Source: Polyangiaceae bacterium (GTDB lineage: Bacteria > Myxococcota_A > Polyangia > Polyangiales > Polyangiaceae). From it: a DNA stretch of 64,000 nt. The notes under the pieces are model-generated. The model was given only the letters and a program-made list of their open reading frames with translations. It had not been told where the DNA came from and ran no database searches. Below, in pieces: positions 1 through 64,000 of the stretch. Made by a program: the position numbers and the translations under genes. Numbering within the stretch: the stretch's first letter is position 1; each line of letters starts with the position of its first letter. The stretch is from contig JANRKO010000020.1 in assembly GCA_033763455.1 (NCBI GenBank), forward strand, positions 1-64,000, written 5' to 3'.

Positions 1-179
1 CCCATCACGATTATTTCCACGCTGTAACTTTTCCGCCCTCACTGCGTTGATAGGTGAGGCCATCGCAAGTATCCGTGCACTCCCAACAGCCCTCAGGAGG
101 GTCGCGTCACAAAACAAATACTTGTCATGCAAAGTATCCTCTTCACTCCCAGTAACCCAGGCAGGATACCTTGTTCCAC

Positions 180-203
180 AAGAGCGAAGCACGCTTCGCT
201 CTT
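180..203. terminator. Perfect 11-bp inverted repeat (AAGAGCGAAGC-AC-GCTTCGCTCTT) about 130 bp downstream of mukB; possible terminator or protein-binding palindrome
   Basis: Palindrome read directly from the sequence; no clear U-tract. Confidence 0.4.
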
Positions 204-331
204 CCAGAGAGAGAGCGCGTCAGATTTCGCCACATTCAACGCTGATACCCCTGCGGAAACCAAAAGCACCCGCATCGCTTGATACTCGTTGTAGCGCGCG
301 TGCCCATTACGCAGGCAAACTCAATGGGCTC

Positions 332-3300
332 CTAGAAATCGAACAAGTTACGCTGAACGGGTTTGGTCGTGTCGTTGCTTTCTGCGGCGTTGCTTTCTGC
401 GGTGTTGCTTTCTGCGGCGTTGCTTTCTGCGGCGTTGCTTTCTGCGGTGTTGCTCATATGTTCAACAACGCCTTCCGAAAGCTCCCCGGATGCACCCATC
501 TCGAGTGGGCGAAGTTCAGCTAGATCGCTTGCAACTGGCGCGTGAAGTTCAGCTGGCGCCTGGGCTTCTGGTAGTCTCGACGCGCTAACCTCGGTTTGTG
601 GAGGCCATTCTGGCATTTTGGCGCGGCGTCCGCTTACTAGCACCTCCTCTTTGCCATCGTCGGAAACGCGCCGCACGAGCCTGTAGGTCGTGTTGCCGTC
701 AGAGTGCGCCACCTCGGGCGCGGCTATCAGTAGTTGGAGATCCAGGTTTTCGCAAAGATCGAACAAGATTGCCAAGTTGTCTTGCGAAAGGCGATTAGCT
801 TCGTCCAAAAATAGAAACCGCAGGCACCCATCGGTACGCCGCGAACGCAAGAGGTTTGCGTCGCGCTCCCACTCCGTAAGTATCACCATCATCAGCGCTG
901 CACCGACACCAATGGCTTCACCCGTGGAAACCTGGGTTGGGTTCACGGCTTCCCACGTGTCCTTGGTTTGCCGCCGCACTTCCACACGCAGCTCCAGGTA
1001 TTCGCGATAATCGAGCAATTTTTGGCCACCCGTCCGCCCTCCGCCATAACGGCGGAAGATTTCGTCCATGGCCTCCTCAATCGGCAGGTTGGACTGAAAT
1101 AGTAGTTCTTGGGCGGTTCCCGTGCGGAGAGCCGCAAGCACCTGATCCATGCGCTCGACGCGCCCGAGCTCAACCCGGATACCGGCAATGCTCCCGAAGT
1201 GAACCCCTTCGAGGTACTGATTCAGGCGCCGCACCTGACCCGTGGCCTTGCGCAACTGGACTTCAATGCTGCGTGCTACATCTTCGGAGGTACCTCTTAG
1301 ATCTGTCTCCTGGCGCTCCAGGCGGCCCTCCAAACGCCCCAGATCCGCGCCGAGGTGGCTAAGTGCCTCCAAGGGATCCTCCACCTCTGCTACTTGCGGA
1401 GGCAAACGACGGCGCAACCACTGCCTGACGCTCATCCACTCCGCAAGGTACTGTTCCCATGGCGCGTGAGCCGCAGCAGTGCGAGAAGATTCATTCAAAG
1501 ATTCAGCAAGCTCGACTCCCCCGCGTGCAGCCCTCAGTCTATCCAGCAACAATTCGCGCTTGCTTCGGGACTCAGCCCACAAGCTCAGGCTACTTGCCTC
1601 AGATAGCTCGTTAGCCTCAGCCAGGCTCAGTGCACCCCCCAACACGCCCGACTCGCTCAAGGCCTCCCTTAGACGAGCCCAGGCCTCCTCTGAAGGCGCG
1701 CGCAGAGCCCGTTCTTTCTCTTCTGCAACCTTTGCGAGGTCAAGCGCACGCAACGCCTGTTTGTGACTGGCCTCGCGCAGCGCCACCTCTTTCAGCAGGG
1801 TGCGCTCCTCCAGCTCAAGAGCCGCCTGAGCACTGGCTGCACTCGCGAGTTGTGTCTGGCTTTCGAGCAACGCTTGGTCCGAAAGATCTTCTACCTGCTC
1901 AAGCGCAAGTTCCTCGTTGACTCGCTTTAGGTGGGCTGCCACTGCCAGCTTTTCGGCAGTCGCTGCTTGGGCTTCGGTAGTTAGGCGTTCCCAGACAGCC
2001 TCGGCTTCTAACAGCCGTTGCTCCACTTCTTCAAGCGCTCGACGGCTTGCTTCATGCTGGGCCTCAAGCTCTGGAACTAGCGCCGAGCTACTTGCCAGTC
2101 GTTCGGGCGCTTCGTGCCAGGCTAACGCATGCCTCCACTCTGCCAGCTGTTCGAGCGCCTCAGACACAGCGAACAGTTGATCTCGCTCGGCTTCCGATTT
2201 TTTCCGCTCCACTTCCCAAGCCGCGAGGCTCCGTGCATCCGGTGGAGGCATCGCCAGAGCCTCCACGTGCGCCTTTAGGCACCTCACCTCATGGGCGTGC
2301 AATGCCCACTTCGCACTTGCCTCACGAGCCTTCGCCACTGCCTGGCGTGCAACAGCAACATCGCTGGGTTCCGGTGCATTTTCTAGAAGCCAAGCTTCAG
2401 CCAGCAGTGGCCGCAACGCGTTGAGCTTGCCCTTCAGCGCCCGCACGCGTTCGGCTACCGCCCTGGCTTCTTGGCGACACGCGTCTTTCTCAGCTTCGCG
2501 CGCCGAATACTCCTTTTGTAGCTCGCCTTGACGTAAGGCGGGGTCCCCGTTCCTCCAAAGCTCAAACTCGCGCTCAAGCAGCTCAAGCGCTTCACGCCCA
2601 GCCTCGGCGCGTGGCAGCCATAATTGCAAGGTTTCCAGCTGCAATCCGTGCCGCTCCGCTTCTTCACGCAGCTGTTCCGCACGACGTTCTCGCGCTCGAC
2701 GGCTCAGTGTTCCGGTGGCTTCGACGCGAGTTACGCGCAAGCCGAACTCGGTAGGCACAATCACATCTACCCCGTGGGCACCCTTCACCTCGCGGGATGT
2801 TTGGCCGCCAACCAAGGTACCCGCCTGAATCAACCAAACCGTCGACTGCTCCCTAGGCGCTGCACTCAAGGCCGCAGCGGCGGCTTCCGGATCCATCACC
2901 ACCAGGGCATTTGCCAGTGGCCCGAGCTCCGCCTGAAGGCGATGTGCGGCCTCCACTTCGAGATCCTCAAAACGCTCCGCCAAGAGTTCCCCAGAAACCG
3001 CATCGCGCAGCCTGAGAAGTTCACCATCTGCGCCGCCAGCCTGCTCGAGCCCCTTGGCTTCCTCCAACAAACGCTCACGCTCCGCCGAAAGCCTATCCAG
3101 CTCGCGACGCGTGCGGCGGATCTCACTATCGAGCAGCTTCCGCTGCGCTCCCACCGCGGCGAGGTTCACGGGCAACACCCCTACCAAGGCTTCAGCCCGC
3201 TTCTCTGCCTGCGCAACCTGGCTGAAACGGGCACGCAATTCCTCTAATTGCTTGAGCGCCTGCCCGCACTTCGCAGCCTCCGCGATAGCGTTTTCCAGCC

Positions 3301-5023
3301 GCACCTCAGCGGCAGATTGGGTATCTTCCAGGGAAAGCAGCGCCTCATCGAAACCGTTGAGCGCTTTCGACAGTTCTTGTGGAGCAACCGGAAGCGCAGA
3401 ATCAAGCGCCTGTAGGCGACGCGTGAGTTGCTCCTTTTGGCGTAGCTCTGCGCTCTTTCGCTGTTCAACGTGCAAAAGTTCGTCCAAACGTACACTAAGG
3501 CGGTCGCACTCTTCCCACGTCCGAAGCTCGTCGCGCGCCACAGCGTACAGATCCGAGACGTCGGTTAGATCTCCGTGAAGGGAGCCAAGAGCTTCGTGCG
3601 CCAGCTGATATTCGGCGCGGCGGCGCTCAGCCGTTTCGATCTCCCGATCGCGTCGACCGCGGGCTTGGTCGAGCTCATTTCTACGTGTCGAGGTTGCGAG
3701 CAGGCGTTCCTCCACGCTAGCAGGGTCGAACTCTGGCTCCCTGAGCAACTCTCGTACCTGGGCAAGCGATTGAACGGCCCGGCGGTAGGCGTGCGCACGC
3801 CGATGCAGCTCCTCGAGCCCTTGCTGCAAATTGGCCAACCCTTGCGCGCTCCGCGCAAGGGCATCCTGGGCTCGAAGGCGCTCCTCTTTGGCTTCTTTTC
3901 GGCGACTATCAGCCACTTTTTGGCTTGCAGTGGCCGTATCCGAAACGCTTTCTGCCCTTTCTAGTTCTCGGCCCAGCTCGTCCGCTTTTGCCGCTAGCCC
4001 CCGAGCCCGTTCCAGGCGCTCGGTTCGCTTAGAGAGCGTCTCCAAGCTAGCTTTCAATTCGCCTAGCTTCGTCATCATCGCGCTTTGACGTCGGCGGGAT
4101 TCTCCCAGAGTAAGCTCAAGCTCGGTAACCCTGCTCTGTTCGGTCTCCCGCTCGGCGCGACACCGCTCCAACTTATCTCCGCTTTCACGGATCGATCTTT
4201 CCGTGGCGAGCACCGCGCGGCTGAACATGGCGTGTCCAGCCGTATAAATACCGCTAATTTCGTGCTCCAAGAGGCGCGCCTGGCTCACCTCTAAGCGTGT
4301 TCTGCGGCACGCATCTAGGTTCGAACGCATACGCCCCAACGTACCGAGGAGGCCCCCCTCCTCTTTGAGCAGGAACTGCCGCAGATCAGTCGTAAGGGCA
4401 CGGGAGATGCCGCCGGTCATGCTGGTTCGCAGCATGTCATTGAACTTGCCCTTCTCTTCGTCGCTCGCTAGCCGGAGCGGGCTAATCCCCAACTCAAACA
4501 GCATCGAGAAGTAATCCTTCAGCGTCGGAAAGGTGGCAAAGCCGGCGCCCAGCTTCGCAGCATTCTCCCCAAGCTCGCGCAGCGTGGGCACTTCTTCGTG
4601 AACTTCTGACTGTAGCAATAAGAGTTGCTGGGTACGCACTTCGGGCTTGAGATCCGAAATCAAAAATGGCGTCAATTCGAGCGTTGGCTCAGCTTTTCTG
4701 AGCGCGTGCACGCCTATCAACAATTCGGAACCATCACTCCGAAGGAGCCTCAGGGCCGAATACGATGGCCGGCCGAGCTCCCCCAAACGGCCCCAAATGC
4801 CCTTATCGCCGCCCGTTCCGGCGCTTTCACCGAGATTGGTAAAGCGGAGCCGGGAAAGATCGGGGAAGAGCACCAAATACGCGGCGATCATCACCGTCGT
4901 CTTGCCGGCCCCATTGGCACCTTCGAGGGCCGTTACGTGGCGATCCAGCAAATAGCTTTCACAAAAGACCCCCTTCCAGTTCACCAAACACAGCTCAACG
5001 GCTTGCGTCCGTGTCACGCTCAT
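332..5023 (-). CDS. mukB: Chromosome partition protein MukB (SMC-like ATPase)
   Basis: N-terminal LVNWKG, Walker A GANGAGKTT, long coiled coils around a central hinge, LDYREYLEL, signature VSTGEAIG, Walker B FLFLDEANRL, LQLLIAAPE; 1563 aa; ATGA overlap with mukE. Confidence 0.95.
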   Translation of the reverse strand: MSVTRTQAVELCLVNWKGVFCESYLLDRHVTALEGANGAGKTTVMIAAYLVLFPDLSRLRFTNLGESAGTGGDKGIWGRLGELGRPSYSALRLLRSDGSELLIGVHALRKAEPTLELTPFLISDLKPEVRTQQLLLLQSEVHEEVPTLRELGENAAKLGAGFATFPTLKDYFSMLFELGISPLRLASDEEKGKFNDMLRTSMTGGISRALTTDLRQFLLKEEGGLLGTLGRMRSNLDACRRTRLEVSQARLLEHEISGIYTAGHAMFSRAVLATERSIRESGDKLERCRAERETEQSRVTELELTLGESRRRQSAMMTKLGELKASLETLSKRTERLERARGLAAKADELGRELERAESVSDTATASQKVADSRRKEAKEERLRAQDALARSAQGLANLQQGLEELHRRAHAYRRAVQSLAQVRELLREPEFDPASVEERLLATSTRRNELDQARGRRDREIETAERRRAEYQLAHEALGSLHGDLTDVSDLYAVARDELRTWEECDRLSVRLDELLHVEQRKSAELRQKEQLTRRLQALDSALPVAPQELSKALNGFDEALLSLEDTQSAAEVRLENAIAEAAKCGQALKQLEELRARFSQVAQAEKRAEALVGVLPVNLAAVGAQRKLLDSEIRRTRRELDRLSAERERLLEEAKGLEQAGGADGELLRLRDAVSGELLAERFEDLEVEAAHRLQAELGPLANALVVMDPEAAAAALSAAPREQSTVWLIQAGTLVGGQTSREVKGAHGVDVIVPTEFGLRVTRVEATGTLSRRARERRAEQLREEAERHGLQLETLQLWLPRAEAGREALELLEREFELWRNGDPALRQGELQKEYSAREAEKDACRQEARAVAERVRALKGKLNALRPLLAEAWLLENAPEPSDVAVARQAVAKAREASAKWALHAHEVRCLKAHVEALAMPPPDARSLAAWEVERKKSEAERDQLFAVSEALEQLAEWRHALAWHEAPERLASSSALVPELEAQHEASRRALEEVEQRLLEAEAVWERLTTEAQAATAEKLAVAAHLKRVNEELALEQVEDLSDQALLESQTQLASAASAQAALELEERTLLKEVALREASHKQALRALDLAKVAEEKERALRAPSEEAWARLREALSESGVLGGALSLAEANELSEASSLSLWAESRSKRELLLDRLRAARGGVELAESLNESSRTAAAHAPWEQYLAEWMSVRQWLRRRLPPQVAEVEDPLEALSHLGADLGRLEGRLERQETDLRGTSEDVARSIEVQLRKATGQVRRLNQYLEGVHFGSIAGIRVELGRVERMDQVLAALRTGTAQELLFQSNLPIEEAMDEIFRRYGGGRTGGQKLLDYREYLELRVEVRRQTKDTWEAVNPTQVSTGEAIGVGAALMMVILTEWERDANLLRSRRTDGCLRFLFLDEANRLSQDNLAILFDLCENLDLQLLIAAPEVAHSDGNTTYRLVRRVSDDGKEEVLVSGRRAKMPEWPPQTEVSASRLPEAQAPAELHAPVASDLAELRPLEMGASGELSEGVVEHMSNTAESNAAESNAAESNTAESNAAESNDTTKPVQRNLFDF
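374..454 (-). repeat. In-frame 15-bp tandem repeat (GTTGCTTTCTGCGGY x5 plus a partial copy) encoding SN[A/T]AE x5 in the MukB C-terminal tail
   Basis: Units start at 374, 389, 404, 419, 434 and 449 (partial). Confidence 0.95.
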
Positions 5024-5811
5024 TCCTCGAACTCGTTATCGTCTTCTTCTGGGTCGGCCTCGTTTGAAAGCTCCCCGGCGTCCGAATCAGCGAGCTCATC
5101 GTCTCCTTCGTCTGAGCGCTGAGCCCTGCCCGTCTCGTCAGTGCCTAGAGCTCCCTCAGCGTCTTCGAGTTCTAGCGCATCGGCTCCATCGCCAAGCACC
5201 GCCTCGCCTTTAGCAACGAGCTTGGCGAGTGCCTCAGCCGGGGAGTCGGCGCCACGCACCGGATCCGCGAAGCGCAGGAGCGCTGGGCGCAAACGCACCT
5301 GCTCAGCCGTTAGGATCTCGACAAAGCCAAGCCCTGCGAGTCGCCGAATCGCGTCGTACACCTTGTGGCGAACGGCTTCTTGGGCCACGCGCTCGTCTAC
5401 CCGACGTTTTTTGCCATGTAAAACGCGCATCAACGCGTCCGTACCCATCACACTCGCTAGGTGCGAAAGCACTTCCTCGCGCGTAACATTCCCGCCTTTC
5501 TGCACTGTGAGCGGATCCAAATACATGAGCGCCAAAGCCTGCCCCACGAGCATCTCCGGCACACTGAGGTGCCGCTTCCCCAAACGATCGGTGGTCGGCA
5601 GTAGGTAGAAGTAGCCGTCGGCTACGTGCACGAGTTCGGCCCCGAAGCGCTTGTAAAAAGGCTCTAGAAAGCCATTAGCATCAACCAAAAATTCGTACCA
5701 ACCCACGTCGTGCTGGTCGATATGGCGCCCACGCCGCAGGGCCACATCTACCTCGGGGAAGTGTTCGTGAAGAACGGCCTCACCCAGATCTGCGAAATGC
5801 CCAGAACTCAT
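5020..5811 (-). CDS. mukE: Chromosome partition protein MukE (KITE subunit)
   Basis: FPEVDVALRRGRHI, ELVHVADGYFYLLP and EMLVGQALALMYLDP resemble MukE; acidic tail; ATG at 5811 overlaps the mukF stop (ATGA). Confidence 0.92.
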   Translation of the reverse strand: MSSGHFADLGEAVLHEHFPEVDVALRRGRHIDQHDVGWYEFLVDANGFLEPFYKRFGAELVHVADGYFYLLPTTDRLGKRHLSVPEMLVGQALALMYLDPLTVQKGGNVTREEVLSHLASVMGTDALMRVLHGKKRRVDERVAQEAVRHKVYDAIRRLAGLGFVEILTAEQVRLRPALLRFADPVRGADSPAEALAKLVAKGEAVLGDGADALELEDAEGALGTDETGRAQRSDEGDDELADSDAGELSNEADPEEDDNEFEE

Positions 5812-7136
5812 GATCCCGTCCCCGCATGCTTCAGGCGCCATTGTTCAATCACCAAAGCGTCGTTCACGGTAACCCATGGGCGTTGGCTATTTTTGGGTGG
5901 GCGCGCAAGCTTTGCCACAACCTGCGCCACACGTCCCGCAACTAGGAAGCGTTCTTGCTCAGGAAAATCCTCCGTAACGCGCGCGGTGATTTCGGTGAGA
6001 TCCAAAAGCCCCTCCGCAAGGAGCGCGACAACTTTAGCCTCAATTTCTGCCAAAGGATCCCGCTTCATCTGCTCGGGCTCATCTTTCTGCTCTTCCTTCT
6101 CACGTCGCGGCCGCCGTACCGGAACCGGGGGCTCGGGCGGCAACACACTGCGCAATAAGCGGAGGCCAGGAGTTGCGGCCACCGTGAGCGCAAAGGGGCG
6201 CGCGGCGTGCTCGGAAAGCTGAGCTCTCAAACGCTGATTGAGGGCACGTGCAGGATCTAGCCGCACAATATCCCGAAGGTAACGGTGCACGTATTCGTAA
6301 TACTCAGACCACGCTCTTTGGCGAGCCGCACCCCAACTCGCAATGCGGTCGATTTGGTCCATCACACGCTTGGTAACGGCCTCGCCTTCGGGCCGCTCCC
6401 GTGCAGCCGCAAGCTCCGAAATGTCAGCCAAGATGCTAAGTAGTTGGTGCGTATCGCGCAGTAAGATCTCGTTCAGCTCGCGCAGCGTACGTGCGGTGCT
6501 ATCGAGCAAGGTTTGACAGCGATCGATGGCATTGAACCAATCTACCTCGAGCAGCTTGGACATTTCGCGCTGGAATTCTTCCTGCTGCACGTCGAGCCCG
6601 CGCTGGCGCCGTTCGATACCAGAGATGAGCTCGTTCACGGTGACCTTGAGCGGTGCCGTGACCCCCGTGCGCCACTCATCTTCGGTGTGGGCTGCCTCAG
6701 CGACCGATAAAATTTCGCTCAGGCTAACCAAGAGTGAGCGTGTGAGCAGCGTCAGGCTCTCGCGAGTGAGAACCTCTTCGTCGAGGTAAAACTCCACAAT
6801 CGCCGTCGCCAACCGGGAGAGTGCGAATTCGCCCGCGCGTACAACTCCTCTTCCATCCACGCGCGTCAACATGCGCTGTTCGCGTAAACGCCGAATGGCG
6901 TGGGTGGCTCGGGCCTTTACGTTGTCAGCCCCAGGCTCAAGCGTTTGGCACGTGAGCTCAAACCCATCCACCAGCTGAGCTTCGGTGAACGAGGTGAGCC
7001 CAGCTTGGGCGCCACGGGCGAATAACAGCGCCACAAACCCAAGATCGAGCGTCGAGAGCTCAAGGGAAACCTTGCGCTCCCCTAGCTCTCTCAAGAGCCG
7101 CATCGGGTCTGTGCCCGTCATGCTCGCTTCGGCCAT
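5808..7136 (-). CDS. mukF: Chromosome partition protein MukF (kleisin)
   Basis: 442 aa; winged-helix ATHAIRRLREQRMLTR, DWFNAIDRCQTLL, TLRELNEIL, DRIASWG..W..Y..VHRYLR..VRLD; F-E-B gene order. Confidence 0.92.
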   Translation of the reverse strand: MAEASMTGTDPMRLLRELGERKVSLELSTLDLGFVALLFARGAQAGLTSFTEAQLVDGFELTCQTLEPGADNVKARATHAIRRLREQRMLTRVDGRGVVRAGEFALSRLATAIVEFYLDEEVLTRESLTLLTRSLLVSLSEILSVAEAAHTEDEWRTGVTAPLKVTVNELISGIERRQRGLDVQQEEFQREMSKLLEVDWFNAIDRCQTLLDSTARTLRELNEILLRDTHQLLSILADISELAAARERPEGEAVTKRVMDQIDRIASWGAARQRAWSEYYEYVHRYLRDIVRLDPARALNQRLRAQLSEHAARPFALTVAATPGLRLLRSVLPPEPPVPVRRPRREKEEQKDEPEQMKRDPLAEIEAKVVALLAEGLLDLTEITARVTEDFPEQERFLVAGRVAQVVAKLARPPKNSQRPWVTVNDALVIEQWRLKHAGTGS

Positions 7137-7150
7137 TTAGCCCGTGGCCC

Positions 7151-9439
7151 TCAGGAAAGGCCCGTAACAGGGCCCAAAATCGAGCTACCGAGACCACGAT
7201 AACCCGCGTCGAACACAAGCTCTACCACCTCGCTATCCAACATCTCGTCGGTGCAAGCGACCGCTTTCGGATACACGGGAACTCGGCTGCCAGCACGCAC
7301 ATAGAGGGGCATTCGATCCAGAGGAGAATTCACGTCCCGAAGCCAGCGTGCACCGGAAAGCTTTTCCCCAGACCAAAAATCGACCCACTCCCCTTCTGGC
7401 AGATAAACATCGCGCCGCCCCGCATCATTCATGACGGGCGCCACCAAGAACGAATCACCCAAGTAATACTGATCATCGATGTGCCACACTGTTTGATCGC
7501 GCTCGTGCTCCACCAAAAGTGGCCGCAATACCGGTTTTCCGCTCGTTACGCAGGCTGTGCCCTCTCGGCGGATGTACGGAATAAGTGCGTAGCGGAGCTT
7601 CCACCACTTGCGCACCAAATCCGCAACCTCTGGAAAATCATACGGCTCCCGCGGGGAAGTGCCATGGTACCGGATGTGCGACGTAAAGACGCCAAACTGA
7701 GTCCAACGCACATACAGATTATCACTCGGCCAGCTGTTCATGAAGTCGGGCACGCCATGGAAGCCGGGCACATCGTGGCTCCAAAAAGCAAAGCCCGAGA
7801 GCCCGAGGTGCAGCCCTCCGCGCAACGAGCCCGCCATTCCCTCCCAGGAACAAGCACAATCTCCGCCCCAGTGAATGGGGTAACGCTGAGCACCGGCCCA
7901 GCTTGCGCGTGCCCAAATAACGCCTTCACCCGTAACCTTCTGAGTGATCTCGAAGGCAGCGCGTTGGTAAAGAAGCGGGTAAAGGTTCCGTAGCTGATCC
8001 GCCGGGAGGCTCGCATAATCGGCCCACATGTCGATGGTTTCGCCAAAATCAGTCTTAATGGCTACCGCACCCATCTTCAGCAGCCTCTCCAGCATGCCTT
8101 GGTACCAAAGGACGGCCTCTGGATTACTGAAATCGATCTGCCCAGCAAAATCCTGAGCTGAAAAATCGGAGCGGCTCGTGTCTTCAATCTTCTTCCGTGG
8201 AGCCAAGAAGCGCTTCTCCTTGGCGTACTCGAGGAGGCGATTGCCTTCACCGATGTTCGGGGTCTGCCAGAGCGTCACGCGATAGCCAATGTCACGAAGC
8301 TTCTTGAAGAATCCCGGGGGATCGGGAAAACGGGATTCACTAAACTCCCATTCACAGACCCAATCTTTAGCGAACCAACCCGTGTCGAGGTGCAGCACGT
8401 CGCACGGAAAATCTTCCGCGCGCAGCCGCTCGGCAATGCCCGTCACTTCTTCGTCGGAAAAATACGTCATCCGGCTCATCCAGATCCCGTAAGTAAAACG
8501 CGGTACATCAGCGGGCTTTCCGGTGATGCTCTGATAGTTTTGCAGCACGCGGGTCACGCTCCCGCCACCCACTAGAAAGAGGTCCAGTGCCGGCTCGTTC
8601 ACGACCCCTTGCGCGGCGCGTGTCGATAGATCGGCCAGCGAGAGCCGAACAGCTGTAGAAGTGTGCACAAACAAGCCGTAGGGGCGGCTTGAGAGGTAGA
8701 ACGGGACGTTCTTGTAGGTGCGGCGGTTGTTCACCCCGAGCCCGTCTAGGTTCTCCAAGTCGAAGGTTCGCCCCGAAAGATCCATCTTAGCGAAACGTTC
8801 TCCCGTTCCTGCGAAGCGCTCCTGTGCATCGCTCTCCAGAGAAAACGTTGCACGGACCGGTGCACCCTCGGAGGTGATATAGCCAAGTGCGATGGAGTCG
8901 ACTTGTTTGCGAAAGAAGTGGTCATGCGCGGCTAACGTCACGGGCGTTTTGCCATCTGGGAACAGGGTAATCTCGGGCGATTCGTAGGGCGGAGGCAGAA
9001 GCTCACTCCACTTTTTGATCGGGGCGGCCTGGGTGTTAATGCGCACGCGCACCATCCCCGCAGCATCAACAACATCCCAACCGAACTCTGTCTTAAATAC
9101 CTTCAGCACTTCTTTAGTTGGCAAGGTGTCCGGTACTAACATCTCGCTCTGGCGCTGACACGCCATGCTCTTATTCGAAGGATCAAACACGAGCGTGACC
9201 CGCAGCACCTCCGAACCAAGCGCGGATATATGAAGAGCGTGCACGGTCGGCGCCGCGTCCAGATCCACCGTGAACTGTGTGTACGGCGGGGAGCACGGAC
9301 GAAACGGTAGCCGTACGACGACGCCACGAGCGTCAGCCTCTACGCCGAGCGGTTTGCCCGCCACCCAGAGGCGCTCTCGGGGGTCGTTTTCGGTAGGAAG
9401 GTCGAGAAGATCTTGAAGGACTTGGCTATGTTGTTTCAT
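7151..9439 (-). CDS. GH31 glycoside hydrolase, YicI-like alpha-xylosidase
   Basis: YKNVPFYLS, HLDTGW, KTDFGE (nucleophile), HWGGD (acid/base), WSHDVPGF, YVRWTQFG; start placed at MKQHSQ (9439). Confidence 0.88.
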   Translation of the reverse strand: MKQHSQVLQDLLDLPTENDPRERLWVAGKPLGVEADARGVVVRLPFRPCSPPYTQFTVDLDAAPTVHALHISALGSEVLRVTLVFDPSNKSMACQRQSEMLVPDTLPTKEVLKVFKTEFGWDVVDAAGMVRVRINTQAAPIKKWSELLPPPYESPEITLFPDGKTPVTLAAHDHFFRKQVDSIALGYITSEGAPVRATFSLESDAQERFAGTGERFAKMDLSGRTFDLENLDGLGVNNRRTYKNVPFYLSSRPYGLFVHTSTAVRLSLADLSTRAAQGVVNEPALDLFLVGGGSVTRVLQNYQSITGKPADVPRFTYGIWMSRMTYFSDEEVTGIAERLRAEDFPCDVLHLDTGWFAKDWVCEWEFSESRFPDPPGFFKKLRDIGYRVTLWQTPNIGEGNRLLEYAKEKRFLAPRKKIEDTSRSDFSAQDFAGQIDFSNPEAVLWYQGMLERLLKMGAVAIKTDFGETIDMWADYASLPADQLRNLYPLLYQRAAFEITQKVTGEGVIWARASWAGAQRYPIHWGGDCACSWEGMAGSLRGGLHLGLSGFAFWSHDVPGFHGVPDFMNSWPSDNLYVRWTQFGVFTSHIRYHGTSPREPYDFPEVADLVRKWWKLRYALIPYIRREGTACVTSGKPVLRPLLVEHERDQTVWHIDDQYYLGDSFLVAPVMNDAGRRDVYLPEGEWVDFWSGEKLSGARWLRDVNSPLDRMPLYVRAGSRVPVYPKAVACTDEMLDSEVVELVFDAGYRGLGSSILGPVTGLS

Positions 9440-9585
9440 TGGGAAAATCCCTTCCACTTGGCCCCCCCACAGGAAGGCGCGGCGTCCCGCATGCCATGAA
9501 TCGCGAGCGCTTGCACGAGGGCTTTGCAGCCCTCCTCGTTCTGCGCTCTCATTGACGGATCCCGGCCCCGCTGGTCCCGAACTGC

Positions 9586-10425
9586 ATGCCTCCGACACCC
9601 CCAGCTCCCGACTCCCCCAAGGTACCCTCTGAGTCGCGTTTGCCCGTCAGCCGCGACACTATGTCTCGTTTGGCGCTCAACATGCAGGGGCAGCCGAACG
9701 ACACCACGTGCGGCCCCACATGCCTTCAAGCCACGTACGAATACTTCGGCGATCCGATCACTTTGGATGAGGTTGTGGCCGAAACTCACGAACTTATTCA
9801 GGGAGGCACGTTGGCTGTGCTGCTCGGAACCCATGCACTCAGCCGTGGCTACGACGCCATCGTCTACTCCTACAATCTTGAAGTTTTCGATCCAACCTGG
9901 TCGACGCTGGATTCGAGCGAGCTCGCGGAAAAATTGGACGCTCGACGCAGGTTGTCCCCCACGCTTGCGTCCCGTGGGCTGGGCCACAACCCGAGGCTGC
10001 CCGTCGCGCTTGACGCGTACCACCGGTTCCTCACTCTCGGTGGTGCCTGTCGTTTCGACGAACTCTCCGCGGACCTCATTCGACGCTACCTTAACCTCGG
10101 ATTACCAATCCTGACGGGCGTGAGTGCGACCCATCTTTACCGCTGCCGGCGCATCAACGACGAAGGCAAATACGACGACGTAGGCGGCATGCCAGAAGGC
10201 CATTTTGTCGTACTTTCTGGCTACGATGCGGAACATCAAACCGTGCAAGTGAGCGACCCCTGGTCCGAGGCCCGCCACACGGCGCGCAACTACTGGGTGA
10301 GCATGGATCGGTTGATCAACGCCATCTTGCTCGGAGTGCTCACCTACGACGCCAATCTTCTCGTGATCAAACCTAAGGCTGGCCCCCACTCGGAGCGACC
10401 TTTGAGCCGCCACGTTGTTCCCTGA
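9586..10425 (+). CDS. Papain-fold peptidase C39-like protein
   Basis: QPNDTTCGPTCL (Cys), GHFVVLSGYD (His), VSDP (Asp); start could be 9661. Confidence 0.8.
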   Translation: MPPTPPAPDSPKVPSESRLPVSRDTMSRLALNMQGQPNDTTCGPTCLQATYEYFGDPITLDEVVAETHELIQGGTLAVLLGTHALSRGYDAIVYSYNLEVFDPTWSTLDSSELAEKLDARRRLSPTLASRGLGHNPRLPVALDAYHRFLTLGGACRFDELSADLIRRYLNLGLPILTGVSATHLYRCRRINDEGKYDDVGGMPEGHFVVLSGYDAEHQTVQVSDPWSEARHTARNYWVSMDRLINAILLGVLTYDANLLVIKPKAGPHSERPLSRHVVP

Positions 10426-10446
10426 TCCTTTGCCTAAAAAGCCACC

Positions 10447-11922
10447 ATGCGCGCCCTGATTATCGTCAATTCCCCGAAGGATTGGCCCTTTGAGCTCCCG
10501 GATGTGGACGTTGTTTCAGCGCGCCGCTACCTCACCGACGCTACCTACAGCGAGCTCCGCGGAGTTCATGTTTTCAATCTGTGCAAGAGCTATCGCTACC
10601 AGTCGCTCGGGTACTACGTTTCGTTGCTGGCCACAGCTCGCGGCCACAAGCCCACGCCATCGCTTTCCGCGATCCAGGATCTGAAAGCTATCGAAATTGT
10701 CCGAATTCGTTCCGATGAGTTCGATGATTTGGTGCAAAGCAGCCTCAAGAGCCTCACCTCCACCGAATTCGTTTTGAGCATCTATTTCGGCCAAAATCTC
10801 GCCGTTCGGTACGAACGCTTAAGCGCCCACCTCTTTCGCACCTTCGGGGCGCCGCTCTTGCGAGCCACCTTCCACATCGACGCCGACCAGCACTGGAACC
10901 TTCAAAAGATCGGCCCAATTGCCGCCGATCAGATCCCTGAAGCCCACCGGGATTTCGTGCTTACCGCGGCTCGTGACTATTTCAGTATAAAGCGGCACCA
11001 CGTACCTAAGAGCCGCGCTACGCGTTACGATCTTGCTATCCTCTACGATCCCAGCGCCACTGACGGCCCCTCCGACGAAGCGGCAATCAAGAAGTTCTGC
11101 CGCGCCGCCAACCAGCTGGGCATGGATGCTACCCTCGTAGATCGCAGCGACTATGCGTCCATTGCTGAATTCGACGCACTTTTCATCCGTGAGACCACCA
11201 ACGTCAACCACCACACCTACCGTTTCGCGCGAAGGGCACAAGCCGAAGGTCTTGTAGTAGTGGACGATCCTGATTCTATTCTTCGCTGCACCAACAAAGT
11301 ATTTCTCAATGAGCTCTTGTCACGGCACCGCATTCCGACGCCGAAGACGGTGGTTCTTCATCGCGATAATGTGCACCTTATCGCAACCGAGCTTGGGTTC
11401 CCATGCATCCTTAAGCAGCCTGACAGTGCCTTTTCGCAAGGGGTTATCAAGGTACAATCCGAAACCGAGCTACTTGAGCAAGCCGATCGGATGTTCAACA
11501 AGAGTGAACTCATTATTGCGCAATCTTACCTCCCGACTTCTTTTGACTGGCGGATCGGCATCTTTGATCGCAAGCCCATATGGGCCGCCAAGTATCACAT
11601 GGCACAAGGCCACTGGCAGATCATCAAACAAGGAATGGCTGGGCGGCGTTACGGCCGGGTAGAAGCAGTTCCGTTGAGCGAAGCACCGCAGGTGGTGGTA
11701 AAAACGGCGCTCCGCTCCGCCAATCTCATCGGCGATGGCTTATATGGTGTGGATGTGAAAGAGGTGGGGCGGCGAGCGTACATCGTCGAAGTAAACGATA
11801 ATCCGTCCATCGACTCAGGCTTCGAAGATGGCGTGCTTAAGGCCGAGCTCTACCGATCCGTGATGCAGGTATTTTTTGATCGGCTGGAACATCGCTTCGC
11901 CCGCCACGGAGTTCGGCGCTAA
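10447..11922 (+). CDS. RimK-family ATP-grasp ligase with an N-terminal RLAN-type extension
   Basis: NLCKSYRYQSLGYYVSLLA.ARGH N-domain; FIRETT, LKQPDSAFSQGV, DWRIG, YGVDVKE, EVNDNPSID. Confidence 0.9.
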   Translation: MRALIIVNSPKDWPFELPDVDVVSARRYLTDATYSELRGVHVFNLCKSYRYQSLGYYVSLLATARGHKPTPSLSAIQDLKAIEIVRIRSDEFDDLVQSSLKSLTSTEFVLSIYFGQNLAVRYERLSAHLFRTFGAPLLRATFHIDADQHWNLQKIGPIAADQIPEAHRDFVLTAARDYFSIKRHHVPKSRATRYDLAILYDPSATDGPSDEAAIKKFCRAANQLGMDATLVDRSDYASIAEFDALFIRETTNVNHHTYRFARRAQAEGLVVVDDPDSILRCTNKVFLNELLSRHRIPTPKTVVLHRDNVHLIATELGFPCILKQPDSAFSQGVIKVQSETELLEQADRMFNKSELIIAQSYLPTSFDWRIGIFDRKPIWAAKYHMAQGHWQIIKQGMAGRRYGRVEAVPLSEAPQVVVKTALRSANLIGDGLYGVDVKEVGRRAYIVEVNDNPSIDSGFEDGVLKAELYRSVMQVFFDRLEHRFARHGVRR

Positions 11923-11923
11923 G

Positions 11924-13147
11924 ATGACATTTCACCTTTTTGAACGTTTTGGCGTCGAAATCGAGCACATGATTGTGCAAGAAGCCACGCTCGACGTCTT
12001 GCCGGTAAGCGACCAACTGTTACAGCTAGCAAGCGGCGGTACGGAATCTGAAATCGAAGTGGGCAACGCAGGTTGGTCCAACGAGCTCGTGCTGCACGTA
12101 CTGGAGTTTAAGACTAAAGAGCCGGTTCCAAGCCTTGCGCCAGTTGCGAAAGATCTGCACGCGGGCGTGAGCCGCGCCAATCAGCTCTTGAAGCAGCTCG
12201 GGGGGCGCTTGCTCCCCACCGCCATGCACCCGTGGATGGATCCGTCCCGAGAAACTCACCTGTGGCCTCACGATAGCGCGGAAATCTACAGCGCCTTCAA
12301 TCGCATATTCGATTGCCGTGGCCACGGTTGGTCCAATCTACAAAGTGTGCACATCAATCTGCCGTTTTCTGGCGATGCAGAGTTTGTGCGCCTCCACGCG
12401 GCCATTCGCCTCGTGTTGCCGCTCTTGCCCATGCTGGCCGCCAGTTCCCCGGTAGTCGAAGGAATTGTCACCAGTACTCTCGATAGTCGCTTGGCATTCT
12501 ACCGCAAAAACTGCGCGCGTTTGCCCTGCGTAACGGCGCACGTGATCCCTGAGGCCGTGAGCTCGGAAGCTGAGTATCGCGAACGCATTTTCGCGCCGAT
12601 TGCTAACGCCGTGAGGCCCTTTGACCACGAACACGTTTTGGATCCGGAGTGGGTCAACGCCCGTGGGGCTATCGCTCGCTTCAGCCGCGGCAGCATCGAG
12701 ATCCGAGTGCTGGATGTGCAGGAGTGCCCCGCCATGGATCTTGCGATCGTTCACGCGGTGGTGGCCCTGGTGCGCCACCTGGTCGAAGAACGCGGCCCGA
12801 ACGTAGCAGTGCAGCAGAGCTTCGACGAACAGAGATTGCTGCGGCTCTTCGAAGCGGGAGTGCGCTATGGTTCGCAAGCCCAGCTCGAAGATAAGGGCTA
12901 TCTGGAAGCACTCGGAGGAAATGGCCAGACAGGCAGGGCGCTTTGGGCAAGCCTGTGCGCCCTGTTGGTGAAGGAGGGCCACTTGCCCAGCGCTGAGGCC
13001 TCTCGCTTGGAGTGCATCCTGCGCCAAGGCACGCTCGCTGAGCGGATTTTAGCTAGGCTCGGCCGTGCACCGACGCGTGAACGCCTGCTCGCTGTCTACA
13101 CCGAGCTCGGGCATTGCCTCGATCAGAACCTCACGTACGAGGTATGA
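11924..13147 (+). CDS. Glutamate-cysteine ligase family 2 (GCS2)-like carboxylate-amine ligase
   Basis: FGVEIEHMIV, SNELVLHVLEFKT, PTAMHPWM, NLQSVHINL, NARGAIARF, IEIRVLDVQE. Confidence 0.88.
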   Translation: MTFHLFERFGVEIEHMIVQEATLDVLPVSDQLLQLASGGTESEIEVGNAGWSNELVLHVLEFKTKEPVPSLAPVAKDLHAGVSRANQLLKQLGGRLLPTAMHPWMDPSRETHLWPHDSAEIYSAFNRIFDCRGHGWSNLQSVHINLPFSGDAEFVRLHAAIRLVLPLLPMLAASSPVVEGIVTSTLDSRLAFYRKNCARLPCVTAHVIPEAVSSEAEYRERIFAPIANAVRPFDHEHVLDPEWVNARGAIARFSRGSIEIRVLDVQECPAMDLAIVHAVVALVRHLVEERGPNVAVQQSFDEQRLLRLFEAGVRYGSQAQLEDKGYLEALGGNGQTGRALWASLCALLVKEGHLPSAEASRLECILRQGTLAERILARLGRAPTRERLLAVYTELGHCLDQNLTYEV

Positions 13148-13863
13148 GCATGGGCAAGGCTCGGCACTCCCGCGGCACGCAACTCCTGGTATCCTGCGAA
13201 CACGCTAGCCCCCACGTTCCAGCGCGTTTCGCTCCGCTATTTCAGGACGCCAGGCCTCTACTTTCAACTCACCGCGCGTTTGATCAAGGCGCGCTCGGAG
13301 TTGCACGTGCCTTAGCAACGGCTTGGGAATGCCCTCTCATCACCGGCGAGGTAACACGCCTCCTGATCGATCTTAACCGCTCTTACGGCAACCGCGGGCT
13401 TTACTCAGAATTCACCCGCCAGCTACCACGTGCAGAAAAACGCTACCTATTGGAGCGCTACTACCTACCCTATCGGCAGCGCATATTCGCGGCTATCGCC
13501 GAGCCGCCTAGCCACGCACCCGTCATCCACCTCAGCGTGCATTCATTTACGCCGAGCCTGGACGGCAAAGTCCGAAACACGGAGGTGGGGCTGCTCTTCG
13601 ATCCAGCCCGCACTCGCGAGTTGCGGATTGCCGAAGCGCTACGCACGGCGTTCTTGCGGGTCTGCCCAACCGTCCGGGTACGCTTCAACTACCCCTACCG
13701 AGGCACCTCCGACGGCCTCACCCAAAGCCTCCGGGGTTGGTTGGCAAACGAACGGTACGCGGGCATTGAGGTTGAGTTCAACCAGGGGTGTGAAGCGTTG
13801 TGGCGTCGGCGCGCTTTTCAAACCGCCCTCGCGCGGGCTTGGGCCGAGGCCCTTGCCACTTAA
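13144..13863 (+). CDS. N-formylglutamate amidohydrolase-family (Zn peptidase fold) protein
   Basis: [48 protein letters not shown]. Confidence 0.85.
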
Positions 13864-16589
13864 GCAACTTGAGATTCGAACCGCGCGCGCACCGTTTCAA
13901 ATTCTGCACGCAAGGCTGCCGAAAGCGCCTCTTGCTCGGCTTTGCCCTCGGGCGTTGGTGGGGCCATCGCACTCTCCTCAAGGCGCGCGCAAATTGCGGC
14001 CATCGGCTTTACGCCGACAACCGAGCACCCGCCCTTAAGCTTATGAGCGGCGGTCTTTAGCGTGGAAAGATCACCCGCAGCCACCGCCTCCACGATCATT
14101 TCTACCTGAGCTGGTACGTGCTTTAGAAAGACAGCAACCACTGTCTTGCTGAGCGGCTTGAGGCTTTCGCCGAGCACCACCGTCGAAGCCTCAGGCCTTT
14201 GGGGAGCCCCTTCTGCCGGCGCTCGTTCGCTGACTATCGGCCGCACCGCCCTCGCCTCATCCACCAGCTTGCCCACGAGTGGCTCGGACGTTCCGACGGA
14301 CCCAAGCGGTGGCACAGAAGATATGGGGTGCCGGGCTAGAAGGTTGCCCGCATGGCAGTAACGTTTTACTAAGGCGCGCAAAGTACGCGCGGCGATCGGT
14401 TTGGTAACGTAGTCGTTCACCCCGGCGTCGCGTGCGCGTTGTTCTTCCTGGGCGAGCGCATGAGCCGTCACGGCAATGATTGGTATGGATGCAAAACGCC
14501 CCCCTTTGGCCCGAATGAGCTCCGTGGCCGTATAGCCATCCAGAACGGGCATTTGGCAGTCCATGAGCACCATATCGAAGTCCTGCTTCTCAAGAGCAGA
14601 AATCCCCAATTTCCCGTTCTCGGCGAGCGTTACCTCGCAGCCCACCGCACCCAGCATCTCTCGAATCACCTCACGGTTCACGTCGTTATCTTCGACCACC
14701 AGAACCCGAGGTTTTGCAACAAACGGCAGATTAAAGGTTCGCTCCGCTGTGGCGCGCACAGTGGCCGAACTGGCGAAGTCCATACCTTTAGCACGGGCCA
14801 GAGCGTTGTAGAGGTCAAGTGAACGAACAGGCTTCGAAAGCGAGACCTCAAACTGCGCGTCATTTGAGGAGCTCAGCTGTCGCCCAACATCGGTGAGTCG
14901 AATCCACTTGGGCTGAGGTACGGTCGCTCCCAAAGAATCAAGGAGCACGGAGGCATCCGGCAGATCCACAAGCACAACGTCGTACGGCGCCCTCTGCTCA
15001 GCGGCCGCCTTGAGCGCAGCGCTCGCAAGTGCACTTGTAGTCACTAAAGTGGCTGTGAGCGACCACTCTTTGAGCCGCCGCACTAGACTTTCGCCAAGCT
15101 TGGAGTTGCTCACCGCAACCAATACAGCGATTTCAGGCAGGGCGCAGCGCGGTTGTTCAGTGACTACCGACACTTGCTCGGAGTTTACCGTCGGCACCTG
15201 AATGGAAAACGAGAATACGCTCCCCTGGCCAACTCCACTTCTGAGCGTAAGGCTTCCACCCATGAGCTCCACAAGTTGTTTGGAGATTGCGAGGCCGAGG
15301 CCCGTTCCGCCCTGCTTGCGTGTGAACGAGCCATCGACTTGGGAGAAGGCTTCAAACAACGCCTCTTGATCTTGAGGGGCGATGCCAATTCCACTATCGG
15401 CCACCTCGAACGTGAGGGTAGTAGGCTCACCATCCGTTGCAGGATGCGATGCGGCGAGGCTCAAGACAATTTGCCCGCTGTCAGTGAACTTTACTGCATT
15501 GCTGACCAAATTCAGCAACACCTGTCGCAGCCGGTCGCGGTCCCCTGCGATCCAACGTGGCACACCAGGCCCAAGATCCGCGAAGATCTCAACACCTTTG
15601 GACTGCGCGTGGGTAGCGTAAAGCTCAGTAACTTCTTCGGTCAAAGATTCGATGGCAAAGTTCTGCGTACGCAACGTCAGCTTGCCGGCCTCCATCTTGG
15701 AGAAATCCAAGATATCATTCAAGATCCCCATGAGGCCATGTGCTGAGCGCTGAGCCATTTCAGCGAACCGCAACGGCTTGGCCGGGAGATCCCCGCTCAA
15801 CAAGAGGTCTAGCATGCCCAAGATGCCGTTCATCGGTGTGCGAATTTCGTGGCTCATATTGGCCAAAAATTCACTCTTCAGGCGCGCTGCTTCCAAGGCC
15901 TGGGCAGTCGTCGTCTCCAGCCGTTTGAAAGCAGCCTCGGTTACACGCACGAGCGGCCCAATGTAGAAGTTAACAAATAGAAGGCTAACGAATAACGCTG
16001 CCACGCAACCCAAGCCAGCGGTGAATAAGATGCTGCTGCGCAACCGCGCTCCGGCCTCAATCCGTTCGGTGGATACCACTACAGCTATCCGGCCAACGAC
16101 CCCGCCCTCGATTTCTGCCTGATCCCACGCAAAAAGGTAGCCATTTTCGGCGTGGATCTTGCGCCTTTCCCCTGAGAAAAGCGCACTCACCTTACCTGGC
16201 ACACTGCCATAGCTAGTAATAACGTGGTTCTCGTTGTCGAGTGCGACCAGCGCTCGCACATCTTTATCCGTCCTGTATTCCCCGAAAGCTTCTTGGATAA
16301 GTTTGCCGTCGGAGACAACAAAACCAAGTTCAGCCGTGTTGGCGAGCTCGGTGGCACCACGGCGAGCTTTCCACTCTAAATCGCGCGCAATAGCGGGCGT
16401 GAGCTTGTCGAAGATCTGCGTAACCAGCAAAAGACCAAGCCCCATCATGCAAAGTAGTAGCAAGCTTACGAATGCCGTCAGCAGCACCTTGATGCGAAAA
16501 GTCGAAAGGACCTTGGCTCGCTGCTCACCCAGTACGGAGAGCTGAGCGTCAGCAGGGCTCTGGGTCGGTGGTGGATTCGGAGCAGGCAT
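13860..16589 (-). CDS. Membrane hybrid histidine kinase (2 TM, HisKA, HATPase, degenerate REC, REC, Hpt)
   Basis: [54 protein letters not shown]. Confidence 0.93.
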
Positions 16590-16778
16590 GGTTGGAGCAA
16601 GGGTAAAGAGGTGGAGCCACCTGAACGCCGTAACGGACGAGACCCACAGCTAGTTTAGCAGGCGCCCCTGCGGGATCGCCTCGGGGAACCCGCGGCCAGG
16701 TGGCCAACCGCCAGCTTCTCGCACTTTTTTGGCGATGGCGCTCTTTGCTTCCGCGTTGCGGGAGCCGTTTCCGCTGAG

Positions 16779-17177
16779 ATGAACGCGCCCCGTGTTGCCC
16801 GGAAGGTGAAGGTCCTCATGGTCGACGATGATCCCATAGTGCTTGAAACCTGTCGTGAGTGGTTAGTCGCCGCAGGCTTCGAAGTCGCCGTTCGCGACCA
16901 GGCACTCGGTACGTCGCGTCTGATTTCACAGTGGCTGCCTGATATCGTGCTCCTCGACGTGATGATGCCGGCGCTCGGCGGAACGGACTTGGCGCTTCTC
17001 TTGAAGAAGAGCGCTCTCACCCAGAAAATCCACATCGTGCTGCACTCCAGCAAACCCGACGCAGAGCTTAGCGCACTCATCGCTCAAACGGGTGCCCTTG
17101 GGGCCATTTCGAAGAACTCTGACGGAGAAGCATTCATCGCGGCCTTTCGCTCTTTGAGCAAGCAAGCGGGCTTATAA
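16779..17177 (+). CDS. Single-domain response regulator (REC)
   Basis: VDDD, LLDVMMP, terminal ISK. Confidence 0.85.
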   Translation: MNAPRVARKVKVLMVDDDPIVLETCREWLVAAGFEVAVRDQALGTSRLISQWLPDIVLLDVMMPALGGTDLALLLKKSALTQKIHIVLHSSKPDAELSALIAQTGALGAISKNSDGEAFIAAFRSLSKQAGL

Positions 17178-17191
17178 GGGGCCTCATTCAT

Positions 17192-17884
17192 ATGCGAAAC
17201 CAACAAAGCTCTTTCATGGAACCACCCCGAAACCAAACGCTCCGACGTCTGCTCTTCTGCGCTGCCCTGTTGGGTGCCGGCGCCTGCGTCTACGACGCCA
17301 GCGAAAAATGCAGCACCAACCAACGCTATTGGAATGAAACCTGTATCTGCGTTGAAGGCGCCGTTCAATTGCCTAACGGATGCGTTCCATGTGGAGAAAA
17401 CGAAACCCCAGTGGGCAATGAGTGCGCCTGTGTGGCCGGCTACGAGCGACTCGAGGCTGGCGCTAAGTGCACGCCACGCGCGTCACAGCTTGGGGTTGCC
17501 TGTGACACCGCGAGCACCCCCTGCAGCGATCCCAATTTCTCCGAATGTCACGTCGTGAGCGGAACTTCCGGATACTGCACGAGCACCGGGTGCAGCGCGG
17601 AGAAGCCTTGCACCGGAGATTACGCGTGCGACACCAATGCTTCTGTTCCTTATTGCCGCCGGCCTCCCGTGGGCGCTGGGAAGGCGTGCGCCGCCCCAGC
17701 CGATTGCGCTTCCACCGAGGCCACGTATTGCGAAAGCTTCTCCACTAAACAATGTTTCGTACAAGGCTGTACCCAGAGTCCTAACAGTTGCTTTCCAGGC
17801 ATGGAGTGTTGCCTCATCAGCTTGCTCGGCAAGACCCTCTGTCTGCCTCCAGGTGGTTGCGCCAAGGCGGGAGGTACCCAGTGA
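17192..17884 (+). CDS. Cysteine-rich lipoprotein
   Basis: Lipobox-like LLGAGAC followed by many small Cys modules; start may be 17216. Confidence 0.7.
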   Translation: MRNQQSSFMEPPRNQTLRRLLFCAALLGAGACVYDASEKCSTNQRYWNETCICVEGAVQLPNGCVPCGENETPVGNECACVAGYERLEAGAKCTPRASQLGVACDTASTPCSDPNFSECHVVSGTSGYCTSTGCSAEKPCTGDYACDTNASVPYCRRPPVGAGKACAAPADCASTEATYCESFSTKQCFVQGCTQSPNSCFPGMECCLISLLGKTLCLPPGGCAKAGGTQ

Positions 17885-19407
17885 GACACACGTTTTGGAT
17901 GGGCATCGCCCTTGCTGGCTTCGCAAGCTGGACGCCCCTATCCGCCTCGGCAGAGGAAAGCAGTGAACCAATAGACGCGGCTTCGAGCTCAGGCGTCGTT
18001 CGAGGAGCTCCGTCAAACAGCCCAACACCGCCTCCCGCGACTTCCGATAGCGAAACAACCGACTTGGGGCCCGGGGCTCCAACCACAACGCCAAGCGAGG
18101 CACCTTCACACGCAGCAGAGAGCACGAACAATCAACAAGCCGCCACAGGTGCCACCCCAATCGCTTCGGATCCCCAGCCTGCGCCCCAGAAACTGAGCGA
18201 CGAGGAACTTCTTACTCTCGACAACGGAGAGCTCCCCACAGATTTAACGGACGACGCCCCAGCACTGCAACTCTACGGTTTCGCGGACTTCACCTACTCC
18301 GGGTTACTTATCGGAGACAACAACCGGTGGGCTCAAATCTACCACCCGTATGCGAGCTTCGCGGTGGGAAACCTCAACGTCTACCTAGCCTCCGAGCTGG
18401 GGCGAGATTGGCGCGCATTGAGCGAAGTGCGCTTCACGTATCTGCCGCACGGTTCAGAAAGGATAGTAAATGGTGTCACCGAACGAGCCGATGGCACAGC
18501 CAACAACTACGCGGATTTCGAGCGACCTGTCCAAGTGGGCGGCGTCATTTTGGAGCGCGCTTGGCTCGAATACACCCTCACCACCAACTTCACCCTCCGT
18601 GCCGGCCAATGGCTCACGCCTTACGGCATTTGGAACGTTGACCACGGCTCGCCCACGCTGATCGCAACCCACCGCCCTTTTACGATCGGCGAGGAACTTT
18701 TCCCCGAACGGCAAACAGGCCTTGAACTCCATGGGAAGTATAACCTCGGCGAGACTGATCTAGGCTACCACTTAACGCTTTCCAACGGCCGCGGCCCCGT
18801 GGACTCCTATCATGACTTCGACCGCAACAAAGCAATCGGAGCACGAGTTTTCCTCGAAACGCGAGTACTGCCCGGTCTTTTGACGGCGGGTGGCTCCTTC
18901 TACAAAGGAACCTATACAGATCGGGCTGAACTGAACTCCGTGGACTCATCTTCCGGCGAGCCCATCCTTTCGATCTCGCGCCCGATAGTGGAAAAATACC
19001 ATGAGCTTAGCCTAGCCGCAGATGCAAAGTGGGAATGGAAAGGCCTGCAGACGCAGAGCGAAGTCATTTTAAATCAAGCGGCCTACGATGTGCGGGGCGC
19101 GAGGCAGGGCCTCAATGGATCCTACTTCACTGCCGATTATCAGCGCTGGGGGGTGTACGGCTTAGTTGCGTACCAGCTGCCGTGGGTTCCGGTGATGCCC
19201 TACACGATCGTCGAGTACTACAACTTCGCCAACCGCCCTGAAGTTCCGCCCGGCGGCGGCGTTTACCTGGGGCTCAACGTGCGTCCTATCCCGCGCGTTA
19301 CGCTAAAAGGCCAATATACCTATGGCACTTTCGACGGGCTCGGCAGCTTGGGGCTCGGCAGAGATTCGATCAGCATTTTTGAACTGCAAGCAGCCTGGAG
19401 CTTCTGA
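17881..19407 (+). CDS. Putative outer-membrane beta-barrel (porin-like) with a disordered N-terminus
   Basis: Signal peptide, LQLYGFADFTY, LERAWLEY, LRAGQWLTPYGIWN, C-terminal QAAWSF with terminal Phe; GTG start overlaps the upstream TGA. Confidence 0.75.
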   Translation: MRHTFWMGIALAGFASWTPLSASAEESSEPIDAASSSGVVRGAPSNSPTPPPATSDSETTDLGPGAPTTTPSEAPSHAAESTNNQQAATGATPIASDPQPAPQKLSDEELLTLDNGELPTDLTDDAPALQLYGFADFTYSGLLIGDNNRWAQIYHPYASFAVGNLNVYLASELGRDWRALSEVRFTYLPHGSERIVNGVTERADGTANNYADFERPVQVGGVILERAWLEYTLTTNFTLRAGQWLTPYGIWNVDHGSPTLIATHRPFTIGEELFPERQTGLELHGKYNLGETDLGYHLTLSNGRGPVDSYHDFDRNKAIGARVFLETRVLPGLLTAGGSFYKGTYTDRAELNSVDSSSGEPILSISRPIVEKYHELSLAADAKWEWKGLQTQSEVILNQAAYDVRGARQGLNGSYFTADYQRWGVYGLVAYQLPWVPVMPYTIVEYYNFANRPEVPPGGGVYLGLNVRPIPRVTLKGQYTYGTFDGLGSLGLGRDSISIFELQAAWSF

Positions 19408-19410
19408 GGT

Positions 19411-19899
19411 ATGTTGTGCGTTCGTTCCAACCGTGTGCAACGCCGTCAGCTTCTTCTGCTGGGCGTGGCAAGCTTTGCGGTAAACGGCGTTCAAGCGGCC
19501 TCGGATCCTTTGGTGGTGATCGTAGGGCCCGCCACCAATATTGATGGCTTGGAGTTCGGAGTTCTCCAGCGGATGTTTCGCGGCGAGGCTGTGAATTACG
19601 CGGGGAGCCGACGCGCCGTTCCTTTCAACCATCCCGTACAAACGTCAGAACGACGAGAGTTCGATCGCGTGGTCCTCGGCCTCTCTCCCGATGAGGTCGC
19701 ACGCTATTGGATTAACCGCAAGATCCGTGGGCAGTCCGGGCCACCGCGCACTGTGCCCTCTTCGGCACTTTTGCTACGAGTGGTAGCCCAACTCAAAGGT
19801 GCGATTGGCTACGTTCGGTCAAGCCAACTCAACGGGTCGGTGCGCCCGCTCCGAATCGACGGCAAGGCACACACAGACCGCGACTATCGGCTCGGCTAA
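19411..19899 (+). CDS. Small single-lobe periplasmic binding protein-like (PstS-like family)
   Basis: LVVIVGP, LQRMFRG, R.EFDR.VLG, YW....IRG..GPP, VAQLKGAIGYV. Confidence 0.7.
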   Translation: MLCVRSNRVQRRQLLLLGVASFAVNGVQAASDPLVVIVGPATNIDGLEFGVLQRMFRGEAVNYAGSRRAVPFNHPVQTSERREFDRVVLGLSPDEVARYWINRKIRGQSGPPRTVPSSALLLRVVAQLKGAIGYVRSSQLNGSVRPLRIDGKAHTDRDYRLG

Positions 19900-19907
19900 C
19901 CGGGCGG

Positions 19908-20363
19908 CTACTTGTCCTTGAGGCTGGCCACCACAGCCTTCAAACCATCAACATTCTTGATGCGCGCCACACGCTGCACGAGCTCCCCACCCACCTGCTC
20001 CTCGATCTCTTCCAGCTCCTTGACCACCCCAAGCTCCGTCGCAAAGCGCTTCACGAGGGCGCGCTCTTGGGCGGAATACAAGCCATCTGCATAGCCCAGA
20101 AAAACGCACGAGCGGAGAAACGTGTCCTTCAGCTCGGGCGTATTGAGCACCTCCTTAGCGTGCGTCAAATCAAACTCTCCGGCGATCAGATCTTCAAACC
20201 CGGAAAGCCCAGCTACCTCCTGGCGGCAACCTTCGTAAAATTCTCGCAAGAGAACGAGCTCCACCTGGTGCACCCCGTCTGCTTTCGCCACGGCGTGCAT
20301 ACCTCGCACAATGACCTGAACGTGATCCAACCCAAGGTTCACGGTGCCCAATGATTCAGTCAT
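19908..20363 (-). CDS. TerB-like protein
   Basis: Two TerB-type motifs: VAKADG...E and GYADG.YS.QE. Confidence 0.75.
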   Translation of the reverse strand: MTESLGTVNLGLDHVQVIVRGMHAVAKADGVHQVELVLLREFYEGCRQEVAGLSGFEDLIAGEFDLTHAKEVLNTPELKDTFLRSCVFLGYADGLYSAQERALVKRFATELGVVKELEEIEEQVGGELVQRVARIKNVDGLKAVVASLKDK

Positions 20364-20393
20364 AACAACGTCCTTCCCAACAAAACTTCAAAG

Positions 20394-22214
20394 CTAACGG
20401 ATCCCAAGTTCAGCACGCAGCTTGGCTAGGCGAAAGCCAAGCTCTTCCGCCGCCAAAGTACGAAAGCGCTCGGGCAGAAGTGCTCGCCGCGACGTCTCGA
20501 ATACTGCCAGAAGCTCCATATATTCCAGCATCCGCTGGTCTCGGCTGGGCAGATAGTCCGTAACGGCAGCCTCTAGCAATGCGGGAGTTACCTTAGAACC
20601 TTGGGTGCGGGCCGTGTCGTTTGCCAAGAGCACCACGGCTTCCAGATCTGCATTGGAGTAGCCAAGCAACCGCGCTGATGTCGTACCCCGCACCTGCCTC
20701 CAATCCAGCTCGTGTTCGACCTGGTAGCGCCCCAAAAGCGCATCCAGAACTTTCTCCACGTCTTCGGCCTGATCTGGATAGAAGAACGGTATTTTTCGAT
20801 CTAAGCGGCCTGCACGCTTGATATCAATATCCAGTTTATCTGGTCGATTTGTCATCAAGAGGAAGAGAACCTGGCCCCGATTCTCCGGGTCACTCATGAA
20901 TTCCTTGATACGCGCCATCACCCGTGAAGAAGTACCGCCGTCTTCGCCCCCCTCACTCCCAAATGCGCGATCTCCCTCGTCGATCACGAGCACGATGGGC
21001 CCGAGTGACTTCACCATCCCAAGAACCTTCTCGAGGTTCGCCTCGGTTGACCCTACCCACTTGGAGCGGAAATTCTTCAGCTTTACTGCCGAAAGGCCAG
21101 ATTCCTTGATAAAGGCATTGGCTACGAACGTCTTGCCGGTACCCATCGGGCCGACGAACAATAGGCCCATGGGCACCCGAGCCGTATCCCCAGCGCGGAT
21201 ATTCGCCGCGATTTGCCGCAGCTCCTCCTTAATCGCTTCGTTCCCGCCCACCGCACTTAGGTCATGGCGCGGCTCGATGAACTCGATGAGGCCGTAACAC
21301 TCCTTTTCGATGAGTTCACGCTTTCGCTGCGACACAAGAGCGAGCACTTCCGAATAGGCGTCCGCCTTTTCAGCTTGAGGCACGGCGTGGCTTGGATTGA
21401 TGAGGTGGCGAATTTGTTCCGCATCCATCCCGCGCGTGAGCGCGCCCAGCTTCTCGGCGCGCTGCTTAGCATCGACGCTTCCGATCAGAAGCGACTCGAT
21501 CAAACGCTGACGTTCGCCATCTTCCAGCGCATCGATTGGTTGCGGGGTGAGCAGTGCCGCAATCTGCACGGCCCGGAGGCCCGCAGTATGCTCACTCAAT
21601 AGCCGTACGTGGGCGGCATCGATGCTTGGATCGCTCTTTTGCACCACCTCACGTCGTGCTTCAATATCGGGCATCGGCACCTGCACGGCGGCTATCACCG
21701 GGTTGGCCACCAACCGCTGATTGACCTCTGAAAGCGCTTCGGAAACGAGAAACACTACGTTGTCTTTTTCGCGCAATTCAGGGCTCAAGCTCCAGCGATG
21801 CAGCGTGATGAGGCTATTGCGATCTTGCTCACTGAGCAGATTATATTCTCCATCTGGCACCATCACCCCAACGTAGGGAATAATGAGGGCCGTAGAATCT
21901 GCTGAAAATAGGACTGCTTCCAGGAGTGGCAGTACATCTTTTGGGGAACGCCGCAACCGCAGCTCATCAATTTTGGCGACAGCAGGGCTGGCTTTTAGGC
22001 AGGAAACGCCGAGCGCTGGATCATAAACCAAGATATTTTGCTTATTCTCCCACAGCAAGATCTTAGCTAAAAACTCTGTTAGCGAATAATAGCTCCCACC
22101 AAACAGGACCCTATCGAACACATTGGTGTGCAACAGAAACATGGACGCTTCGCCGCCCACGTACTTTCTGCGCACGCGTTCGGCCCAGGCGGGAAGGTTT
22201 CGCGCGTTCGCCAT
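20394..22214 (-). CDS. Classical-clade AAA+ ATPase (degenerate N-terminal module, intact C-terminal module)
   Basis: Walker A GPMGTGKT, pore loop SKWVG, Walker [25 protein letters not shown]. Confidence 0.9.
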
Positions 22215-22216
22215 TT

Positions 22217-22924
22217 TCACATTTTCTTCGCTGCTTGGGCTTGCTGTGCCCGTGCGGCCTTGAGATTTTCCAACTCCGCTCTGGCGGAAACACTGCCAGA
22301 TTTCTGGCGCAGTTCGCTCAGCCGGCTGTCGAGGTCACTATCTTTCAACTCCTTGCCGAGGTTGGCTTCTGCCACGGTGTTTTTGATGTGATCCCGCACG
22401 GTATCTAGCGCCCGCACCTCGGCATCCACGGAGATACCTTCGATCTGGCTTTGGATTTGGAGGCGAGCCTCGGCGCTCTGCATCTTGGCGAGCATTCGAT
22501 CTTTTTCGGCCTTTAGCTTACCGATCTCAGATTTGACGGCCATCAGCGAGCTTTTGGCATCTTCGGCATCCACCTTGGCTTGCTGCAACTCGGCATCGAG
22601 GCTCTCGAGCTCCTTGGCCATCGCGTTCTTCTTCTCGATCAGCACAATCGCAAGATCATCTTGGCCGCTTTGCAATGCCACTTCGAGGTCGGCCTTTAAC
22701 TGTTCAAACTCCTGGCGCTCTTTGTTGATGCGCTCGGTTACGTCCTCGCGGCGTCGAATAATGGCGGCTGTGGCGCTCTTGAGCTTCGTGTATTTCCCCA
22801 CAAGGCCATTGATGGCGTTCTCATAGGCGATCTCCGGATGCTTCTTTTCCACATCGGAAACCCACAGCGAAACGAAGCCCGACCAAAGATTGGAAAGCCG
22901 CCCGAAAAAATTGCTTGATGCCAT
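22217..22924 (-). CDS. pspA: PspA/IM30 (Vipp1/ESCRT-III superfamily) protein
   Basis: N-terminal amphipathic helix FFGRLSNLW, E..HPE, ALQSGQDDLA, long coiled coil, LDSRL.EL / AELENLKA. Confidence 0.85.
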   Translation of the reverse strand: MASSNFFGRLSNLWSGFVSLWVSDVEKKHPEIAYENAINGLVGKYTKLKSATAAIIRRREDVTERINKERQEFEQLKADLEVALQSGQDDLAIVLIEKKNAMAKELESLDAELQQAKVDAEDAKSSLMAVKSEIGKLKAEKDRMLAKMQSAEARLQIQSQIEGISVDAEVRALDTVRDHIKNTVAEANLGKELKDSDLDSRLSELRQKSGSVSARAELENLKAARAQQAQAAKKM

Positions 22925-22954
22925 TGCCCAAATTCCTTCCGCAAGGAGCCTACA

Positions 22955-23800
22955 CTAAGAGCCCATTACTTTGACCTGTTGCCCGGAGCGAGCTCGCATT
23001 TCCGGGATAAATTTAGCGAGATCTTCATCAAAAGCCTCGCTCACCTGACCCTGCAGACGCACTCGATCCACGGCCTCTTGAAGCTGCCGGCTCACTTCGG
23101 TGGAGCTCGGATTGGTCATCACCGCTTGGTAGACCTCTTCAAATGTATCCGCCAGGGCCAGCATAGAAGCCTCAGCTGACGCCTGCCTGGAACGTGTATG
23201 CGTGCGGCGCTCTAGCACGCCTTCGAAATCTTGCTTGGCTTGTTCCAAACGGCGCCTCTCTTCGACGCCGAGAGGTGCTTGGAGCTGGGCCTCAATTTCC
23301 CGAAGCTTGTAGGCAACCGCCTCCGCATTGAAGGCCCGTTCGCGCTCCTCCATCGCAAGCAAGGCCATCCACAGGCCCAAGAAATCTAAAGTGGCGTCTT
23401 CGAGGCGTTCCACATCCGCGAACGTGAGCGCAGTGCTCGAATTTTCAGCTACTTTCCGTAAGGAATCGATGCGCTGGCACATTCTTTGGTACGCGCCCCA
23501 CTGCGCGCCACTGTGATTACGACGGGTGATTTCCTCGAGCAGATAAGCGCGCATGCGCTGGCGACGTTCGCGCTGGCGACGAGCATCTACGCGAGCCCTA
23601 AAGCCCGCGCCATAGGGGATAAACAGCGCAGCCACGGAAGCTGTGGTGGCGTAGGCGATGAGCGGTAAAAGTGCCACCCCAAGGTCCGTTTGAAACGCCA
23701 AAAGGCCACTTGCCAAAGCTGCCCCGAAGGCGCCCAACACGTTGTAGCGATGCCGTAGCATCTCGGAAACATAGGAAGCTTTAGCGTCAGGTTCGGACAT
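22955..23800 (-). CDS. Membrane-anchored (2 TM) coiled-coil protein
   Basis: N-terminal hydrophobic hairpin followed by a helical body; tightly packed upstream of pspA. Confidence 0.7.
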   Translation of the reverse strand: MSEPDAKASYVSEMLRHRYNVLGAFGAALASGLLAFQTDLGVALLPLIAYATTASVAALFIPYGAGFRARVDARRQRERRQRMRAYLLEEITRRNHSGAQWGAYQRMCQRIDSLRKVAENSSTALTFADVERLEDATLDFLGLWMALLAMEERERAFNAEAVAYKLREIEAQLQAPLGVEERRRLEQAKQDFEGVLERRTHTRSRQASAEASMLALADTFEEVYQAVMTNPSSTEVSRQLQEAVDRVRLQGQVSEAFDEDLAKFIPEMRARSGQQVKVMGS

Positions 23801-23806
23801 GTGCCT

Positions 23807-23956
23807 CTACTTCGCCAATTGCCCGCGAGGTTCCGACTCGGGTGCCCCTAGCAACAGACGCCTCACGCCAAGGTGCCACGCCGCAAACCCTCCCGCCGTA
23901 AGGATCAGGAGTGCCAGCAGGAACCGCGCGAACGCCGTCAAGCGCCCGCCCGCCAT
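23807..23956 (-). CDS. Small single-TM protein (49 aa), first gene of the pspA operon
   Basis: GAAGGGAAGC-ATG ribosome site, one TM helix, 6-bp gap to the next gene. Confidence 0.5.
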   Translation of the reverse strand: MAGGRLTAFARFLLALLILTAGGFAAWHLGVRRLLLGAPESEPRGQLAK

Positions 23957-24096
23957 GCTTCCCTTCTGAGAACCGCCGTCAAAGTGCGCCAAAACATAGG
24001 GCGCCGCACCACGCTTGTCCAGGCGGACCGGTGCGGCTTTTCCGGAGCTCCGTTTCCTGGGCGCGCCATACTCGGCTAGGCTCGCCGCCTTTGCTT

Positions 24097-25290
24097 ATGC
24101 CCGAATCTACTGGGGATGAGTCCCCGCCCCGCCCCGCCTCACATCCCGTTGCTGCCCGCGATACGAAGATAGCGACTTTCGCTTACGAACCTGTGGAGGC
24201 GAGCGGAGATCGTCCGTCTTTAGTGGACCAACTCAAGGCCGCCGCCGTAACCCGCGGGGCGCGTTCGGTGGCAACTTGGGGCCTATTTGTTATCGCATTG
24301 TTCGGTGTGCTGCACGTAGCGCGCGAAATTCTTATCCCGCTGACGCTCGCGCTCATGTTGTCGTTTGTGCTGAGTCCCCTGGTAACGGGGCTGCGGCGGC
24401 TCGGCATTCCAAGGATCCTGGGCGCAGCGGCAGTTGTGGGAGCCCTGCTATTTGCAGCCACTTACGCCATCATCGCAGTTTCAGGGCCGGCGGCCGCGTG
24501 GGCCTCCCGCTTCCCAGAGGTATTACACAGCGTCGAGGGCAAAGTGCGTCCGCTTCGGCAACCTGTGCAGAGCGTCACCGAACTTGCCGAGCGCGTTGAA
24601 CACATGACCGATGTTGCGCGCAGAACGAAAACACAAGCCGTAACGCTCGAAAAAGAAAGCTTCGTGAGTAGTGCGCTGGGCACCACAATAAGCGTGTTTA
24701 CCGCCGCTGTGATCATGTTAATTGCGCTCTATTTCTTGCTCGTCTGGGGAGATGTCCTCTTGGAACGGAGCCTGGGCTACGTCCTCCGGCTCGAGAATCG
24801 AGAACACACCTCCCGGGTGCTTGAGACCATCCACAAACGGATGTCGCAATACATCGGAACAGTGTGCGTCATTAACTTCGGTCTCGGTTCGGCGGTCGCC
24901 GCGACGATGAATTGGCTGAGCGTGCCCAATCCACTCCTTTGGGGTGTATTTTGCGCTGTCGCAACGTTCATTCCCTACCTAGGAGCCCTGGTGGGCACAA
25001 CGGTGATTGGGCTCGTCTCCCTGTTTACGTTCCCGACGTTGGGGCAGGCTGCCCTTCCGCCGTTAGCCTATTTTGGTCTTACGTTCATCGAGGGAAACTT
25101 CGTAACACCCTACGTGCTCGGCCGGGCCTTCCAGCTAAATCCTCTGGTAATCTTCATTTGGTTGGTATTTTGGGGTTGGCTTTGGGGCGTAGCTGGGGCC
25201 ATCGTGGCCGTGCCAATGCTGATGCTCCTCAAGCTCACTTGCGAAAACAGCGACGTATTGGCTCCTGTGGCGCGGCTTATTAGCCGTTAA
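24097..25290 (+). CDS. AI-2E family transporter
   Basis: Multiple TMs, ILIPLTLALMLSFVLSPLV, FIPYLG, IEGNFVTP, WGVAGAIVAVP; start moved from 23911. Confidence 0.88.
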   Translation: MPESTGDESPPRPASHPVAARDTKIATFAYEPVEASGDRPSLVDQLKAAAVTRGARSVATWGLFVIALFGVLHVAREILIPLTLALMLSFVLSPLVTGLRRLGIPRILGAAAVVGALLFAATYAIIAVSGPAAAWASRFPEVLHSVEGKVRPLRQPVQSVTELAERVEHMTDVARRTKTQAVTLEKESFVSSALGTTISVFTAAVIMLIALYFLLVWGDVLLERSLGYVLRLENREHTSRVLETIHKRMSQYIGTVCVINFGLGSAVAATMNWLSVPNPLLWGVFCAVATFIPYLGALVGTTVIGLVSLFTFPTLGQAALPPLAYFGLTFIEGNFVTPYVLGRAFQLNPLVIFIWLVFWGWLWGVAGAIVAVPMLMLLKLTCENSDVLAPVARLISR

Positions 25291-25406
25291 CGGGGGCTGC
25301 GTAGAAGCCACACAACGCCGTAAGAGATGCTGCTGGAGCCGGTAGAAGTACGAATCCATTCCGCACGCAGCGTCAGGCTGTGCTACGCCACTGCTCCGGA
25401 AACCCT

Positions 25407-25724
25407 ATGAGCTTTGAAGAATCCCAACAGCGCCACAAGTCTGCAAACCGCAACGACGCCTGTCCGTGCGGATCTGGTCGCAAGTACAAGAAATGCCACT
25501 GGGCAGAGGACGAAACAGCCATCCACGCTGAGCTAAAGCTTCGCGAAGAAGCTGCCAAGGCGGCGCTCGACGAAGAAAACGCGAAGGCTGAAGCCGAGGG
25601 CACGAGCACCGAGGGTACGGGCAAGGCGGCCATCAAGAACCGAGGCCAGTCTATGTCTTCCCTGGCAGCCAAAGGCCGAGCCCAAGCTCGCCCCACGAAT
25701 TTGCCTCGGCGAGGCGCGGTCTAA
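25407..25724 (+). CDS. SEC-C motif protein
   Basis: RNDACPCGSGRKYKKCH. Confidence 0.8.
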   Translation: MSFEESQQRHKSANRNDACPCGSGRKYKKCHWAEDETAIHAELKLREEAAKAALDEENAKAEAEGTSTEGTGKAAIKNRGQSMSSLAAKGRAQARPTNLPRRGAV

Positions 25725-25734
25725 GGCAGCAAAA

Positions 25735-26583
25735 TTACCTGTCCGCTCGGGATCTGCAGCCGAGCTGTGCGCCTAGCCTCCCAAGCCCCGCCTCAAGCAG
25801 GGCCCCGCGTTTCGCCTCCAGCAGTGGGAAAACGTCGAGGTGTGCTCGGCGCTCTACCTCGTCGATCGAGATCTGGTGATCGCAAAAATTGGCGTGTAAG
25901 TCAGTCGTTTGCTCGAACGCGAGGCTGAGCGTTTCGAAGCTGTTTTGATCCCCAGTGCTCACCACCTTCCAATAGCCGCTCGGCACCCGATGTGGCTCGT
26001 CAGCTTTGGGCAACAGCGGCATTTCCTGCTCGAAGAGCGGGCCAGTTAACACCCAAACCTGCGCCGTGCGCGCAAGCTGCCGCTCCAACTCCTCAACCTT
26101 CATCCAGGCACCTTGATTAAGCGAAGCCGCCTGCGGGGTAATGTTCGAGAGATAGTTGAGGGTTTCCCAGAAGGGCGATCCCTCAAAGCTGCCCAGCGGG
26201 GCTTGATGGCCACGGTCCCAGCCAAGCAAGCGAGAGGCCTGGCTAAAGTCAGGCGGCTCCAGCGTTGCTGCTTCGGGTAATGCTGGATCCGCGCGCCAGT
26301 GGCGCGGGCGATGCCGGCCAAAATTGGCTGCATCGACGCGGTAGGCCACCCAATCAGCGAACTTGGTAACTGGATTCGCACTCAGCGAATAAAGCGGTCG
26401 CTCCAGCAGCAGGTTCGCGCCTGGTGCTCCAGCAGGGCAACCGAACAAGCATGCTTCTGCTGGTGCTGCCGGCTTCGCCTCAGGTGCATCTTGACCTTGG
26501 GAAAGGCTCAATAAGGCGACTGCCGCCGCGATGAGCAGCCCCACCACGAGGGCCCTTCTGACGAACGCGCGAAAAAGTCTCAA
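25735..26583 (-). CDS. Exported DNA/RNA non-specific endonuclease (NucA-type)
   Basis: Signal/TM N-terminus, ADWVAY, DRGHQAP, SNITPQ, LNQGAW..VE, VPSGYWKV. Confidence 0.92.
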   Translation of the reverse strand: MRLFRAFVRRALVVGLLIAAAVALLSLSQGQDAPEAKPAAPAEACLFGCPAGAPGANLLLERPLYSLSANPVTKFADWVAYRVDAANFGRHRPRHWRADPALPEAATLEPPDFSQASRLLGWDRGHQAPLGSFEGSPFWETLNYLSNITPQAASLNQGAWMKVEELERQLARTAQVWVLTGPLFEQEMPLLPKADEPHRVPSGYWKVVSTGDQNSFETLSLAFEQTTDLHANFCDHQISIDEVERRAHLDVFPLLEAKRGALLEAGLGRLGAQLGCRSRADR

Positions 26584-26641
26584 GGCTCGCGAGAATATGC
26601 CTGGGAAACCCCAGCCGAGCCACTCCTGAGTTCTGCGCAGC

Positions 26642-27517
26642 CTAGTTTAGCTGCATCACCGACACGACGTCGATTTGAACAAATTGTCCGTCAAATGCCT
26701 GCGGTGCGGGCGGCACCCCGGGCGCAACCACGTTGACGTTCGCTGCCTGCTCGGTGTTGTCGTCTTTGTAATTGAACGTCACCGTTGTGCCGCCGTTTAC
26801 CGTGATATCCGCGAGGTAGTCGAGCGCAAAGATCTGATGGTCGAAGGCGCCGTCAAGCGAGTAGAACGCATTGATGTAGTACTTCTTCGCCGGCTGGGCC
26901 ACATCCAGCCAGAACACGGCGTGTGCGTCTTCGTTGGGCGTACCTTGAGTGCTGTCGATGAAGTAGGGGCCCGGAGTAACGGTATCGATCGGCGAATTGT
27001 TCAAGTCCGTAAAGGTGTGGCCTTCGGTGACGCCCCGAATATGTAGCGTTACCTTGTAGCTCTTTTGTGGATCGCCCCCGAATGTTAACGTCTGCGCTGG
27101 CAGAGTCATGACATTGGAACACAACTCCCCCTCGTGCGCCCCAAGGCACGGCACCTCGATGCGCGTGTTGAGCGCGGAGGCAATGCCGAGGTCCCCGGCG
27201 CCTCCCGAACCCGAACCTCCCGCAGAAGTGCTGCCCCCTGTTTGGGCCGTGCCACCGCCCAGGCTTGAGCCTCCGCCCGTGGCCGGGCTGGTGCCTCCAG
27301 CAGCCGCCGCACGGCCTCCAGCCGATGTGCCCGAGCCTCCCGACGCCATCGAAGCGCCTCCCGCTCCGGGTGCCTCTCCCATTTTCCCCGGCGCCGAACT
27401 TCCCCCAGTAGCGGCAGACGCGCCACCCGTGCCCACACGTGCGGGCGTGGCGTTGTCCGTTTCGCTGCACGCGCCAAGTGTCACTAAGGTCAAAGCTACC
27501 ACACACAGGTTTCTCAT
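26642..27517 (-). CDS. Lipoprotein with a Gly/Ser-rich linker, function unknown
   Basis: Lipobox LGAC, GG-rich linker, beta-rich C-terminal domain. Confidence 0.7.
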   Translation of the reverse strand: MRNLCVVALTLVTLGACSETDNATPARVGTGGASAATGGSSAPGKMGEAPGAGGASMASGGSGTSAGGRAAAAGGTSPATGGGSSLGGGTAQTGGSTSAGGSGSGGAGDLGIASALNTRIEVPCLGAHEGELCSNVMTLPAQTLTFGGDPQKSYKVTLHIRGVTEGHTFTDLNNSPIDTVTPGPYFIDSTQGTPNEDAHAVFWLDVAQPAKKYYINAFYSLDGAFDHQIFALDYLADITVNGGTTVTFNYKDDNTEQAANVNVVAPGVPPAPQAFDGQFVQIDVVSVMQLN

Positions 27518-27570
27518 CAATCACTCCGGGAATAGGTAAGAGCTGAACGCCACGGATTCTGCGTTGAGAT

Positions 27571-28977
27571 CTACGCAAGAACGCCGGCGAGTGGCCCGTC
27601 CCCAAACCCGGTATCACCAAACGAGGCTACAGGCATGCCCATGGCATTCATGAAGGTTACGTGCAGCTTGTTATGCGGTTGCGAAGTAAAGGCGATGTGT
27701 TGGCCTGTTTTGATCTTGCCGCCCCCGGATCCGAAGATGAAAGCGCGAATATTATGGTAACTGTGGTCCGAGGCATAAGAGACCTCTGAGCACCAGAACG
27801 CCATCGAATTGTCCAAGAGCGTACTCCCGCCTTCGTTCACCGAGTCCATTTTCCCGATTAGGTAGGCGACTTGCTCGGCATACCAACGGTTGATCCACGC
27901 CATCTGCGCGTCCGAGGTCGGGTCACCCCCGTTATGCGAAATAGTGTGATGATCTTCAGTGATGCTGCCGCATGCACCACAGCCGGCAGTGTCGATCCAC
28001 TCGAGCCGTTCGAGTGATCGTGCATACGAATATTGCAGCGAAGCGACGCGTGTTAACCCGCACGCCAGTGCCAGCACGAGGAGATCTGCCTGCTGCTTGC
28101 CCACGGCCGGAAAGTTCGCGTGCAAAAGGTGATCTGCGAGAGGCATATATCCGACGGCTTGGCTGCAGGAGACGGGGCCAGCGGCTGCCCCCGACGCGAG
28201 GCCGCGTTCCACTTCGCGAATCATGCTCAAGTGCTGATCAAGCCGCACCTTGTCCGACGCGGGGACCGCTGCGTTGACGCTTTCGAATTCTTTGATCACG
28301 TAGTCGATAACACTACGGCGCCGCGCAAGATTCGCATCCAACATGCCCGGAACAATAGGAGCCGCGGTGACACCGGAAAACAAGCGATTGTACGCAGCCA
28401 AGGGGCTATCTTCTGGAGAGACGGGCTGCGTGGGGCCGGCATAGACCATGCGGCTAAAGGGGTGATTGCCGTAGCGCACGCTCGTTTGCACGCCAAACTC
28501 GAGAGATTTGTAGCGACTACTGGCTCCAACCGCAGTGGCTATTTGTTGATCGACCGAAATGCCGTTCGCAAAGCCCACGGGGTAGTCCGTATTGTCCTCA
28601 GCCTGAACCAACTTCGGATCCACCTCGTAGCTCTTACATGTCAACATGTGCCCCATGCCAACCGCGTGTTGATCACCAACATCTCCGGCGTCGGCGCTCA
28701 GCATATCGATCCCGCTCAACGCCAGGAGCTTATTCTTGAACGGGAGAACGGGAGCACTTTCAGTGCCCAAGGTGAAGTTTGCACCCACGCCCTGGGGCAT
28801 AAAAAGGCTAAAGTTGTTGGTCCCACACGGCGTGTAGAGCACAACAAACCGAGACGCCGGTGCGGCAGCATGTGCGGCACGCGGCACCAAGGACTCTAAG
28901 AAAGGGAGCCCGACTGCAATACCACCAGCAGCCTTCAGGAATTTGCGGCGCGCGGCGAATGGAAACTTGGCATTCAT
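27571..28977 (-). CDS. DUF1552-family protein with a Tat-like signal
   Basis: RRKFLK, LPFLESL, SVDQ.IA, SLEFGV, RRSVID, LACGLTRVASL, LLDNS. Confidence 0.85.
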   Translation of the reverse strand: MNAKFPFAARRKFLKAAGGIAVGLPFLESLVPRAAHAAAPASRFVVLYTPCGTNNFSLFMPQGVGANFTLGTESAPVLPFKNKLLALSGIDMLSADAGDVGDQHAVGMGHMLTCKSYEVDPKLVQAEDNTDYPVGFANGISVDQQIATAVGASSRYKSLEFGVQTSVRYGNHPFSRMVYAGPTQPVSPEDSPLAAYNRLFSGVTAAPIVPGMLDANLARRRSVIDYVIKEFESVNAAVPASDKVRLDQHLSMIREVERGLASGAAAGPVSCSQAVGYMPLADHLLHANFPAVGKQQADLLVLALACGLTRVASLQYSYARSLERLEWIDTAGCGACGSITEDHHTISHNGGDPTSDAQMAWINRWYAEQVAYLIGKMDSVNEGGSTLLDNSMAFWCSEVSYASDHSYHNIRAFIFGSGGGKIKTGQHIAFTSQPHNKLHVTFMNAMGMPVASFGDTGFGDGPLAGVLA

Positions 28978-28992
28978 ATCATGCAGCTCCGT

Positions 28993-30774
28993 TCAGGGTG
29001 CTTTACGAAACAAGAAGGCGTCCGTTTGGGTGATCCCCAAAAGGAGTTCTTTGACGTTTCCTTTGGAGGCATTAAACGCTGTTTTCAACTGTTGGAGTGT
29101 GCAAGCATCCTCCCCGGTTTCCACTCGCCCATAGGCAAAGTGAAACCACTGAGTGGTCGCGCAATCTCGCACCATTTTGCTGGCACCCAGCTTCTGCCCC
29201 AGCTCAACGGCACCATTGAACGTTCCGTCCACGTCTGTTCCCGTGAGTTCTCCGTGGCCGTCAACCGGCTTACCCGCCTCCTGATCCCGCCACATCCCGA
29301 CGGCGTCGTAGTTTTCAAAGCCAAACCCTATCGGATCCATCAGCTGATGGCAGCTTCTGCAGGCAGGATCGGTGCTGTGAGCCGCGAAACGCTCGCGCGT
29401 CGTGAGTGCGGGATTGAATGCCGGTACCATGATGTTAGCGTTCTTAGGCGGAGCAGGTGGCGTTTGGCAGAGAAGGCTGTCGCGAATGAAGAACCCGCGA
29501 GTCACCGGGTTGCCCTGCACCGGCGTAGAATGGCCGCCCAAAAGGCCTGCGAGCGTCAGCAGACCAGAACGCTGAGTTGCAGGCAGCGCCACGGCAGCTG
29601 GTGCAACAGGAGAACCCGGCGGAGTTACACCGTAAAACATTGCGAGTGCGTCGTTCATGTAGGATTGGGGCGACTGCAGGAGCGCACCCATGTCCCCGGG
29701 GCCGTCAAAGATCGTATGCTCTACGAAGGCCTCCGCCTCTTGGCGCATGAACCCCGCTATTTCAGGCGTAAACGTGGGGAATTGAGTGGCATCCTTGGTG
29801 AGCTGCCCCATCGAAAGAAAATCGAGCCACTGCGCATGGAAGCTCACGACACTTCCCCGCGCCTTCGGGGTGGTCAGAAGCCTTTGCGCCTGCGCCACCA
29901 CCTGCTCCTTCGTTCCAAGTTCTCCGCGGGCTGCCGCTCCCAATAGCTCCTCATCGGGCATGCTCTGGGTCAACAAATAGGAAAGCCTGCTCGCCCTTTC
30001 ATACGGACCGGCTTCAATGATTCCAGGAGCTGCGCCGACGGCGGGCCCGGCAGTCTCGGCCGTTTCCATGCGGTATAGAAACTGCGGAGTTTGCAGGATA
30101 GCCGAGGCGACCATCTGGATGGCATTGGCGAAACCTTCAGTGCCTTTGGAGGTTTGGTAAAACGCGAGCAGCCGTGTTTTTTCGGCCGCACTGAGCGGGC
30201 GCCGGTAACTCTTTAACCCAAAAGCATCGATGAATTGCCCCGCACACGCGTCCTCACCACTGGCTACGGGATCACACCCGAGCAGCCCATTGAGATTGCT
30301 GATCGCGGTGACTCCGAGGCTCGTTGCCGCCGCTTCGTACTGCTCGGCTAGGATCTGACTGACGCTGCGAACCGTCGCGTTGTTGTCGAAATTGTAAGCG
30401 CGCTCTTCCAAAGGAAAGGCGCGCGCTGGCTTGGTATTGACGCCGAGAAGTGCCTCGACAGTGTTGTCGTACTCGGTGTGCGTTAATCGCCGTAGAGGCG
30501 CATCGCCGGGTGACAAAACTCCCGGGTTGGTGCACTCACCAACCACTGCTGCCCCGCCTGTGCCGACGACTATTCCTCCCGGTCCCATCCCGGCACCACC
30601 GCTTCCGATCGCTCCTCCCGAAGCACCGACGACAGACCCATCGCCACCTGAAGCACTCGCCAGACTGCCCGGACCCGGCGAGCTTCCCGGTACGGAGCCC
30701 GTGCAACCCAACAAGCCAAAGATGGAAAGAGCGGCCAAAGCTTCGCCAGCGAGGCACTTCATGCGTAAACCCAT
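28993..30774 (-). CDS. DUF1587/1595/1592/1588-domain lipoprotein
   Basis: LRRLTHTEYDNTV, SPQFLYR-like TPQFLYR, ASRLSYLL..SMPD, RSGLLT, TTRERF..H..CRSCH..MDPIGFGFENYD; start uncertain. Confidence 0.85.
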   Translation of the reverse strand: MGLRMKCLAGEALAALSIFGLLGCTGSVPGSSPGPGSLASASGGDGSVVGASGGAIGSGGAGMGPGGIVVGTGGAAVVGECTNPGVLSPGDAPLRRLTHTEYDNTVEALLGVNTKPARAFPLEERAYNFDNNATVRSVSQILAEQYEAAATSLGVTAISNLNGLLGCDPVASGEDACAGQFIDAFGLKSYRRPLSAAEKTRLLAFYQTSKGTEGFANAIQMVASAILQTPQFLYRMETAETAGPAVGAAPGIIEAGPYERASRLSYLLTQSMPDEELLGAAARGELGTKEQVVAQAQRLLTTPKARGSVVSFHAQWLDFLSMGQLTKDATQFPTFTPEIAGFMRQEAEAFVEHTIFDGPGDMGALLQSPQSYMNDALAMFYGVTPPGSPVAPAAVALPATQRSGLLTLAGLLGGHSTPVQGNPVTRGFFIRDSLLCQTPPAPPKNANIMVPAFNPALTTRERFAAHSTDPACRSCHQLMDPIGFGFENYDAVGMWRDQEAGKPVDGHGELTGTDVDGTFNGAVELGQKLGASKMVRDCATTQWFHFAYGRVETGEDACTLQQLKTAFNASKGNVKELLLGITQTDAFLFRKAP

Positions 30775-31193
30775 AACGACCGTCCTGCCGCAAGGAGCCA
30801 AAGCTGACTCTCGTAGCGCTAACTGGAGGTTGACAACTTTGAGAGGCGCACTTCACCGTGCGCCAGATACACACAGAGCGTGACAGCTTGGAGTTCCGCT
30901 GTCAGCAGACACTTTGACTCCGCGCTCCACTTTTTGGATCACATGGTTTTGCTGAACTCCGAGAACCGGGCCACGTGCCCTAGGCCGTGAGCCCCACGTG
31001 CTGGCATTTTTGCGCCAGAAACTGACGTAATTGTCCGAACAATTCGCTATTAACTGTCTGCAAAGTCCGCCTTCCGCTCTGCTAATCTCTCAGCGTGAAT
31101 GAACCTTCTAGCGGTACGCGCACGTGTCACACGAATTTCGAACCACGCTGACGCTAGCCCCTCACCTGCTACATTGGGACAAGGAGCGCCGTT

Positions 31194-32108
31194 TTGCCCC
31201 AACACGTAAACCCCGCGGACGAGCCCCCCTTCGACTACATCGGAGGCCTTCCGAAGTTTCCCTTCACCACCTTCCAAGTAGAAAACCACCCCCCCATCCC
31301 CGTCCATTCCCACGGAACTTATGCGGAGATAGTGATCGTTGTCGGCGGTCAAGGGCAGCACCTGGTGGGGGACGATGCTTTCGCTCTGAAGCGCGGTGAC
31401 GTTTTCGTGGTCCCCATTGGCATGCCGCACGGATACCTGCGGTGCCGCGATTTGGTGCTGATCAATATTTTGTACAATCCCAAAGTGCTCGCCGCCGTGG
31501 AACGTGAACTCGCCCACGTGCCAGGTTACAGCGCTCTTTTCCGGTTTGAACCCAAGCTGCGCGCGCGCCACGCGTTCCAGAGCCACCTAGCCATCACCGA
31601 TGATGCGTTGGAGGAATTCGAGGAGCCCCTTCGGAGGATACGAAAGGAGCTTCGCAACCAGAGCCCAGGTTACGAGGCGGTGGTAAAGTCCGTATTTGCG
31701 AGCATTTTGGTCGAGTTAGCGCGCCACTATGGTTCCATGACGGCGCCATTGTCGAAAGATCTGGTTCGCCTTTCACCGCTCCTTGATTGGCTCGAAGAGA
31801 ATTTTGCGCAGACGATTTTGGTGGAAACGCTGGCCGAACGGGCACACATGTCACGGAGCACGCTCGAGCGCTTGTTTACGAAGTGCTTTGGCACCTCTCC
31901 GCTCAACTACGTCATTGAGCTCAGGCTCAGCAAAGCAGAGGCTTTACTCACAGAGACCGAGCTTTCGGTGTCTGAAGTTGCAGCCGCCGTGGGCATCGAC
32001 AACCCTCGCTATCTGAGCCGCCTTTTTCGGCAACACCTGGGCTTGCCGCCTTTGGCATTCAGGCAACAGGCGCGGCGGGGCGCCCCCCCTCCGAGCCGGC
32101 GTTCGTGA
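31194..32108 (+). CDS. AraC-family regulator with a cupin sensor (RhaR/RhaS-like)
   Basis: HSH..EIVIV..G.G.H, GDVFVVP..H, C-terminal double HTH. Confidence 0.9.
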   Translation: MPQHVNPADEPPFDYIGGLPKFPFTTFQVENHPPIPVHSHGTYAEIVIVVGGQGQHLVGDDAFALKRGDVFVVPIGMPHGYLRCRDLVLINILYNPKVLAAVERELAHVPGYSALFRFEPKLRARHAFQSHLAITDDALEEFEEPLRRIRKELRNQSPGYEAVVKSVFASILVELARHYGSMTAPLSKDLVRLSPLLDWLEENFAQTILVETLAERAHMSRSTLERLFTKCFGTSPLNYVIELRLSKAEALLTETELSVSEVAAAVGIDNPRYLSRLFRQHLGLPPLAFRQQARRGAPPPSRRS

Positions 32109-32141
32109 ACGAGTGCGCACCCCCCAATGGCAAGCAAGCGG

Positions 32142-34259
32142 TCAACGCAGATCGGACACGCAGCCTGGGGAACACCCATCCCCAGCGGCCTTGTTCCCGT
32201 CGTCACACTGTTCCTGGCCGTTGATCTTGCCGTCGCCGCAATATTCGCCAGCCCGACACTCGGGTGCACACTTACCGTAGCCGCCAACGTTCGCACCGTC
32301 GTCGCACGCTTCACCAAATACACTATCGACAACGCCGTCTCCACAAAAGCCTGGCTTCTTGCAGTCGGGTGCACAGCCACCGGCCGTAGCCGATGCCGCG
32401 TGGCTGGTGAGATTCAAGCCATCATCACAGGCCTCGCCCGCTGCAGCCTGCACAACGCCATCGCCGCAACGCGGACCAAGCGTACAGTCCATATTGCAGC
32501 CGCCGTAGGAGCCGTCGTTCGCACCCTTATCACAGGCTTCATTCGAGGCCACAACTCCGTCGCCACAGGTGGATTTGCACACGGAGCGGCCGTTTAAGAA
32601 GTTCTGAATAGTGAGCTTGTAGCCGGACTTATTGGTGTGGCGTTCCGCCTGAAAAACGGCAACTTCGTACACTTTGCCAACTTCGAGATTCATGCCGGCG
32701 GGGCCAATGTCTGGAAAACCCATGCTCGCAGGATAACCGTCAGGGTGAATGCCCGCGCCCGTAGCGCCGACCCCTGGTGGCCCTAATAAGATCCAGCGCT
32801 CCTCAGCCGGGTGTAGACCCGGAAGCGCGACAGCCAGGCGGCCGTTGATGAACACCCACACGTCATCATCACCGTAAAAGGTGAGCTTTTCCCCACCCCG
32901 ATAGGTGAACCAATAGCGCAGTTCACTAGTGAACCCGAAGTTGTGCGGGCCGTCGTCACCCTCACGCGGGAACTCCATGAAAGCATTCGGATCGTTGAAG
33001 CCTCGCCCATCAAGCGGGAAAAACGTGGGATCTTCGAACTGGAAGGTGTCCGCCATATTAGCGACGGGCGTCATCACCAAAGTGTCCGCGACCGTGCGGT
33101 TGATGGTGTTGTCGCTGCGGTACCACTGCGCAAAAGATGCTGCGCTCTGCAGGCAGGACTTGGTCCCGCCCGCGGCCAGCTTGGGCTTCCCCTGCGGATC
33201 GAGGACATTCTCGACGACCTGCTGACAACCATCGTTCACGATGGCGTCATTCTCAAAGTCCGGGTGCCGCGGCCCAGTGTCTTCGTTGGAATCATCCGTG
33301 CCAACAAAATCCCGGTATACCACTGGCAATACCGGCGGATCTTTAGTGACGGTGCAGGTAAAGCCTGCCTCTATCTTGCAGGCAGATGAGCACCCGTCGA
33401 AATTCCGGGCGTTGCCGTCATCGCACTCTTCGCTATCGAGCTTCAAGCCATCGCCGCATTTGGCCTGGCACGCTCCATTCACACATACAGGCTCGCTGCG
33501 ACAGAACGGCGAACAACCATCCCCGGTATTGAAATTCTGATCGTCGCATTGCTCGCCGCCTTCCGCCTTGCCATCCCCACAAACCGTGGGAGCGCAGGGC
33601 GCGCCGGGAACATCACACTTGAACTTAGGCTCAAGGGTACAAGTAGCTGAGCAGCCATCCCCTGCCGTTGGATTGCCATCATCACACTCCTCGGAGCCTG
33701 CAATCTTGCTGTCGCCACACTGCGCCGCCACACAGTGGGCACCCACAGCTGGACATTTATATCCGGCCTCGATTAAACACTTTGCATCGCAACCGTCCCC
33801 CGCCGCAGCATTGCCGTCATCGCAAGTTTCGGTCCCCGTGATCTTTGAATCCCCACACGTTACGGTCGAAACACACGCCATACCCGGCGTGACGCAGGCA
33901 AAATCTTTATCAACGGCGTCGCAGTTAGCGCCGCAGCCATCCCCCAATTGCGCGTTTCCGTCGTCACACTTTTCCCCCGGATCAAGCACAGAATCCCCGC
34001 ATGCCGGCATCTTCTCCATGCACATGGCGGCGCCACAGCTAGCTGCGCCACCGGCCACCATCCCACCGCCCTTGGTCGGATCAATCATACCGACAGGAGC
34101 ATCACCGCCGGTGCCTTCATTAGCTACCGGCCCAGAACCTGAAGCGCCGATAATCTTGGCCTCCCCGTGAGTAGTACTACCCCCGGAGGAACACGCTTGC
34201 GCTACCGCAATGCTTACAAACACAATGCCTACAAGGCCCGCAAGGAAGCTTGATTTCAT
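32142..34259 (-). CDS. Fibro-slime domain lipoprotein with myxobacterial Cys-rich (DUF4215-type) repeats
   Basis: Repeated CGDG...E.CDDGN...GDGC; YRDF, HPDFE, F.QWY, HNFGFTSE, GDDDVWVFING, FQAERH. Confidence 0.9.
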   Translation of the reverse strand: MKSSFLAGLVGIVFVSIAVAQACSSGGSTTHGEAKIIGASGSGPVANEGTGGDAPVGMIDPTKGGGMVAGGAASCGAAMCMEKMPACGDSVLDPGEKCDDGNAQLGDGCGANCDAVDKDFACVTPGMACVSTVTCGDSKITGTETCDDGNAAAGDGCDAKCLIEAGYKCPAVGAHCVAAQCGDSKIAGSEECDDGNPTAGDGCSATCTLEPKFKCDVPGAPCAPTVCGDGKAEGGEQCDDQNFNTGDGCSPFCRSEPVCVNGACQAKCGDGLKLDSEECDDGNARNFDGCSSACKIEAGFTCTVTKDPPVLPVVYRDFVGTDDSNEDTGPRHPDFENDAIVNDGCQQVVENVLDPQGKPKLAAGGTKSCLQSAASFAQWYRSDNTINRTVADTLVMTPVANMADTFQFEDPTFFPLDGRGFNDPNAFMEFPREGDDGPHNFGFTSELRYWFTYRGGEKLTFYGDDDVWVFINGRLAVALPGLHPAEERWILLGPPGVGATGAGIHPDGYPASMGFPDIGPAGMNLEVGKVYEVAVFQAERHTNKSGYKLTIQNFLNGRSVCKSTCGDGVVASNEACDKGANDGSYGGCNMDCTLGPRCGDGVVQAAAGEACDDGLNLTSHAASATAGGCAPDCKKPGFCGDGVVDSVFGEACDDGANVGGYGKCAPECRAGEYCGDGKINGQEQCDDGNKAAGDGCSPGCVSDLR

Positions 34260-34641
34260 AAGAGTTCCAGTGAGGGGTGGAGCTTAACATGTTGACGACA
34301 TTTTTGGCCGTCCATGAATTCGAATTCGGGCATGTTTGCCACGAGCTTTCAGTGCAAAAGTGCAAGATGAATCCGACTCTGTGCGTGTGAGTGAGCGGTG
34401 TGCGATAAGGACTTTTCCGTCAAACTCAGCGCCGGGGAGAAGCTGGCTGCATGATCCACGTGTCGCGTTTCCACGAGCAAGAGCCCACCCAGCAGGCCGG
34501 TCCCAAGGGAGATCGGACCCCAGCGGCCCGTACGATCCGCTCGCAAGGACGCAATTTTTGACAGAACCCTAGGGTCCCCGGCAGAGTTGGCCCAGCGCTT
34601 GCTTCAACCCTTCACCTTCCCTTCATTAATTCGAGGAACTC

Positions 34642-35532
34642 ATGAATCATACTTTTCTTAAATTCACCGCCTTCGCTTTGCTCGCATCCGCGGGAGTGGC
34701 TTTAAGTGCCTGCACCGAAGAAGCCGCGGATTCCACGGACATCAAGACAAGCGGCATTCACGCCGTGTTCTCGGCTGTGGCCAAGGGCGATGGCAGTACG
34801 GTTGTCACCGGCGACCTTCACGTGGCGAGCTCTTCGGGTACACCACTTGAGCTCAAAGGTTCGGACGAATTGATGGCGAAGGTTGCTGCTGAATCGAAGA
34901 GACTTAGCGGCACGAACACGCAAGGTAGGTACCAAGGTTCCTTTGGTACGGACGCCGCCGACACCGTGATCGTCGTGGATTTCAATCGCGCCCCCGAAGA
35001 CGTGAGCGCCCCTGGCTCCACCGTTACTTTGCCCGCCCCCTTCACGCTTTCGCTCGATGGCTTGAGCAGTGGCGCCTCCATCCAACGCGGCACAGACGTG
35101 AACCTAAAGATGGAGCCTGCTGGGGCCTCCGGTGCAAAGGTAAATTGGTCTGTTTCCGGGACTTGCCTTTTTGACAAGGGTGGCACTGCGGGCGACGACG
35201 GAACGATCATGATCCCAGCATCCAGCATCGATCTGACGCTTTCCGGCGAAGGGAAGACGTGCGAAGTTACCGTCACCGTGGAGCGAGTGAACGGCGGCAT
35301 CTTAGCCACTCAGTTTAAGGAAGGTGGCTCGGTTACCGCTAAACAGATCCGCAGCGTGACCTTCAATTCCACTCCGGCACCCGGCGAGGTGATGCAGCCA
35401 GGAACGGGCGGCAGCACTGGTGCAGGCGGCGCCTCGAGCGCAGGCGGCGCCTCGAGCACTGGGGGAGCCAACAGTGGCGGAAGCCCCAGCACTGGCGGCG
35501 CCAACAACGGTGGAGCGGCAGGCGCTCAGTAA
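34642..35532 (+). CDS. Lipoprotein with a Gly-rich C-terminal tail
   Basis: GAGGA ribosome site, lipobox LSAC. Confidence 0.75.
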   Translation: MNHTFLKFTAFALLASAGVALSACTEEAADSTDIKTSGIHAVFSAVAKGDGSTVVTGDLHVASSSGTPLELKGSDELMAKVAAESKRLSGTNTQGRYQGSFGTDAADTVIVVDFNRAPEDVSAPGSTVTLPAPFTLSLDGLSSGASIQRGTDVNLKMEPAGASGAKVNWSVSGTCLFDKGGTAGDDGTIMIPASSIDLTLSGEGKTCEVTVTVERVNGGILATQFKEGGSVTAKQIRSVTFNSTPAPGEVMQPGTGGSTGAGGASSAGGASSTGGANSGGSPSTGGANNGGAAGAQ

Positions 35533-35554
35533 GTCGGTGGGGGTTAGTAACAGA

Positions 35555-35579
35555 GCCCTCCAGTGCAGTGCTGGAGGGC
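35555..35579. terminator. Hairpin between convergent genes
   Basis: GCCCTCCAG-N7-CTGGAGGGC. Confidence 0.55.
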
Positions 35580-35596
35580 CGGGGCTCCCCCGAAGC

Positions 35597-35962
35597 TTAG
35601 CCCCCTAAGAGTGGCTTCAGCGCAGTCTCAAAGGCTTCTACGGTGAAAGGCTTAGCAATCAGGAACTTAGCGCCGGTACTGGCAGCCTGCTGCCGCATTT
35701 CAACGGTGCCTTCCGAAGTAACAAACCCGAACGGCACGTTGATGGCCCGATCCCGCAGGGCTTCCAGCAGCTGAATGCCGCTCATGTTGGGCATATTCCA
35801 GTCGCAGAGCACAAGATCAGGCTTTTTCTCTTCTATCGCTTTGAGGCCCTCGACGCCGTCGCCCGCCTCACGCACATCGTGATCTCCGAAGCCAGCTTGG
35901 CGCAACGTCTTTCGCACGATCATCCGCATCGCCTTGCTGTCATCAATTATCAAGATATCCAT
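35597..35962 (-). CDS. cheY: CheY-like response regulator (copy 1)
   Basis: IIDDS, CDWNMP, VTSE, AKPF; start at MDIL by comparison with its paralog. Confidence 0.88.
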   Translation of the reverse strand: MDILIIDDSKAMRMIVRKTLRQAGFGDHDVREAGDGVEGLKAIEEKKPDLVLCDWNMPNMSGIQLLEALRDRAINVPFGFVTSEGTVEMRQQAASTGAKFLIAKPFTVEAFETALKPLLGG

Positions 35963-35994
35963 ATGCCTAAACCGAGAGAGTGTTCCTTTTAACC

Positions 35995-36021
35995 TCAACG
36001 GTCGGGGCCGGGATATCTTTA
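35995..36021 (-). promoter_or_regulatory. Sigma-28-like promoter
   Basis: TAAA-N15-ACCGTTGA upstream of cheY copy 1. Confidence 0.45.
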
Positions 36022-36164
36022 GCCGCTAAGGGCGGGTTGTTCTGATCGGAAGCGGTCGCTATGCGCTGGTCACAAATCCACCACGAACGGATTCTACACT
36101 ACCTGGGCGCGCCTTAGCCCTGGTCCGGAGGCTCCCTGCCCTTAGGAAATACCCGAAATGATCC

Positions 36165-37310
36165 GTGAAAAGTGTTGGTGTATTGCATCCAATGAGGCAA
36201 CCGGCTGTGTCCTACGATCTGTTGGGTCAATCCAAGGTCAAGCGGTTAACCTACCGAGGCAGCAAATGGTGCCTTGAGGTCACGCGGCTCATTGGCAAGT
36301 CGGGCGTATACCACCCTGAGCTCGACTACCTGCGCAGCCCCCGCGCGATCCTTGGGTTCTTGGATACCTATGCGAGCCGTGAGCTCGCCGCCGAAGCTCG
36401 GGTGCTCCTGGCGAAACCTCCTGCCAAAGACACGAGCTATGAGGCAGCCAGCGGTGTTTGGGTGGCCCACGGCACTGTCACCGATCCACCGCCGAGCCGA
36501 GGGCATCGCGGTGGGAGGGCTGCCCCCGAGATACAGGCGCTCAAGGAGGAGCTCGCTCGTGTGAGAGCCATGTGCAGCGAGCTGCGTTTGAACCTCACGC
36601 AACTCGAAGGTGAGGTTGCGCGACTGCGAAGCGGTGTCCGGCAACCAACAGCACAGCAGCCGCGGGTTGACGAAATCGCGCCCAGCGTCCGAATCCCGCA
36701 GACAGTTGGACGCCCACCGGCCTCCGTACGCGAGCCATTGATCGAACCCCAAGCGCCGAAGCCGGAGCCGCCGAACGTGGACGCAGGACCGGCTGCGCCG
36801 GCTGCACCGGTAGAAGCTGTGGAAGCGCCAGCTCCTGTTACCACCAAGGCACTCACGCTACCCTCCTCCGAAAAGTTGCTGAAGTGCATTTCCAAGCTGT
36901 TGGATCAACCGCTCACGGGTACCCCCATCAAAAAGCCGCCCGTTCCCTCGAGTGCCCCGGAAAATTGGTATATTTCCGTAGTGATCGACAATAGCGGCAC
37001 GGAGGTCGGCGCGCTCTTGGGTGACATCGAAGCTACGGTACGTTTGGGCGCAACGCTGATGATGCAACCCGCTGGTGTTATCCAAGAGCAGCTATCGGCT
37101 GGTACTCCGGACGAATCCTCGACGGAGTCGATGTCTGAGATATTTAACACGGCGAGCTCCACCTTCAACGAGGTGAAAGGGAACGCCCACTGCCGGATGC
37201 GGCCACTGCACGCTCTTAAGGATCTTGAGATCCCGTGGCTAGATCAAGCCCGCGCCCAAATGGCAATCCAACTGGGTGTAGGGGGCGTGCTGCTATGCCT
37301 GGGACGCTAG
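36165..37310 (+). CDS. Hypothetical protein: unknown N-domain, coiled coil, Pro-rich linker and CheX/CheC-like C-domain
   Basis: RLGATLMM...ESMSEIFNT carries an E-x-x-N motif; divergent from cheY. Confidence 0.55.
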   Translation: MKSVGVLHPMRQPAVSYDLLGQSKVKRLTYRGSKWCLEVTRLIGKSGVYHPELDYLRSPRAILGFLDTYASRELAAEARVLLAKPPAKDTSYEAASGVWVAHGTVTDPPPSRGHRGGRAAPEIQALKEELARVRAMCSELRLNLTQLEGEVARLRSGVRQPTAQQPRVDEIAPSVRIPQTVGRPPASVREPLIEPQAPKPEPPNVDAGPAAPAAPVEAVEAPAPVTTKALTLPSSEKLLKCISKLLDQPLTGTPIKKPPVPSSAPENWYISVVIDNSGTEVGALLGDIEATVRLGATLMMQPAGVIQEQLSAGTPDESSTESMSEIFNTASSTFNEVKGNAHCRMRPLHALKDLEIPWLDQARAQMAIQLGVGGVLLCLGR

Positions 37311-37329
37311 AACGTACGCTACGAGGGCT

Positions 37330-38370
37330 CTAGCTAGCGGCTCGACGCTTGAGCGCGAGGGTCGCTGAAAGAGCATTGGCATGCTTGCCCACAACCCGCC
37401 CCATGGCGTCAATGGGTGCGACATCTTTCACGATCCCTGCCCCAATCGCAGTGCGCGGCATGTACGGGTTGGCTGCAGTGTCTGGATCTTGAGCCAAGAC
37501 CACGCCGCCTGCAGCCGCTATCTGTGTGGCTCCACGCGTGCCATCTTGCCCCATGCCGGTGAGAATCACCGCCACCGAATAACGCCCAAATGCCTGAGCT
37601 ACACTTCGAAATAGAGGATCGGCAGCTGGCCTCACGAATTGCTCCTTGGGCGAAGCTTCCAGGTGAAGCGTGAGCTGTTGATCGACGATTAGATGGCAAT
37701 CCGAACACGCGAAGTAGACAGTGCCCGCTTCTGCCCTCATACCGGATTCGGCAAGAGCTAGCCGCAATTTGGCCTTGCGCTGGATTGACTCAACCAGTGT
37801 GCGATGCATCCAATCTGGCCCATGTTGCACCACGAAATAGACGCAATTTTCAGGAAGCGCGGAGTCCGGAAGGAAAGCCTGAAGCGCAACAGGGCCCCCG
37901 GCGCTGGAGGCTATGGCAACGGCCACAAAGGGGGGGATGATCTGGTTAACCTGCGACGCCAATGGGGCGGCCGCCAAGGGGTAACGAGTCAGGGCTTTCG
38001 CAGCCTGGGAGCACCGCTCGGCCGCGGCGGCGACACACGCACGAATCGCCGCAGGCGTGGCTGGCTTGGCCAGAAACTCATCCGCGCCGGACTGCATTGC
38101 GTGCTCCCGCGCGGGCTTCGAGGAAAGCAACGTGTGCATGATCACGAAGGGTGGCTTTCGCGCCGCCTCTCTAATGCGCCGGATGAGCTCAATGCCGTCC
38201 ATGCCTGGCATCATCCAATCCGTAACCAGGATATCAAATCCCTCAAGGCGGCACCGCTCCAACGCCTCCTTGCCGGAAGCGACCAGGGTTAGCTGCGGAA
38301 AAGTTGGCCTGAGCGCTGCATCTAACAGCAATCGGTGCATCTCGTCGTCGTCGACAACCAGGATCCGCAT
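37330..38370 (-). CDS. cheB: REC-CheB methylesterase (second, atypical CheB)
   Basis: REC (VVDDD, TDWMMP, AKP) plus SSAGGP, VQH, RPAADPLF, LTGMGQDG. Confidence 0.85.
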   Translation of the reverse strand: MRILVVDDDEMHRLLLDAALRPTFPQLTLVASGKEALERCRLEGFDILVTDWMMPGMDGIELIRRIREAARKPPFVIMHTLLSSKPAREHAMQSGADEFLAKPATPAAIRACVAAAAERCSQAAKALTRYPLAAAPLASQVNQIIPPFVAVAIASSAGGPVALQAFLPDSALPENCVYFVVQHGPDWMHRTLVESIQRKAKLRLALAESGMRAEAGTVYFACSDCHLIVDQQLTLHLEASPKEQFVRPAADPLFRSVAQAFGRYSVAVILTGMGQDGTRGATQIAAAGGVVLAQDPDTAANPYMPRTAIGAGIVKDVAPIDAMGRVVGKHANALSATLALKRRAAS

Positions 38371-38372
38371 GA

Positions 38373-40526
38373 TTACGCACTCCCTTTCTGTGCCTGAACG
38401 CGGGAGAGGTACGCTGCCAACTCCGAAAGCCTCGCTGCGACCACCGCTTCATCCTTCAATACGGCGCTGTCTTCCAGTTCGCCACCCAACTCCGTAAGCT
38501 CAGCAAACCCGAACGAAGTGCCACTGCCTCGCAGCCCATGCGCGTGACGGCGGAGCGTCTCGAAATCACCAGCCATAAGTGCATCATTCATTTCTACGGC
38601 GCGCTGATTGCAGAGCTCAAGGTAATGCGGCACCAATTGCTCGATCTCTGCTTCCACCGCGCGTTCACGAGCCACCTCTGGCGGTGAGTGCTGATCTACT
38701 TTCTGGCGTGGGAGCTCAGGCTCGGTAGGCCCTGAAAACTGATGAATCACCGCAATTAGACTCGCCCTTTTCACTGGCTTGGCCAGATGCGCGTCACAGC
38801 CGGCATCCAAGCACCGCTCCATCTCCTCACGCATTGCGTGTGCGGTTACCGCAACGATCGGAACCGGGGCTCGCCCCTCAGAGACTTCGGCCTGACGGAT
38901 CAGACGTGTTGCCTCATATCCGTCCATTCCGGGCATTTGGATGTCCATCAGGACGAGGTCGATCCCACCGGCCCGGCAACGCTCAACTGCTGCTCGCCCG
39001 CTGTCCGCACACTCAAGCGCCCAGGGCATGCCGTCCAGGAGTGCCACTATTAGGTCGCGATTGATCGCAATGTCATCTACCACCAAGATCCGAAGCCCGG
39101 CGGCTGCAGCTTTCTGGCCCAGCAACGCACTTCCCTGAGCGCCTAGCGGTCGCCCGCTCGGGTACTGGGGTTGGCGGCTATGACGCTGCGGCTGCCCGCT
39201 GTGGCGGTGCGTGCGTTTACTCGCTGGTAGTTCAGCGTCGGCTTCAGCAACATCCGCCGGCAAACGTGCAGTGAAGGTGAAGGTGGTGCCCACCGAAAGA
39301 GTGCTTTCGAGATGGATCCTCCCCCCCATAAGCTCCACCAGGGCCCGGCAAATGGTAAGGCCGAGCCCTGTCCCACCGTAACGGCGGGTTATAGAATTAT
39401 CTGCCTGCGTGAAAGTAGCAAACACCGCTTCGAAGCGATCAGGCGCAATACCGACGCCGGTGTCCTTAATCGAGAACACAAGTGTATCAGGCACTCTCTC
39501 GCTCACCCCAACAGTGACAACAATCTGACCTTTGGAGGTAAACTTAAAGGCATTATCGATCAAATTGATGAGAACTTGCCGAAGCCGCGCCGGATCTCCC
39601 CGTACCAGGCGAGGCACATTGGGCGCGATATCTAAAATGAGCTCGACTCCCGTAGCTTCGGTGCGCACTGACATGAGCCCCGAAAGCCCATCGAGCAGCA
39701 AATGGATCGAGATAACGGCATCTTCAAGCTCGATCTTCCCAGCCTCGATCTTAGCAAGATCAAGAATATCGTTGATGATAGCCAGCAGGTGCTCACCCGC
39801 CGTACGCATCGTGTTCACGTAATTCTGCTGTGTGGGCGTCAAAGGCGTAAGCCCGAGCAATTCTCCCATGCCGATGATGGCATTCATGGGCGTGCGAATT
39901 TCGTGACTCATATTGGCAAGAAACTCGGATTTGGCTTGATTGGCTCGCTCAGCGATGGTGATGGCGGCAAGCAGATTCTCTTCAATTTCTTTCCTTTGGG
40001 TAATGTCCGAGTGGGTCCCCACCACCCGACTAGGCTTACCCTCTAAATCGCGGCTCATTACAAGGCCCCGATCCAGGACCCATTTGTAACTTCCATCTCT
40101 ACAGAGAACCCGATGCTCGTTCGAGTAAAATGGAGTTTTTCCTTCGAGGTGTGCCTGCAGATCGTCCATCACACGCGGCATATCTTCGGGATGCACGCGG
40201 GTTGACCATTCCTCTAAGCCCTCGCCAACCTCATGCTCCTCGTACCCCAGCATGGCCTTCCACTGTTTTGAGAAGAACACCCTATTCTCTAGGACAATCC
40301 AATCCCAAACGCCGTCACCTGCGCCTTCGATAGCAAAGCGCCACCGTTCATCGCTAGTACGCAGCTTCTCGTCGTAACGTGCCTGGGTATTGGCCAACTC
40401 TGCCAATAGCTCCTGATTGCGAACTTCTAGCGCTCGCACGTCCCTCTGCAACGTTCGCACCTGGTGTTCAAGATCTTGAGAGGGAGTGAGTCTGTTCGCT
40501 GCCGATGGGGGTGAACTCGGGGGCAT
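38373..40526 (-). CDS. Cytoplasmic PAS hybrid histidine kinase (PAS-HisKA-HATPase-REC-Hpt)
   Basis: DGVWDW..RVHPED..DGSYKW..DIT, SHEIRTP, GGTGLGL, MDIQMP, AHGLRG. Confidence 0.93.
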   Translation of the reverse strand: MPPSSPPSAANRLTPSQDLEHQVRTLQRDVRALEVRNQELLAELANTQARYDEKLRTSDERWRFAIEGAGDGVWDWIVLENRVFFSKQWKAMLGYEEHEVGEGLEEWSTRVHPEDMPRVMDDLQAHLEGKTPFYSNEHRVLCRDGSYKWVLDRGLVMSRDLEGKPSRVVGTHSDITQRKEIEENLLAAITIAERANQAKSEFLANMSHEIRTPMNAIIGMGELLGLTPLTPTQQNYVNTMRTAGEHLLAIINDILDLAKIEAGKIELEDAVISIHLLLDGLSGLMSVRTEATGVELILDIAPNVPRLVRGDPARLRQVLINLIDNAFKFTSKGQIVVTVGVSERVPDTLVFSIKDTGVGIAPDRFEAVFATFTQADNSITRRYGGTGLGLTICRALVELMGGRIHLESTLSVGTTFTFTARLPADVAEADAELPASKRTHRHSGQPQRHSRQPQYPSGRPLGAQGSALLGQKAAAAGLRILVVDDIAINRDLIVALLDGMPWALECADSGRAAVERCRAGGIDLVLMDIQMPGMDGYEATRLIRQAEVSEGRAPVPIVAVTAHAMREEMERCLDAGCDAHLAKPVKRASLIAVIHQFSGPTEPELPRQKVDQHSPPEVARERAVEAEIEQLVPHYLELCNQRAVEMNDALMAGDFETLRRHAHGLRGSGTSFGFAELTELGGELEDSAVLKDEAVVAARLSELAAYLSRVQAQKGSA

Positions 40527-40610
40527 GGTTGGTAGCTCTCCACTTCCCTACGGGCTCTCTGGGCCGTTTCGATAGGTCACTTGAGCAAGAGTGCGTGGGA
40601 TAATGTGCGT

Positions 40611-41669
40611 CTAACGTGCGACGGCACGCCCGAGACTCTCAGACTGCGTGAGCCTCACGATGAGGAGCCGGGCAATATCAGGCAGGGGCACCACCCGTTC
40701 GGCGGCACCCAACAAGATGGCCTGCTTGGGCATGCCAAACACCACGCAGCTCTCCTCATCCTGCGCGATAGTGAATGCTCCCGCGTCACGCATATCCTTA
40801 AGGCCCAGGGCGCCATCCGCCCCCATCCCGGTCAGAAGCACACCGGTGGCATTCGGACCCGCACACGTTGCGAGCGAGCGAAACATAACATCCACGGCGG
40901 GCCGCTGGTAATGCTCTGGCGGCGCATCCGAGAGCGCCGTCATGTACCTCGCACCATCGCGACGCACGAACAAGTGTCGCCCCGCCGGAGCCACAAACGC
41001 AGTACCAGGAGCAATCACTTCTCCCCCCAGAGCCTCCCGCACGTCCAGGTGTGAACCCCGCGCCAGTTGATCGGCGAATGCTTTGGTGAACCCCTTGGGC
41101 ATATGCTGGGTAATCACGACGCCTGGGCACATCCTGGGCAGCTGCGAAAGCACCGCCTCCACTGCAACCGGGCCACCTGTGGAAGCCCCAATTGCCAACA
41201 CGTGATCTGAGGCTCGATAACCCAGAGATTGGTCCTTGGCTGCCTGGACGGGGGGTGCTTTCGCTACAAGCTTCCGCACGTTCGCGACAGAAGCGGCTCG
41301 AATCGCCGCAACAAGAGTGTGCTCAACATCTGGCACACTAAAACTTGAGCCCGGCTTGGCCACTACATCCACGGCGCCGCACTCAAAAGCGCGAAACGCC
41401 ACTTCACTATTTTCGGGGGCGAGCGAGCTCACCACAACTACCGGAAGCGGGTGGTGCACCATCAGCTTCTTCAAGAAGGTAAGGCCATCCATGCGGGGCA
41501 TTTCGAGGTCCAGAGTGAGCACATCGGGAGAAAGCTCCTGGATCCGCTCACGCGCGATATACGGATCCCCGGCCACCCCCACCACTTGGATGTCCGGGAA
41601 CTTACTCAATTCCCGAGTGAGGACTTTTTGCACCACCACCGAATCATCAACGATTAATACGCGAATCAT
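40611..41669 (-). CDS. cheB: Chemotaxis methylesterase CheB
   Basis: TLDLEMP, GASTGGP, QHMP, LTGMGADG, VFGMP. Confidence 0.95.
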   Translation of the reverse strand: MIRVLIVDDSVVVQKVLTRELSKFPDIQVVGVAGDPYIARERIQELSPDVLTLDLEMPRMDGLTFLKKLMVHHPLPVVVVSSLAPENSEVAFRAFECGAVDVVAKPGSSFSVPDVEHTLVAAIRAASVANVRKLVAKAPPVQAAKDQSLGYRASDHVLAIGASTGGPVAVEAVLSQLPRMCPGVVITQHMPKGFTKAFADQLARGSHLDVREALGGEVIAPGTAFVAPAGRHLFVRRDGARYMTALSDAPPEHYQRPAVDVMFRSLATCAGPNATGVLLTGMGADGALGLKDMRDAGAFTIAQDEESCVVFGMPKQAILLGAAERVVPLPDIARLLIVRLTQSESLGRAVAR

Positions 41670-41753
41670 TGTGCCTGCCTCTCGCCGCACGTTGCAACGT
41701 CCACCCATTCACGGAATGACACGCGGTGAACTCTCCTTGCTTTGTTACTGCTT

Positions 41754-42275
41754 TCAAAGTTCACGCAACTCTCCCCCGCTGCGCACTGTCACCCGACCCG
41801 TGCCAAGCTCCAACTCCAGGGTGCGGGATTCATGACCGCCCGTGTCTTCCGCCTTTATCATTACGCCGTTTTTCCAGAGCATTTTGCGGAGAGCGACCAT
41901 ATTGCGCTTGCCGATCTGAAAGACATCCTGCGCCTCGTCCCCAAAGCTTGCTCCACCCGCAACTTTGAGAACCATTCGCGATTTACTTGCACCAAGGGCG
42001 TAGCTACTTTTAAACAACAACGGCAGGCCAGTATCGACAAAAGTCGCTGGGAAGGCTTCCGCGCGGTCGAGAGCAACCTTCGAGTCCGGCATCATGACGT
42101 GCAGCATCCCGCCAACACCCGCCACCTCATCGAACACCGTAATGCCTAAGCAGCTACCCAAAGCGTGAGTGATGATACTTTGAGTACGGTCTTTCGAGAC
42201 CCGAAACTCCGCGATGCCCACCACCAACCGGGATACCGGTTGCAGCAACTGGCTCGAACCGCGCTGTGAATTCAT
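41754..42275 (-). CDS. cheD: Chemoreceptor glutamine deamidase CheD
   Basis: LGSC, GGMLHVMMP, KVAGGA, IGKRN, DTGG. Confidence 0.95.
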   Translation of the reverse strand: MNSQRGSSQLLQPVSRLVVGIAEFRVSKDRTQSIITHALGSCLGITVFDEVAGVGGMLHVMMPDSKVALDRAEAFPATFVDTGLPLLFKSSYALGASKSRMVLKVAGGASFGDEAQDVFQIGKRNMVALRKMLWKNGVMIKAEDTGGHESRTLELELGTGRVTVRSGGELREL

Positions 42276-43090
42276 CGCCGATAAACCGCCGGTTCAACGT
42301 AGTGAAAGGGATGCCCCGTTTGGCCCAAGGACTCGCTCATCCCTATGAACAGGAGCCCGCCTGGAGCCAGTAAATCATAAAAGCGACCCACCACCCGAAG
42401 CCGTGTGGGCAGATCGAAGTAGATCATCACATTGCGGCAAAAAATTGCATGAAATGGGCCCCGCATCGGCCAACTTTCCATCAGATTCAGGCGCGCAACG
42501 TGAACACGCTCGCGAAGGGGTGCACGCACCCTATGTCCGGCGGGCACACGCTCGAAGTGTTTGGCTCGGCGCGCCTCATCGACGCCGACAAGCTGATCTT
42601 CATCGTAAATTGCTGCCCGGGCAACGCCGAGTACCCGTGATGAAATGTCTGTGGCCAGGATCCGCGCCTGCCGAAACGCTGAGGGCTCAAGCTGCTCGGC
42701 TAGCAACATGGCGAGCGTGTAGGGCTCCTCGCCGGTAGAGCACCCCGCACTCCAAATGCGCAACGGCTCCTCCGCGGCCGAAACTCCAAACCCCTCTTCC
42801 ACCAAAAGGTCAAAATGGCGAGATTCCCGGAAGAAGTTGGTCTTGTTGGTGGTGAGCACATCCACCATTTCGGCCAGCTCTTTAGGGTCCGCCTCTACGA
42901 GGTCCAAGTAGCTTGAGTAGCTTGCTACCCCTAGAAGCCGCATTCGACGTTGTAGGCGGGTGCCCACTAGGGCCTGCTTTCCATCACGGTACTCAAGCCC
43001 GGCGGCTTCATAGGCAAGATGCGCAACCCGCTCGAATTCAGCTGCGCTGAGAAGATCGCCATTTGCCGACTGAGCGGAAGATGAATTCAA
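42272..43090 (-). CDS. cheR: Chemotaxis methyltransferase CheR
   Basis: [33 protein letters not shown]. Confidence 0.95.
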
Positions 43091-45570
43091 TGCGGTAACC
43101 CTGTTCTAGCGATCAGGTCGCGCCGGCGCGCAATAGAGGCAGTCCCCGTAGGCCTTCTTAGGGGGATCACATCCTCTTTGCTCAGCTTGAATGCACCCAC
43201 GAGCTCCTTCATGCTGCGTGCCTGCTCCGAGAGATGCAGGGCAGCGCTGGCGGCCTCTTCGGTGGTTGCCGCCGTGTGTTGAGTGGTTCGAGAAATGTCT
43301 TCTACGCCCAAGTGGATCTGCGAAACCCCTTGGCTTTGAGCCTGGGCGCGCTGGGCGATATCCGACATGATGTCCACCATTCCTGAAACTCCACGGGAGA
43401 TCCCTTCGAACCCTCTCGTCAGTTCCCCGGTGAGGTGCGCCCCCTTCTCCGAGTGCGCCACCGACGCATCAATCAACTCGGCGGTACTTTTCGCAGCGTC
43501 CGCGCTGCGTGTGGCCAGGTTGCGAACTTCTTCCGCAACCACCGCAAACCCTCGGCCCGCCTGCCCGGCTCGCGCTGCTTCCACTGCTGCGTTGAGGGCT
43601 AAAAGGTTGGTCTGGAAGGCTATCTCGTCGATTGTGCGCACGATTTTTGCGGTTTCGGCCGAAGATGCCCGGATCTTCTGCATGGCGTCAGCTACACGCT
43701 CCACAAGCTCTTGACCGCTCGTGGCGCTCCGCCGCGCATCTTCGGCAAATGTACGTCCTTGGTTGGCGCTCACAGCCGTGCTCTGCGAAGCAGAATTGAT
43801 CTCCTGGAGGCTCGCCGAAATTTCCTCTAACGCGCTCGCTTGCTGACTTGAAGCTTGCGCGAGTGACTGGCCACCGTCGGTAATTTCAGCAGCCGCCGCG
43901 GCCACCTGATCCCCAGATTTGCTCACCTCACCGAGTGCCGTGGAAAGAGAGGCCAGGGCCGTGTTGAGAGACTGCTTGATGGCGTCGTAATCCCCTGTGT
44001 AAACGCCTGTCATGCGCACGCTGAGGTCACCCTTTGCCACAGCCTCGAGCACGTCACGGGAGGCGTTGATGGGAGCACTCACTGCCTGCAGCATGGCGTT
44101 CATCCCAGCTAGTAGCTCCCGGTAGACGCCACCCAGATCTTCAGTCTCCGCACGGTTCGACAATGCACCAACTTTGGCCGACTCGATAAGCTGCGCAGTT
44201 CGCTGCACCAGGCGTTCGAGTGCGGCATGGGCCACCAGGAAGCTTCGATTGAGTTCATCTTTTTCCCCCGCCAGCTGGGGCCTCACTGAAAGGTCACCAC
44301 GCCCAAGCGCTTCTGCCACCCGAGCGACCTCGCGTGTGTAATTCGTCGTATCGCGCAGCGCCTCGGCCAACTCCCCCACTTCGTCCGTTCCCTCGTGGGT
44401 CACGCTCTGGCTAAAGTTACCGTGTGAGATAGCGCGAGCCGCAACTGCCATCTGAGCGAGGGGGGCCGCAAAACGCTTACCAATCCACCAGCCCAGAAGC
44501 AGGCAAAGCACAGCCGTGGCTCCGGCTAATATCGCGAGAGCTCGCCGGACGTCTGCGCTTTGACTTAGAGCCTGGTCAGTCGATATCCGAACCATCACAG
44601 TCCACGGCATGCCCGCGAACCCCATGGCCCCTCTGAAATGACTGTACCCGACGACTTGAGGAACCTTCTTCCTCAGGTGTTCCGCGACGAGTGTGCCCTG
44701 CTCCCCCTTCAACGCCTTTCTTATCGCTGCATGGTCCGCCAGTGAGAACTTCAACAACACGCCGCGGTCACGCGCTAGCTCCTTTCCTGCGCCACGAGTT
44801 GGATCATAGTCCACAAGGATTTTGCCCTCACTGTTGGTGAGTACGATATCGGCTCCCGGGAACCCCGCTTCACTGATTTCGGCGTGAGCGGACCGTACAA
44901 TCTCCTCCACCAAGGCCAAATCCGCGGTGTTGTGGACGTAGCCGACCACTTTACCAGAGTCATCGAACATTGGAGCACTGAAAGTCAGGACGTACGCTTC
45001 CCTGCCCAAAACCTGCGCCAACGAATCATCGAAGCGTGCGTCTTCGATGTACGTGCCCGTTGCCTTGTCGTTGCCCGATCCCGCAAAGGGTTGTTGAGTC
45101 GTGAACCTGCCGGCTTGAGTCTCTTGAAACCACTTGGCCCCGCTCAGATCTCGCCCCAATAGCGTCGCGGTCGGCAGAGATTTGCCAGCCGCATCCTTCG
45201 AACTTACTGCCACAACTTTGCCACGAACATCCGTCACTTCTATGAGCAGGTAGACGCCGTAGAGACGAATGTACGTATTGAGCGCGTTTGTCGTCGGGGA
45301 GTCAACCTTGCCCCAATGCTCGGCATTCCTGAGCGTTGCGCTACTTGCGAACGCCTGCACGTCTCCGTAACGCTCAAATATGTTGCGGTCCACTCGGTCT
45401 CCGAGGAGCTTTGAGAAGATCGCAAACCGCGGATCCTCCAGATCATGCTTCTTGGAATCTTCACCTGTGGTAATCGCGATGATGGCCACGGGCACCAAGG
45501 CGAAGAGGCTGAGCACCGCAATGACTTTACGGGCTAACGTCCAACGGAATGCACTTTTTCTTAATGCCAT
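43087..45570 (-). CDS. Transmembrane methyl-accepting chemotaxis protein (Cache-like sensor, multiple HAMP domains)
   Basis: 2 TMs, [18 protein letters not shown] (DEVGEL), [20 protein letters not shown]. Confidence 0.92.
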
Positions 45571-45580
45571 CTCGGTGCTC

Positions 45581-47254
45581 CTAGAAATCCAGCAGGCCAT
45601 CTTGGCCTTCATCGTCGTCAAACGGGATTAGCTTTGCGGCTGCGTTGCCTGTCGCCTTGCTGAGGGTTTGATTGCGCTCGGGTGCTCTTGGCTTGGGCGG
45701 CACACTCTTCGGAGGTGGCGAGCTTCTGCGAGTCCCCGTGCTGGCACGAAGTGGCACTCGTAGCGCAGACGGCTCACGCGCGGGGGCGTACCCCTCGCCA
45801 CTCAAAGAAAAGCCGGCAAGTAGCCGCGCGATATCCCCACTCTGACTAGTGAGCTCTTGGGCAGCTGCGGCCGACTCTTCCATCGCCGCTGCCGTCTGCT
45901 GGCTCGACCTAGACATCGATTCGACAGTCGCTCCTATCAGGGCCACACTCTGGCTTTGCTGCTCGGTGGCCAGCGCTATTTCCGCCATGACTTCCACCAC
46001 CGCACCCACGCGTGAAGTAATCTCTTGAAATCCGGCAACGGCCGCTGCATTCAACTTAACGCCGTCTTCGGCGCTCCGAACTGACTCATCGATCATTCGC
46101 GACGTATCCCGCGCTGCCTCGGCACTCCGCATAGCCAGAGCTCGCACCTCTTCGGCGACTACGGCAAATCCGCGCCCCGCGTCACCCGCCCGAGCCGCTT
46201 CCACTGCGGCATTGAGCGCAAGAAGATTCGTTTGGAACGCGATCTCATCGATGACACGAATAACCTTCGCCGTCTGGGTGGCGGTCGCTCGAATGCGCTC
46301 CGTAGCCAGCGACATTTTGGCGAGATCCGCGGCCCCTAGCACAGCGCTGTCGCGAGCACCCTCGGCCAGCCCTCGAGCTTGTTGAGCATTGGCCGCGTTT
46401 CGTTTGCCGCTTCCCATTACCTCCTGGAGGTTAGAGGTGATCTCTTCAAGCGCAGCGGCACCCTCGCTCGTCGCTTTGGCAACCACCTGCGCGCCCAAAT
46501 TGATTTCAGCAGCTGCCCCCGCAAGGCTCTGCCCGGTGAGGGCTACCTGACTGAGAACCTGATCGATGGTCTCTGCCGCTTGATTTAAGGCATCCATGAC
46601 CTCTCGATCCTCAGCGAAAGCTTCTCCCCGAACGGTGAAGTCACCCGTGGCCAGGGCTCGGGCAACTATGCCAAACTCGGCAAGAATTCGCGTCCGCTCA
46701 GCACGCGCGGACTCAACATTCGCAAGCTGTGCTGCCTCTCGCGACATACGTTGCGCAAAAGCAGCAACTATTGCAGCATCTGCTTGAAACACGCAAAAAA
46801 GAGCTTCCCGAAACCGAACCAGAGAGGCTCCTTTAACACCCGCGGCCGACGCGGTGGCAAGAAGCCCGTCCTTTAGATCAGTCTGTGCATCCAACAGCCA
46901 GAACCTGTGGTCGCAATCAGAGAGGCGCACCAGTTTCTCACGCGTAGCGAGGGCCCCATCACCAAACGTTCCAGCGAAAATCGAGTCAAGATACGCAGGC
47001 AATTGCCCCCGAGCTTCATCTTGTGCTTTCACGTCCGCCCCGAGCCTGCGGTCACGCTCTAAACGAGCCACCACGCTCCAGCTCAACTCCGCGAAACACC
47101 CCTGAACCGTCGCCCTATGAGTAGCAAGCTCATGCAGAGCCATCGGCAGGCCCGGATGAAACGCCAGAAGCGCAGCAACAGTCGAATCTGACACCCGCAC
47201 CTCCGGCAGCGCGGTGATAGCCTGGTGAGCTCGGAAGAAAAACCAATTAAACAC
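45581..47254 (-). CDS. Soluble methyl-accepting chemotaxis protein
   Basis: No TM pair; [20 protein letters not shown]; acidic C-terminus ending GLLDF. Confidence 0.9.
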
Positions 47255-47257
47255 AGC

Positions 47258-47752
47258 TCAATGCCCTTTCCCGCCGGCTACTCGTGCGGGCTCTTCGGTC
47301 GCAAGGATGCGATCTATATCGAGTATCAACCGCACCCGACCCTCTTGCTTGGCGACCCCCAACAGATATGAAGTATCTACGGACACTCCAAATTCAGGCG
47401 AAGGCGCGATCTCGCCAGGCGCCAGTGTCACCACCTCGGACACGCGGTCCACTAGAAGACCAACTTCCCGGCCACGAGACACGACGACCACAATGCACGT
47501 CTCTCGAGTTGCAGCAGCACGTGCCATCCCGAAGCGGCAGCGCAAGTCTATCACGCTAATAATCTTGCCACGCAAGTTAACCACACCGGCAACATATTTA
47601 GCCACCCGTGGCACCACCGTGATTGGCATACTCCCCACAATTTCCTGCACCGCTAGAATCCCAAGCGCGTACTCTTCCGCACCCAAGAAGAAGGATAGGT
47701 ATTGCTCTCCGTGAGGGGAGGAATTGTCGCTCGGTGCAAGTTCGGTGCTCAT
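47258..47752 (-). CDS. cheW: CheW
   Basis: YLSFFLG.EEY, VQEI, GVVNLRG. Confidence 0.93.
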   Translation of the reverse strand: MSTELAPSDNSSPHGEQYLSFFLGAEEYALGILAVQEIVGSMPITVVPRVAKYVAGVVNLRGKIISVIDLRCRFGMARAAATRETCIVVVVSRGREVGLLVDRVSEVVTLAPGEIAPSPEFGVSVDTSYLLGVAKQEGRVRLILDIDRILATEEPARVAGGKGH

Positions 47753-47764
47753 GTTCGTCTCCCA

Positions 47765-49639
47765 CTAGCTAGCCAACGACAAGGGAACGTTGGCCTCATT
47801 TCGAGCGAGCAGCTTCAGCTCTGGTGGGTCTAAAATGAGCCCCACCCGGCCATCACCAAGAATCGCTCCGCCTGAGACGCCATCCACATGCCCCATCGTT
47901 TCCCCTAGGGCCTTTGCCACCACCTGTTGTTGACCTAAGATCTCATCCACCATCAGCGCGCAACGCCCATCAGAATCCGACAGAACCAGTAGGATTGCTT
48001 GGCTTGGATCCGTCTCCGCATCGGGCACATCGTACAAGCGATGCAAGCGGAACACTGGAATCAACTCCCCGCGCAACATCAGCATTTCTCCCCGCCCGGC
48101 AACGCTCGACAACATCGATGGTGTGGGCCGGAGGCTAAGCTGAATATTAACCATCGGCACCAGGTAGCGCTCACTCCCCACTCGCACCAACATACCCTCT
48201 GTAATCGCGAGAGTTAAGGGTACGAAAATGCTAAACGTGGTGCCACGTCCCAGGGTGGAGCTGATATCGATTCTCCCTTTCAGAGATTCGACACTGCGCC
48301 GCACCACATCCATCCCCACCCCACGCCCAGAGAGATCTGTAACCTGCTGTGCTGTGGAAAAACCAGGCGCAAAAATCAGGTCATAAACCGACGCATCGCT
48401 CATGCCGGCTCCGCTCTCAATCAGCCCCTTAGAAATCGCCTTGGCGATCAGTCGCTCACGGTCGAGCCCACCGCCATCATCCGAGAGCTCCACGACAACG
48501 TTGCCGCCGGCGTGAAACGCTCGCAGCAAAATCTCTCCGTCGCGGGGTTTGCCCGCCCGAGCGCGCTCTTCCGGCGTTTCAATCCCATGATCCACCGCGT
48601 TTCGAAGCATGTGCACCAGAGGATCCGCCAGAACGTCCACCATGTTGCGGTCGATATCTGTATCTTCCCCTTCAGTGCGCAGGCGAACCGCTTTGCCGCT
48701 TTTTACGGAAGCATCCCGCACCACACGGCCAAGCCGCTGGAAGGCCGCACGCAGAGGCACCATCCGGAGCGCCAGGCTGAGCTCTTGCAATTCGCGCACG
48801 ATTTTGCCGGCATGGTTCACCTTCTTCTGCAGCTCAACCTGCCCGGGGCGCCCGAGGGTTTCGTCCTGCGAGACCATGGATTGCGCAATCACCAGTTCGC
48901 CTACCATGTCGATCAAGCGATCAAGTCGATCCGTCCTCACCCGCACTGAAGCCTCCTGAGCCGCCGCTGCCTCTCGGCGCACGGGTGCTTCGGCGACGGG
49001 TGCTTCCGCAGTGCTAGATGCTGGCCTCTGAACTGCGGTCGGGGCTGGTTTGAGTACTCCTGGTTCCGCTACAGAGGACGCTGGCGCCACTACCCCGTGT
49101 GCCCTTTCTTGTAGCTCTGCCGTCAGCCCTGCGAGGCCCTGCGGAAGGTAAGCTGGCCCGCCGCTAGTCGCCGATTGCACGGCCTCCACCAGCGCCTTGA
49201 GGGCGTCCAGGGAACGGAGGGCGAGCTGTGGCACAACTCCCGTGAAGTTGAGCTCCCGATCGCGCACCTTGCTCATGAGCGACTCGGCCACGTGTGCAAA
49301 GTGCGCTATCACGTCGATGCCAAGCATTGCAGCGACGCCTTTCACGGTATGAAATGCTCGAAATACCGTCCCGACAGCTTCCATATCGTCGGGGTCCTGT
49401 TCCAAAGACAAGAGTGCCGTCTCGGCCTGGGCTAAGTACTCGCGTGATTCGGTAAGGAACTCGGAAACCAACTCCTGATCACGGTCAGCGGGCAGCACTA
49501 AGCGCTCTCGGAGCTCTTCCTTTGCCACCATGGCTTCCGAACTCTCGGACTCATCGAGCCAGTTTGGCTCCGAACCTGTGGTTACCCGAGGGGGGGGTTC
49601 GGGCGCCGTGGGTTTGGAAGGGGGTGTTTTTCTTGCCAC
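47765..49639 (-). CDS. cheA: Chemotaxis kinase CheA (no recognisable P2 domain)
   Basis: FRAFHTVKG, LIDMVGELVI, HMLRNAVDHG, SGRGVGMDVV, C-terminal CheW domain; GTG start with GAGG. Confidence 0.95.
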   Translation of the reverse strand: MARKTPPSKPTAPEPPPRVTTGSEPNWLDESESSEAMVAKEELRERLVLPADRDQELVSEFLTESREYLAQAETALLSLEQDPDDMEAVGTVFRAFHTVKGVAAMLGIDVIAHFAHVAESLMSKVRDRELNFTGVVPQLALRSLDALKALVEAVQSATSGGPAYLPQGLAGLTAELQERAHGVVAPASSVAEPGVLKPAPTAVQRPASSTAEAPVAEAPVRREAAAAQEASVRVRTDRLDRLIDMVGELVIAQSMVSQDETLGRPGQVELQKKVNHAGKIVRELQELSLALRMVPLRAAFQRLGRVVRDASVKSGKAVRLRTEGEDTDIDRNMVDVLADPLVHMLRNAVDHGIETPEERARAGKPRDGEILLRAFHAGGNVVVELSDDGGGLDRERLIAKAISKGLIESGAGMSDASVYDLIFAPGFSTAQQVTDLSGRGVGMDVVRRSVESLKGRIDISSTLGRGTTFSIFVPLTLAITEGMLVRVGSERYLVPMVNIQLSLRPTPSMLSSVAGRGEMLMLRGELIPVFRLHRLYDVPDAETDPSQAILLVLSDSDGRCALMVDEILGQQQVVAKALGETMGHVDGVSGGAILGDGRVGLILDPPELKLLARNEANVPLSLAS

Positions 49640-49669
49640 GCAAACCTCGAAAAAGGGGGTGTAGGGTTA

Positions 49670-49696
49670 CGAACGGCTGATCCGGACGTGTGTTAA
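49670..49696 (-). promoter_or_regulatory. Sigma-28-like promoter for the cheA1 operon
   Basis: TTAA-N15-GCCGTTCG. Confidence 0.45.
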
Positions 49697-49742
49697 GGTG
49701 CTGTTCTTTGTCTAAGTTCTGGCTTTCTCCGTGGCCAAGCCT

Positions 49743-49769
49743 TAACTCGAACCAAACACCAGCCGCTTA
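49743..49769 (+). promoter_or_regulatory. Sigma-28-like promoter for the MshEN-repeat gene
   Basis: TAAC-N15-GCCGCTTA. Confidence 0.35.
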
Positions 49770-49784
49770 CCTGGCAAGGCAAAC

Positions 49785-50189
49785 ATGGGGACAGCTAGAT
49801 TTGGCACTTTTCTGGTAGAACGCGGCGCGGTGACCGCGACGGATATCATGCAGGCTCTCGACGAGCAGTCGCGAAGGCGGCCCGTGCTGGGGCGCTTAGC
49901 GATCAAGCACGGATACCTAACGGTGGCGCAAGTGTTCCAGGTTTTGAACCAACAGGCGGATACCGGGCTCAAATTCGGCGAACAAGCCATGCGCCTCGGG
50001 TACCTCAAGGATGCAGACGTCTACAGCCTCCTCCAGCTACAGCGCAGTGAAACTCCGCGCATGAGCGATCTTCTAGTACAGCTTGGCAAGATCTCTGAGC
50101 CCGCTCTCAGAGCAGCGCGACTCGCGTACGAACGTGAAGTTCCCGAGGCAGACCAAGGATCCACCAGAGGCGACGAACTCCGATTCTAG
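49785..50189 (+). CDS. Stand-alone protein of four MshEN-like motifs
   Basis: RFGTFLVERGAV..AL.EQ, VLGRLAIKHGYL..VL.QQ, KFGEQAMRLGYL..LL.LQ, RMSDLLVQLGKI. Confidence 0.7.
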   Translation: MGTARFGTFLVERGAVTATDIMQALDEQSRRRPVLGRLAIKHGYLTVAQVFQVLNQQADTGLKFGEQAMRLGYLKDADVYSLLQLQRSETPRMSDLLVQLGKISEPALRAARLAYEREVPEADQGSTRGDELRF

Positions 50190-50193
50190 AGGA

Positions 50194-50676
50194 TCATGCC
50201 GCGCCCTTCTTTGACAACACTCGAAATCGCAGGCTCGCGTCGACCTCGCCCTCCTCTAGTGCAACCCTGACGTTTGCGTCGCCACTGGGAAGCTCCTCCC
50301 CGAGGGCAAGGATGCGCGGCGACATCAAATCAAACACGGCTTGGCCGCCAGCGATGAGCGGCAAAACGTTACCGCACACGATGTTGGCAAGCTCACGCAA
50401 AGCATCTTGTTGAACCGTTTCGGACTCGACGTCATCATCCCCCAGCATTGCCGAAGCGATGGGAGCGAGCATACTTGGCGCCACCGAAATCCAGAGCGTT
50501 CCCTCAGCTGGGCCAATGAACTCCACTGCCACCGCAACGCTTCCCCTCGGCAAGTCGGCCAGAGCGACACCGTTCGTGCCCGGAGGCGGGACGCTCGGTT
50601 GAGGCAGCATGAAGCAAAGGCCTTCAAAAACCTGATAAACGGATTGCGTAAGAGCGGACGCCCAAGCCTGATTCAT
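50194..50676 (-). CDS. cheX: CheX-family phosphatase
   Basis: FIGPAEG, IASAMLG, DALRELANIVCGN. Confidence 0.85.
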   Translation of the reverse strand: MNQAWASALTQSVYQVFEGLCFMLPQPSVPPPGTNGVALADLPRGSVAVAVEFIGPAEGTLWISVAPSMLAPIASAMLGDDDVESETVQQDALRELANIVCGNVLPLIAGGQAVFDLMSPRILALGEELPSGDANVRVALEEGEVDASLRFRVLSKKGAA

Positions 50677-50680
50677 GTTG

Positions 50681-51061
50681 TTAGCCTCCCGTCGTGGCCG
50701 AAATAATAGCGTCCACGAGCACCTCGGGGCCAAAGGGCTTCCGTATGAACGTGGCCCCTAACTGGCGGAATAGTTCGATGCGGGCCTCACTACCCTCCGT
50801 GGACACCATAATGACGGGAAGCTCTGCCAACTTAGCATTAGCCCGAATGCGCCTTACCAATTCCTCCCCATTCATCCCGGGCATATTAACGTCAAAGAGC
50901 CCTAGATTAATGTCCGCTTCGCGCGTCAAGACGTCCAGCGCTTCTTGCCCTTCGCAGGCCTCGTGTACTCGCCCAATCGGCAAGTTACTCATCCCCAAGA
51001 CCCGGATGAGCATTTTGCGCATCACCGGGCTATCATCTACCACCAGCACCTGATAACTCAT
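50681..51061 (-). CDS. cheY: CheY-like response regulator
   Basis: VVDDS, FDVNMP, VSTE, RKPF. Confidence 0.88.
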   Translation of the reverse strand: MSYQVLVVDDSPVMRKMLIRVLGMSNLPIGRVHEACEGQEALDVLTREADINLGLFDVNMPGMNGEELVRRIRANAKLAELPVIMVSTEGSEARIELFRQLGATFIRKPFGPEVLVDAIISATTGG

Positions 51062-51116
51062 CGTTCGTTTCCTTCCCAAAGAACTCGCGCCAAAGCTCCC
51101 ACTCTCCCCCGTACTG

Positions 51117-51602
51117 TCATCGGCGCCCAAGTTCGATGATGTCTTCCGTTGAGAGGATGGCGTCTATGTCGAGCAACAAACGAACCTTGCCGTTTGCCTT
51201 GCATATGCCCAAGAAATATTCAGCAGCCATGCCACTTCCGAGATCTACCATCGCTTCGGTATCTGCGGAGGTGACGTCCCTCACCTCGGAAACGGTGTCG
51301 ACAACGATGCCGAGCTCCATATCTGGCCGACGCACAACGATAATACACGTTTCGCGGCTCGCTTCGCGGGGTGGCATGGAGAACTTCGCACGCAAGTCGA
51401 TTACAGGAATAATCTTGCCGCGGAGATTAATCACACCTTGCATGAACGAAGGGGTTCCGGGCACGGGCGTAACCGGCATCATTCCGATAATCTCTCGCAC
51501 CTTGAGGATGGCGATGCCGTACTCCTCGGCTCCAAGAAAAAAGGAGAGATATTTGCCTTCCAGGCCGGGCTTCCGTGGGCTGGTGGACGCGTTTTCGGTC
51601 AT
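51117..51602 (-). CDS. cheW: CheW
   Basis: YLSFFLGAEEYG, VREIIG, GVINLRG. Confidence 0.93.
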   Translation of the reverse strand: MTENASTSPRKPGLEGKYLSFFLGAEEYGIAILKVREIIGMMPVTPVPGTPSFMQGVINLRGKIIPVIDLRAKFSMPPREASRETCIIVVRRPDMELGIVVDTVSEVRDVTSADTEAMVDLGSGMAAEYFLGICKANGKVRLLLDIDAILSTEDIIELGRR

Positions 51603-51666
51603 GCTGTCGCCATTTCGTTGAAGGCCCTTGTCAACCTTACCTTAGAAGCAATAAGCGCTCGCAGAA

Positions 51667-51693
51667 CAAGCGGCCGCCTGAAACTTAAGTTTA
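51667..51693 (-). promoter_or_regulatory. Sigma-28-like promoter for cheW-cheY-cheX
   Basis: TAAA-N15-GCCGCTTG. Confidence 0.4.
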
Positions 51694-51726
51694 GGATTCA
51701 TGGACTTAAGTTTAGGATTCATGGAC
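51683..51726. repeat. Perfect 21-bp tandem duplication (ACTTAAGTTTAGGATTCATGG x2)
   Basis: Copies start at 51683 and 51704. Confidence 0.95.
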
Positions 51727-51870
51727 GGAGCCCGGTGCAGGCAAAGCTGCTACTTCCAACCACACCAAAGCGCAGTTGCCGATGCGTTGACGGTCCCTAT
51801 CTCAAAGTGACACGTCGCTGACGCACACACGCCGTTCCCCACCCACCATCCAGCCTACAGGCCGACATCT

Positions 51871-52236
51871 TCAGCCTCCCAAAATCGGCTGGAGCGCCTC
51901 TTGAAAAGCCTCCGGTGTGAAAGGTTTGGCAATCAGAAACTTCGCTCCGGCCGAAGCCGCCTGTTGGCGCATTTCGACAGTTCCTTCCGAAGTGACGAAC
52001 CCAAACGTAACTTTCACGTCCCGTTCACGCAGCGTTTCGAGCAGCTGAATGCCCGTCATGTTTGGCATATTCCAATCACAAAGAACCAGGTGCGGCAGCT
52101 TCTCCTCGATAGCCTTGAGGCCTTCCAACCCATCACCAGCCTCTCGAATATCGTGTTCTCCAAGGCCCGCCTGGCGCAACGTTTTCCGCACAATCATGCG
52201 CATGGCCTTGCTGTCATCAATAATCAATATATCCAT
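51871..52236 (-). CDS. cheY: CheY-like response regulator (copy 2)
   Basis: About 84% identical (hand count) to 35597..35962; GGAGG ribosome site. Confidence 0.9.
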   Translation of the reverse strand: MDILIIDDSKAMRMIVRKTLRQAGLGEHDIREAGDGLEGLKAIEEKLPHLVLCDWNMPNMTGIQLLETLRERDVKVTFGFVTSEGTVEMRQQAASAGAKFLIAKPFTPEAFQEALQPILGG

Positions 52237-52251
52237 CTTGCCCTCCAGAAA

Positions 52252-52277
52252 TCTCTAACCGTCTCTAACCGTCTCTA
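52252..52277. repeat. 10-bp tandem repeat (GTCTCTAACC, about 2.6 copies) in the cheY copy 2 leader
   Basis: Read directly from the sequence. Confidence 0.8.
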
Positions 52278-52508
52278 CGAACGGACGGAGCACACCACAT
52301 CTTCACCGTCTGCCGCAAATTGCAGGAAATTGTCAACAACTCATGACACCATTCCAGAGCATTCGGCGCCTGCGTCACGAAATCACCAAGGTGTGATTCA
52401 TCACTTCTCGTACTCCCACCGAAGCCACCGCTCGCACACTCGCAGCCCGACCACGAGCTCACCGCAGGATGCCTTACGCGCAAGCTAAAAGCGACCGTGA
52501 TATCTGGC

Positions 52509-53741
52509 ATGCTCACTCCCTCGCCCACTCTGGAACAACCGGCACGCCGTGATTCTATGTTGTTGTTAGGCGCACTCGTTTTCTTCCAAATGTTGCCAGC
52601 AACGCTGCTCGTACCAACGGCTCGGCCACTTTTCGCCCAAATTTACCATACAGGCGACAGCTACATTCACGCATTCATGTCGATCAATATGCTGGGTGGA
52701 TTCATTGCTGCGCCCTTCATTGGCTGGGCCACCGATCGCCTTGGATTTCGGCTACCAACCTTCGTGGCTCTCGGATTTCTGGACGCACTCATTCAGTTCC
52801 TGTTACCAACGGGCTTGCCGCTGCCGCTCTTGCTCGCGCTACGCACGCTCCAAGGTGCCACTCACGTGGGCGCAGCAACCTTGTTGTTAACCTGTGCAGC
52901 TTCTACGGCGCGCCGAACCGGCAACGCCAAAGTGATGGGGATCGCGGGCTCTGCGCTCATGTTGGCTGTGGCATTCGGCAGTTCCATCGGAGGGCTCTTG
53001 CTGAAAGCCGGGCTCTCTGTTCCCTTTTGGACCGGGTCAGGCCTCGCGGTGCTGGCGGCCGGGCTCGGGTTTCTGCTGCCTCAACAATGGTGGACCGAGA
53101 GCCGTCGAAGTGGGGTAACGTTTGCACTCCTCAGGAACGAACCGTCCTTGTGGGTCCCGGTGAGTTCGGCGTTTGTCGGGCGGTTCACGGTTGGTTGCAT
53201 TGTTGTAAGCTTCGCGCTTTATGCGCACCGAGCGTTCAACATCACCGATACTCAGGTAGGCCTGCTCTATTCTTTGCTCACGCTACCGTTTGCACTCTTG
53301 ATGTACCCTGCCGCTCGCTTGGGAGATCGCTTTCCGCGGGTGCACGTGCTCGTGGGAGGTGGGGCCGTGTACGCGTTTTCATTGGGGCTCCTAGGGCAAG
53401 TGGGCCCGCTGGCGTTGCCGGGAATCATGGTGTTGATCGGCACCTCGGGCGCCCTAGTGTTTGCATCTACGTTGTGCCTAGCTGCGGGCAATGTGAGCCC
53501 GGAAAGACGCGGCACATCTATGGCCCTCGTGAACTCCGCGGGTTGTTTGGGAATGCTCCTGGGTCCCGCCGTGGCGGGTGGGCTGTCAGTAGCGCTGAAA
53601 GCCCAGGGGTGGGATTCGGTAGAGGCTTACCGCGCCATTTTTGCTGTGGCTGCGCTGTCCTCTCTGCTGTGGCTGGTATCCGTCGCGGTTTGGGCGAAAC
53701 GTCAGCCAACGCGTCGCGAAATTTTCGCTTTTGACCGATGA
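52509..53741 (+). CDS. MFS transporter
   Basis: About 12 TMs, GWATDRLG, RTLQG, RLGDRFPR, ERRG. Confidence 0.88.
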   Translation: MLTPSPTLEQPARRDSMLLLGALVFFQMLPATLLVPTARPLFAQIYHTGDSYIHAFMSINMLGGFIAAPFIGWATDRLGFRLPTFVALGFLDALIQFLLPTGLPLPLLLALRTLQGATHVGAATLLLTCAASTARRTGNAKVMGIAGSALMLAVAFGSSIGGLLLKAGLSVPFWTGSGLAVLAAGLGFLLPQQWWTESRRSGVTFALLRNEPSLWVPVSSAFVGRFTVGCIVVSFALYAHRAFNITDTQVGLLYSLLTLPFALLMYPAARLGDRFPRVHVLVGGGAVYAFSLGLLGQVGPLALPGIMVLIGTSGALVFASTLCLAAGNVSPERRGTSMALVNSAGCLGMLLGPAVAGGLSVALKAQGWDSVEAYRAIFAVAALSSLLWLVSVAVWAKRQPTRREIFAFDR

Positions 53742-53834
53742 AACCGCGAGGGAGCTATTTGAGCTCCGGAGTGCACCGATGCCAAAAATCTACCCATGAG
53801 CTAACGCAGCGGCAGCTTGCGTGCCAATCCTATC

Positions 53835-53964
53835 GTGTGGCACAAATGTGGGCGCCCAGTGTGGCAGAAATGCTGAATTCAGGAGTTCTAACCACCCTTC
53901 GCTAGATGGGGGTCAACAATATCAACTAGTTAAGGCGTGGCGGTTTGGCGGCACGAATTCTGCT
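53835..53964 (+). promoter_or_regulatory. Putative sigma-54 promoter with paired upstream enhancer-like repeats
   Basis: GTGTGGCA[C/G]AAATG at 53835 and 53859; CGGCACG-N4-CTGCT at 53949-53964. Confidence 0.45.
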
Positions 53965-53976
53965 CTATGCATATTC

Positions 53977-54504
53977 ATGATGTCAACCAACTCAGCCGAT
54001 GTTCCCCTCATTGCCCCGTCGTTCCTCAACGCCCACCGTTCCGCACCAGGCCTAAAGCCTCGCGGGCCGGCATCGCACAGGGCCTCACGGGGTAAGTCGA
54101 TAGCTGTGGTAGCTTCTATCCACGCCGAGTCCTTCGAGCTTGAATTTGGGGACAGGTACGTTCGAATCGCCCTACTCGGCTTGCAGACGTTGCGTTCTAT
54201 CGATGCGGTGTACTCGGCCCTGCTGGAATCTCACCACTATCGGGAGGGTCTCAACCTGATTTGGGACCTGCGCGAGGCCGAGCTATTCGGACTCTCCGAT
54301 TGGGACTGGGCCCTGCTCACTTCACGCTTAGCCCGCGCCCCAGTAGCGAAGCGCCGCGCTCGTATGGTGTGGGTGTTGCCTAGGCTTTGCGACGATGCAT
54401 TGGAGGGCAAAGTTCGCCGTCTGATGAGTAAGCTCAAAATGGTCGACTGGCGATTTGCCTCTGAGCTTGAGGGTGCTGTGAGCTGGGCGTCAACCGACGA
54501 ATAA
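53977..54504 (+). CDS. Hypothetical protein, possibly SpoIIAA/STAS-like
   Basis: LIWDLRE ... FASELEGAVSW pattern; start uncertain. Confidence 0.45.
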   Translation: MMSTNSADVPLIAPSFLNAHRSAPGLKPRGPASHRASRGKSIAVVASIHAESFELEFGDRYVRIALLGLQTLRSIDAVYSALLESHHYREGLNLIWDLREAELFGLSDWDWALLTSRLARAPVAKRRARMVWVLPRLCDDALEGKVRRLMSKLKMVDWRFASELEGAVSWASTDE

Positions 54505-54518
54505 CTCCTGGCGTTACA

Positions 54519-55874
54519 CTACGCTTTGACTTCTTCGTAGTGTTGCAGCTTGCGATACAGAGTGCGTCGATCGAATCCCAAGATCCGAGCCGCTTCCACT
54601 TTATTACCGCCAACGGCCTCCATCACGCGAAGGACATACCGCCGTTCGACCTCCTCCATGGGCACAAGCTCGGTCGGATCGAGCGCTGCCACCAATACGT
54701 CAGATGCTCTATATTCGGCGATTCGCTCAGGCAAATCGTCCGCTTGTATTTGCTCGGAGAGGGTTAGAACTACAGCGTGCTGGATGGCGTTCCGCAGCTC
54801 GCGCACGTTACCAGGCCACGGATAGGCTAGTAGGCGCCGTTCGGCATCGAGAGCGAAGCCAACGACGCGCTTGCTGCCCTGTTTGGAGAACTCCGCCGCA
54901 AATAGCTTTGCCAAAAGGAGGATATCCGTTCCACGCGCACGAAGCGGCGGCAACGTAACCTTCACTACATCCAGCCGGTAATAGAGGTCTTCGCGAAAGC
55001 GGCCTTCGGCCACTGCGCCAGCTAGATCTCGATTTGTCGCCGCCACCAATCGAAAGTCCACCGCCGTTTCCCCCGAGCCGCCGACGGCGCGGATCTTCCG
55101 CTCTTCCAGAGCTCGTAAAAGCTTGGGCTGGAGCCCAAGCGGCAGCTCACCGATTTCGTCTAGGAAGAGGGTTCCTCCGCTGGCTTGAACGAACAATCCT
55201 TCGCGGTCCGAGCGTGCATCTGTGAAGGCTCCCTTCTTGTGGCCGAACAGCTCACTTTCAAGCAACGCTTCGGGCAACGCCGAGCAATTCACGGCGATGA
55301 AGGGTCCCCGGCTCCGCGCTCCGGCGTCGTGCACGAAACGCGCGGCCAACTCCTTGCCGGTTCCACTCTCCCCTGTGACAAGGACGCTCGCTTCTGTTGG
55401 TGCCACGCGAACAAGCTTGTCTTTCATCGCCCGCATTGGAGTCGATTCACCCACAATGCCGTCGAACTCCCCACCACGGGTGATGACACGCTGCAGCCGA
55501 AGTACCTCTTTTTTGCTCTCACTTTCAGAAATCACACGCTGCAGCCGTAGAAGAGCTCCAGCCGGGGTAAAAGGTTTGCTCAAAAAGTCATCCGCACCTG
55601 CCTGAATCGCTTGAAACGCGGTTTCGAGGCTGTTCGCGGAGGTCATCACCACTATTGGCAGATGCGGCTGCTTCTGCCGTAGCCGTCGACAGAACTCCAA
55701 GCCGTTCATCTGCGGCATGAGCACGTCCGTCAACACTGCTGCCACCTGGCTGTCCTCAAGACGGCCAAGTGCAGCCTCGGCGTCGGTGAACACCTCCACC
55801 TCAAAGTGAGCTTTGAAGGTAAGCCTGAGGAGCTCTCCCAAGTCGCTGTCGTCGTCGACAATGAACACGCGCAT
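54519..55874 (-). CDS. NtrC-family sigma-54 enhancer-binding response regulator
   Basis: [38 protein letters not shown], Fis-type HTH; AAGGAG ribosome site. Confidence 0.95.
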
Positions 55875-56084
55875 ATCAGTCTTCTCCTTCATTACGGCAA
55901 CCAGTGCGTGAACAGAAGGCGTGAAACCCGAGCGGCGGGCCGGCAGTCCGGTGACCCTCCCGCCAAAGACCTGACACCTCTCCCGGAAGCGCGCACCGGA
56001 AACCTGTAGTGCCACGAACGCGCGAGCAGCTTAAATTAGGCATATTCCCGCTAAAGCTAGCTCTCGGCGCGTGCTGGCACCCGG

Positions 56085-56100
56085 CTTGCACAGCAGCCTA
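56085..56100 (+). promoter_or_regulatory. Sigma-54 (-24/-12) promoter facing the flagellin gene
   Basis: TGGCAC-CCGGC-TTGCA, with GG and GC exactly 12 nt apart. Confidence 0.7.
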
Positions 56101-56279
56101 CCGAGTGACTTCTCTTGTACGCCCGCCAACGCCAAAAAAGAGCCGCGTAGTGCCGTGCCTTTGCTTCAGACACGACCCGAACGTGCACCCAATATTTCTT
56201 ACTCTCCCGCGAAACTCTCGATTAACTGACTCACCTGCACTCCTAACGTTAGCCTGTGATTCCAGCAAGGCTCGGCTCC

Positions 56280-56395
56280 CAAGGATGTCAACTCGCTGAC
56301 GAAACGCCGCCAGCAGAGTGACCGACTGGCCCCTTTTTGACCGACGAAGCCTCAATCAACCCCACCCAAACTCTCGAATAACCTGAGCACAAGGA
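56280..56395 (+). promoter_or_regulatory. Two CsrA-like sites in the flagellin leader
   Basis: CAAGGATGT (56280-56288) and ACAAGGA overlapping the ribosome site (56389-56395). Confidence 0.45.
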
Positions 56396-56402
56396 AAACA
56401 TC

Positions 56403-57230
56403 ATGCCCCTATTCGTCCAGACGAACTTTGCCGCTCTTGCAGCGCAAAAGAACCTCAACATCAACCAAGGTCAGCTAAACGGTAGCTTCCAGAAACTATC
56501 GAGCGGCTACCGTATCAACTCCGCCGCCGATGACGCCGCGGGCCTTGCCATCAGCGAAGCCATGAAGTCGGACATTCGTTCCTACTCCGTGGCTGAACGA
56601 AACGCGATGGACGGTATCTCCATGGCACAAACGGCTGAAGGCGCCCTGGGTGAGATCCACCAAATTGTCGCTCGCATGCGCGAACTCGCGGTGCAATCTT
56701 CGAACGGCTCGATGAGCTCGCAAGATCGCGGGTTTCTTCAGACGGAGTTCGGTGAGCTTCAGGCTGAAATCGTGCGTATTCAGGGCGCAGCACAGTTCAA
56801 CGGTCAGGCGCTTCTCAACACCGCAGCTACAACCATCGACTTTCAGGTGGGCATCGGCACTACCGCGAGCGACCAGGTTTCCGTGACCTTCGGTGCCGTA
56901 GATCTGACCGCCATCACTGCTGGTATTTCTGTCACGGGCGTGGATGAAACCAACTCTTGGGCAGCCATCAATGCGCTCGACACCTCGATGGACGACATCT
57001 CCACCGCGCGCGCCCGTTTTGGTGCCGTAATGAACAGGCTTGAGGTTTCAGCGGCCACTGTGGCTACCATGCGCGTCAACACCTCCGCTGCCAACTCCCG
57101 CATTCGTGACGTCGACGTCGCAGCAGAAACGGCTTTCCTGAGCCGTAACCAGGTGCTCACTCAAACTGGCATTGCCGTCTTGGCCCAGGCCAACCAGCTT
57201 CCCCAATCCGTACTCCAGTTGCTTCGCTAA
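56403..57230 (+). CDS. fliC: Flagellin, minimal D0/D1-only type (275 aa)
   Basis: KLSSGYRINSAADDAAGLAI, QTAEGAL, RMRELAVQS.NG, RARFGA.MNRL, SRIRDVDVA.E, AQAN. Confidence 0.97.
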   Translation: MPLFVQTNFAALAAQKNLNINQGQLNGSFQKLSSGYRINSAADDAAGLAISEAMKSDIRSYSVAERNAMDGISMAQTAEGALGEIHQIVARMRELAVQSSNGSMSSQDRGFLQTEFGELQAEIVRIQGAAQFNGQALLNTAATTIDFQVGIGTTASDQVSVTFGAVDLTAITAGISVTGVDETNSWAAINALDTSMDDISTARARFGAVMNRLEVSAATVATMRVNTSAANSRIRDVDVAAETAFLSRNQVLTQTGIAVLAQANQLPQSVLQLLR

Positions 57231-57259
57231 GCCCGCCTTTTGGCAACGTAAAGCGGGCT
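57230..57259 (+). terminator. Hairpin right after the flagellin stop codon
   Basis: AGCCCGC...GCGGGCT; no U-tract. Confidence 0.35.
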
Positions 57260-57457
57260 GGCGCTTGGTCGCAGCTTAGATAACCGCGCCAACCCTGCGC
57301 GCATGCGCACAGGCTCACGGGTCGGACATTCTCTGACGTGATAGAAGCGGCTAGCGGCGTCCTTGAAATCGTGATTTCCTGGCGGTTCGGCGATGGGCCG
57401 CTCCCAGCAGGATCGCGCCCGCAACCCACCCACTAAGTAACAGGATGAGGCACGAGC

Positions 57458-57922
57458 ATGACCGCTGACGCTAAGCAGTGGCTTGAAGCAACCATAGCCA
57501 CCATGCGCGATTGCGCTGGGATGTTTGAGGCTGAGGGAGTCGAGGTGCTCGAGGTCTCGGGAGCACTCCCGGCCCACACCGGTGGCGCCTATATCTCCGT
57601 AGTTGGTAGCCAGCAGTCCGCGGAGCTCGGAGTTGTTTGCTCGCCAGATGCGCAACAGGCCCTTGGCCAAAAGTTCCTGGGTGCCGATGCCCCTCTTGCT
57701 CCCGACGAAGTCGCGGATTCGATGCGCGAGATGGCCAACATCGTTGCTGGGGGTCTGAAAACCATGATGGTCCAATACGATCCTACCCTCGCCTTGGGGC
57801 TGCCGATGTTTGTGGACGGAGTTCACCTCGGGTCGAACACGCACACGCACGTCGCGAAGGTGTCGCTCGCAGGCCAAGAAGTTTACTTGATCGTGATCCT
57901 GCGGTCCTCTCACGCCCGCTGA
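57458..57922 (+). CDS. CheX-like protein
   Basis: GAYISVVG, KFLG, DSMREMANIVAGGLK, LGLPMF. Confidence 0.75.
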   Translation: MTADAKQWLEATIATMRDCAGMFEAEGVEVLEVSGALPAHTGGAYISVVGSQQSAELGVVCSPDAQQALGQKFLGADAPLAPDEVADSMREMANIVAGGLKTMMVQYDPTLALGLPMFVDGVHLGSNTHTHVAKVSLAGQEVYLIVILRSSHAR

Positions 57923-58602
57923 CGCGAGGGCTGGGCCCATTTCAGCTGGCTTTGCCCACTTGACCGGACGGACTGGCGTCGAGTTCGGCAACCGTTCAAC
58001 AGCGCTGCGCTTCGAAGGGGGTCAGCGTCTGGGTAATACCGGCGTTTGCCTGGTCTGCCTGCTCCCCACTGATTTTTGCTAGCCAGCTTGCATCCTCGAC
58101 GCGCACGCTGGGTATAGAGAGGGTGGCCAACGCACGTTCGGGGCATTCGCGTCTTTCTGACTTGCCCGACCGCTCCCACCTCCGTCCTGACCCTCGTTCG
58201 CCGGCCGCCGGGAACGTCTTAGGCCAGTTCCAGCAGAAGCCCACTAGCGTTGACGCCTGAGCAACACCCTCCTCATTGAGAATGATGCTTGACCGAGTCC
58301 CTCACTGGGCAAGAGCGCGCGCCCGCGCCCGACGCCGCACGCCAGGACACTGAGAACCTGCAACTGCGTCGCTTTGTCCGAAACCTGCAGTTGCGCCTAG
58401 GCGAACTGAACCCGTCGCGCACAACGCAACGAGATGGCAAAAAAGCTACCAAAACCTAGGCCACAAAGGCTCAACAACAATCAATCAACAACCTTCGCTC
58501 CCTCCACAGGCGCAAGCTCCCGCAGCGTCATCACCAGATACCATGACACGCATCATCTGGTTCCGTGCATAGATTTCTCAAAAAAAAAAGGCCCACGCGC
58601 CT

Positions 58603-58629
58603 TAAATCGCTATCTTCGCCAACCGTTCC
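58603..58629 (+). promoter_or_regulatory. Sigma-28-like promoter for the cheA2 operon
   Basis: TAAA-N15-ACCGTTCC. Confidence 0.4.
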
Positions 58630-58705
58630 ACTCAGCTCGAACAGAGGGAAATAAGGCATATCGCGATTCCCGTGACCCACGTTCACTACTTTCAGGTAAG
58701 CGCCC

Positions 58706-61045
58706 ATGACGGAACTTGATGACGTCGTTAAAGAATTCTTGGTTGAAAGCCATGAGAACCTGAGTGCGCTGGAGCAGGATCTGGTTCGGCTGGAGCAAAC
58801 CCCAGACGACTCAAAGGAAGCCCTCGCTCGGATATTCCGCACGGTGCACACAGTCAAAGGCACCTGCGGGTTTCTAGGATTCTCCAAACTTGAGAGCGTC
58901 ACCCACGTCGGCGAGAACCTGTTGAGCAAGCTGCGTGACGGCGTTCTCCACGTTACAGGGGACATAACCTCCGCACTTTTGGCCTTAGTGGACGCCATCC
59001 GGGAGATGCTAACCTCGGTCGAAACGACCGGAGAGGAGGGCCCGGGGGACTACAGTGCTCTCATCGCCGAGCTCACCCGCCTGCTTGAACCCAAGCAGGC
59101 TCCCCCAAAACCACAACTTCGAGCCGCTGATGCATCCGTTGAGGTGGAGCGAGCGGAAGCCCCAGTGGCTCCCATCGGGGAGCTCTTGGTCCAAGCGGGC
59201 CGCGTGACCCGCGAAGAGGTCAAAGAGGTGCTTGAGCTCCAGCAGGCGGGCGACCCCCGGCACGTAGGCGAAATCTTAGTGGAGCAAGGCAGAATTGTTC
59301 CCGAAGACGTGGTGGACGCGCTCAACGTCCAGAAGAAGGCCAAGCCGCAAACGGGAGGCCTTGCCGACACAACTATTCGCGTCGAAGTGAGCCAACTGGA
59401 TAAGCTCATGAACCTCGTGGGCGAGCTTGTTTTGGCTCGAAATCAGATCCTACAGTTCATCGGCCCGGACACCGACGCAGTACTGCAAACCACCACTCAG
59501 CGACTGAACCTCGTTACCACTGAGCTGCAGGAAGGCGTGATGAAGACGCGCATGCAGCCCATCGATACCGTGTGGTCCAAGTTCCCAAGAGTGATTCGGG
59601 ACTTAGCGCGTTCCTGCAGGAAGCGTGTACGCGTTGAGATGGAAGGGCGAGATACCGAGCTCGATAAGACGATTATCGAGGCGATCAAAGATCCACTCAC
59701 ACACATCGTTCGCAATGCGGTCGACCACGGCGTGGAATCTCCCGAAGAGCGAGAAGCAGCAGGAAAGCCACCGGAAGGCTTCTTAAGGCTCCAAGCATTT
59801 CATGAAGGCGGACACGTAAACATAGAGATATCGGACGATGGTGGCGGCATCGATCCGGAGAAACTAAAGCGCAAAGCGCAGGAAAAAGGCCTGGTATCAG
59901 CCGCTGCTTTGGCACGCATGTCCGAGCGTGAGCTTCTTTCATTAATTTTCATGCCCGGCTTTTCGACGGCCAAGGAAGTCACCAACGTCTCCGGCCGCGG
60001 AGTGGGCATGGATGTGGTGAAGACCAACATCGAACGCATTGGCGGTACCGTGGATATTAGTAGCCGCATCGGTGCCGGAACAACCATCCATATCAAGATC
60101 CCCCTCACCTTAGCGATCATTCCCGCACTTGTGGTGGCTTCCGGTCACGAGCGTTTTGCGATTCCGCAGGTGAGCCTTTTGGAGCTCGTGCGCATGGATC
60201 TGGAAAAGCCCAACGGGGGCATTGAAGACGTGAGCGGTGTGCCCGTGTATCGATTGCGCGGGAACCTGCTTCCAATAGTTGACCTTGGCTTCGAGCTTTT
60301 CGGAAAGAAGTCCAACATCGGCGAAAATGGCGTAGCCACCATTGTTGTTCTGCAAGCCGATGAGCGGCAGTTTGGGCTTTTGGTCGAAGAGATCCACGAC
60401 ACCGAGGAAATCGTCGTAAAACCTCTAGGCAAGCAGCTCAAGAATCTCTCCGCATTCTCAGGTGCGACCATCATGGGAGACGGCCGCGTAGCCCTAATCT
60501 TAGACGTTTTGGGGCTGGCTCAAATGGCGCGTGTCGTGGGTACAACGCGAGATCGTTCGCTCGGCGATCGTGGCAAACATGCGCAAGAGTCAGCCGAGAA
60601 GCCGGAATCGTTGCTGCTGGTACGTGTGGGTACACGCCAGACTCTGGCTATCCCGCTCAGGCTCGTGGCACGCCTCGAAGAAGTTGCGTTAGATTCGGTC
60701 GAAAGGGCTGGTGCCAGCAACGTCGTTCAGTATCGCGGGCAGATCATGCCCCTCATCCACCTGAGCGAGGTTGTTTCTGAGATTGTAGAAGCGGATCTGG
60801 TTGCGCCCGAAGTATTGTCCGTAGTGGTATTCGATCACCTGGGGCAAAGCGTGGGCCTCGTGGTTTCGGCCATCGTAGATATCGTGGATGAGGCCGTAAA
60901 GCGCCACTCAACCGCCAAACGCCCAGGAATTTTGGGCTCCGGCGTGGTGCAAGGGCAGGTTGTTGAGTTGGTTGATCTTCCTGGGTTGATGCAGCGCGTA
61001 TTGCCCCGCGCCGTTTCGGACGCCCCCGCCGCACTCGTAGCTTGA
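58706..61045 (+). CDS. cheA: CheA with an MshEN-like insert in place of P2 and two C-terminal CheW domains
   Basis: FRTVHTVKG, LMNLVGELVL, HIVRNAVDHG, SGRGVGMDVV, two CheW-like modules. Confidence 0.95.
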   Translation: MTELDDVVKEFLVESHENLSALEQDLVRLEQTPDDSKEALARIFRTVHTVKGTCGFLGFSKLESVTHVGENLLSKLRDGVLHVTGDITSALLALVDAIREMLTSVETTGEEGPGDYSALIAELTRLLEPKQAPPKPQLRAADASVEVERAEAPVAPIGELLVQAGRVTREEVKEVLELQQAGDPRHVGEILVEQGRIVPEDVVDALNVQKKAKPQTGGLADTTIRVEVSQLDKLMNLVGELVLARNQILQFIGPDTDAVLQTTTQRLNLVTTELQEGVMKTRMQPIDTVWSKFPRVIRDLARSCRKRVRVEMEGRDTELDKTIIEAIKDPLTHIVRNAVDHGVESPEEREAAGKPPEGFLRLQAFHEGGHVNIEISDDGGGIDPEKLKRKAQEKGLVSAAALARMSERELLSLIFMPGFSTAKEVTNVSGRGVGMDVVKTNIERIGGTVDISSRIGAGTTIHIKIPLTLAIIPALVVASGHERFAIPQVSLLELVRMDLEKPNGGIEDVSGVPVYRLRGNLLPIVDLGFELFGKKSNIGENGVATIVVLQADERQFGLLVEEIHDTEEIVVKPLGKQLKNLSAFSGATIMGDGRVALILDVLGLAQMARVVGTTRDRSLGDRGKHAQESAEKPESLLLVRVGTRQTLAIPLRLVARLEEVALDSVERAGASNVVQYRGQIMPLIHLSEVVSEIVEADLVAPEVLSVVVFDHLGQSVGLVVSAIVDIVDEAVKRHSTAKRPGILGSGVVQGQVVELVDLPGLMQRVLPRAVSDAPAALVA

Positions 61046-61057
61046 AAAGGGAACTCT

Positions 61058-61507
61058 ATGCTGACTGAGAACCAATACTGCACGTTCACATTGGGCCCAT
61101 TCATGTTCGGAGTCGGTGTGCGTGAGGTGCAAGAGGTCATTCGCTACCAAGAGATGACACGTGTGCCCTTGGCCCCACGCACGGTGGGAGGCCTTATCAA
61201 TCTACGCGGGCAGATAGTGGTAGCCGTAGATTTGCGCGAGCGATTGGGCTTACCCGCGCGCGATTCAACGGTGCTTCCTATGAATGTGGTCGTGTGCTCT
61301 GACGACGGTGCCGTGAGCCTTTTGGTCGACGAAATCGGCGACGTTATCGAGGTCAGCCCGTCCGAATTTGAAGCCGCACCCGACACACTTACGGGAACAG
61401 CTCGAGATCTAATAACCGGCGTCTACAAACTTGAGGGAAAGCTCCTGCTCGTTCTCGACGTCAACAAGACCGCCACCACTGAACTTGAAATCGCAAAAGT
61501 TGCCTAG
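61058..61507 (+). CDS. cheW: CheW
   Basis: YCTF, VQEVIR, GLINLRGQIV. Confidence 0.93.
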   Translation: MLTENQYCTFTLGPFMFGVGVREVQEVIRYQEMTRVPLAPRTVGGLINLRGQIVVAVDLRERLGLPARDSTVLPMNVVVCSDDGAVSLLVDEIGDVIEVSPSEFEAAPDTLTGTARDLITGVYKLEGKLLLVLDVNKTATTELEIAKVA

Positions 61508-61526
61508 ATTTTTGAGGGAAATATTC

Positions 61527-64000
61527 ATGACTACTACATCTGCCGCCACCTCTGAAGACGTGAACCTTTATGAGCTCCTAGGAGGTGAAGATATTATCCG
61601 AGCCGCCGTGGACGCATTTTACGAACGCGTGCTCGCTGACGAAGAACTTGCACCCTACTTCGAAGACGCAAATATGAAGGGGCTAAAGAAGAAGCAAACG
61701 ATCTTCTTGTCGCAGGCTTTGGGCGGCCCCCAAAAGTATCGCTGGCGCGACATGCGAACGGCTCACGCAGGAATGAACATCACAGCCGAGCATTTCGATC
61801 GAGTTGCTGAACACCTGGTGGCAACACTCACCGGCTTGGGCGTGAACATGCCCACCGTAAACAAGATCCTAGCGGTGGTAGCGCCGCTTAAAAACGACAT
61901 CGTGGACGACCGCAGCAGCGGCAAACAACCAATCTCAGAGGAATCTCGCATGGCAAGCTTATCGCAAATCCCCCCCCATCAGAACGGCTCCGCTCGCAGC
62001 TCCGCCCCGAAGGCCCCGCTTGGGGCCCTCGCGCAGGATAGCGCAATTTTGGCAGAGCTGCTCGAAGCCCTGCACACTACAACTGCCTTTCAAGACGTGG
62101 TCACCACCGCGCTGGAGCTTGTGTGTGAACGCATGGGCTGGAGCTACGCCGCGTACCTATCCGTCGATACCGAACAAGACGTGATGCGTTTTGTAGCCGA
62201 CTACGGGCAAACGGACGCCGCCCTTTCCCGTCTAGTGCGAGGTGCACAGTGGCGGCGTGGCGAAGGGATCGCCGGCCAGGCCTGGGACGATGGTAAACAA
62301 CTCGTGGCGGATGCGGATGAGGACTTTGGAAATCCGCGCTTGGCAGCAGCCGCGGAACGCGCACGAATGGCCACCAGTCTCGCGTTGCCCCTCTCGCTAG
62401 GGAACCGTACGGCAGGCGTATTCCTTTTCTACTCAACCACTGAGCAGAACGTGAACTCCCAGGCGCAGAAGGTGTTCCGAAGCGTGGCCACATTAGTGGG
62501 TGCTGCCGTCGAACGCGCTGACACTGGACGCATTCGATCCATGTTGGATAAGGCCCCCACCAACGTCATTTACGCGGATAAAGACTTCATCATCCGCTAC
62601 GCTAATGCGGCTTCACTGAAGACCCTCCGGTCCCTGGAAACGTATCTCCCCTTCAAGGCCGACGAACTTGTTGGAAAATCAATCGACGTTTTTCACAAGC
62701 ATCCAGAACACCAACGCAAGTTACTTTCGGATCCGAAGAACCTCCCCCACCAAGCCCTCATCCAGCTTGGTCCGGAGACACTAGATCTTTTGGTGAGCGC
62801 AATTACGGACGACTCTGGCCGCTACCTTGGGCCCATGTTGACCTGGCAGGTTGTTACCCAGAAGGTGAAAACCGAACGCGAAATGGCGCGCATCTTCAAC
62901 ATGATGGAAAACGCACCCATCAATGTGATCTATGCCGACAAGAATTTCAACATTCAATACATGAACCCGGCATCGCTCCGCACGCTAAAGAGCATTGAGC
63001 AATATCTGCCTGTGCGTGCTGATGAAGTTGTCGGAAAGTCAATTGACGTTTTCCACAAGCACCCAGAGCACCAGCGCACCTTGCTCTCTGACCCAAAGAA
63101 GCTACCTCATCAGGCCATCATCAACGTAGGTCCAGAGAAGCTCGACCTGCTAGTAAGTGCCATTTACGACTCCAAGGGGGAATACCTGGGCCCGATGGTC
63201 ACCTGGCAGGTGGTAACGCAAAAGCTCAAGACCGAGCGTGAAATGGCGCGAATCCACAACATGATGGAAAACGCACCCATCAACGTCATTTACGCCGATC
63301 GCGAAGGCACCATTCAGTACATGAATCCTGCCTCTTTGAAGACGCTCCGCTCCCTCGAGGCACACCTACCGGTGCGCGCGGACGAAATCATCGGAAAATC
63401 GATCGACATCTTCCACAAGAAGCCGGAGCACCAGCGCGGTATCGTTGCCAACCCAAAGAACCTCCCCCACGAGGCCACCATTTCCGTCGGCCCAGAGAAG
63501 CTGCGACTGCTCGTGAGTGCGATTCTCGACCAAAAGGGTGAATTCCTCGGGCCAATGCTCACTTGGGAAGTAGTTACCGAAAAACTCAAGCTTGAGGCCA
63601 AGCAGAAGGAAACCGCAGTGCTATCTGCCGGCATGTCAAAGCTGATGGAAGCCCTGGGCAATGCACTCACTCCGAGCGAGTGCCTGCGTGTCGCCCTCGA
63701 CACCATGCGCGAAGGCTTCAACTGGACCTACGGAGCGCTGTGGCCTCTGGACACCGAGAGCAAAACGCTCAAGTTCATGCAGGATTCTGGCGAAATTGCG
63801 CCGGAGTTCCGGCGTTCATCTGAAACAGCGACGTTTCGTTTGGGGCAAGGCCTCGGTGGTCGCGCCTGGCAAAGCATGGACATGATAGCTGTGGATGATC
63901 TCTCCCAGCTCACCGATTGCCCCCGCGTAGGCGTGGCGGGTCGCATTGGTATCAAAACAGGAGCCGCCTTTCCCATCATTGTGGACGGTAAGCTCTGGGG
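61527..64000 (+). CDS. Partial soluble sensor, probably a chemoreceptor: group I truncated globin - GAF - 3x Aer2-like PAS - GAF, running off the window end
   Basis: Hand translation from ATG 61527 (GAGGG ribosome site) finds no stop to 64000: LYELLGG..AVDAFYERV..QTIFL..ALGGP..TAHAGM; GEGIAGQAW; 3x SID.FHK.PEHQ..LGPM.TW. Confidence 0.88.
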   Translation, partial: MTTTSAATSEDVNLYELLGGEDIIRAAVDAFYERVLADEELAPYFEDANMKGLKKKQTIFLSQALGGPQKYRWRDMRTAHAGMNITAEHFDRVAEHLVATLTGLGVNMPTVNKILAVVAPLKNDIVDDRSSGKQPISEESRMASLSQIPPHQNGSARSSAPKAPLGALAQDSAILAELLEALHTTTAFQDVVTTALELVCERMGWSYAAYLSVDTEQDVMRFVADYGQTDAALSRLVRGAQWRRGEGIAGQAWDDGKQLVADADEDFGNPRLAAAAERARMATSLALPLSLGNRTAGVFLFYSTTEQNVNSQAQKVFRSVATLVGAAVERADTGRIRSMLDKAPTNVIYADKDFIIRYANAASLKTLRSLETYLPFKADELVGKSIDVFHKHPEHQRKLLSDPKNLPHQALIQLGPETLDLLVSAITDDSGRYLGPMLTWQVVTQKVKTEREMARIFNMMENAPINVIYADKNFNIQYMNPASLRTLKSIEQYLPVRADEVVGKSIDVFHKHPEHQRTLLSDPKKLPHQAIINVGPEKLDLLVSAIYDSKGEYLGPMVTWQVVTQKLKTEREMARIHNMMENAPINVIYADREGTIQYMNPASLKTLRSLEAHLPVRADEIIGKSIDIFHKKPEHQRGIVANPKNLPHEATISVGPEKLRLLVSAILDQKGEFLGPMLTWEVVTEKLKLEAKQKETAVLSAGMSKLMEALGNALTPSECLRVALDTMREGFNWTYGALWPLDTESKTLKFMQDSGEIAPEFRRSSETATFRLGQGLGGRAWQSMDMIAVDDLSQLTDCPRVGVAGRIGIKTGAAFPIIVDGKLW
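62541..63590 (+). repeat. Three tandem 360-bp PAS-coding repeats
   Basis: Units start at 62541, 62901 and 63261. Confidence 0.9.

Follow-up and report, generated by a model that had tools for sequence, protein, structure and literature searches.

A nuclease-free MukFEB-type operon in a Polyangiaceae genome: a candidate second condensin of Wadjet-group descent with a possible clamp-binding MukB tail

MukBEF has been described as a member of the Wadjet group lacking the nuclease MksG/JetD (PMC7617805). The gammaproteobacterial MukBEF set co-occurs with MatP and SeqA and replaces SMC-ScpAB (PMC4255302), and the E. coli and Photorhabdus operon has the order cmoM-mukF-mukE-mukB. Muk-like four-gene operons, as well as nuclease loss across the "Wadjet group", have already been published (Bürmann 2025, PMC7617805), with CAN95859-CAN95856 of Sorangium cellulosum So ce56 being an example of such an FEBG operon in the Data S1 table of that source. 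The four-gene operons, whose three Muk-type proteins and their order are those of the locus described here, are its nearest relatives, and the head motifs given for them include LSTGEAIG (PMC7617805). Muk-like complexes beyond Gammaproteobacteria were known even earlier: the "deltaproteobacterial MukBEF" of Desulfovermiculus halophilus, about 26% identical to that of E. coli, has been purified and imaged (10.1101/464701), and its operon, compared here by its published description, is classed as FEBG, having an MksG gene and an MksB that is shorter (58404-61988) (PMC7617805).

Nuclease-free Mks complexes represent the same concept—that is, a nuclease-less Wadjet-group motor on the chromosome beside SMC-ScpAB—but belong to another sequence family, that of the Mks/Jet profiles. 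Pseudomonas aeruginosa MksBEF is a nuclease-free Mks complex of this kind that coexists with SMC. In Mycobacterium, MksB is likewise a nuclease-free Mks motor alongside SMC (PMC11329512). The portion of the literature on these complexes that was consulted contained no report of a clamp-binding tail. A precedent for a beta-clamp-binding partition factor is provided by E. coli CrfC, which binds the clamp and acts in nucleoid partition (PMC6374313), but this protein is dynamin-like and unrelated, and its role in segregation has been questioned (PMC8379921).

The present locus lies in a stretch of 64,000 nucleotides (hereafter the window; positions 1-64,000 of contig JANRKO010000020.1, assembly GCA_033763455.1) from a Polyangiaceae bacterium whose genome is 93.7% complete, with ~6% unassembled. 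The host is a myxobacterium of soil or sediment. The operon is interpreted below as probably, though by no means certainly, encoding a second, nuclease-free, replication-coupled condensin of Wadjet-group descent, with a possible clamp-binding tail on MukB.

Operon layout and Muk identity

Genes for a kleisin, a KITE protein, and a MukB-like SMC ATPase run co-directionally with overlapping frames as one operon (Table 1), and the overlapping F-E-B genes with Muk motifs reported in the preliminary description were recovered as three minus-strand ORFs. The overlap between mukE and mukB is 4 nt (ATGA), and that between mukF and mukE is 34 nt if translation of mukE starts from the ATG at 5841. Upstream, the absence of smtA/cmoM was confirmed, the neighboring same-strand gene, 14 nt from mukF, instead encoding a GH31 glycosidase; this gene accompanies mukF in the same-genus locus L043 only, and in 0/19 other related loci. 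Downstream, 331 nt remain between mukB and the contig end, and a convergent gene directly follows mukB at the position occupied by jetD in relatives. A Pfam search with the convergent ORF gave no match, and L043 has a 405-aa convergent ORF at the corresponding place.

Table 1. Features of the mukFEB locus, in window coordinates
Feature	Coordinates	Strand	Basis
mukF-like kleisin gene, 442 aa	5808..7136	-	Pfam MukF_M 1.7e-25, KicB winged helix 6.9e-10
mukE-like KITE gene, 273 aa, acidic C-terminal tail	5020..5841	-	Pfam MukE 1.4e-34, MksE 2.6e-28
mukB-like SMC ATPase gene, 1563 aa	332..5023	-	Pfam MukB N-terminal 1.3e-70, MukB_hinge 4.6e-26
MukB C-terminal tail, 97 aa past last conserved Arg, acidic, Pro/Ala/Ser-rich	335..625	-	translation
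QRNLFDF, the seven final residues of MukB; fits clamp-binding consensus QxxLF	335..355	-	translation
15-bp tandem repeat, 5.5 copies, in tail-coding mukB DNA; encodes AESN[AT] repeats	373..454	.	Tandem Repeats Finder, score 150, 95% matches
GH31 glycosidase gene, upstream neighbor (context only)	7151..9598	-	Pfam Glyco_hydro_31 domains
Convergent gene, 3' end, at the place of jetD in relatives	2..523	+	5'-open ORF

MukB scored 836.7 bits against the NCBIfam MukB model (NF003422; cut-off 699), with residues 4-1477 aligned to 3-1476 of 1486, and matched the Pfam families PF04310 (1.3e-70) and PF16330 (92 bits; cut-off 27); its closest PDB sequence is likewise a MukB (9gm6_A, 2.2e-94). For MukF (314.6 bits; residues 11-427 on 8-428 of 440) and MukE (118.2 bits), the NCBIfam equivalogs were the top matches and aligned over nearly the full length, although both scores fell below the cut-offs of 407 and 250, respectively. 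In the MukE protein, Pfam MukE outranks MksE. The signature STGEAIG stands at MukB position 1366, as does its E. coli counterpart, and LDYREYLE at 1337 corresponds to LDYRNYLE, found at 1338 in the E. coli protein. The Walker A (GANGAGKTT) and Walker B (LFLDEA) motifs are both intact, and these two and the signature are identical or near-identical across all 21 Myxococcota MukBs compared. The PADLOC Jet models for Wadjet types I-III gave no match for the window's MukF or MukE, and MukB reached 29 bits against JetC1 with no single stretch passing alone; even among the jetD-bearing relatives, the highest scores were 45.5 bits against JetC1 and 15.4 bits against JetA/JetB. Judged by these profiles, the window's proteins classify as Muk rather than Mks/Jet. 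The operon encodes a complete, intact SMC complex of the MukF-MukE-MukB type.

Domain families, sizes, overlapping order, ATPase motif positions, and the lack of a nuclease gene are all shared with E. coli and Photorhabdus MukBEF, the upstream cmoM being the difference in layout. A canonical E. coli-type MukBEF taken from a gammaproteobacterium would account for this order, these sizes and key motifs, and a MukB above its equivalog cut-off. However, MukB is 25-28% identical to that of E. coli, MukF and MukE fall below their cut-offs, and the phylogeny described next, together with the genome-wide partner searches, makes this origin highly improbable and largely refutes it. For the same reasons of identity and scores, the label "E. 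coli-type" used initially for the operon was abandoned.

Phylogenetic placement and the nuclease gene

Twenty related loci with gene context were compared with the window, and the jetD status used here comes from these 21 rather than from 119 database proteins. The order F-E-B is found in all 20, whose MukF proteins are 40-78% identical to that of the window. In 9/20, a ~325-aa gene overlaps the mukB stop; all four of these tested match Pfam JetD_C (28.9-39.4 bits; cut-off 22), and both of the two tested match PADLOC JetD1. This overlapping gene for an MksG/JetD Toprim nuclease characterizes the four-gene type, whereas the window contains no JetD-like gene. At the scale of the genome (93.7% complete), the JetD_C profile gave no match, and the best tblastn hit with three JetD-like queries had E = 0.067.

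Trees were built from MukB under LG+G4, from MukB under a C20 mixture, and from MukF. In these, the 12 nuclease-free rows form a single clade (SH-aLRT 92, 98, and 99, respectively), which is sister to a clade of five jetD rows (join support 100, 100, and 99), with four further jetD rows lying outside this join. All 12 loci of known context in the nuclease-free clade are without jetD and come from Polyangiaceae; its members are 41-46% identical to the window's MukB. The MukBs of the jetD-bearing loci, i.e., the sister clade and the deeper branches, are 34-63% identical to it over the best aligned segment. An AU test rejected a clade uniting the nuclease-free rows with E. coli (p = 0.002), the group having been named after inspection of the tree. 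E. coli is the sole gammaproteobacterial sequence in these trees, and the root is set by its lone, very long branch, which adjoins the long branch of L040. The relation to FEBG operons rests on the jetD-bearing loci fetched here, with the published FEBG sequences lying outside the trees.

These topologies suggest that the nuclease gene was lost once in the lineage containing the window, separately from the E. coli branch on these trees. By descent, the operon would thus be part of a Wadjet-group branch that carries the nuclease and adjoins MukBEF, and would not have been imported from a gammaproteobacterial MukBEF; its nesting among JetD/MksG operons on both the MukB and MukF trees contradicts the E. 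coli-type placement first proposed. Grouping with MksBEF/JetABC, which had been named in advance as the outcome that would overturn the Muk assignment, was not seen by profile, but in terms of descent the operon does appear to fall with a nuclease-bearing Wadjet-group branch.

A functionless, decaying remnant of a Wadjet-like system might be expected, given that the nuclease, the executor of Wadjet plasmid restriction, is gone. Against this, three full-length ORFs with intact ATPase motifs are present in 12/12 nuclease-free loci, MukB acquired a conserved terminal motif once the nuclease was lost, and dN is far below dS in comparison with the same-genus copy (dN/dS about 0.04-0.09, with dS saturated). 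Decay is therefore hardly credible as an explanation, and the motor seems to have been kept under purifying selection after loss of the nuclease.

The C-terminal tail of MukB

Nuclease-type MukBs stop 3-11 aa past the last conserved Arg, whereas tail lengths in the 12 nuclease-free loci range over 13-97 aa; E. coli MukB has a 22-aa tail without QxxLF. This distribution suggests that a disordered C-terminal tail was added to MukB in the nuclease-free clade after nuclease loss. In the window, QRNLF occupies residues 1557-1561 of 1563 and fits QxxLF, the broader form of the clamp-binding motif QL[S/D]LF (PMC12309361). Such a tail with a clamp-type ending on a nuclease-free MukB was not found in the published literature.

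A MukB tree of 141 rows was used to count endings; 131 of these rows fall within the clade that the 12 nuclease-free loci delimit. QxxLF occurs within the last 12 aa in 29/131 of these rows, which are related and not independent (26/127 distinct C-termini). The count rises to 74/131 with variants such as QGAFRFES, QRSFGFES, and EQLGLL, the wider patterns having been written after inspection of the data. By comparison, the motif was found in 0/129 of the tailless MukBs of the four-gene type and in 110/15882 twelve-residue windows within protein bodies, and shuffling the tails 500 times gave a mean of 0.04 and a maximum of 1. The remaining 57/131 clade members, 20 short-tailed and 37 long-tailed, lack the motif, and include the named proteins of cultured Pendulispora; clamp binding, if real, is thus no fixed feature of the clade.

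The DnaN dimer of the host genome (24-row alignment) was folded with MukB residues 1524-1563. Three runs scored 0.60, 0.58, and 0.60, sharing at least 53% of contacts, while three controls scored 0.00-0.02. The pass mark is reached by 116/157 solved complexes and 2/215 mismatched pairs, with scores of 0.60 or below found for just 18 of the 157 solved complexes plus both passing mismatches, and the pLDDT of the tail was 43-45. As solved clamp-peptide complexes exist, the pass may reflect mere likeness or structure memory. These models lend weak support to binding of the MukB tail to DnaN.

Alternatively, the Qxx[LF](x)[FL] ending may be real and conserved but serve something other than the clamp, such as another partner or a regulatory or degradation signal. 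We consider this somewhat unlikely, though it is the most serious competitor. Many endings stray from strict QxxLF (e.g., QGAFRFES and QRALPFES), and the fold support was weak, with a tail pLDDT of 43-45. Furthermore, a QxxLF ending is found in only 5/4534 genome ORFs of 150 aa or more: MukB, a family-B DNA polymerase, RuvB, a type III glutamine synthetase, and an ORF of 159 aa without annotation, and the last two apparently do not act on DNA. Conversely, the like ending of the family-B polymerase in the same genome and the near-zero fold controls speak for the clamp, as does the format itself—a disordered tail whose very end has Q first and hydrophobic residues fourth and fifth, or fourth and sixth—which is that of known clamp binders (consensus from PMC12309361).

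Genomic setting and proposed function

The assignment to a myxobacterium-like genome was borne out, the nearest loci coming from Polyangiales and Polyangiaceae genomes and the named homologues from Polyangiaceae MAGs and Pendulispora. A chimeric contig had been raised as a possible refutation, but the contig shows no sign of this: GC varies little along the window (0.555-0.617), the same six-gene arrangement occurs in a same-genus genome, and the genome's sole ParB_N match sits on the mukFEB contig. The proposal that a myxobacterial genome carries a divergent operon of the Muk family is supported.

Unlike in the case of gammaproteobacterial MukBEF, the genome encodes SMC (a frame of 1254 aa that includes both halves of the head), ScpA, ScpB, and ParB, whereas searches for MatP and SeqA in the 93.7% complete genome gave no matches. 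Because SMC, ScpA, and ScpB are present, MukFEB constitutes a second SMC-type complex, in agreement with the earlier suggestion of a second condensin; an SMC-hinge ORF of 1220-1235 aa was also found in 5/5 other nuclease-free carriers. The earlier statement that the usual partners are missing holds for MatP, SeqA, and the upstream cmoM, but not for all of them, since a Dam-like D12 methyltransferase is present. Of the hinge patch through which E. coli MukB binds topoisomerase IV and MatP, the second part fails to align with the window's MukB. In two closed genomes carrying the nuclease-free type, dnaN and mukB are separated by 0.88 Mb and 2.5 Mb, so that proximity to the origin is inconsistent.

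With respect to distribution, strong MukB matches, counting either type of operon, were found in 22/101 genomes sampled from the family, and in 10/301 genomes of a phylum sample that included this one. Within genera the operon recurs: it is present in 3/3 genomes of the host genus and in both genomes sampled from each of two others (g3 and g8), with the window and L043 (host genus) and L031 and L033 (g8) being sister pairs on the trees, which speaks for an operon that is retained and passed on by descent. Overall, the spread is patchy and resembles that of accessory or defence genes, not core chromosome machinery. By contrast, the four-gene type extends across several Proteobacteria classes and Myxococcota. 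The best 120 homologues of one nuclease-type MukB, from Sorangium, Labilithrix, Steroidobacteraceae, Burkholderiales, Hyphomonadaceae, Xanthomonas, and Pseudomonas, are 61-95% identical, with a length of 1471-1474 aa in 110 of them, a pattern that looks like a horizontally spread system.

This patchiness in family and phylum, the four-gene JetD/MksG operons as nearest relatives outside the clade, and an SMC-ScpAB already available for chromosome work would fit a motor still engaged in defence or surveillance, compacting or silencing plasmids uncut or recruiting an unlinked nuclease. We regard this as unlikely. Neither a JetD-like gene was found in the genome nor a mobile-element or defence gene among the 47 neighboring ORFs scanned, and no gene besides F, E, B, and JetD is common to the operon flanks across 20 loci, leaving no replacement partner visible. 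In addition, the nuclease-free clade is deep and intact, which is what a switch in function would predict, and the clamp-type tail points toward replication and away from foreign DNA. The Wadjet-like surveillance role proposed at the outset was thus right as to ancestry, but since no JetD was found in the genome it is unsupported as a present function.

Standing beside SMC-ScpAB and ParB, and without detected MatP, SeqA, or JetD, the complex is preferably read as a second, chromosome-acting, nuclease-free condensin. By homology with MukBEF and JetABC, it would most likely be a DNA-entrapping dimer of dimers with ATP-driven loop extrusion. It would belong to a Myxococcota branch whose deeper members are four-gene mukF-mukE-mukB-jetD/mksG operons for plasmid restriction, and in which a lineage seen only in Polyangiaceae-type genomes would have dropped the nuclease gene once and retained the motor, now presumably working on the chromosome. 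MukB would subsequently have acquired the disordered tail, ending here in QRNLFDF, which may anchor the complex on DnaN clamps located at the replication fork or behind it and so aim loading or loop extrusion at newly replicated DNA. More tentatively, then, a Muk-like Wadjet motor may have been rewired to the replisome, with the tail binding DnaN and the extruder loaded or held at fresh DNA, a proposal that is possible rather than probable. If true, this would be the first direct physical link between an SMC complex and the clamp in bacteria and a counterpart of PCNA-coupled cohesin control in eukaryotes, and would offer a mechanism for the suggestion, made for E. coli, that MukBEF distinguishes lagging and leading strands.

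The operon and its host genome

The preliminary description of a mukF–mukE–mukB operon with MukB-specific motifs is confirmed, with reading frames, Pfam and NCBIfam matches, and motif positions all in agreement. The three ORFs are full length (see the table); the frames of mukE and mukB overlap by ATGA, and those of mukF and mukE by 34 nt when the ATG at 5841 is taken as the start. MukB passed the NCBIfam MukB equivalog model in an end-to-end alignment (836.7 bits vs. a cut-off of 699), and the NCBIfam MukF and MukE models were the best matches for their respective ORFs, at scores below the cut-offs (314.6 vs. 407 bits and 118.2 vs. 250 bits). The best sequence match of MukB among solved structures is MukB 9gm6_A (2.2e-94). 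Furthermore, STGEAIG lies at residue 1366 in both the window and E. coli MukBs, LDYREYLE at residue 1337 (the E. coli counterpart at 1338), and the Walker A and Walker B motifs also occupy the E. coli positions. Of the two-part hinge patch to which topoisomerase IV and MatP bind in E. coli, the first part shows partial likeness here and the second fails to align. By homology to MukBEF and JetABC, the operon would encode a motor of that kind. A scan of window positions 1–10500 for promoters and terminators gave counts within chance. Upstream of mukF, Pfam identified a GH31 glycosidase rather than cmoM/smtA, bearing out the earlier remark that smtA is lacking there.

Features of the operon and of other regions of the window
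Feature	Position	Strand	Description
mukB	332-5023	-	1563 aa; Pfam MukB N-terminal and MukB hinge
15-bp tandem repeat	373-454		5.5 copies in the mukB 3′ end; encodes five AESN[AT] repeats in the tail
mukE	5020-5841	-	273 aa; Pfam MukE ranks above MksE
mukF	5808-7136	-	442 aa; Pfam MukF_M and MukF winged helix
Gene run next to operon	7151-13863		GH31 glycosidase, C39-like peptidase, RimK-like ATP-grasp with RLAN, GCS2-type ligase, N-formylglutamate amidohydrolase
Endonuclease region	25735-26583, 27571-30801	-	DNA/RNA non-specific endonuclease (6e-37), adjoined by two proteins, one with DUF1552 and one with DUF1592/1588/1587/1595/1585
Two chemotaxis clusters	37330-51130, 58706-61507		CheA, CheW, two MCPs, CheR, CheD, two CheB, CheX
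Flagellin gene	56403-57230	+	Flagellin_N 6.6e-41, Flagellin_C 1.3e-23

A myxobacterial origin of the contig was upheld, and nothing suggests a chimera or gammaproteobacterial DNA. The window covers the opening 64 kb of contig C20, which is part of an assembly of 6.56 Mb (92 contigs, 93.7% complete), and its GC content is even throughout. In the species collection, the nearest loci belong to records with Polyangiales and Polyangiaceae as titles, the named MukB homologues come from Polyangiaceae MAGs and Pendulispora species, and a same-genus genome shows the identical order RimK-like/C39-like/GH31/mukF/mukE/mukB.

The genome also encodes a canonical SMC, as a 1254-aa frame matching both SMC_N halves, together with both ScpA and ScpB, and an SMC-hinge ORF of 1220–1235 aa was found in five of five other carriers of the three-gene operon. 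Thus, the Muk-like complex does not replace SMC but is an additional machine of the SMC type. MatP, SeqA, and JetD_C each gave no match in the genome, at 93.7% completeness and with a positive control genome in every case. A D12 Dam-like adenine methyltransferase (G000:C60:79980-80711; L024 1393-2268, minus strand; 217 bits) has a typA/bipA-like gene on one side and, on the other, a 445-aa ORF without a Pfam match; no obvious restriction partner for it was seen in the 3.7 kb inspected.

Elsewhere in the window, a flagellin gene and two chemotaxis clusters are present; classical myxobacteria glide and are not known to be flagellated. The gene run next to the operon, the first three genes of which also occur in the same-genus relative, may be a peptide-modification or small-molecule cluster. 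The DUF1552 and DUF1592/1588/1587/1595/1585 pair beside the endonuclease is typical of Planctomycetes-like genomes.

Relatives and loss of the nuclease gene

The window MukB is 25–28% identical to E. coli MukB and 41–68% identical to hundreds of proteins of Polyangiaceae-type genomes. Strong MukB matches (E ≤ 1e-98) were obtained in 22 of 101 genomes of a family sample (14 above the cut-off) and in 10 of 301 genomes of a phylum sample, the latter from six families. Eighteen loci fetched around these matches and two from a species-collection search, 20 related loci in all, share the gene order mukF–mukE–mukB without exception. In nine of them, a fourth gene of ~325 aa follows, with its start overlapping the mukB stop; all four copies tested exceed the Pfam JetD_C cut-off, and both copies tested with PADLOC match JetD1. 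These nine loci are four-gene Wadjet-like operons made of Muk-type proteins, a kind of operon that the PADLOC JetA, JetB, and JetC models barely detect. Two loci depart in detail: the mukE frame of G051 (L035 5784-7730) is 648 aa long, with ~400 additional C-terminal residues, and ~2.2 kb separate mukE from mukB in G123 (L038 12138-14350). In an all-against-all comparison of the ORFs of the 20 loci in search of a replacement partner, only F, E, B, JetD, and antisense shadow ORFs were shared. GH31 was considered as an operon partner and set aside, its adjacency being confined to the same genus.

A division into two Muk lineages by HMM score was also considered, three relatives scoring 1100–1290 bits with the MukB model vs. 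837 for the window, and was dropped: by BLAST, those three are no closer to E. coli, and the real difference is the jetD gene. Trees were built from MukB under LG+G4, from MukB under a C20 mixture (a quick tree), and from MukF, with L009 excluded as a likely duplicate of the same-genus locus L043. The 12 rows without jetD, all from Polyangiaceae-type genomes, formed one clade in all three trees (SH-aLRT 92, 98, and 99), within which the same-genus copies are sisters. Five jetD-bearing rows form the sister group (support for the join 100, 100, and 99), and four further jetD-bearing rows from other families fall outside both clades. E. coli, the sole gammaproteobacterial sequence and one on a very long branch, attaches at the base in every tree, adjoining the longest of these outer rows. 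A clade of the nuclease-free rows and E. coli, a grouping named after the tree had been seen, was rejected by the AU test (p = 0.002). On the simplest reading of the trees, jetD was lost once, at the stem leading to the window's clade, independently of the events that led to E. coli MukBEF. The label "E. coli-type" given to the operon in the preliminary description was wrong: the operon is a nuclease-free offshoot of a Muk-like, nuclease-bearing branch of the Wadjet group. Three JetD-like protein queries found nothing in the window's assembly better than E = 0.067, with ~6% of the genome unassembled, and a convergent gene directly follows mukB both there and in the same-genus relative.

The best 120 homologues of a MukB of the jetD type (L027:7763-12190) are 61–95% identical to it, 110 of them being 1471–1474 aa long, and bear the names of Sorangium, Labilithrix, Steroidobacteraceae, Burkholderiales, Hyphomonadaceae, Xanthomonas hyacinthi, and Pseudomonas oryzihabitans. 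Such a pattern suggests horizontal spread of the nuclease-type system. Names in the nuclease-free clade are confined to Polyangiaceae, Pendulispora, and a single MAG with the label Pseudomonadota, and the proteins of this clade differ in length. The database label "chromosome partition protein MukB" is borne by nuclease-bearing and nuclease-free proteins alike, and in nuclease-type homologues it probably masks a defence system.

Operons of the four-gene type have appeared in earlier work. A Desulfovermiculus "MukBEF" was purified in 2018 (10.1101/464701), and Data S1 of Bürmann et al. (PMC7617805) gives FEBG operons in Sorangium cellulosum, Nannocystis, Haliangium, Myxococcus, and Desulfovermiculus, with E. 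coli as FEB; the Sorangium MksB head sequences in that file are plainly Muk-like. A search by name of its 870 rows returned no species name starting with "Polyangi" and none of Minicystis, Sandaracinus, Chondromyces, and Labilithrix; under another name, the nuclease-free Polyangiaceae clade may still figure there. A literature search found no paper covering both MukBEF and Myxococcota, and a broad search combining MukB with myxobacterial terms gave no MukB paper among the matches listed.

The C-terminal tail of MukB and the sliding clamp

Nuclease-type MukBs end 3–11 residues past the last conserved arginine. Beyond the same residue, the MukBs of the 12 nuclease-free loci carry an acidic tail of 13–97 residues rich in Pro, Ala, and Ser. 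The window tail has 97 residues and ends in QRNLFDF; that of the same-genus locus has 58 residues and no AESN[AT] repeats, so tail length is changing quickly. The commonest sliding-clamp-binding motif in bacteria is QL[S/D]LF or, more generally, QxxLF (PMC12309361).

In a larger tree of 141 rows, the 12 nuclease-free loci delimit a clade that takes in 131 rows and no jetD locus. QxxLF occurs within the last 12 residues of 29 of these 131 proteins (26 of 127 distinct C-termini), a count that rises to 74 when variant endings, defined after the endings had been seen, are added (QGAFRFES, QRSFGFES, QRALPFES, EQLGLL, and QLGLAL). The motif is missing from the other 57, Pendulispora proteins included; the tail of the Pendulispora MukB is short. 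Neither QxxLF nor a variant was found in the nuclease-type set of nine loci and 120 homologues (0/129). As for chance occurrence, QxxLF was present in 110 of 15882 12-residue windows of the clade's protein bodies, and 500 shuffles of the last 40 residues gave a mean of 0.04 and a maximum of 1. Among the genome's 4534 ORFs that reach 150 aa or more, only five have a QxxLF ending: MukB, one unknown ORF, and three identified by Pfam, namely a family-B DNA polymerase (GSQMRLFS), RuvB, and a type III glutamine synthetase. The C-terminal motif of Pol II mediates its contact with the clamp. The genome's Pol IV, considered for calibrating the motif, has no QxxLF at its C-terminal end. RuvB (G000:C6:584051-585118; L077) ends in DAPKQGRLF, with QxxLF at the very C-terminus.

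Two copies of the genome's DnaN (L003:281-1426), with a 24-family-member alignment, were folded together with MukB residues 1524–1563. The three runs scored 0.60, 0.58, and 0.60, no control out of three exceeded 0.02, and the verdict of the tool was "weak support"; the runs share at least 53% of contacts, with a partner pLDDT of at least 43. In the calibration of the tool, 116 of 157 solved complexes and 2 of 215 mismatched pairs came up to the mark; only 18 of the 157 complexes scored 0.60 or lower, as did both of the passing mismatches. Since clamp–peptide complexes are well represented among solved structures, the result indicates a likeness at most. Given a terminal motif sharply specific to the clade, together with this weak fold result, we hypothesize that the operon is coupled to the sliding clamp. 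A tail with such a motif could aim a motor that has no MatP or ParB-type loader at replicating DNA. Among the papers listed in searches on MukB or MukBEF and the clamp, none reports contact between the two in its title or abstract. The closest published result concerns E. coli, in which DNA-bound clamps mark lagging strands, the mid-cell position of which depends on MukBEF, and MukBEF has been suggested possibly to distinguish strands (Mäkelä et al., 2021, PMC8379921); the proposed role of the tail would tie in with this MukBEF-dependent positioning.

A proposed chromosomal role for the nuclease-free operon

All 21 Myxococcota MukBs conserve the Walker A, signature, and Walker B motifs. Between the window and same-genus copies, dN is 0.19–0.29 and dS is saturated (1.9–4.3, or not computable), so that dN/dS ratios are indicative only. 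The operon is present in all three genomes of the window's genus and in both sampled genomes of each of two other genera. Its neighbourhood consists of metabolism, two-component, and chemotaxis genes, and no mobile-element or defence gene was found among the 47 other window ORFs scanned. From the loss of the nuclease, the long conservation, the ordinary neighbourhood, and the stability within genera, we infer that the operon acts on the chromosome; its patchy distribution is a point against such a role. Proximity to the origin was also entertained as a rule, with parB on the same contig as mukB, ~90 kb off, and dnaN ~20 kb from mukB in one genome (G007). It was dropped because dnaN and mukB lie 0.88 and 2.5 Mb apart in closed genomes of the nuclease-free type and 2.3 and 2.9 Mb apart in those of the jetD type.

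MukBEF is the textbook condensin thought to have derived from a plasmid-defence (Wadjet-type) motor via loss of the nuclease. The error in the "E. coli-type" label is an instructive one. The operon is a nuclease-free offshoot kept beside SMC–ScpAB, and in the Polyangiaceae clade the change from defence to condensin seems to have taken place a second time, independently, within the branch closest to MukBEF. Because four-gene relatives are still living and SMC–ScpAB has been retained, the clade would show what changes when such a motor turns to its own chromosome; what is observed to change is the C-terminus, which has a new tail bearing a motif of the sliding-clamp type.

Follow-up and report, generated by a model that had tools for sequence, protein, structure and literature searches.

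ESCRT-III polymers in eukaryotes and archaea work only because Vps4 dismantles them with ATP. Can a bacterial polymer of the same superfamily, PspA, be turned over in a comparable way? According to the available text of a current review, an ATPase resembling Vps4 "appears absent in bacteria", and in Proteobacteria PspA forms an inhibitory complex with PspF, an AAA+ protein (PMC7619361). The closest described system is an in-silico neighbourhood in which PspA occurs with an inactive classical AAA and a classical AAA (Ravi et al. 2024, mSystems, PMC11237479), and which, in the available text, also includes a membrane-anchored coiled-coil "divergent Snf7" protein (PMC11237479, Supplementary Text 2.2). 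In that paper and supplement, as available, "TerB" and "tellurite" have 0 occurrences, and we found no discussion of the PspA C-terminal tail. An earlier note on the DNA described here held that PspA-AAA neighbourhoods had been noted computationally and that no functional study was known; the available text agrees (PMC11237479), and our literature search found no experimental study of a module of PspA and a tandem AAA protein.

Here, we analyze an operon in a stretch of 64,000 nucleotides (the window) from an uncultured myxobacterium. We consider it probable (roughly 0.6) that the window carries a compact member of a module composed of PspA, a tandem AAA ATPase, and a membrane-anchored helical protein, in which the ATPase disassembles or remodels the PspA polymer.

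Results

The ORF list of the window contains five co-oriented genes on the minus strand (19908..23992), in the order small transmembrane (TM) ORF, 2-TM helical protein, PspA, 608-residue AAA ATPase, and TerB-domain protein. This is the gene content that the earlier note had claimed. Its gaps of 2 to 30 bp were nearly right, the measured spacings being 6, 30, -4, and 30 nt, with the stop codon of pspA overlapping the GTG start of the ATPase gene by 4 nt. The operon end that it placed at 23956 proved to be an ATG within the first ORF, whose TTG start moves the end to 23992. This small ORF (23807..23992, minus strand) encodes 61 residues from the TTG at 23992, or 49 residues from the ATG at 23956, with one predicted TM helix. 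Its hydrophobic core and reading frame are conserved in close relatives (L001, L002, L003, and L055), it matched no Pfam or NCBIfam family, and at more distant loci ABC-transporter or binding-protein genes occupy its position. We regard it as a lineage-specific member whose place in the operon is doubtful, and we count four genes as the core of the module. Directly upstream lies a sigma-70-like promoter match (23993..24021, minus strand) with 9/12 hexamer matches. The region examined holds 2 such sites versus 2.0 expected by chance, and we treat this match as a weak lead only. There is no transcription factor gene inside the operon, and genes that encode an ABC ATPase, a permease, and a PBPB-OmpA protein are absent from the operon and its flanks in the window.

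The gene surroundings bear on a suggestion of the earlier note that the operon serves anti-phage defence, that is, as an anti-phage or abortive-infection system perturbing the membrane upon infection. The neighbours are an AI-2E transporter and porin-like and secreted proteins, with no defence genes among them. When the operon was searched against PADLOC-DB 2.0, the AAA cassette gave generic matches to IetA, TRIP13, and DolB models. Weak partial AAA matches to the IetA (E 7.5e-11), TRIP13, and IteA models can be counted in favour of a defence role, as can the TerB domain, since some ter clusters linked to stress and defence include proteins with this domain. However, the non-AAA matches were limited to three near-threshold ones on PspA (JetC, DrmA, and PDC-S05; E 0.005 to 0.01), and the two membrane ORFs and the TerB protein matched nothing in that database. 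The module also occurs in many families of our phylum sample, and metagenome loci carry it with ABC-importer genes, as would be expected of a housekeeping envelope function. With no known defence family matched in PADLOC-DB 2.0, the suggestion found no support, and we consider this explanation highly improbable.

The third gene encodes a protein of 235 residues (22217..22924, minus strand) that belongs to a divergent subfamily of PspA/IM30, in the ESCRT-III superfamily. It matches PspA_IM30 (PF04012) with an E value of 3.5e-18 and 66.4 bits (cut-off, 33.9), passing the gathering score with residues 6 to 226 on profile positions 2 to 219 of 220. When a family profile was built from 26 sequences, it hit two Vipp1/PspA cryo-EM chains, 8qfv and 6zvr, over residues 3 to 223 (E 2.4e-18 to 2.8e-18). 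The N-terminal helix (residues about 6 to 23, FFGRLSNLWSGFVSLWVS; 22856..22909, minus strand) is strongly conserved in the 26 sequences and is presumed, by analogy with published PspA alpha-0 work in the text available (PMC12358876), to be the membrane-binding helix alpha-0. Across the genome, which is 93.67% complete, this PspA is the sole PF04012 match. The same genome-wide searches returned zero matches to PspB (PF06667) and PspC (PF04024) and 29 sigma-54-activator-like matches with 0 above the PspF cut-off, the best TIGR02974 match scoring 296.5 bits versus a cut-off of 443.55. The absence of pspF, pspB, and pspC that the earlier note had claimed for the locus therefore extends to the searched genome.

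The ATPase (20394..22220, minus strand; 608 residues from a GTG start) is not the single cassette that a Vps4-type enzyme would have. Its AF2 model (pLDDT 91) aligns by Foldseek over about 600 columns to NVL, Rix7, p97, Cdc48, and AFG2, with E values of about 1e-20, TMq of 0.51 to 0.57 among the ten best matches, and both halves of the protein covered; VAT, Cdc48, and p97 are the best matches of its sequence profile. Pfam detects AAA (PF00004) at residues 353 to 479 only (E 2.4e-26). The N-terminal half is an AAA-fold domain, D1 (residues about 10 to 280; 21381..22193, minus strand), without Walker A or Walker B. In hhalign of the two halves, residues 97 to 224 pair with the region of the C-terminal half that spans Walker B, sensor-1, the arginine fingers, and the lid (E 5e-4; probability, 31%). 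The Walker B position of D1 reads ALIIPYVGV, and its P-loop position lacks a Walker A. The C-terminal cassette, D2 (residues 295 to 608; 20397..21338), carries a Walker A GPMGTGKT (residues 357 to 364; 21129..21152), the pore loop KWVG that the earlier note had pointed out (residues 387 to 390; 21051..21062), and a Walker B VLVIDEGD (residues 410 to 417; 20970..20993), all on the minus strand. Across 40 family sequences, K363, G390 (the glycine of KWVG), D414, E415, R469, and R472 are invariant. From these motifs and the model, the protein belongs with the tandem AAA enzymes of the Cdc48/p97 type; its D1 is degenerate, and its D2 is intact and predicted to be active. A Vps4-type identity was rejected on account of the two AAA folds, the dead D1, and the lack of an MIT domain, for which Pfam gave no match and whose place, residues 10 to 280, is taken by AAA fold. 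The first D1 strand lies at residues 27 to 32, leaving no room for an N-terminal double-psi-barrel domain.

Could the ATPase instead act as a regulator or holdase that, like bound PspF in Escherichia coli, holds PspA in a soluble, inactive state until stress, or that chaperones PspA assembly onto the 2-TM protein? The PspA-PspF complex of Proteobacteria offers a precedent in the available text (PMC7619361). A genome with no PspF equivalog, PspB, or PspC would need another means of control, and a nucleotide-dead D1 ring could serve as a binding platform. However, D2 retains every motif of an unfoldase, among them the aromatic pore loop and the two arginines, without variation in the 40 sequences. 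Such a set is characteristic of translocating enzymes among classical AAA proteins. Together with the finding that Pfam detects no DNA-binding domain, this makes a regulator or holdase improbable in our judgment.

Gene order is conserved around the ATPase. The identical five-gene order is found in L001 and L002, whose ATPases are 84% identical to that of the window, and it is kept in L003, where the ATPase match falls in two pieces of 81 to 82% identity. The arrangement exceeds chance because the order recurs in these relatives and because the PspA-ATPase linkage is also found in distant ones. A conserved PspA-AAA linkage, on which the earlier note had staked its reading, is thus present: in relatives of the ATPase at 47% identity or more, a same-strand pspA gene is found upstream at 22 of the 25 loci with at least 4.5 kb of flank. 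In this identity group, either PspA or the 2-TM family is directly upstream of the ATPase at 47/54 loci, and all four core genes occur together at 11/22. These loci are not independent, as L104 seems to be identical to L037, and three others (L001, L002, and L055) are closely related to the window. In a phylum sample, 110 of the 112 genomes holding the ATPase also hold PspA, versus 309/401 overall.

New here is a paralogous ATPase clade (about 36 to 42% identity) that accounts for most matches in the phylum and has PspA nearby in only 4/17 loci. Its members often adjoin rplU-rpmA-obg or FHA/HEAT genes. One ATPase orthologue, at 54% identity (L004), likewise has no PspA within 5.9 kb. Because the paralogous clade mostly lacks an adjacent PspA, the ATPase family is not strictly a PspA-operon enzyme. 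An ABC ATPase, a permease, and a PBPB-OmpA gene make up a long form of the module in other relatives (L035, L037, and L038), and such transporter genes lie upstream of the 2-TM gene at 8 of the 13 close and more distant loci where the latter could be located (a 14th, L105, gave no match).

These distributions suit an enzyme with broader duties. The ATPase might be a general unfoldase for membrane-protein extraction or quality control, like Cdc48, Msp1, or a protease-less FtsH, with PspA as a co-regulated membrane-protecting partner and not a substrate. Its closest structures, p97, Cdc48, NVL, Rix7, and AFG2, are general unfoldases; 13/17 paralogous loci, in housekeeping contexts, lack a PspA neighbour; and the many loci with ABC-transporter and OmpA-fused binding-protein genes point to envelope work beyond PspA. 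Against it stand the tight coupling to PspA, with overlapping genes and a PspA or 2-TM partner directly upstream at most loci, and the behaviour of the PspA tail described below. We consider a general unfoldase rather unlikely.

The PspA of the window ends in K-K-M (22220..22228, minus strand), an instance of a K-x-[M/L/I]-COOH tail. The tail was found in 31/31 PspAs from loci or genomes holding the ATPase (26/26 aligned sequences and 5/5 unlinked PspAs in ATPase-holding genomes) and in 0/18 others (0/14 canonical PspAs and 0/4 related PspAs from genomes without the ATPase). The tail thus correlates with the ATPase and marks the PspA subfamily of ATPase-holding genomes, an observation that is new here. 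The 5 unlinked PspAs were not found adjoining the ATPase, and the tail persists despite this separation; in two of them both genes lie on one contig, 0.57 and 1.1 Mb apart. Genomes with an unlinked paralogous ATPase retain the tailed PspA subfamily, and the tail is missing from related PspAs where a genome has no such ATPase, which argues against PspA being a bystander of a general unfoldase. These counts come from related sequences, and the correlation may reflect no more than a peculiarity of a single PspA clade.

The second gene encodes a protein of 281 residues (22955..23800, minus strand) that begins with a 2-TM hairpin and continues as a helical bundle in the cytoplasm; its AF2 model is all helical (pLDDT 78). 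Neither the protein nor any of its 18 homologues, 16 of which were aligned, has a Pfam domain. Remote family members are directly upstream of the ATPase at 26/54 loci of the group with at least 47% ATPase identity. The earlier note had suggested an ESCRT-III fold for this product. Foldseek returned zero matches at E ≤ 1e-3, the top VIA-align hits were generic helical proteins (best Z, 9.0), hhalign of the family against the PspA profile gave a probability of 5.7%, and Pfam Snf7 matched none of the 16 family members at E ≤ 1. No match to ESCRT-III, Snf7, or PspM was found in these searches, and the suggested fold is not supported. The sole link to PspM is a feature search of the ESM Atlas, in which the nearest named cluster was Rv2743c/PspM (score 0.91; 201/256 features); the gene is absent from the matches of the Rv2743c model (PF25587) even at E ≤ 10, and we take the likeness as a lead. 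We propose that the 2-TM protein anchors the module in the membrane or recruits it there.

The last gene encodes a protein of 151 residues with no TM segment called (19908..20363, minus strand). Its match to PF05099 (E 5.2e-6, 27.2 bits; cut-off, 24.4) bears out the TerB-like gene of the earlier note. Four of five orthologues scanned score 34.1 to 38.9 bits, and for the fifth (L004) no family was matched. A profile of 24 family sequences matches PDB 2ou3 (E 6.9e-8) and TerB itself (2jxu; E 5e-4), and paired D-G...E motifs (D29, G30, E35 and D93, G94, E100) are conserved. The gene is directly downstream of the ATPase at 28/65 loci. A further new observation is that TerB goes with the compact arrangement of the module (11/11 versus 3/10), and we propose that it is an accessory component of this form.

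Discussion

How might the module work? In the remodelling mechanism that we favour, the PspA polymer would use its N-terminal helix to bind and stabilise inner membrane under stress, and the 2-TM protein would anchor or recruit the system there. The ATPase would form a double-ring hexamer in which D1, the nucleotide-dead ring, provides a scaffold and a surface for docking. The KWVG pore loops of D2 would pull on PspA protomers, with the tail as the likely handle, and drive disassembly or remodelling of the polymer with ATP, and TerB may be an accessory adaptor or sensor. We infer the physical interactions, the direction of disassembly, and the role in envelope-stress repair. This action would resemble that of Vps4 on ESCRT-III and be carried out by a Cdc48-like enzyme.

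A more specific version is that bacterial ATP-driven recycling of the ESCRT-III type arose independently of Vps4: a Cdc48-like unfoldase would extract PspA protomers from membrane-bound polymers via the tail, docking through the dead D1 and powered by D2, with the 2-TM protein as receptor and, in the compact form, TerB as an adaptor that senses stress. We offer this version tentatively, with the odds somewhat against it. If true, bacteria would have convergently invented membrane remodelling by a polymer and an unfoldase. The module is the best candidate answer to how PspA polymers are turned over, and the one studied here is compact and supplies the genome's sole PspA. The tail provides a concrete experimental handle that accompanies the ATPase even when the genes are far apart. 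Should the prediction fail, the module would still be a conserved envelope system.

In the module of Ravi et al., according to the text available (PMC11237479), PspA likewise adjoins a two-domain AAA with an inactive N-terminal copy, a TM and helical protein is part of the operon, and ATP-dependent membrane remodelling is suggested. Its ABC ATPase and PBPB/NMT1-OmpA genes occur in relatives of the window's ATPase. The window differs in having no transporter genes and in having a TerB-domain gene, and the Snf7 homology is unsupported for its 2-TM protein.

As in the Vps4/CdvC and ESCRT-III systems of eukaryotes and archaea, a gene for a superfamily polymer adjoins one for a classical-clade AAA with an aromatic pore loop. 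A possible further likeness is a conserved element at the extreme C terminus of the polymer subunit that serves as a handle. Vps4 recognises ESCRT-III through MIM motifs, to which we compare the PspA tail. However, the ATPase has no MIT domain and has two AAA folds versus one, and it scores 48.2 bits against NCBIfam CdvC (NF041006; cut-off, 650), below its scores for CDC48, PAN, and FtsH. The resemblance to Vps4 is thus one of function and not of family membership.

With Cdc48/p97/VAT, NVL/Rix7, and AFG2, the ATPase shares the D1-D2 tandem over about 600 columns, a KWVG-type pore loop, and two arginines, and D2 gives the best sequence match. Unlike these enzymes, it begins with D1 and has no N domain, and both Walker motifs have been lost from its D1; its score against the CDC48 model (TIGR01243) is 78.9 bits (cut-off, 802.65).

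The operon also differs from classical PspFABC in its lack of a transcription factor, and the genome in its lack of PspB, PspC, and a PspF equivalog. In PspFABC of Proteobacteria, LiaIH of Bacillota, and ClgR-PspA-PspM-PspN of Mycobacterium, a PspA effector is paired with a small membrane partner. The same pairing is seen here, where the role of PspB/C, LiaI, or PspM may fall to the 2-TM protein.

Organization of the operon and its genomic surroundings

The earlier note described five co-oriented genes of named content in this stretch, an observation that we confirmed as a whole. All five ORFs lie on the minus strand, and Pfam recognized the PspA, AAA, and TerB products, with NCBIfam in agreement for each. 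In operon order, they encode a 61-aa product with one hydrophobic helix (23807..23992), a 281-aa two-transmembrane (2-TM) helical protein (22955..23800), a 235-aa PspA (22217..22924; PspA_IM30, E 3.5e-18, above cut-off), a 608-aa AAA ATPase (20394..22220; AAA cassette at residues 353-479, E 2.4e-26), and a 151-aa TerB-domain protein (19908..20363; TerB, 27.2 bits versus a cut-off of 24.4). The first two, taken from the ORF listing, matched no Pfam or NCBIfam family. Intergenic spacings in the same order are 6, 30, -4, and 30 nt, with the PspA stop overlapping the GTG start of the ATPase. A promoter and terminator scan of the operon region returned site counts equal to chance expectation.

The genome (6.56 Mb, 93.67% complete) has no PF04012 match other than the window's PspA; neither PspC nor PspB was found in it, and 0 of 29 sigma-54-activator-like matches reached the PspF cut-off. 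The operon flanks contain a receiver-domain protein, family-less secreted and porin-like proteins, and a divergently transcribed AI-2E transporter, and they showed no Psp- or Lia-type regulator. The AI-2E transporter ORF (23911..25290, plus strand) is open from 23911, and its Pfam domain begins only at residue 125. Translation probably starts further downstream, near 24097, so the overlap with the small ORF on the minus strand is likely no more than apparent. The region 25380..29976 encodes a SEC-C-motif protein, a secreted non-specific endonuclease (Endonuclease_NS), and a DUF1552 / DUF1592-DUF1588-DUF1585 gene pair, all unrelated to the operon. On the other side, 17192..19407 (plus strand) encodes a 230-aa protein that is rich in cysteine and looks secreted, and one of 539 aa without a Pfam family; from its sequence, the latter may be an outer-membrane barrel.

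Could the operon be a defense system, as the anti-phage role proposed earlier would have it? No PADLOC system matched and no defense genes were present among the operon's neighbors, and we regard this explanation as highly improbable.

Architecture of the ATPase

The KWVG pore loop named in the earlier note is real and lies in the C-terminal cassette (D2) at residues 387-390. D2 also contains Walker A (357-364), Walker B (410-417), and arginines R469 and R472, motifs that are invariant across 40 aligned family members (30-50% identity). The N-terminal 290 residues had no Pfam match but constitute another AAA fold (D1), a dead one. When the N half was aligned with the C half by hhalign, residues 97-224 paired with the Walker B-to-lid region (E 5e-4, probability 31%), and D1 has neither Walker A nor Walker B, reading ALIIPYVGV at the latter position. 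The AlphaFold model (pLDDT 91) superposes on the tandem D1-D2 enzymes NVL, Rix7, p97, Cdc48, and AFG2 over ∼600 columns (E ∼1e-20), with TMq values of 0.51-0.57 among the ten best matches.

The ATPase is not an enzyme of the single-cassette Vps4 type. It is a tandem AAA protein with a dead D1 and no MIT domain, and its NCBIfam score is lower against CdvC/Vps4 (48.2 bits) than against CDC48 (78.9), PAN (68.8), or FtsH (68.3), all of them far under cut-offs. It shares the tandem D1-D2 fold with Cdc48 but lacks the Cdc48-type N domain. The ATPase may act in a Vps4-like manner, yet it is no Vps4, nor is it Cdc48 proper.

The family comprises 882 representatives at E ≤ 1e-30, and eleven longer members (696-987 aa) carried neither TerB nor PspA nor any other informative domain. 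Of these, P0120 (987 aa) and P0134 (931 aa) contain inteins (Intein_splicing, LAGLIDADG, and Hom_end_hint), with the intein and homing-endonuclease domains located within the active AAA cassette. A predicted complex of full-length ATPase and PspA, run without controls, gave ipSAE values of 0.00 and 0.00, which speak neither for nor against binding. That the ATPase serves as a holdase or a regulator seems to us quite unlikely.

The accessory proteins of the operon

The 2-TM protein had been put forward as a candidate for an ESCRT-III fold. In its model (pLDDT 78), a helical bundle comes after an N-terminal TM hairpin. Foldseek against the PDB returned no match at E ≤ 1e-3, and the best VIA-align wide hit (Z 9.0) was to unrelated helical proteins and lay under the noise level that the tool gives for such models. 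The hhalign probability against the PspA profile was 5.7%, and searching the PDB with a sequence profile yielded no meaningful match. With no specific match by any of the four approaches, the ESCRT-III assignment is not supported. The ESM Atlas had pointed to mycobacterial PspM (Rv2743c), a lead that the Pfam model, which does not match the gene, did not bear out. The 18 homologues in a large protein collection are all without a Pfam domain, and the most fitting description of the protein is a 2-TM helical partner without a family; in many loci, its remote relatives directly precede the ATPase. Only in the closest relatives are the frame and hydrophobic core of the small first ORF preserved, and in more distant loci its position is occupied by ABC-transporter or binding-protein genes; the ORF is lineage-specific and a doubtful member of the operon. 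The TerB assignment was reinforced by a profile of 24 sequences that matches PDB 2ou3 (E 6.9e-8) and 2jxu, and the protein retains two D-G...E motifs.

Conservation of the PspA-ATPase linkage

Of the 401 genomes sampled from the phylum, 112 contained the ATPase. We examined 103 ATPase-bearing loci, 4 from a single-protein contig search and 20 and 79 from wider searches; L003 and L078 were dropped from the locus counts as the ATPase was not recovered. Because the GC3-based gene caller misses or mis-starts some genes, neighborhoods were called on stop-to-stop ORFs with HMMs derived by iteration from the proteins of the window.

The main group consists of 76 loci whose ATPase is at least 47% identical to the window's. 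Within this group, the gene directly upstream of the ATPase was PspA in 21 of 54 loci, a member of the 2-TM family in 26, and one or the other in 47, counts that come from loci that are not independent and include some duplicates. PspA was upstream on the same strand in 22 of the 25 loci with at least 4.5 kb of flank, so that the PspA-AAA linkage on which the earlier note's reading depends is conserved. TerB was directly downstream in 28 of 65 loci, and all four genes were present in 11 of 22. In a long form of the neighborhood, ∼4 kb of ABC and binding-protein genes separates PspA from the 2-TM gene and ATPase; TerB occurs in 3/10 long-form loci versus 11/11 loci in which PspA adjoins the ATPase, as it does in the window. 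No PspA lies near one orthologue at 54% identity (L004:4235-11224), whose upstream neighbor encodes a receiver-domain/DnaJ fusion protein and whose downstream neighbor encodes a Ser/Thr protein kinase; a 151-aa ORF without a Pfam match occupies the expected TerB position.

A paralogous clade (25 of the examined loci, ∼36-42% identity to the window's ATPase) accounts for the majority of the ATPase matches in the phylum sample; in it, PspA was upstream in 4/17 loci and TerB was found in 0/23. The ATPase neighbors in this clade are often rplU-rpmA-obg or FHA/HEAT genes. Among the 16 genome loci scanned (L039-L054, e.g., L041, L048, L052, and L053; ∼40% identity), rplU-rpmA-obg adjoins the ATPase in four, obg alone in L039, and FHA- and HEAT-repeat genes in L047, L051, and L053; PspA or TerB is rarely beside it. 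One locus (L046:4836-7990) has the order TerB, PspA, ATPase, with TerB upstream of PspA rather than downstream of the ATPase. The unlinked paralogue favors the main rival explanation, in which the ATPase acts as a general envelope unfoldase and PspA is only a co-regulated partner; we consider this explanation unlikely.

A C-terminal tail on PspA

A profile built from 26 sequences of the PspA subfamily matches solved Vipp1/PspA structures over its full length (E 2.4e-18), and the N-terminal segment FFGRLSNLWSGFVSLW is highly conserved in the subfamily alignment. After a variable Ala/Gln-rich linker, all 26 aligned PspAs (the window's and 25 of the 31 distinct sequences from the loci, with six omitted as near-duplicate or truncated) end in K-x-[M/L]. 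In five genomes with a paralogous ATPase and no PspA found beside it, PspA ends in GKNL, KKTM, KKSI, KKTM, and KKNI; in the two with both genes on one contig, they lie 0.57 and 1.1 Mb apart. The tail was found in 0/14 canonical PspAs of the same phylum, 7 of them from ATPase-holding genomes, and in 0/4 related PspAs (∼200 bits to the subfamily profile) from genomes without the cognate ATPase, in which only generic AAA matches confined to the D2 region were found. This correlation is compatible with a putative recognition tail, but a clade trait alone could explain it.

PspA was present in 110/112 ATPase-holding genomes versus 309/401 overall. Pfam scores across the 401 genomes separate a canonical (E ∼1e-50) from a divergent (E 1e-13 to 1e-24) PspA class. 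The window's genome holds only the divergent class, and a single divergent PspA is usual in genomes with the ATPase paralogue. Most of the 26 PspA-holding genomes of the window's own family hold the canonical class; two have weaker matches only.

A proposed module and its relation to known systems

Building on the gene identities, ATPase architecture, linkage, and tail correlation that we observed, we infer every interaction among the module proteins and their physiological role as follows. The operon would be a membrane-stress module (probability of about 0.6) with the tandem ATPase remodeling or recycling polymers of PspA; the 2-TM protein would be the receptor at which this takes place, TerB might serve optionally as adaptor or sensor, and the handle might be the tail of PspA. 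The earlier interpretation is retained in part: the AAA ATPase with KWVG and its PspA linkage stand, and the ESCRT-III fold and defense role are not supported.

Full ESCRT systems are limited to the archaea and eukaryotes, according to the portion available of Makarova et al. (2024, PMC10936438), and a Vps4-like ATPase appears absent in bacteria, according to that of a 2025 review (PMC7619361). As the earlier note had held, PspA-AAA neighborhoods are known computationally. In the available part of their in silico study, Ravi et al. (2024, PMC11237479) report that bacterial PspA is found together with a two-AAA-domain protein whose N-terminal copy is inactive, a pair accompanied by membrane-anchored "divergent Snf7" or other coiled-coil proteins and sometimes by ABC and PBPB-OmpA genes, and propose ATP-dependent membrane remodeling by analogy with Snf7 and Vps4. 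Experimental work on a PspA and tandem AAA module was not found in the accessible literature, including a 2026 review (PMC13051332), preprint supplementary files aside. TerB and the C-terminal tail have 0 occurrences in the accessible text and supplement of Ravi et al. Judged from sequence, what we describe is a compact, TerB-bearing member of a kind of module already predicted from genomes.

Follow-up and report, generated by a model that had tools for sequence, protein, structure and literature searches.

The analysed window, a stretch of 64,000 nucleotides from the start of contig JANRKO010000020.1 of a Polyangiaceae bacterium (assembly GCA_033763455.1), ends inside a chemoreceptor gene, and extension of the sequence along the same contig revealed an operon with the order cheA-W-mcp-Y-B-R-X (Table 1). 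No stop codon occurs between position 61527 and the end of the window, the frame closing at contig position 65600. The first-pass annotation had described one open frame of more than 820 codons without a transmembrane (TM) segment directly after cheA-cheW, a description borne out by the frame itself and by hydropathy, which reaches at most 1.39 over 19 residues. It had also stated that the ORF track missed this gene; in fact, the frame was listed with open ends, since it runs off the window, and the collection includes it among its called proteins as well. The MCP domain that was expected beyond the window is indeed present there, behind a further GAF and a HAMP domain.

Table 1. Features of the operon and of the encoded receptor (contig numbering, identical to that of the window)
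Feature	Position	Strand	Details
cheA, two CheW domains (F5 type)	58706-61045	+	Pfam
MshEN-like insert in cheA	about 59171-59332	+	NCBIfam model
cheW	61058-61507	+	Pfam
Chemoreceptor gene	61527-65600 (window part 61527-64000)	+	ATG at 61527; 1357 aa
trHbN domain	61563-61904	+	Tyr32 (B10), Leu53 (E7), Gln57 (E11), His80 (F8); Trp73
Low-complexity linker, globin to GAF1	61905-62039	+	about 45 aa
Candidate internal translation start	61937-61952	+	SD-like site and in-frame ATG
GAF1	62040-62522	+	diverged, 27% identical to GAF2; without the family Cys
Aer2-type PAS1	62529-62867	+	His390, Leu421, Trp440
Aer2-type PAS2	62889-63227	+	His510, Leu541, Trp560
Aer2-type PAS3	63249-63587	+	His630, Leu661, Trp680
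GAF2	63624-64106 (window part to 64000)	+	Cys798 in D-C-x-R motif
GAF3	64140-64622	+	91% identical to GAF2; Cys970
HAMP	64644-64802	+	below curated Pfam cut-off
MCP domain, 38 heptads	64803-65597	+	MCPsignal
cheY	65630-66019		downstream of receptor gene
cheB	66016-67122		downstream of receptor gene
cheR	67109-67918		downstream of receptor gene
cheX	ends 68402		downstream of cheR

Pfam together with local profiles gives the domain order trHbN - GAF - three Aer2-type PAS - two GAF - HAMP - 38-heptad MCP domain. Pfam itself reports Bac_globin at residues 13-125 (83.8 bits), three GAF stretches, PAS and MCPsignal (116.4 bits against a cut-off of 34.6), and HAMP scores 19.8 bits in the whole protein and 23.8 bits alone. 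With MCPsignal above the Pfam cut-off and a che operon around the gene, the product is a methyl-accepting chemotaxis protein. A contig from one public run, possibly that of the source sample, covers the globin, the linker, GAF1 and PAS1 with a single different letter, so that the fusion of globin and receptor is not a join error. A single-sequence AlphaFold model of residues 1-691 had a mean pLDDT of 43.8 and was set aside.

The best PDB match of the N-terminal domain is Mycobacterium HbN (E 5.8e-28, gapless), and the alignment contains every trHbN hallmark named in the first-pass annotation (GG motifs, Phe-Tyr at B9-B10, Gln E11 and His F8). In addition to the pocket residues in Table 1, it shows Gly19-Gly20, Phe31 next to Tyr32 (B9-B10), Phe45 (CD1) and Gly66-Gly67; by its two Gly-Gly motifs, Phe B9-Tyr B10, Phe CD1 and His F8, the domain can be assigned to the group I truncated hemoglobins. 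Among 58 2/2 globin domains of the family, the heme site is strongly conserved (His F8 in 58/58, Tyr B10 in 56/58 and Gln E11 in 53/58), and the combination of Tyr B10 and Gln E11 has been linked to slow O2 release (PMC4720485). HbN of Mycobacterium tuberculosis (PDB 1IDR), which aligns without gaps and shares the residues at B10 (Tyr), E7 (Leu), E11 (Gln) and F8 (His) (PMC4720485, PMC3493545), is a free protein, whereas the studied globin is fused and carries Leu at E15 and Trp73 in place of a conserved Gly. The latter position belongs to the Tyr-x-Gly stretch before helix F and is occupied by Gly in 55 of the 58 family domains; the letters coding for Trp73 are the same in contigs of two runs, one of which is possibly the source sample. 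A Gly before helix F counts as a hallmark of truncated hemoglobins, and Trp73 may weaken this particular globin.

No globin family other than Bac_globin was found in Pfam, the best PDB matches are HbN and further group 1 truncated hemoglobins, HemAT is absent from the 36 PDB matches listed, and the domain lies outside the HemAT-type family of 3/3 sensor globins. HemAT, too, is soluble and pairs an N-terminal globin with an MCP domain (PMC13401364, PMC7475203), but its 3/3 sensor globin is situated near the output, whereas the 2/2 globin described here lies about 900 residues away on a free linker. Bacterial T1/N globins are given as single-domain proteins in a 2020 review (PMC7475203), as far as its available text goes.

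The PDB matches to PAS1 consist solely of Aer2-type structures (6CEQ, E 2.9e-21; 3VOL; 4HI4), and alignment to these structures confirmed that the His and the late-strand Trp reported earlier for each repeat are retained in three of three. In Aer2, heme and O2 are bound with the help of an E-eta His, an I-beta Trp and an H-beta Leu (PMC10107281). Across 460 PAS domains of the family, the corresponding His, Trp and Leu occur in 458, 457 and 438 cases, respectively, and by the same three residues all three repeats of the studied receptor are predicted to be Aer2-type PAS-heme domains. The motif contains a second His, kept in only 243 of the 460 domains; the first His is taken as the heme ligand because of this difference in conservation and on the basis of Aer2 numbering. 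As a whole, the sequence supports a soluble chemoreceptor, encoded beside its own CheA, in which each chain keeps four intact sites of heme type in two classes.

The Aer2 receptors of Pseudomonas aeruginosa, Vibrio cholerae and Vibrio vulnificus are similar in being soluble and in carrying the PAS His, Leu and Trp on up to three tandem PAS domains (PMC10107281, PMC13401364); three-PAS heme receptors have already been characterised (PMC10107281), and Aer2 entries are the best PDB and NCBIfam matches of the studied receptor. However, Aer2 combines a di-HAMP, a DxT motif and 36 heptads, whereas the studied receptor has one HAMP, V-V-T instead of DxT in its last PAS, 38 heptads, GAF domains, a globin and an F5-type operon, and it reaches 388 bits with the Vibrio Aer2 model NF041847, for which the cut-off is 1200. 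By its V-V-T, two GAFs, single HAMP and 38H class, it falls outside Aer2 proper. The lack of DxT in PAS3 and its separation from HAMP by two GAF domains, both unlike Aer2, count against the main reading given below.

The wider family was explored with residues 1-700 as query. Of the 1068 proteins retrieved, the top 120 were analysed, a selection that favours long multi-PAS proteins. A globin was present in 65 of these 120 (57 of the 2/2 type, two of them C-terminal, and eight of the 3/3 type), and the Bac_globin+PAS+MCPsignal core in 57, whereas only five combined trHb, GAF, PAS and MCP. A further 160 loci were collected with a PAS pair (80 of 195 genome matches and 80 of 154 metagenome matches, not dereplicated, with some loci ending at contig ends), in which the globin is N-terminal in 29, C-terminal in 3, encoded in a separate frame in 2 and missing in 126. 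The labels on these loci include Myxococcota, Acidobacteriota, Spirochaetota, Eisenbacteria, Binatia and Gammaproteobacteria such as Alcanivorax. Within any single phylum the receptor type is sparse: at E 1e-28, 15 of 401 genomes of the host phylum contain a PAS or fusion match, and top-scoring globins occur in 2/251 and 3/251 genomes of two other phyla, all of them in long frames. A search of 50% representatives added few fusions, with 128 of 149 new proteins being multi-globin repeat proteins. In the receptor tree, the labelled proteins closest to the studied receptor come from Myxococcales and Polyangia.

Such a core has been described before. In 2018, Sharma, Parales and Singer reported Bac_globin+PAS+MCPsignal proteins in silico from Corallococcus (Cc_4972) and six other genomes, seven proteins in 8,075 genomes, and proposed an aerotaxis sensor (PMC6194562). 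The first-pass annotation had not recognised the architecture as described, a view that, in the light of this report, does not hold for the core. The studied receptor, a TM-less protein that unites the three Pfam domain types, belongs to the reported type, of which it is a GAF-expanded variant. Judged by its description in PMC6194562, Cc_4972 shares the three domain types, the lack of TM segments, a myxobacterial CheA-CheW-MCP...CheB-CheR cluster and the proposed role in O2 sensing; by the same description, the studied protein differs in its three PAS and three added GAF domains and in an operon with cheY and cheX and without ABC1/ABM. In its available text, PMC6194562 reads the PAS by analogy to Aer and names neither heme ligands nor an internal start. 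The literature searched, which lay mostly outside subscription journals, yielded neither experimental work on a receptor of this kind nor any mention that one has an internal start; the word 'truncated' is absent from the accessible part of a 2026 aerotaxis review (PMC13401364).

GAF2 and GAF3 raise an alternative reading of the input. Since they lie between PAS3 and HAMP, they might be the main input of the receptor, through a small ligand or through thiol chemistry at Cys798 and Cys970, with the heme domains only tuning the response. The Cys is kept in most GAF domains of the family, and a GAF+MCP receptor without PAS exists (locus L102), both of which fit this idea. The family nevertheless works without a GAF of this type, which is missing in 113 of the 120 best homologs, and the GAF2 model (pLDDT 94.9) matches Lcd1, PtsP, fRMsr and phytochromes about equally well at about 11-22% identity, so that no ligand could be assigned by structure; GAF-dominated input is considered very unlikely. 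Shorter proteins with the receptor's GAF were not found at E 0.001 in the search, though such proteins occur in the fetched loci, which deprives this negative result of weight. A nitrate-sensing GAF that would read the product of the globin was also considered and dropped, as it found no support and NreA matched weakly by sequence.

F5 chemosensory systems are defined by the gene order A-W...B-R, an extra CheW domain in CheA and a 38-heptad receptor (PMC10746217), and 38H receptors go with F5 systems (PMC10746217, PMC6759762). By gene order, CheA CheW domains and heptad count, the operon can be placed in this class. The heptad count follows from a 7-residue insert in each arm of the MCP domain relative to the E. 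coli serine receptor, the reference used, which we take to be of the 36H class. The CheA, previously annotated as MshEN-bearing, contains an insert that scores just over the cut-off of the MshEN-related NCBIfam model NF053729 (39.3 against 38 bits) and is a candidate MshEN domain. MshEN c-di-GMP receptors carry two 24-residue RLG...Q motifs. In the insert, the Arg of the RLG motif is gone from both halves (replaced by Pro and His), whereas Gly, Gln and most hydrophobic positions are kept; changes of charged MshEN residues cost at most fivefold (PMC5013675), and MshEN on CheA is already catalogued in the same paper. The strict MshEN pattern in CheA was found in only seven scanned loci, plus one doubtful case, five of the seven being the studied gene and its near relatives, and is thus a trait of few loci rather than of the family.

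The genome contains six MCP genes and two heme-copper oxidases, and another F5-type operon, on contig C68, encodes a paralog of trHb-PAS-PAS-MCP layout. A flagellar gene cluster lies on contig C73; no profile match to the FliM family was found in the genome, and by eye an ORF occupies FliM's usual place between fliL- and fliN-like genes. Three chemotaxis gene clusters are seen, which was counted against tying this operon to the motor. In four related loci (L027, L033, L110 and L176), a glutamyl-tRNA reductase (hemA-like) gene, frameshifted in L033, lies directly behind the receptor gene, which supports a heme demand of the receptor family; the position directly after the receptor gene in the studied operon holds no hemA-like gene.

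Taken together, these observations are consistent with a soluble receptor in which the PAS hemes would sense O2 and the globin would be a loosely tethered accessory, carried by some of the chains by way of a second start, a reading to which we give about an even chance. The division of roles is suggested because the PAS-PAS spacing is nearly fixed (mostly 120-121 aa across the family), as in stacked in-line units, while the globin linker varies in length (13-67 residues in 55 proteins) and sequence, and the globin changes end, fold and gene. By analogy with Aer2, each PAS would hold a b heme through the E-eta His, with the I-beta Trp steadying O2, and the signal would travel along the dimer axis through GAF2-GAF3 and one HAMP to CheA, CheY and the flagellar motor, the output being aerotaxis or O2-dependent control of motility. 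With Tyr B10, Leu E7 and Gln E11, the pocket resembles that of HbN and would allow the globin to bind O2 tightly and possibly to convert NO to nitrate. Its most likely job would be to shield the PAS hemes from NO or to buffer O2 nearby rather than to push the signalling axis, and the globin load of the array would follow from the relative amounts of long and short chains. NO dioxygenase turnover needs a reductase, and neighbour clustering of 23 loci revealed no recurring reductase beside these operons, which counts against the NO dioxygenase role.

The same data can be read differently, with the globin as a true second sensor for very low O2 and the PAS hemes for higher levels, so that an internal start would mix wide-range and PAS-only chains. 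Strong conservation of the distal residues of the globin, the repeated gain of globins by this receptor type (2/2 and 3/3, N- and C-terminal) and the predominance of fused over split arrangements (32 against 2 among the 160 loci) speak for it. On the other hand, a linker that varies freely in length and sequence, the exchangeability of attachment end and globin fold, and the existence of a split form (locus L101) argue against it, and a signalling output of trHbN was not found in the accessible literature; we regard a second-sensor role as rather unlikely. It is close to the view in the available text of PMC6194562 and to that of the first-pass annotation. Of the latter's four hemes of two classes integrating signals into CheA, the ligands are intact at all four sites, whereas signalling by all of them in line is doubtful, given the variable linker, the movable and replaceable globin and the internal start.

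That start is predicted within the globin linker. A purine-rich Shine-Dalgarno (SD)-like site at 61937-61943 (-6.0 kcal/mol with the anti-SD) lies 6-7 bases before an in-frame ATG at 61950-61952 (Met142), from which a globin-less product of 1216 aa would be translated. A set of 23 dereplicated globin-first genes, six of them assigned by eye to 3/3 globins, includes 14 with an in-frame linker ATG, which in 13 cases follows an SD of -5 kcal/mol or lower. For positions drawn at random from these linkers, 3.8 passes are expected, and none of 100,000 draws reached 13. Relatives in these sets are not independent, which makes this p-value and the other statistics below too strong. By the same rule, only 10% of 381 internal ATGs of these genes, 3 of 20 out-of-frame linker ATGs and 5 of 36 CheA-linker ATGs pass, compared with 81% of 21 true gene starts and 7 of 8 held-out genes fetched later. 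In a protein set of 47 linkers, an SD-coding dipeptide stands right before Met in 26 of 34 Met-bearing linkers against 4.3 expected, with the dipeptide list chosen after these linkers had been viewed. RNA folding is weaker at the 13 sites (-4.0 kcal/mol) than at internal ATGs (-8.3 kcal/mol), which linker composition may partly explain. Within a 75%-identical pair, the studied gene and locus L107, the SD and ATG are retained beside a 12-base indel, and several fused proteins continue behind Met with residues that match the actual N-terminus of a globin-less receptor (locus L171). A conserved internal start behind the globin thus likely yields a globin-less form as well.

Two forms are no family rule, because 9 of the 23 genes lack a linker ATG: two have a strong SD with GTG, two a weak one and five nothing, the five including the paralog in the same genome and most Alcanivorax-type genes. 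Strong-SD GTGs in Alcanivorax-type linkers lie at the end of the globin, disappeared once the first two positions were excluded, and were not counted. No linker start codon was found in three C-terminal 3/3 globin fusions.

Alternatively, the site might be a leftover of repeated fusions, in which a globin gene lost its stop while the receptor start has not decayed, with only one protein of consequence or the fusion near neutral. Locus L101 represents the unfused state, with a separate globin gene and a similar receptor N-terminus. To explain how the N-terminal 2/2 globin is distributed on the receptor tree takes 20 gains or losses, at least 8 of them forced by starred branches, and the 3/3 globin needs 11; the tree comprises 187 rows (FastTree, near-copies removed), some of those scored as 'no globin' are truncated at contig ends, and the direction of change is unreadable. 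The globin tree (86 rows, 119 columns) does not separate one fusion from many and so leaves room for this history. However, only 2 of the 34 globin-linked loci are split, one of them apparently by a frameshift, a rarity that fits poorly with many recent fusions, and the site is retained across loci with labels of several phyla as well as beside the indel. Even a leftover SD and ATG would probably still be used, and we consider a functionless relic decidedly unlikely.

If the two-form reading is true, a truncated hemoglobin would work inside a chemosensory array, on a receptor whose sensor set is picked at translation initiation. E. coli CheA is made in a long and a short form from one gene by means of two in-frame starts; there the product is a kinase, whereas here it is a receptor, and what is optional is an entire globin domain. 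In a broader version, plausible though short of probable, a widespread gas-receptor family makes two proteins per gene, with and without a hemoglobin cap, their ratio tunes O2 sensing against NO, and 2/2 and 3/3 globins have been recruited several times for this purpose. An internal start that is used would be a simple way to alter the sensor make-up of an array, and annotation would miss it; if it is unused, the gene would add another domain rearrangement to a receptor type already known in silico. Of the features described, the conserved internal start most deserves an experiment.

Most truncated hemoglobins lack a settled function. Here, one is coupled to an output that can be measured (CheA activity, swimming bias) and sits beside a second heme class. 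Its role as sensor, NO shield or O2 buffer should be approachable by standard receptor assays, for which cultured hosts include Alcanivorax (loci L096 and L098) and Corallococcus (PMC6194562). The receptor also extends Aer2-type heme sensing into F5/38H systems. Among the matches listed, no RNA dataset contained the receptor sequence, and the best metagenome matches were from sediment and soil.

In four of the related operons (loci L027, L176, L110 and L033, fetched with the PAS pair), a hemA-like gene lies immediately 3' of the receptor gene, within the che operon. The L027 operon also encodes a second globin fusion, whose gene is followed by one for an HD-type protein, as judged by eye. In the relatives P0018, P0045, P0050, P0051, P0059, P0077 and P0097 (among the receptor's best 120 homologs), L173 and L176, an inserted domain of a different PAS type, by eye resembling the FAD-binding kind, separates the globin from the heme PAS domains.

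The genome of the window carries a paralogous operon, L017, also present in G002 of the same genus; its receptor linker is an Asn-Gly repeat lacking an internal ATG. The receptor of L178, despite its apparent globin frameshift, which could be an assembly error, would still start at the linker SD and ATG.

Within the window, a stand-alone 134-aa protein contains three MshEN-related stretches; as a candidate c-di-GMP receptor it is better placed than the MshEN-like insert in the CheA of the receptor's operon. Its gene lies within the second chemotaxis cluster, on the opposite strand. The N-terminal region of the cluster's 557-aa MCP has no Pfam match and, by eye, might be a sensor globin-like domain.

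Of the GNAT-like acetyltransferase and histone-deacetylase-family genes at the end of the receptor's operon, the deacetylase seems to be present again in L026 and L107. Elsewhere in the genome, a heme-copper oxidase subunit I is cbb3-like by eye and possibly fused to the next subunit. Upstream of the cheA of the receptor's operon, a run of ten A sits in a stretch of about 780 bases without a clear gene.

Locations of the features described
Feature	Location	Strand	Score or basis
Second chemotaxis cluster (cheY, cheW, cheY, cheX-like, cheA, cheW, two MCPs)	window 43087-52236	-	
557-aa MCP of this cluster	window 45581-47254	-	
134-aa stand-alone MshEN-related protein	window 49785-50189	+	85.9 bits (model cut-off 38)
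Ten-A run	window 58580-58589		
GNAT-like acetyltransferase and histone-deacetylase-family gene, end of receptor's operon	L001:10375-11991 (contig 68374-69990)		
Heme-copper oxidase subunit I, 792-aa frame	G000:C66:21571-22863		
L017, F5-type operon with trHb-PAS-PAS-MCP receptor	G000:C68, about 15970-18010		
Glutamyl-tRNA reductase (hemA-like)	L027:8723-9934		
Glutamyl-tRNA reductase (hemA-like)	L176:7470-8729		
Glutamyl-tRNA reductase (hemA-like)	L110:4146-5324		
Glutamyl-tRNA reductase (hemA-like)	L033:8828-10513		
Second globin fusion, Bac_globin and long helical tail	L027:12539-13630		by eye
3/3 globin, apparently split from its receptor by a frameshift	L178:5590-5950
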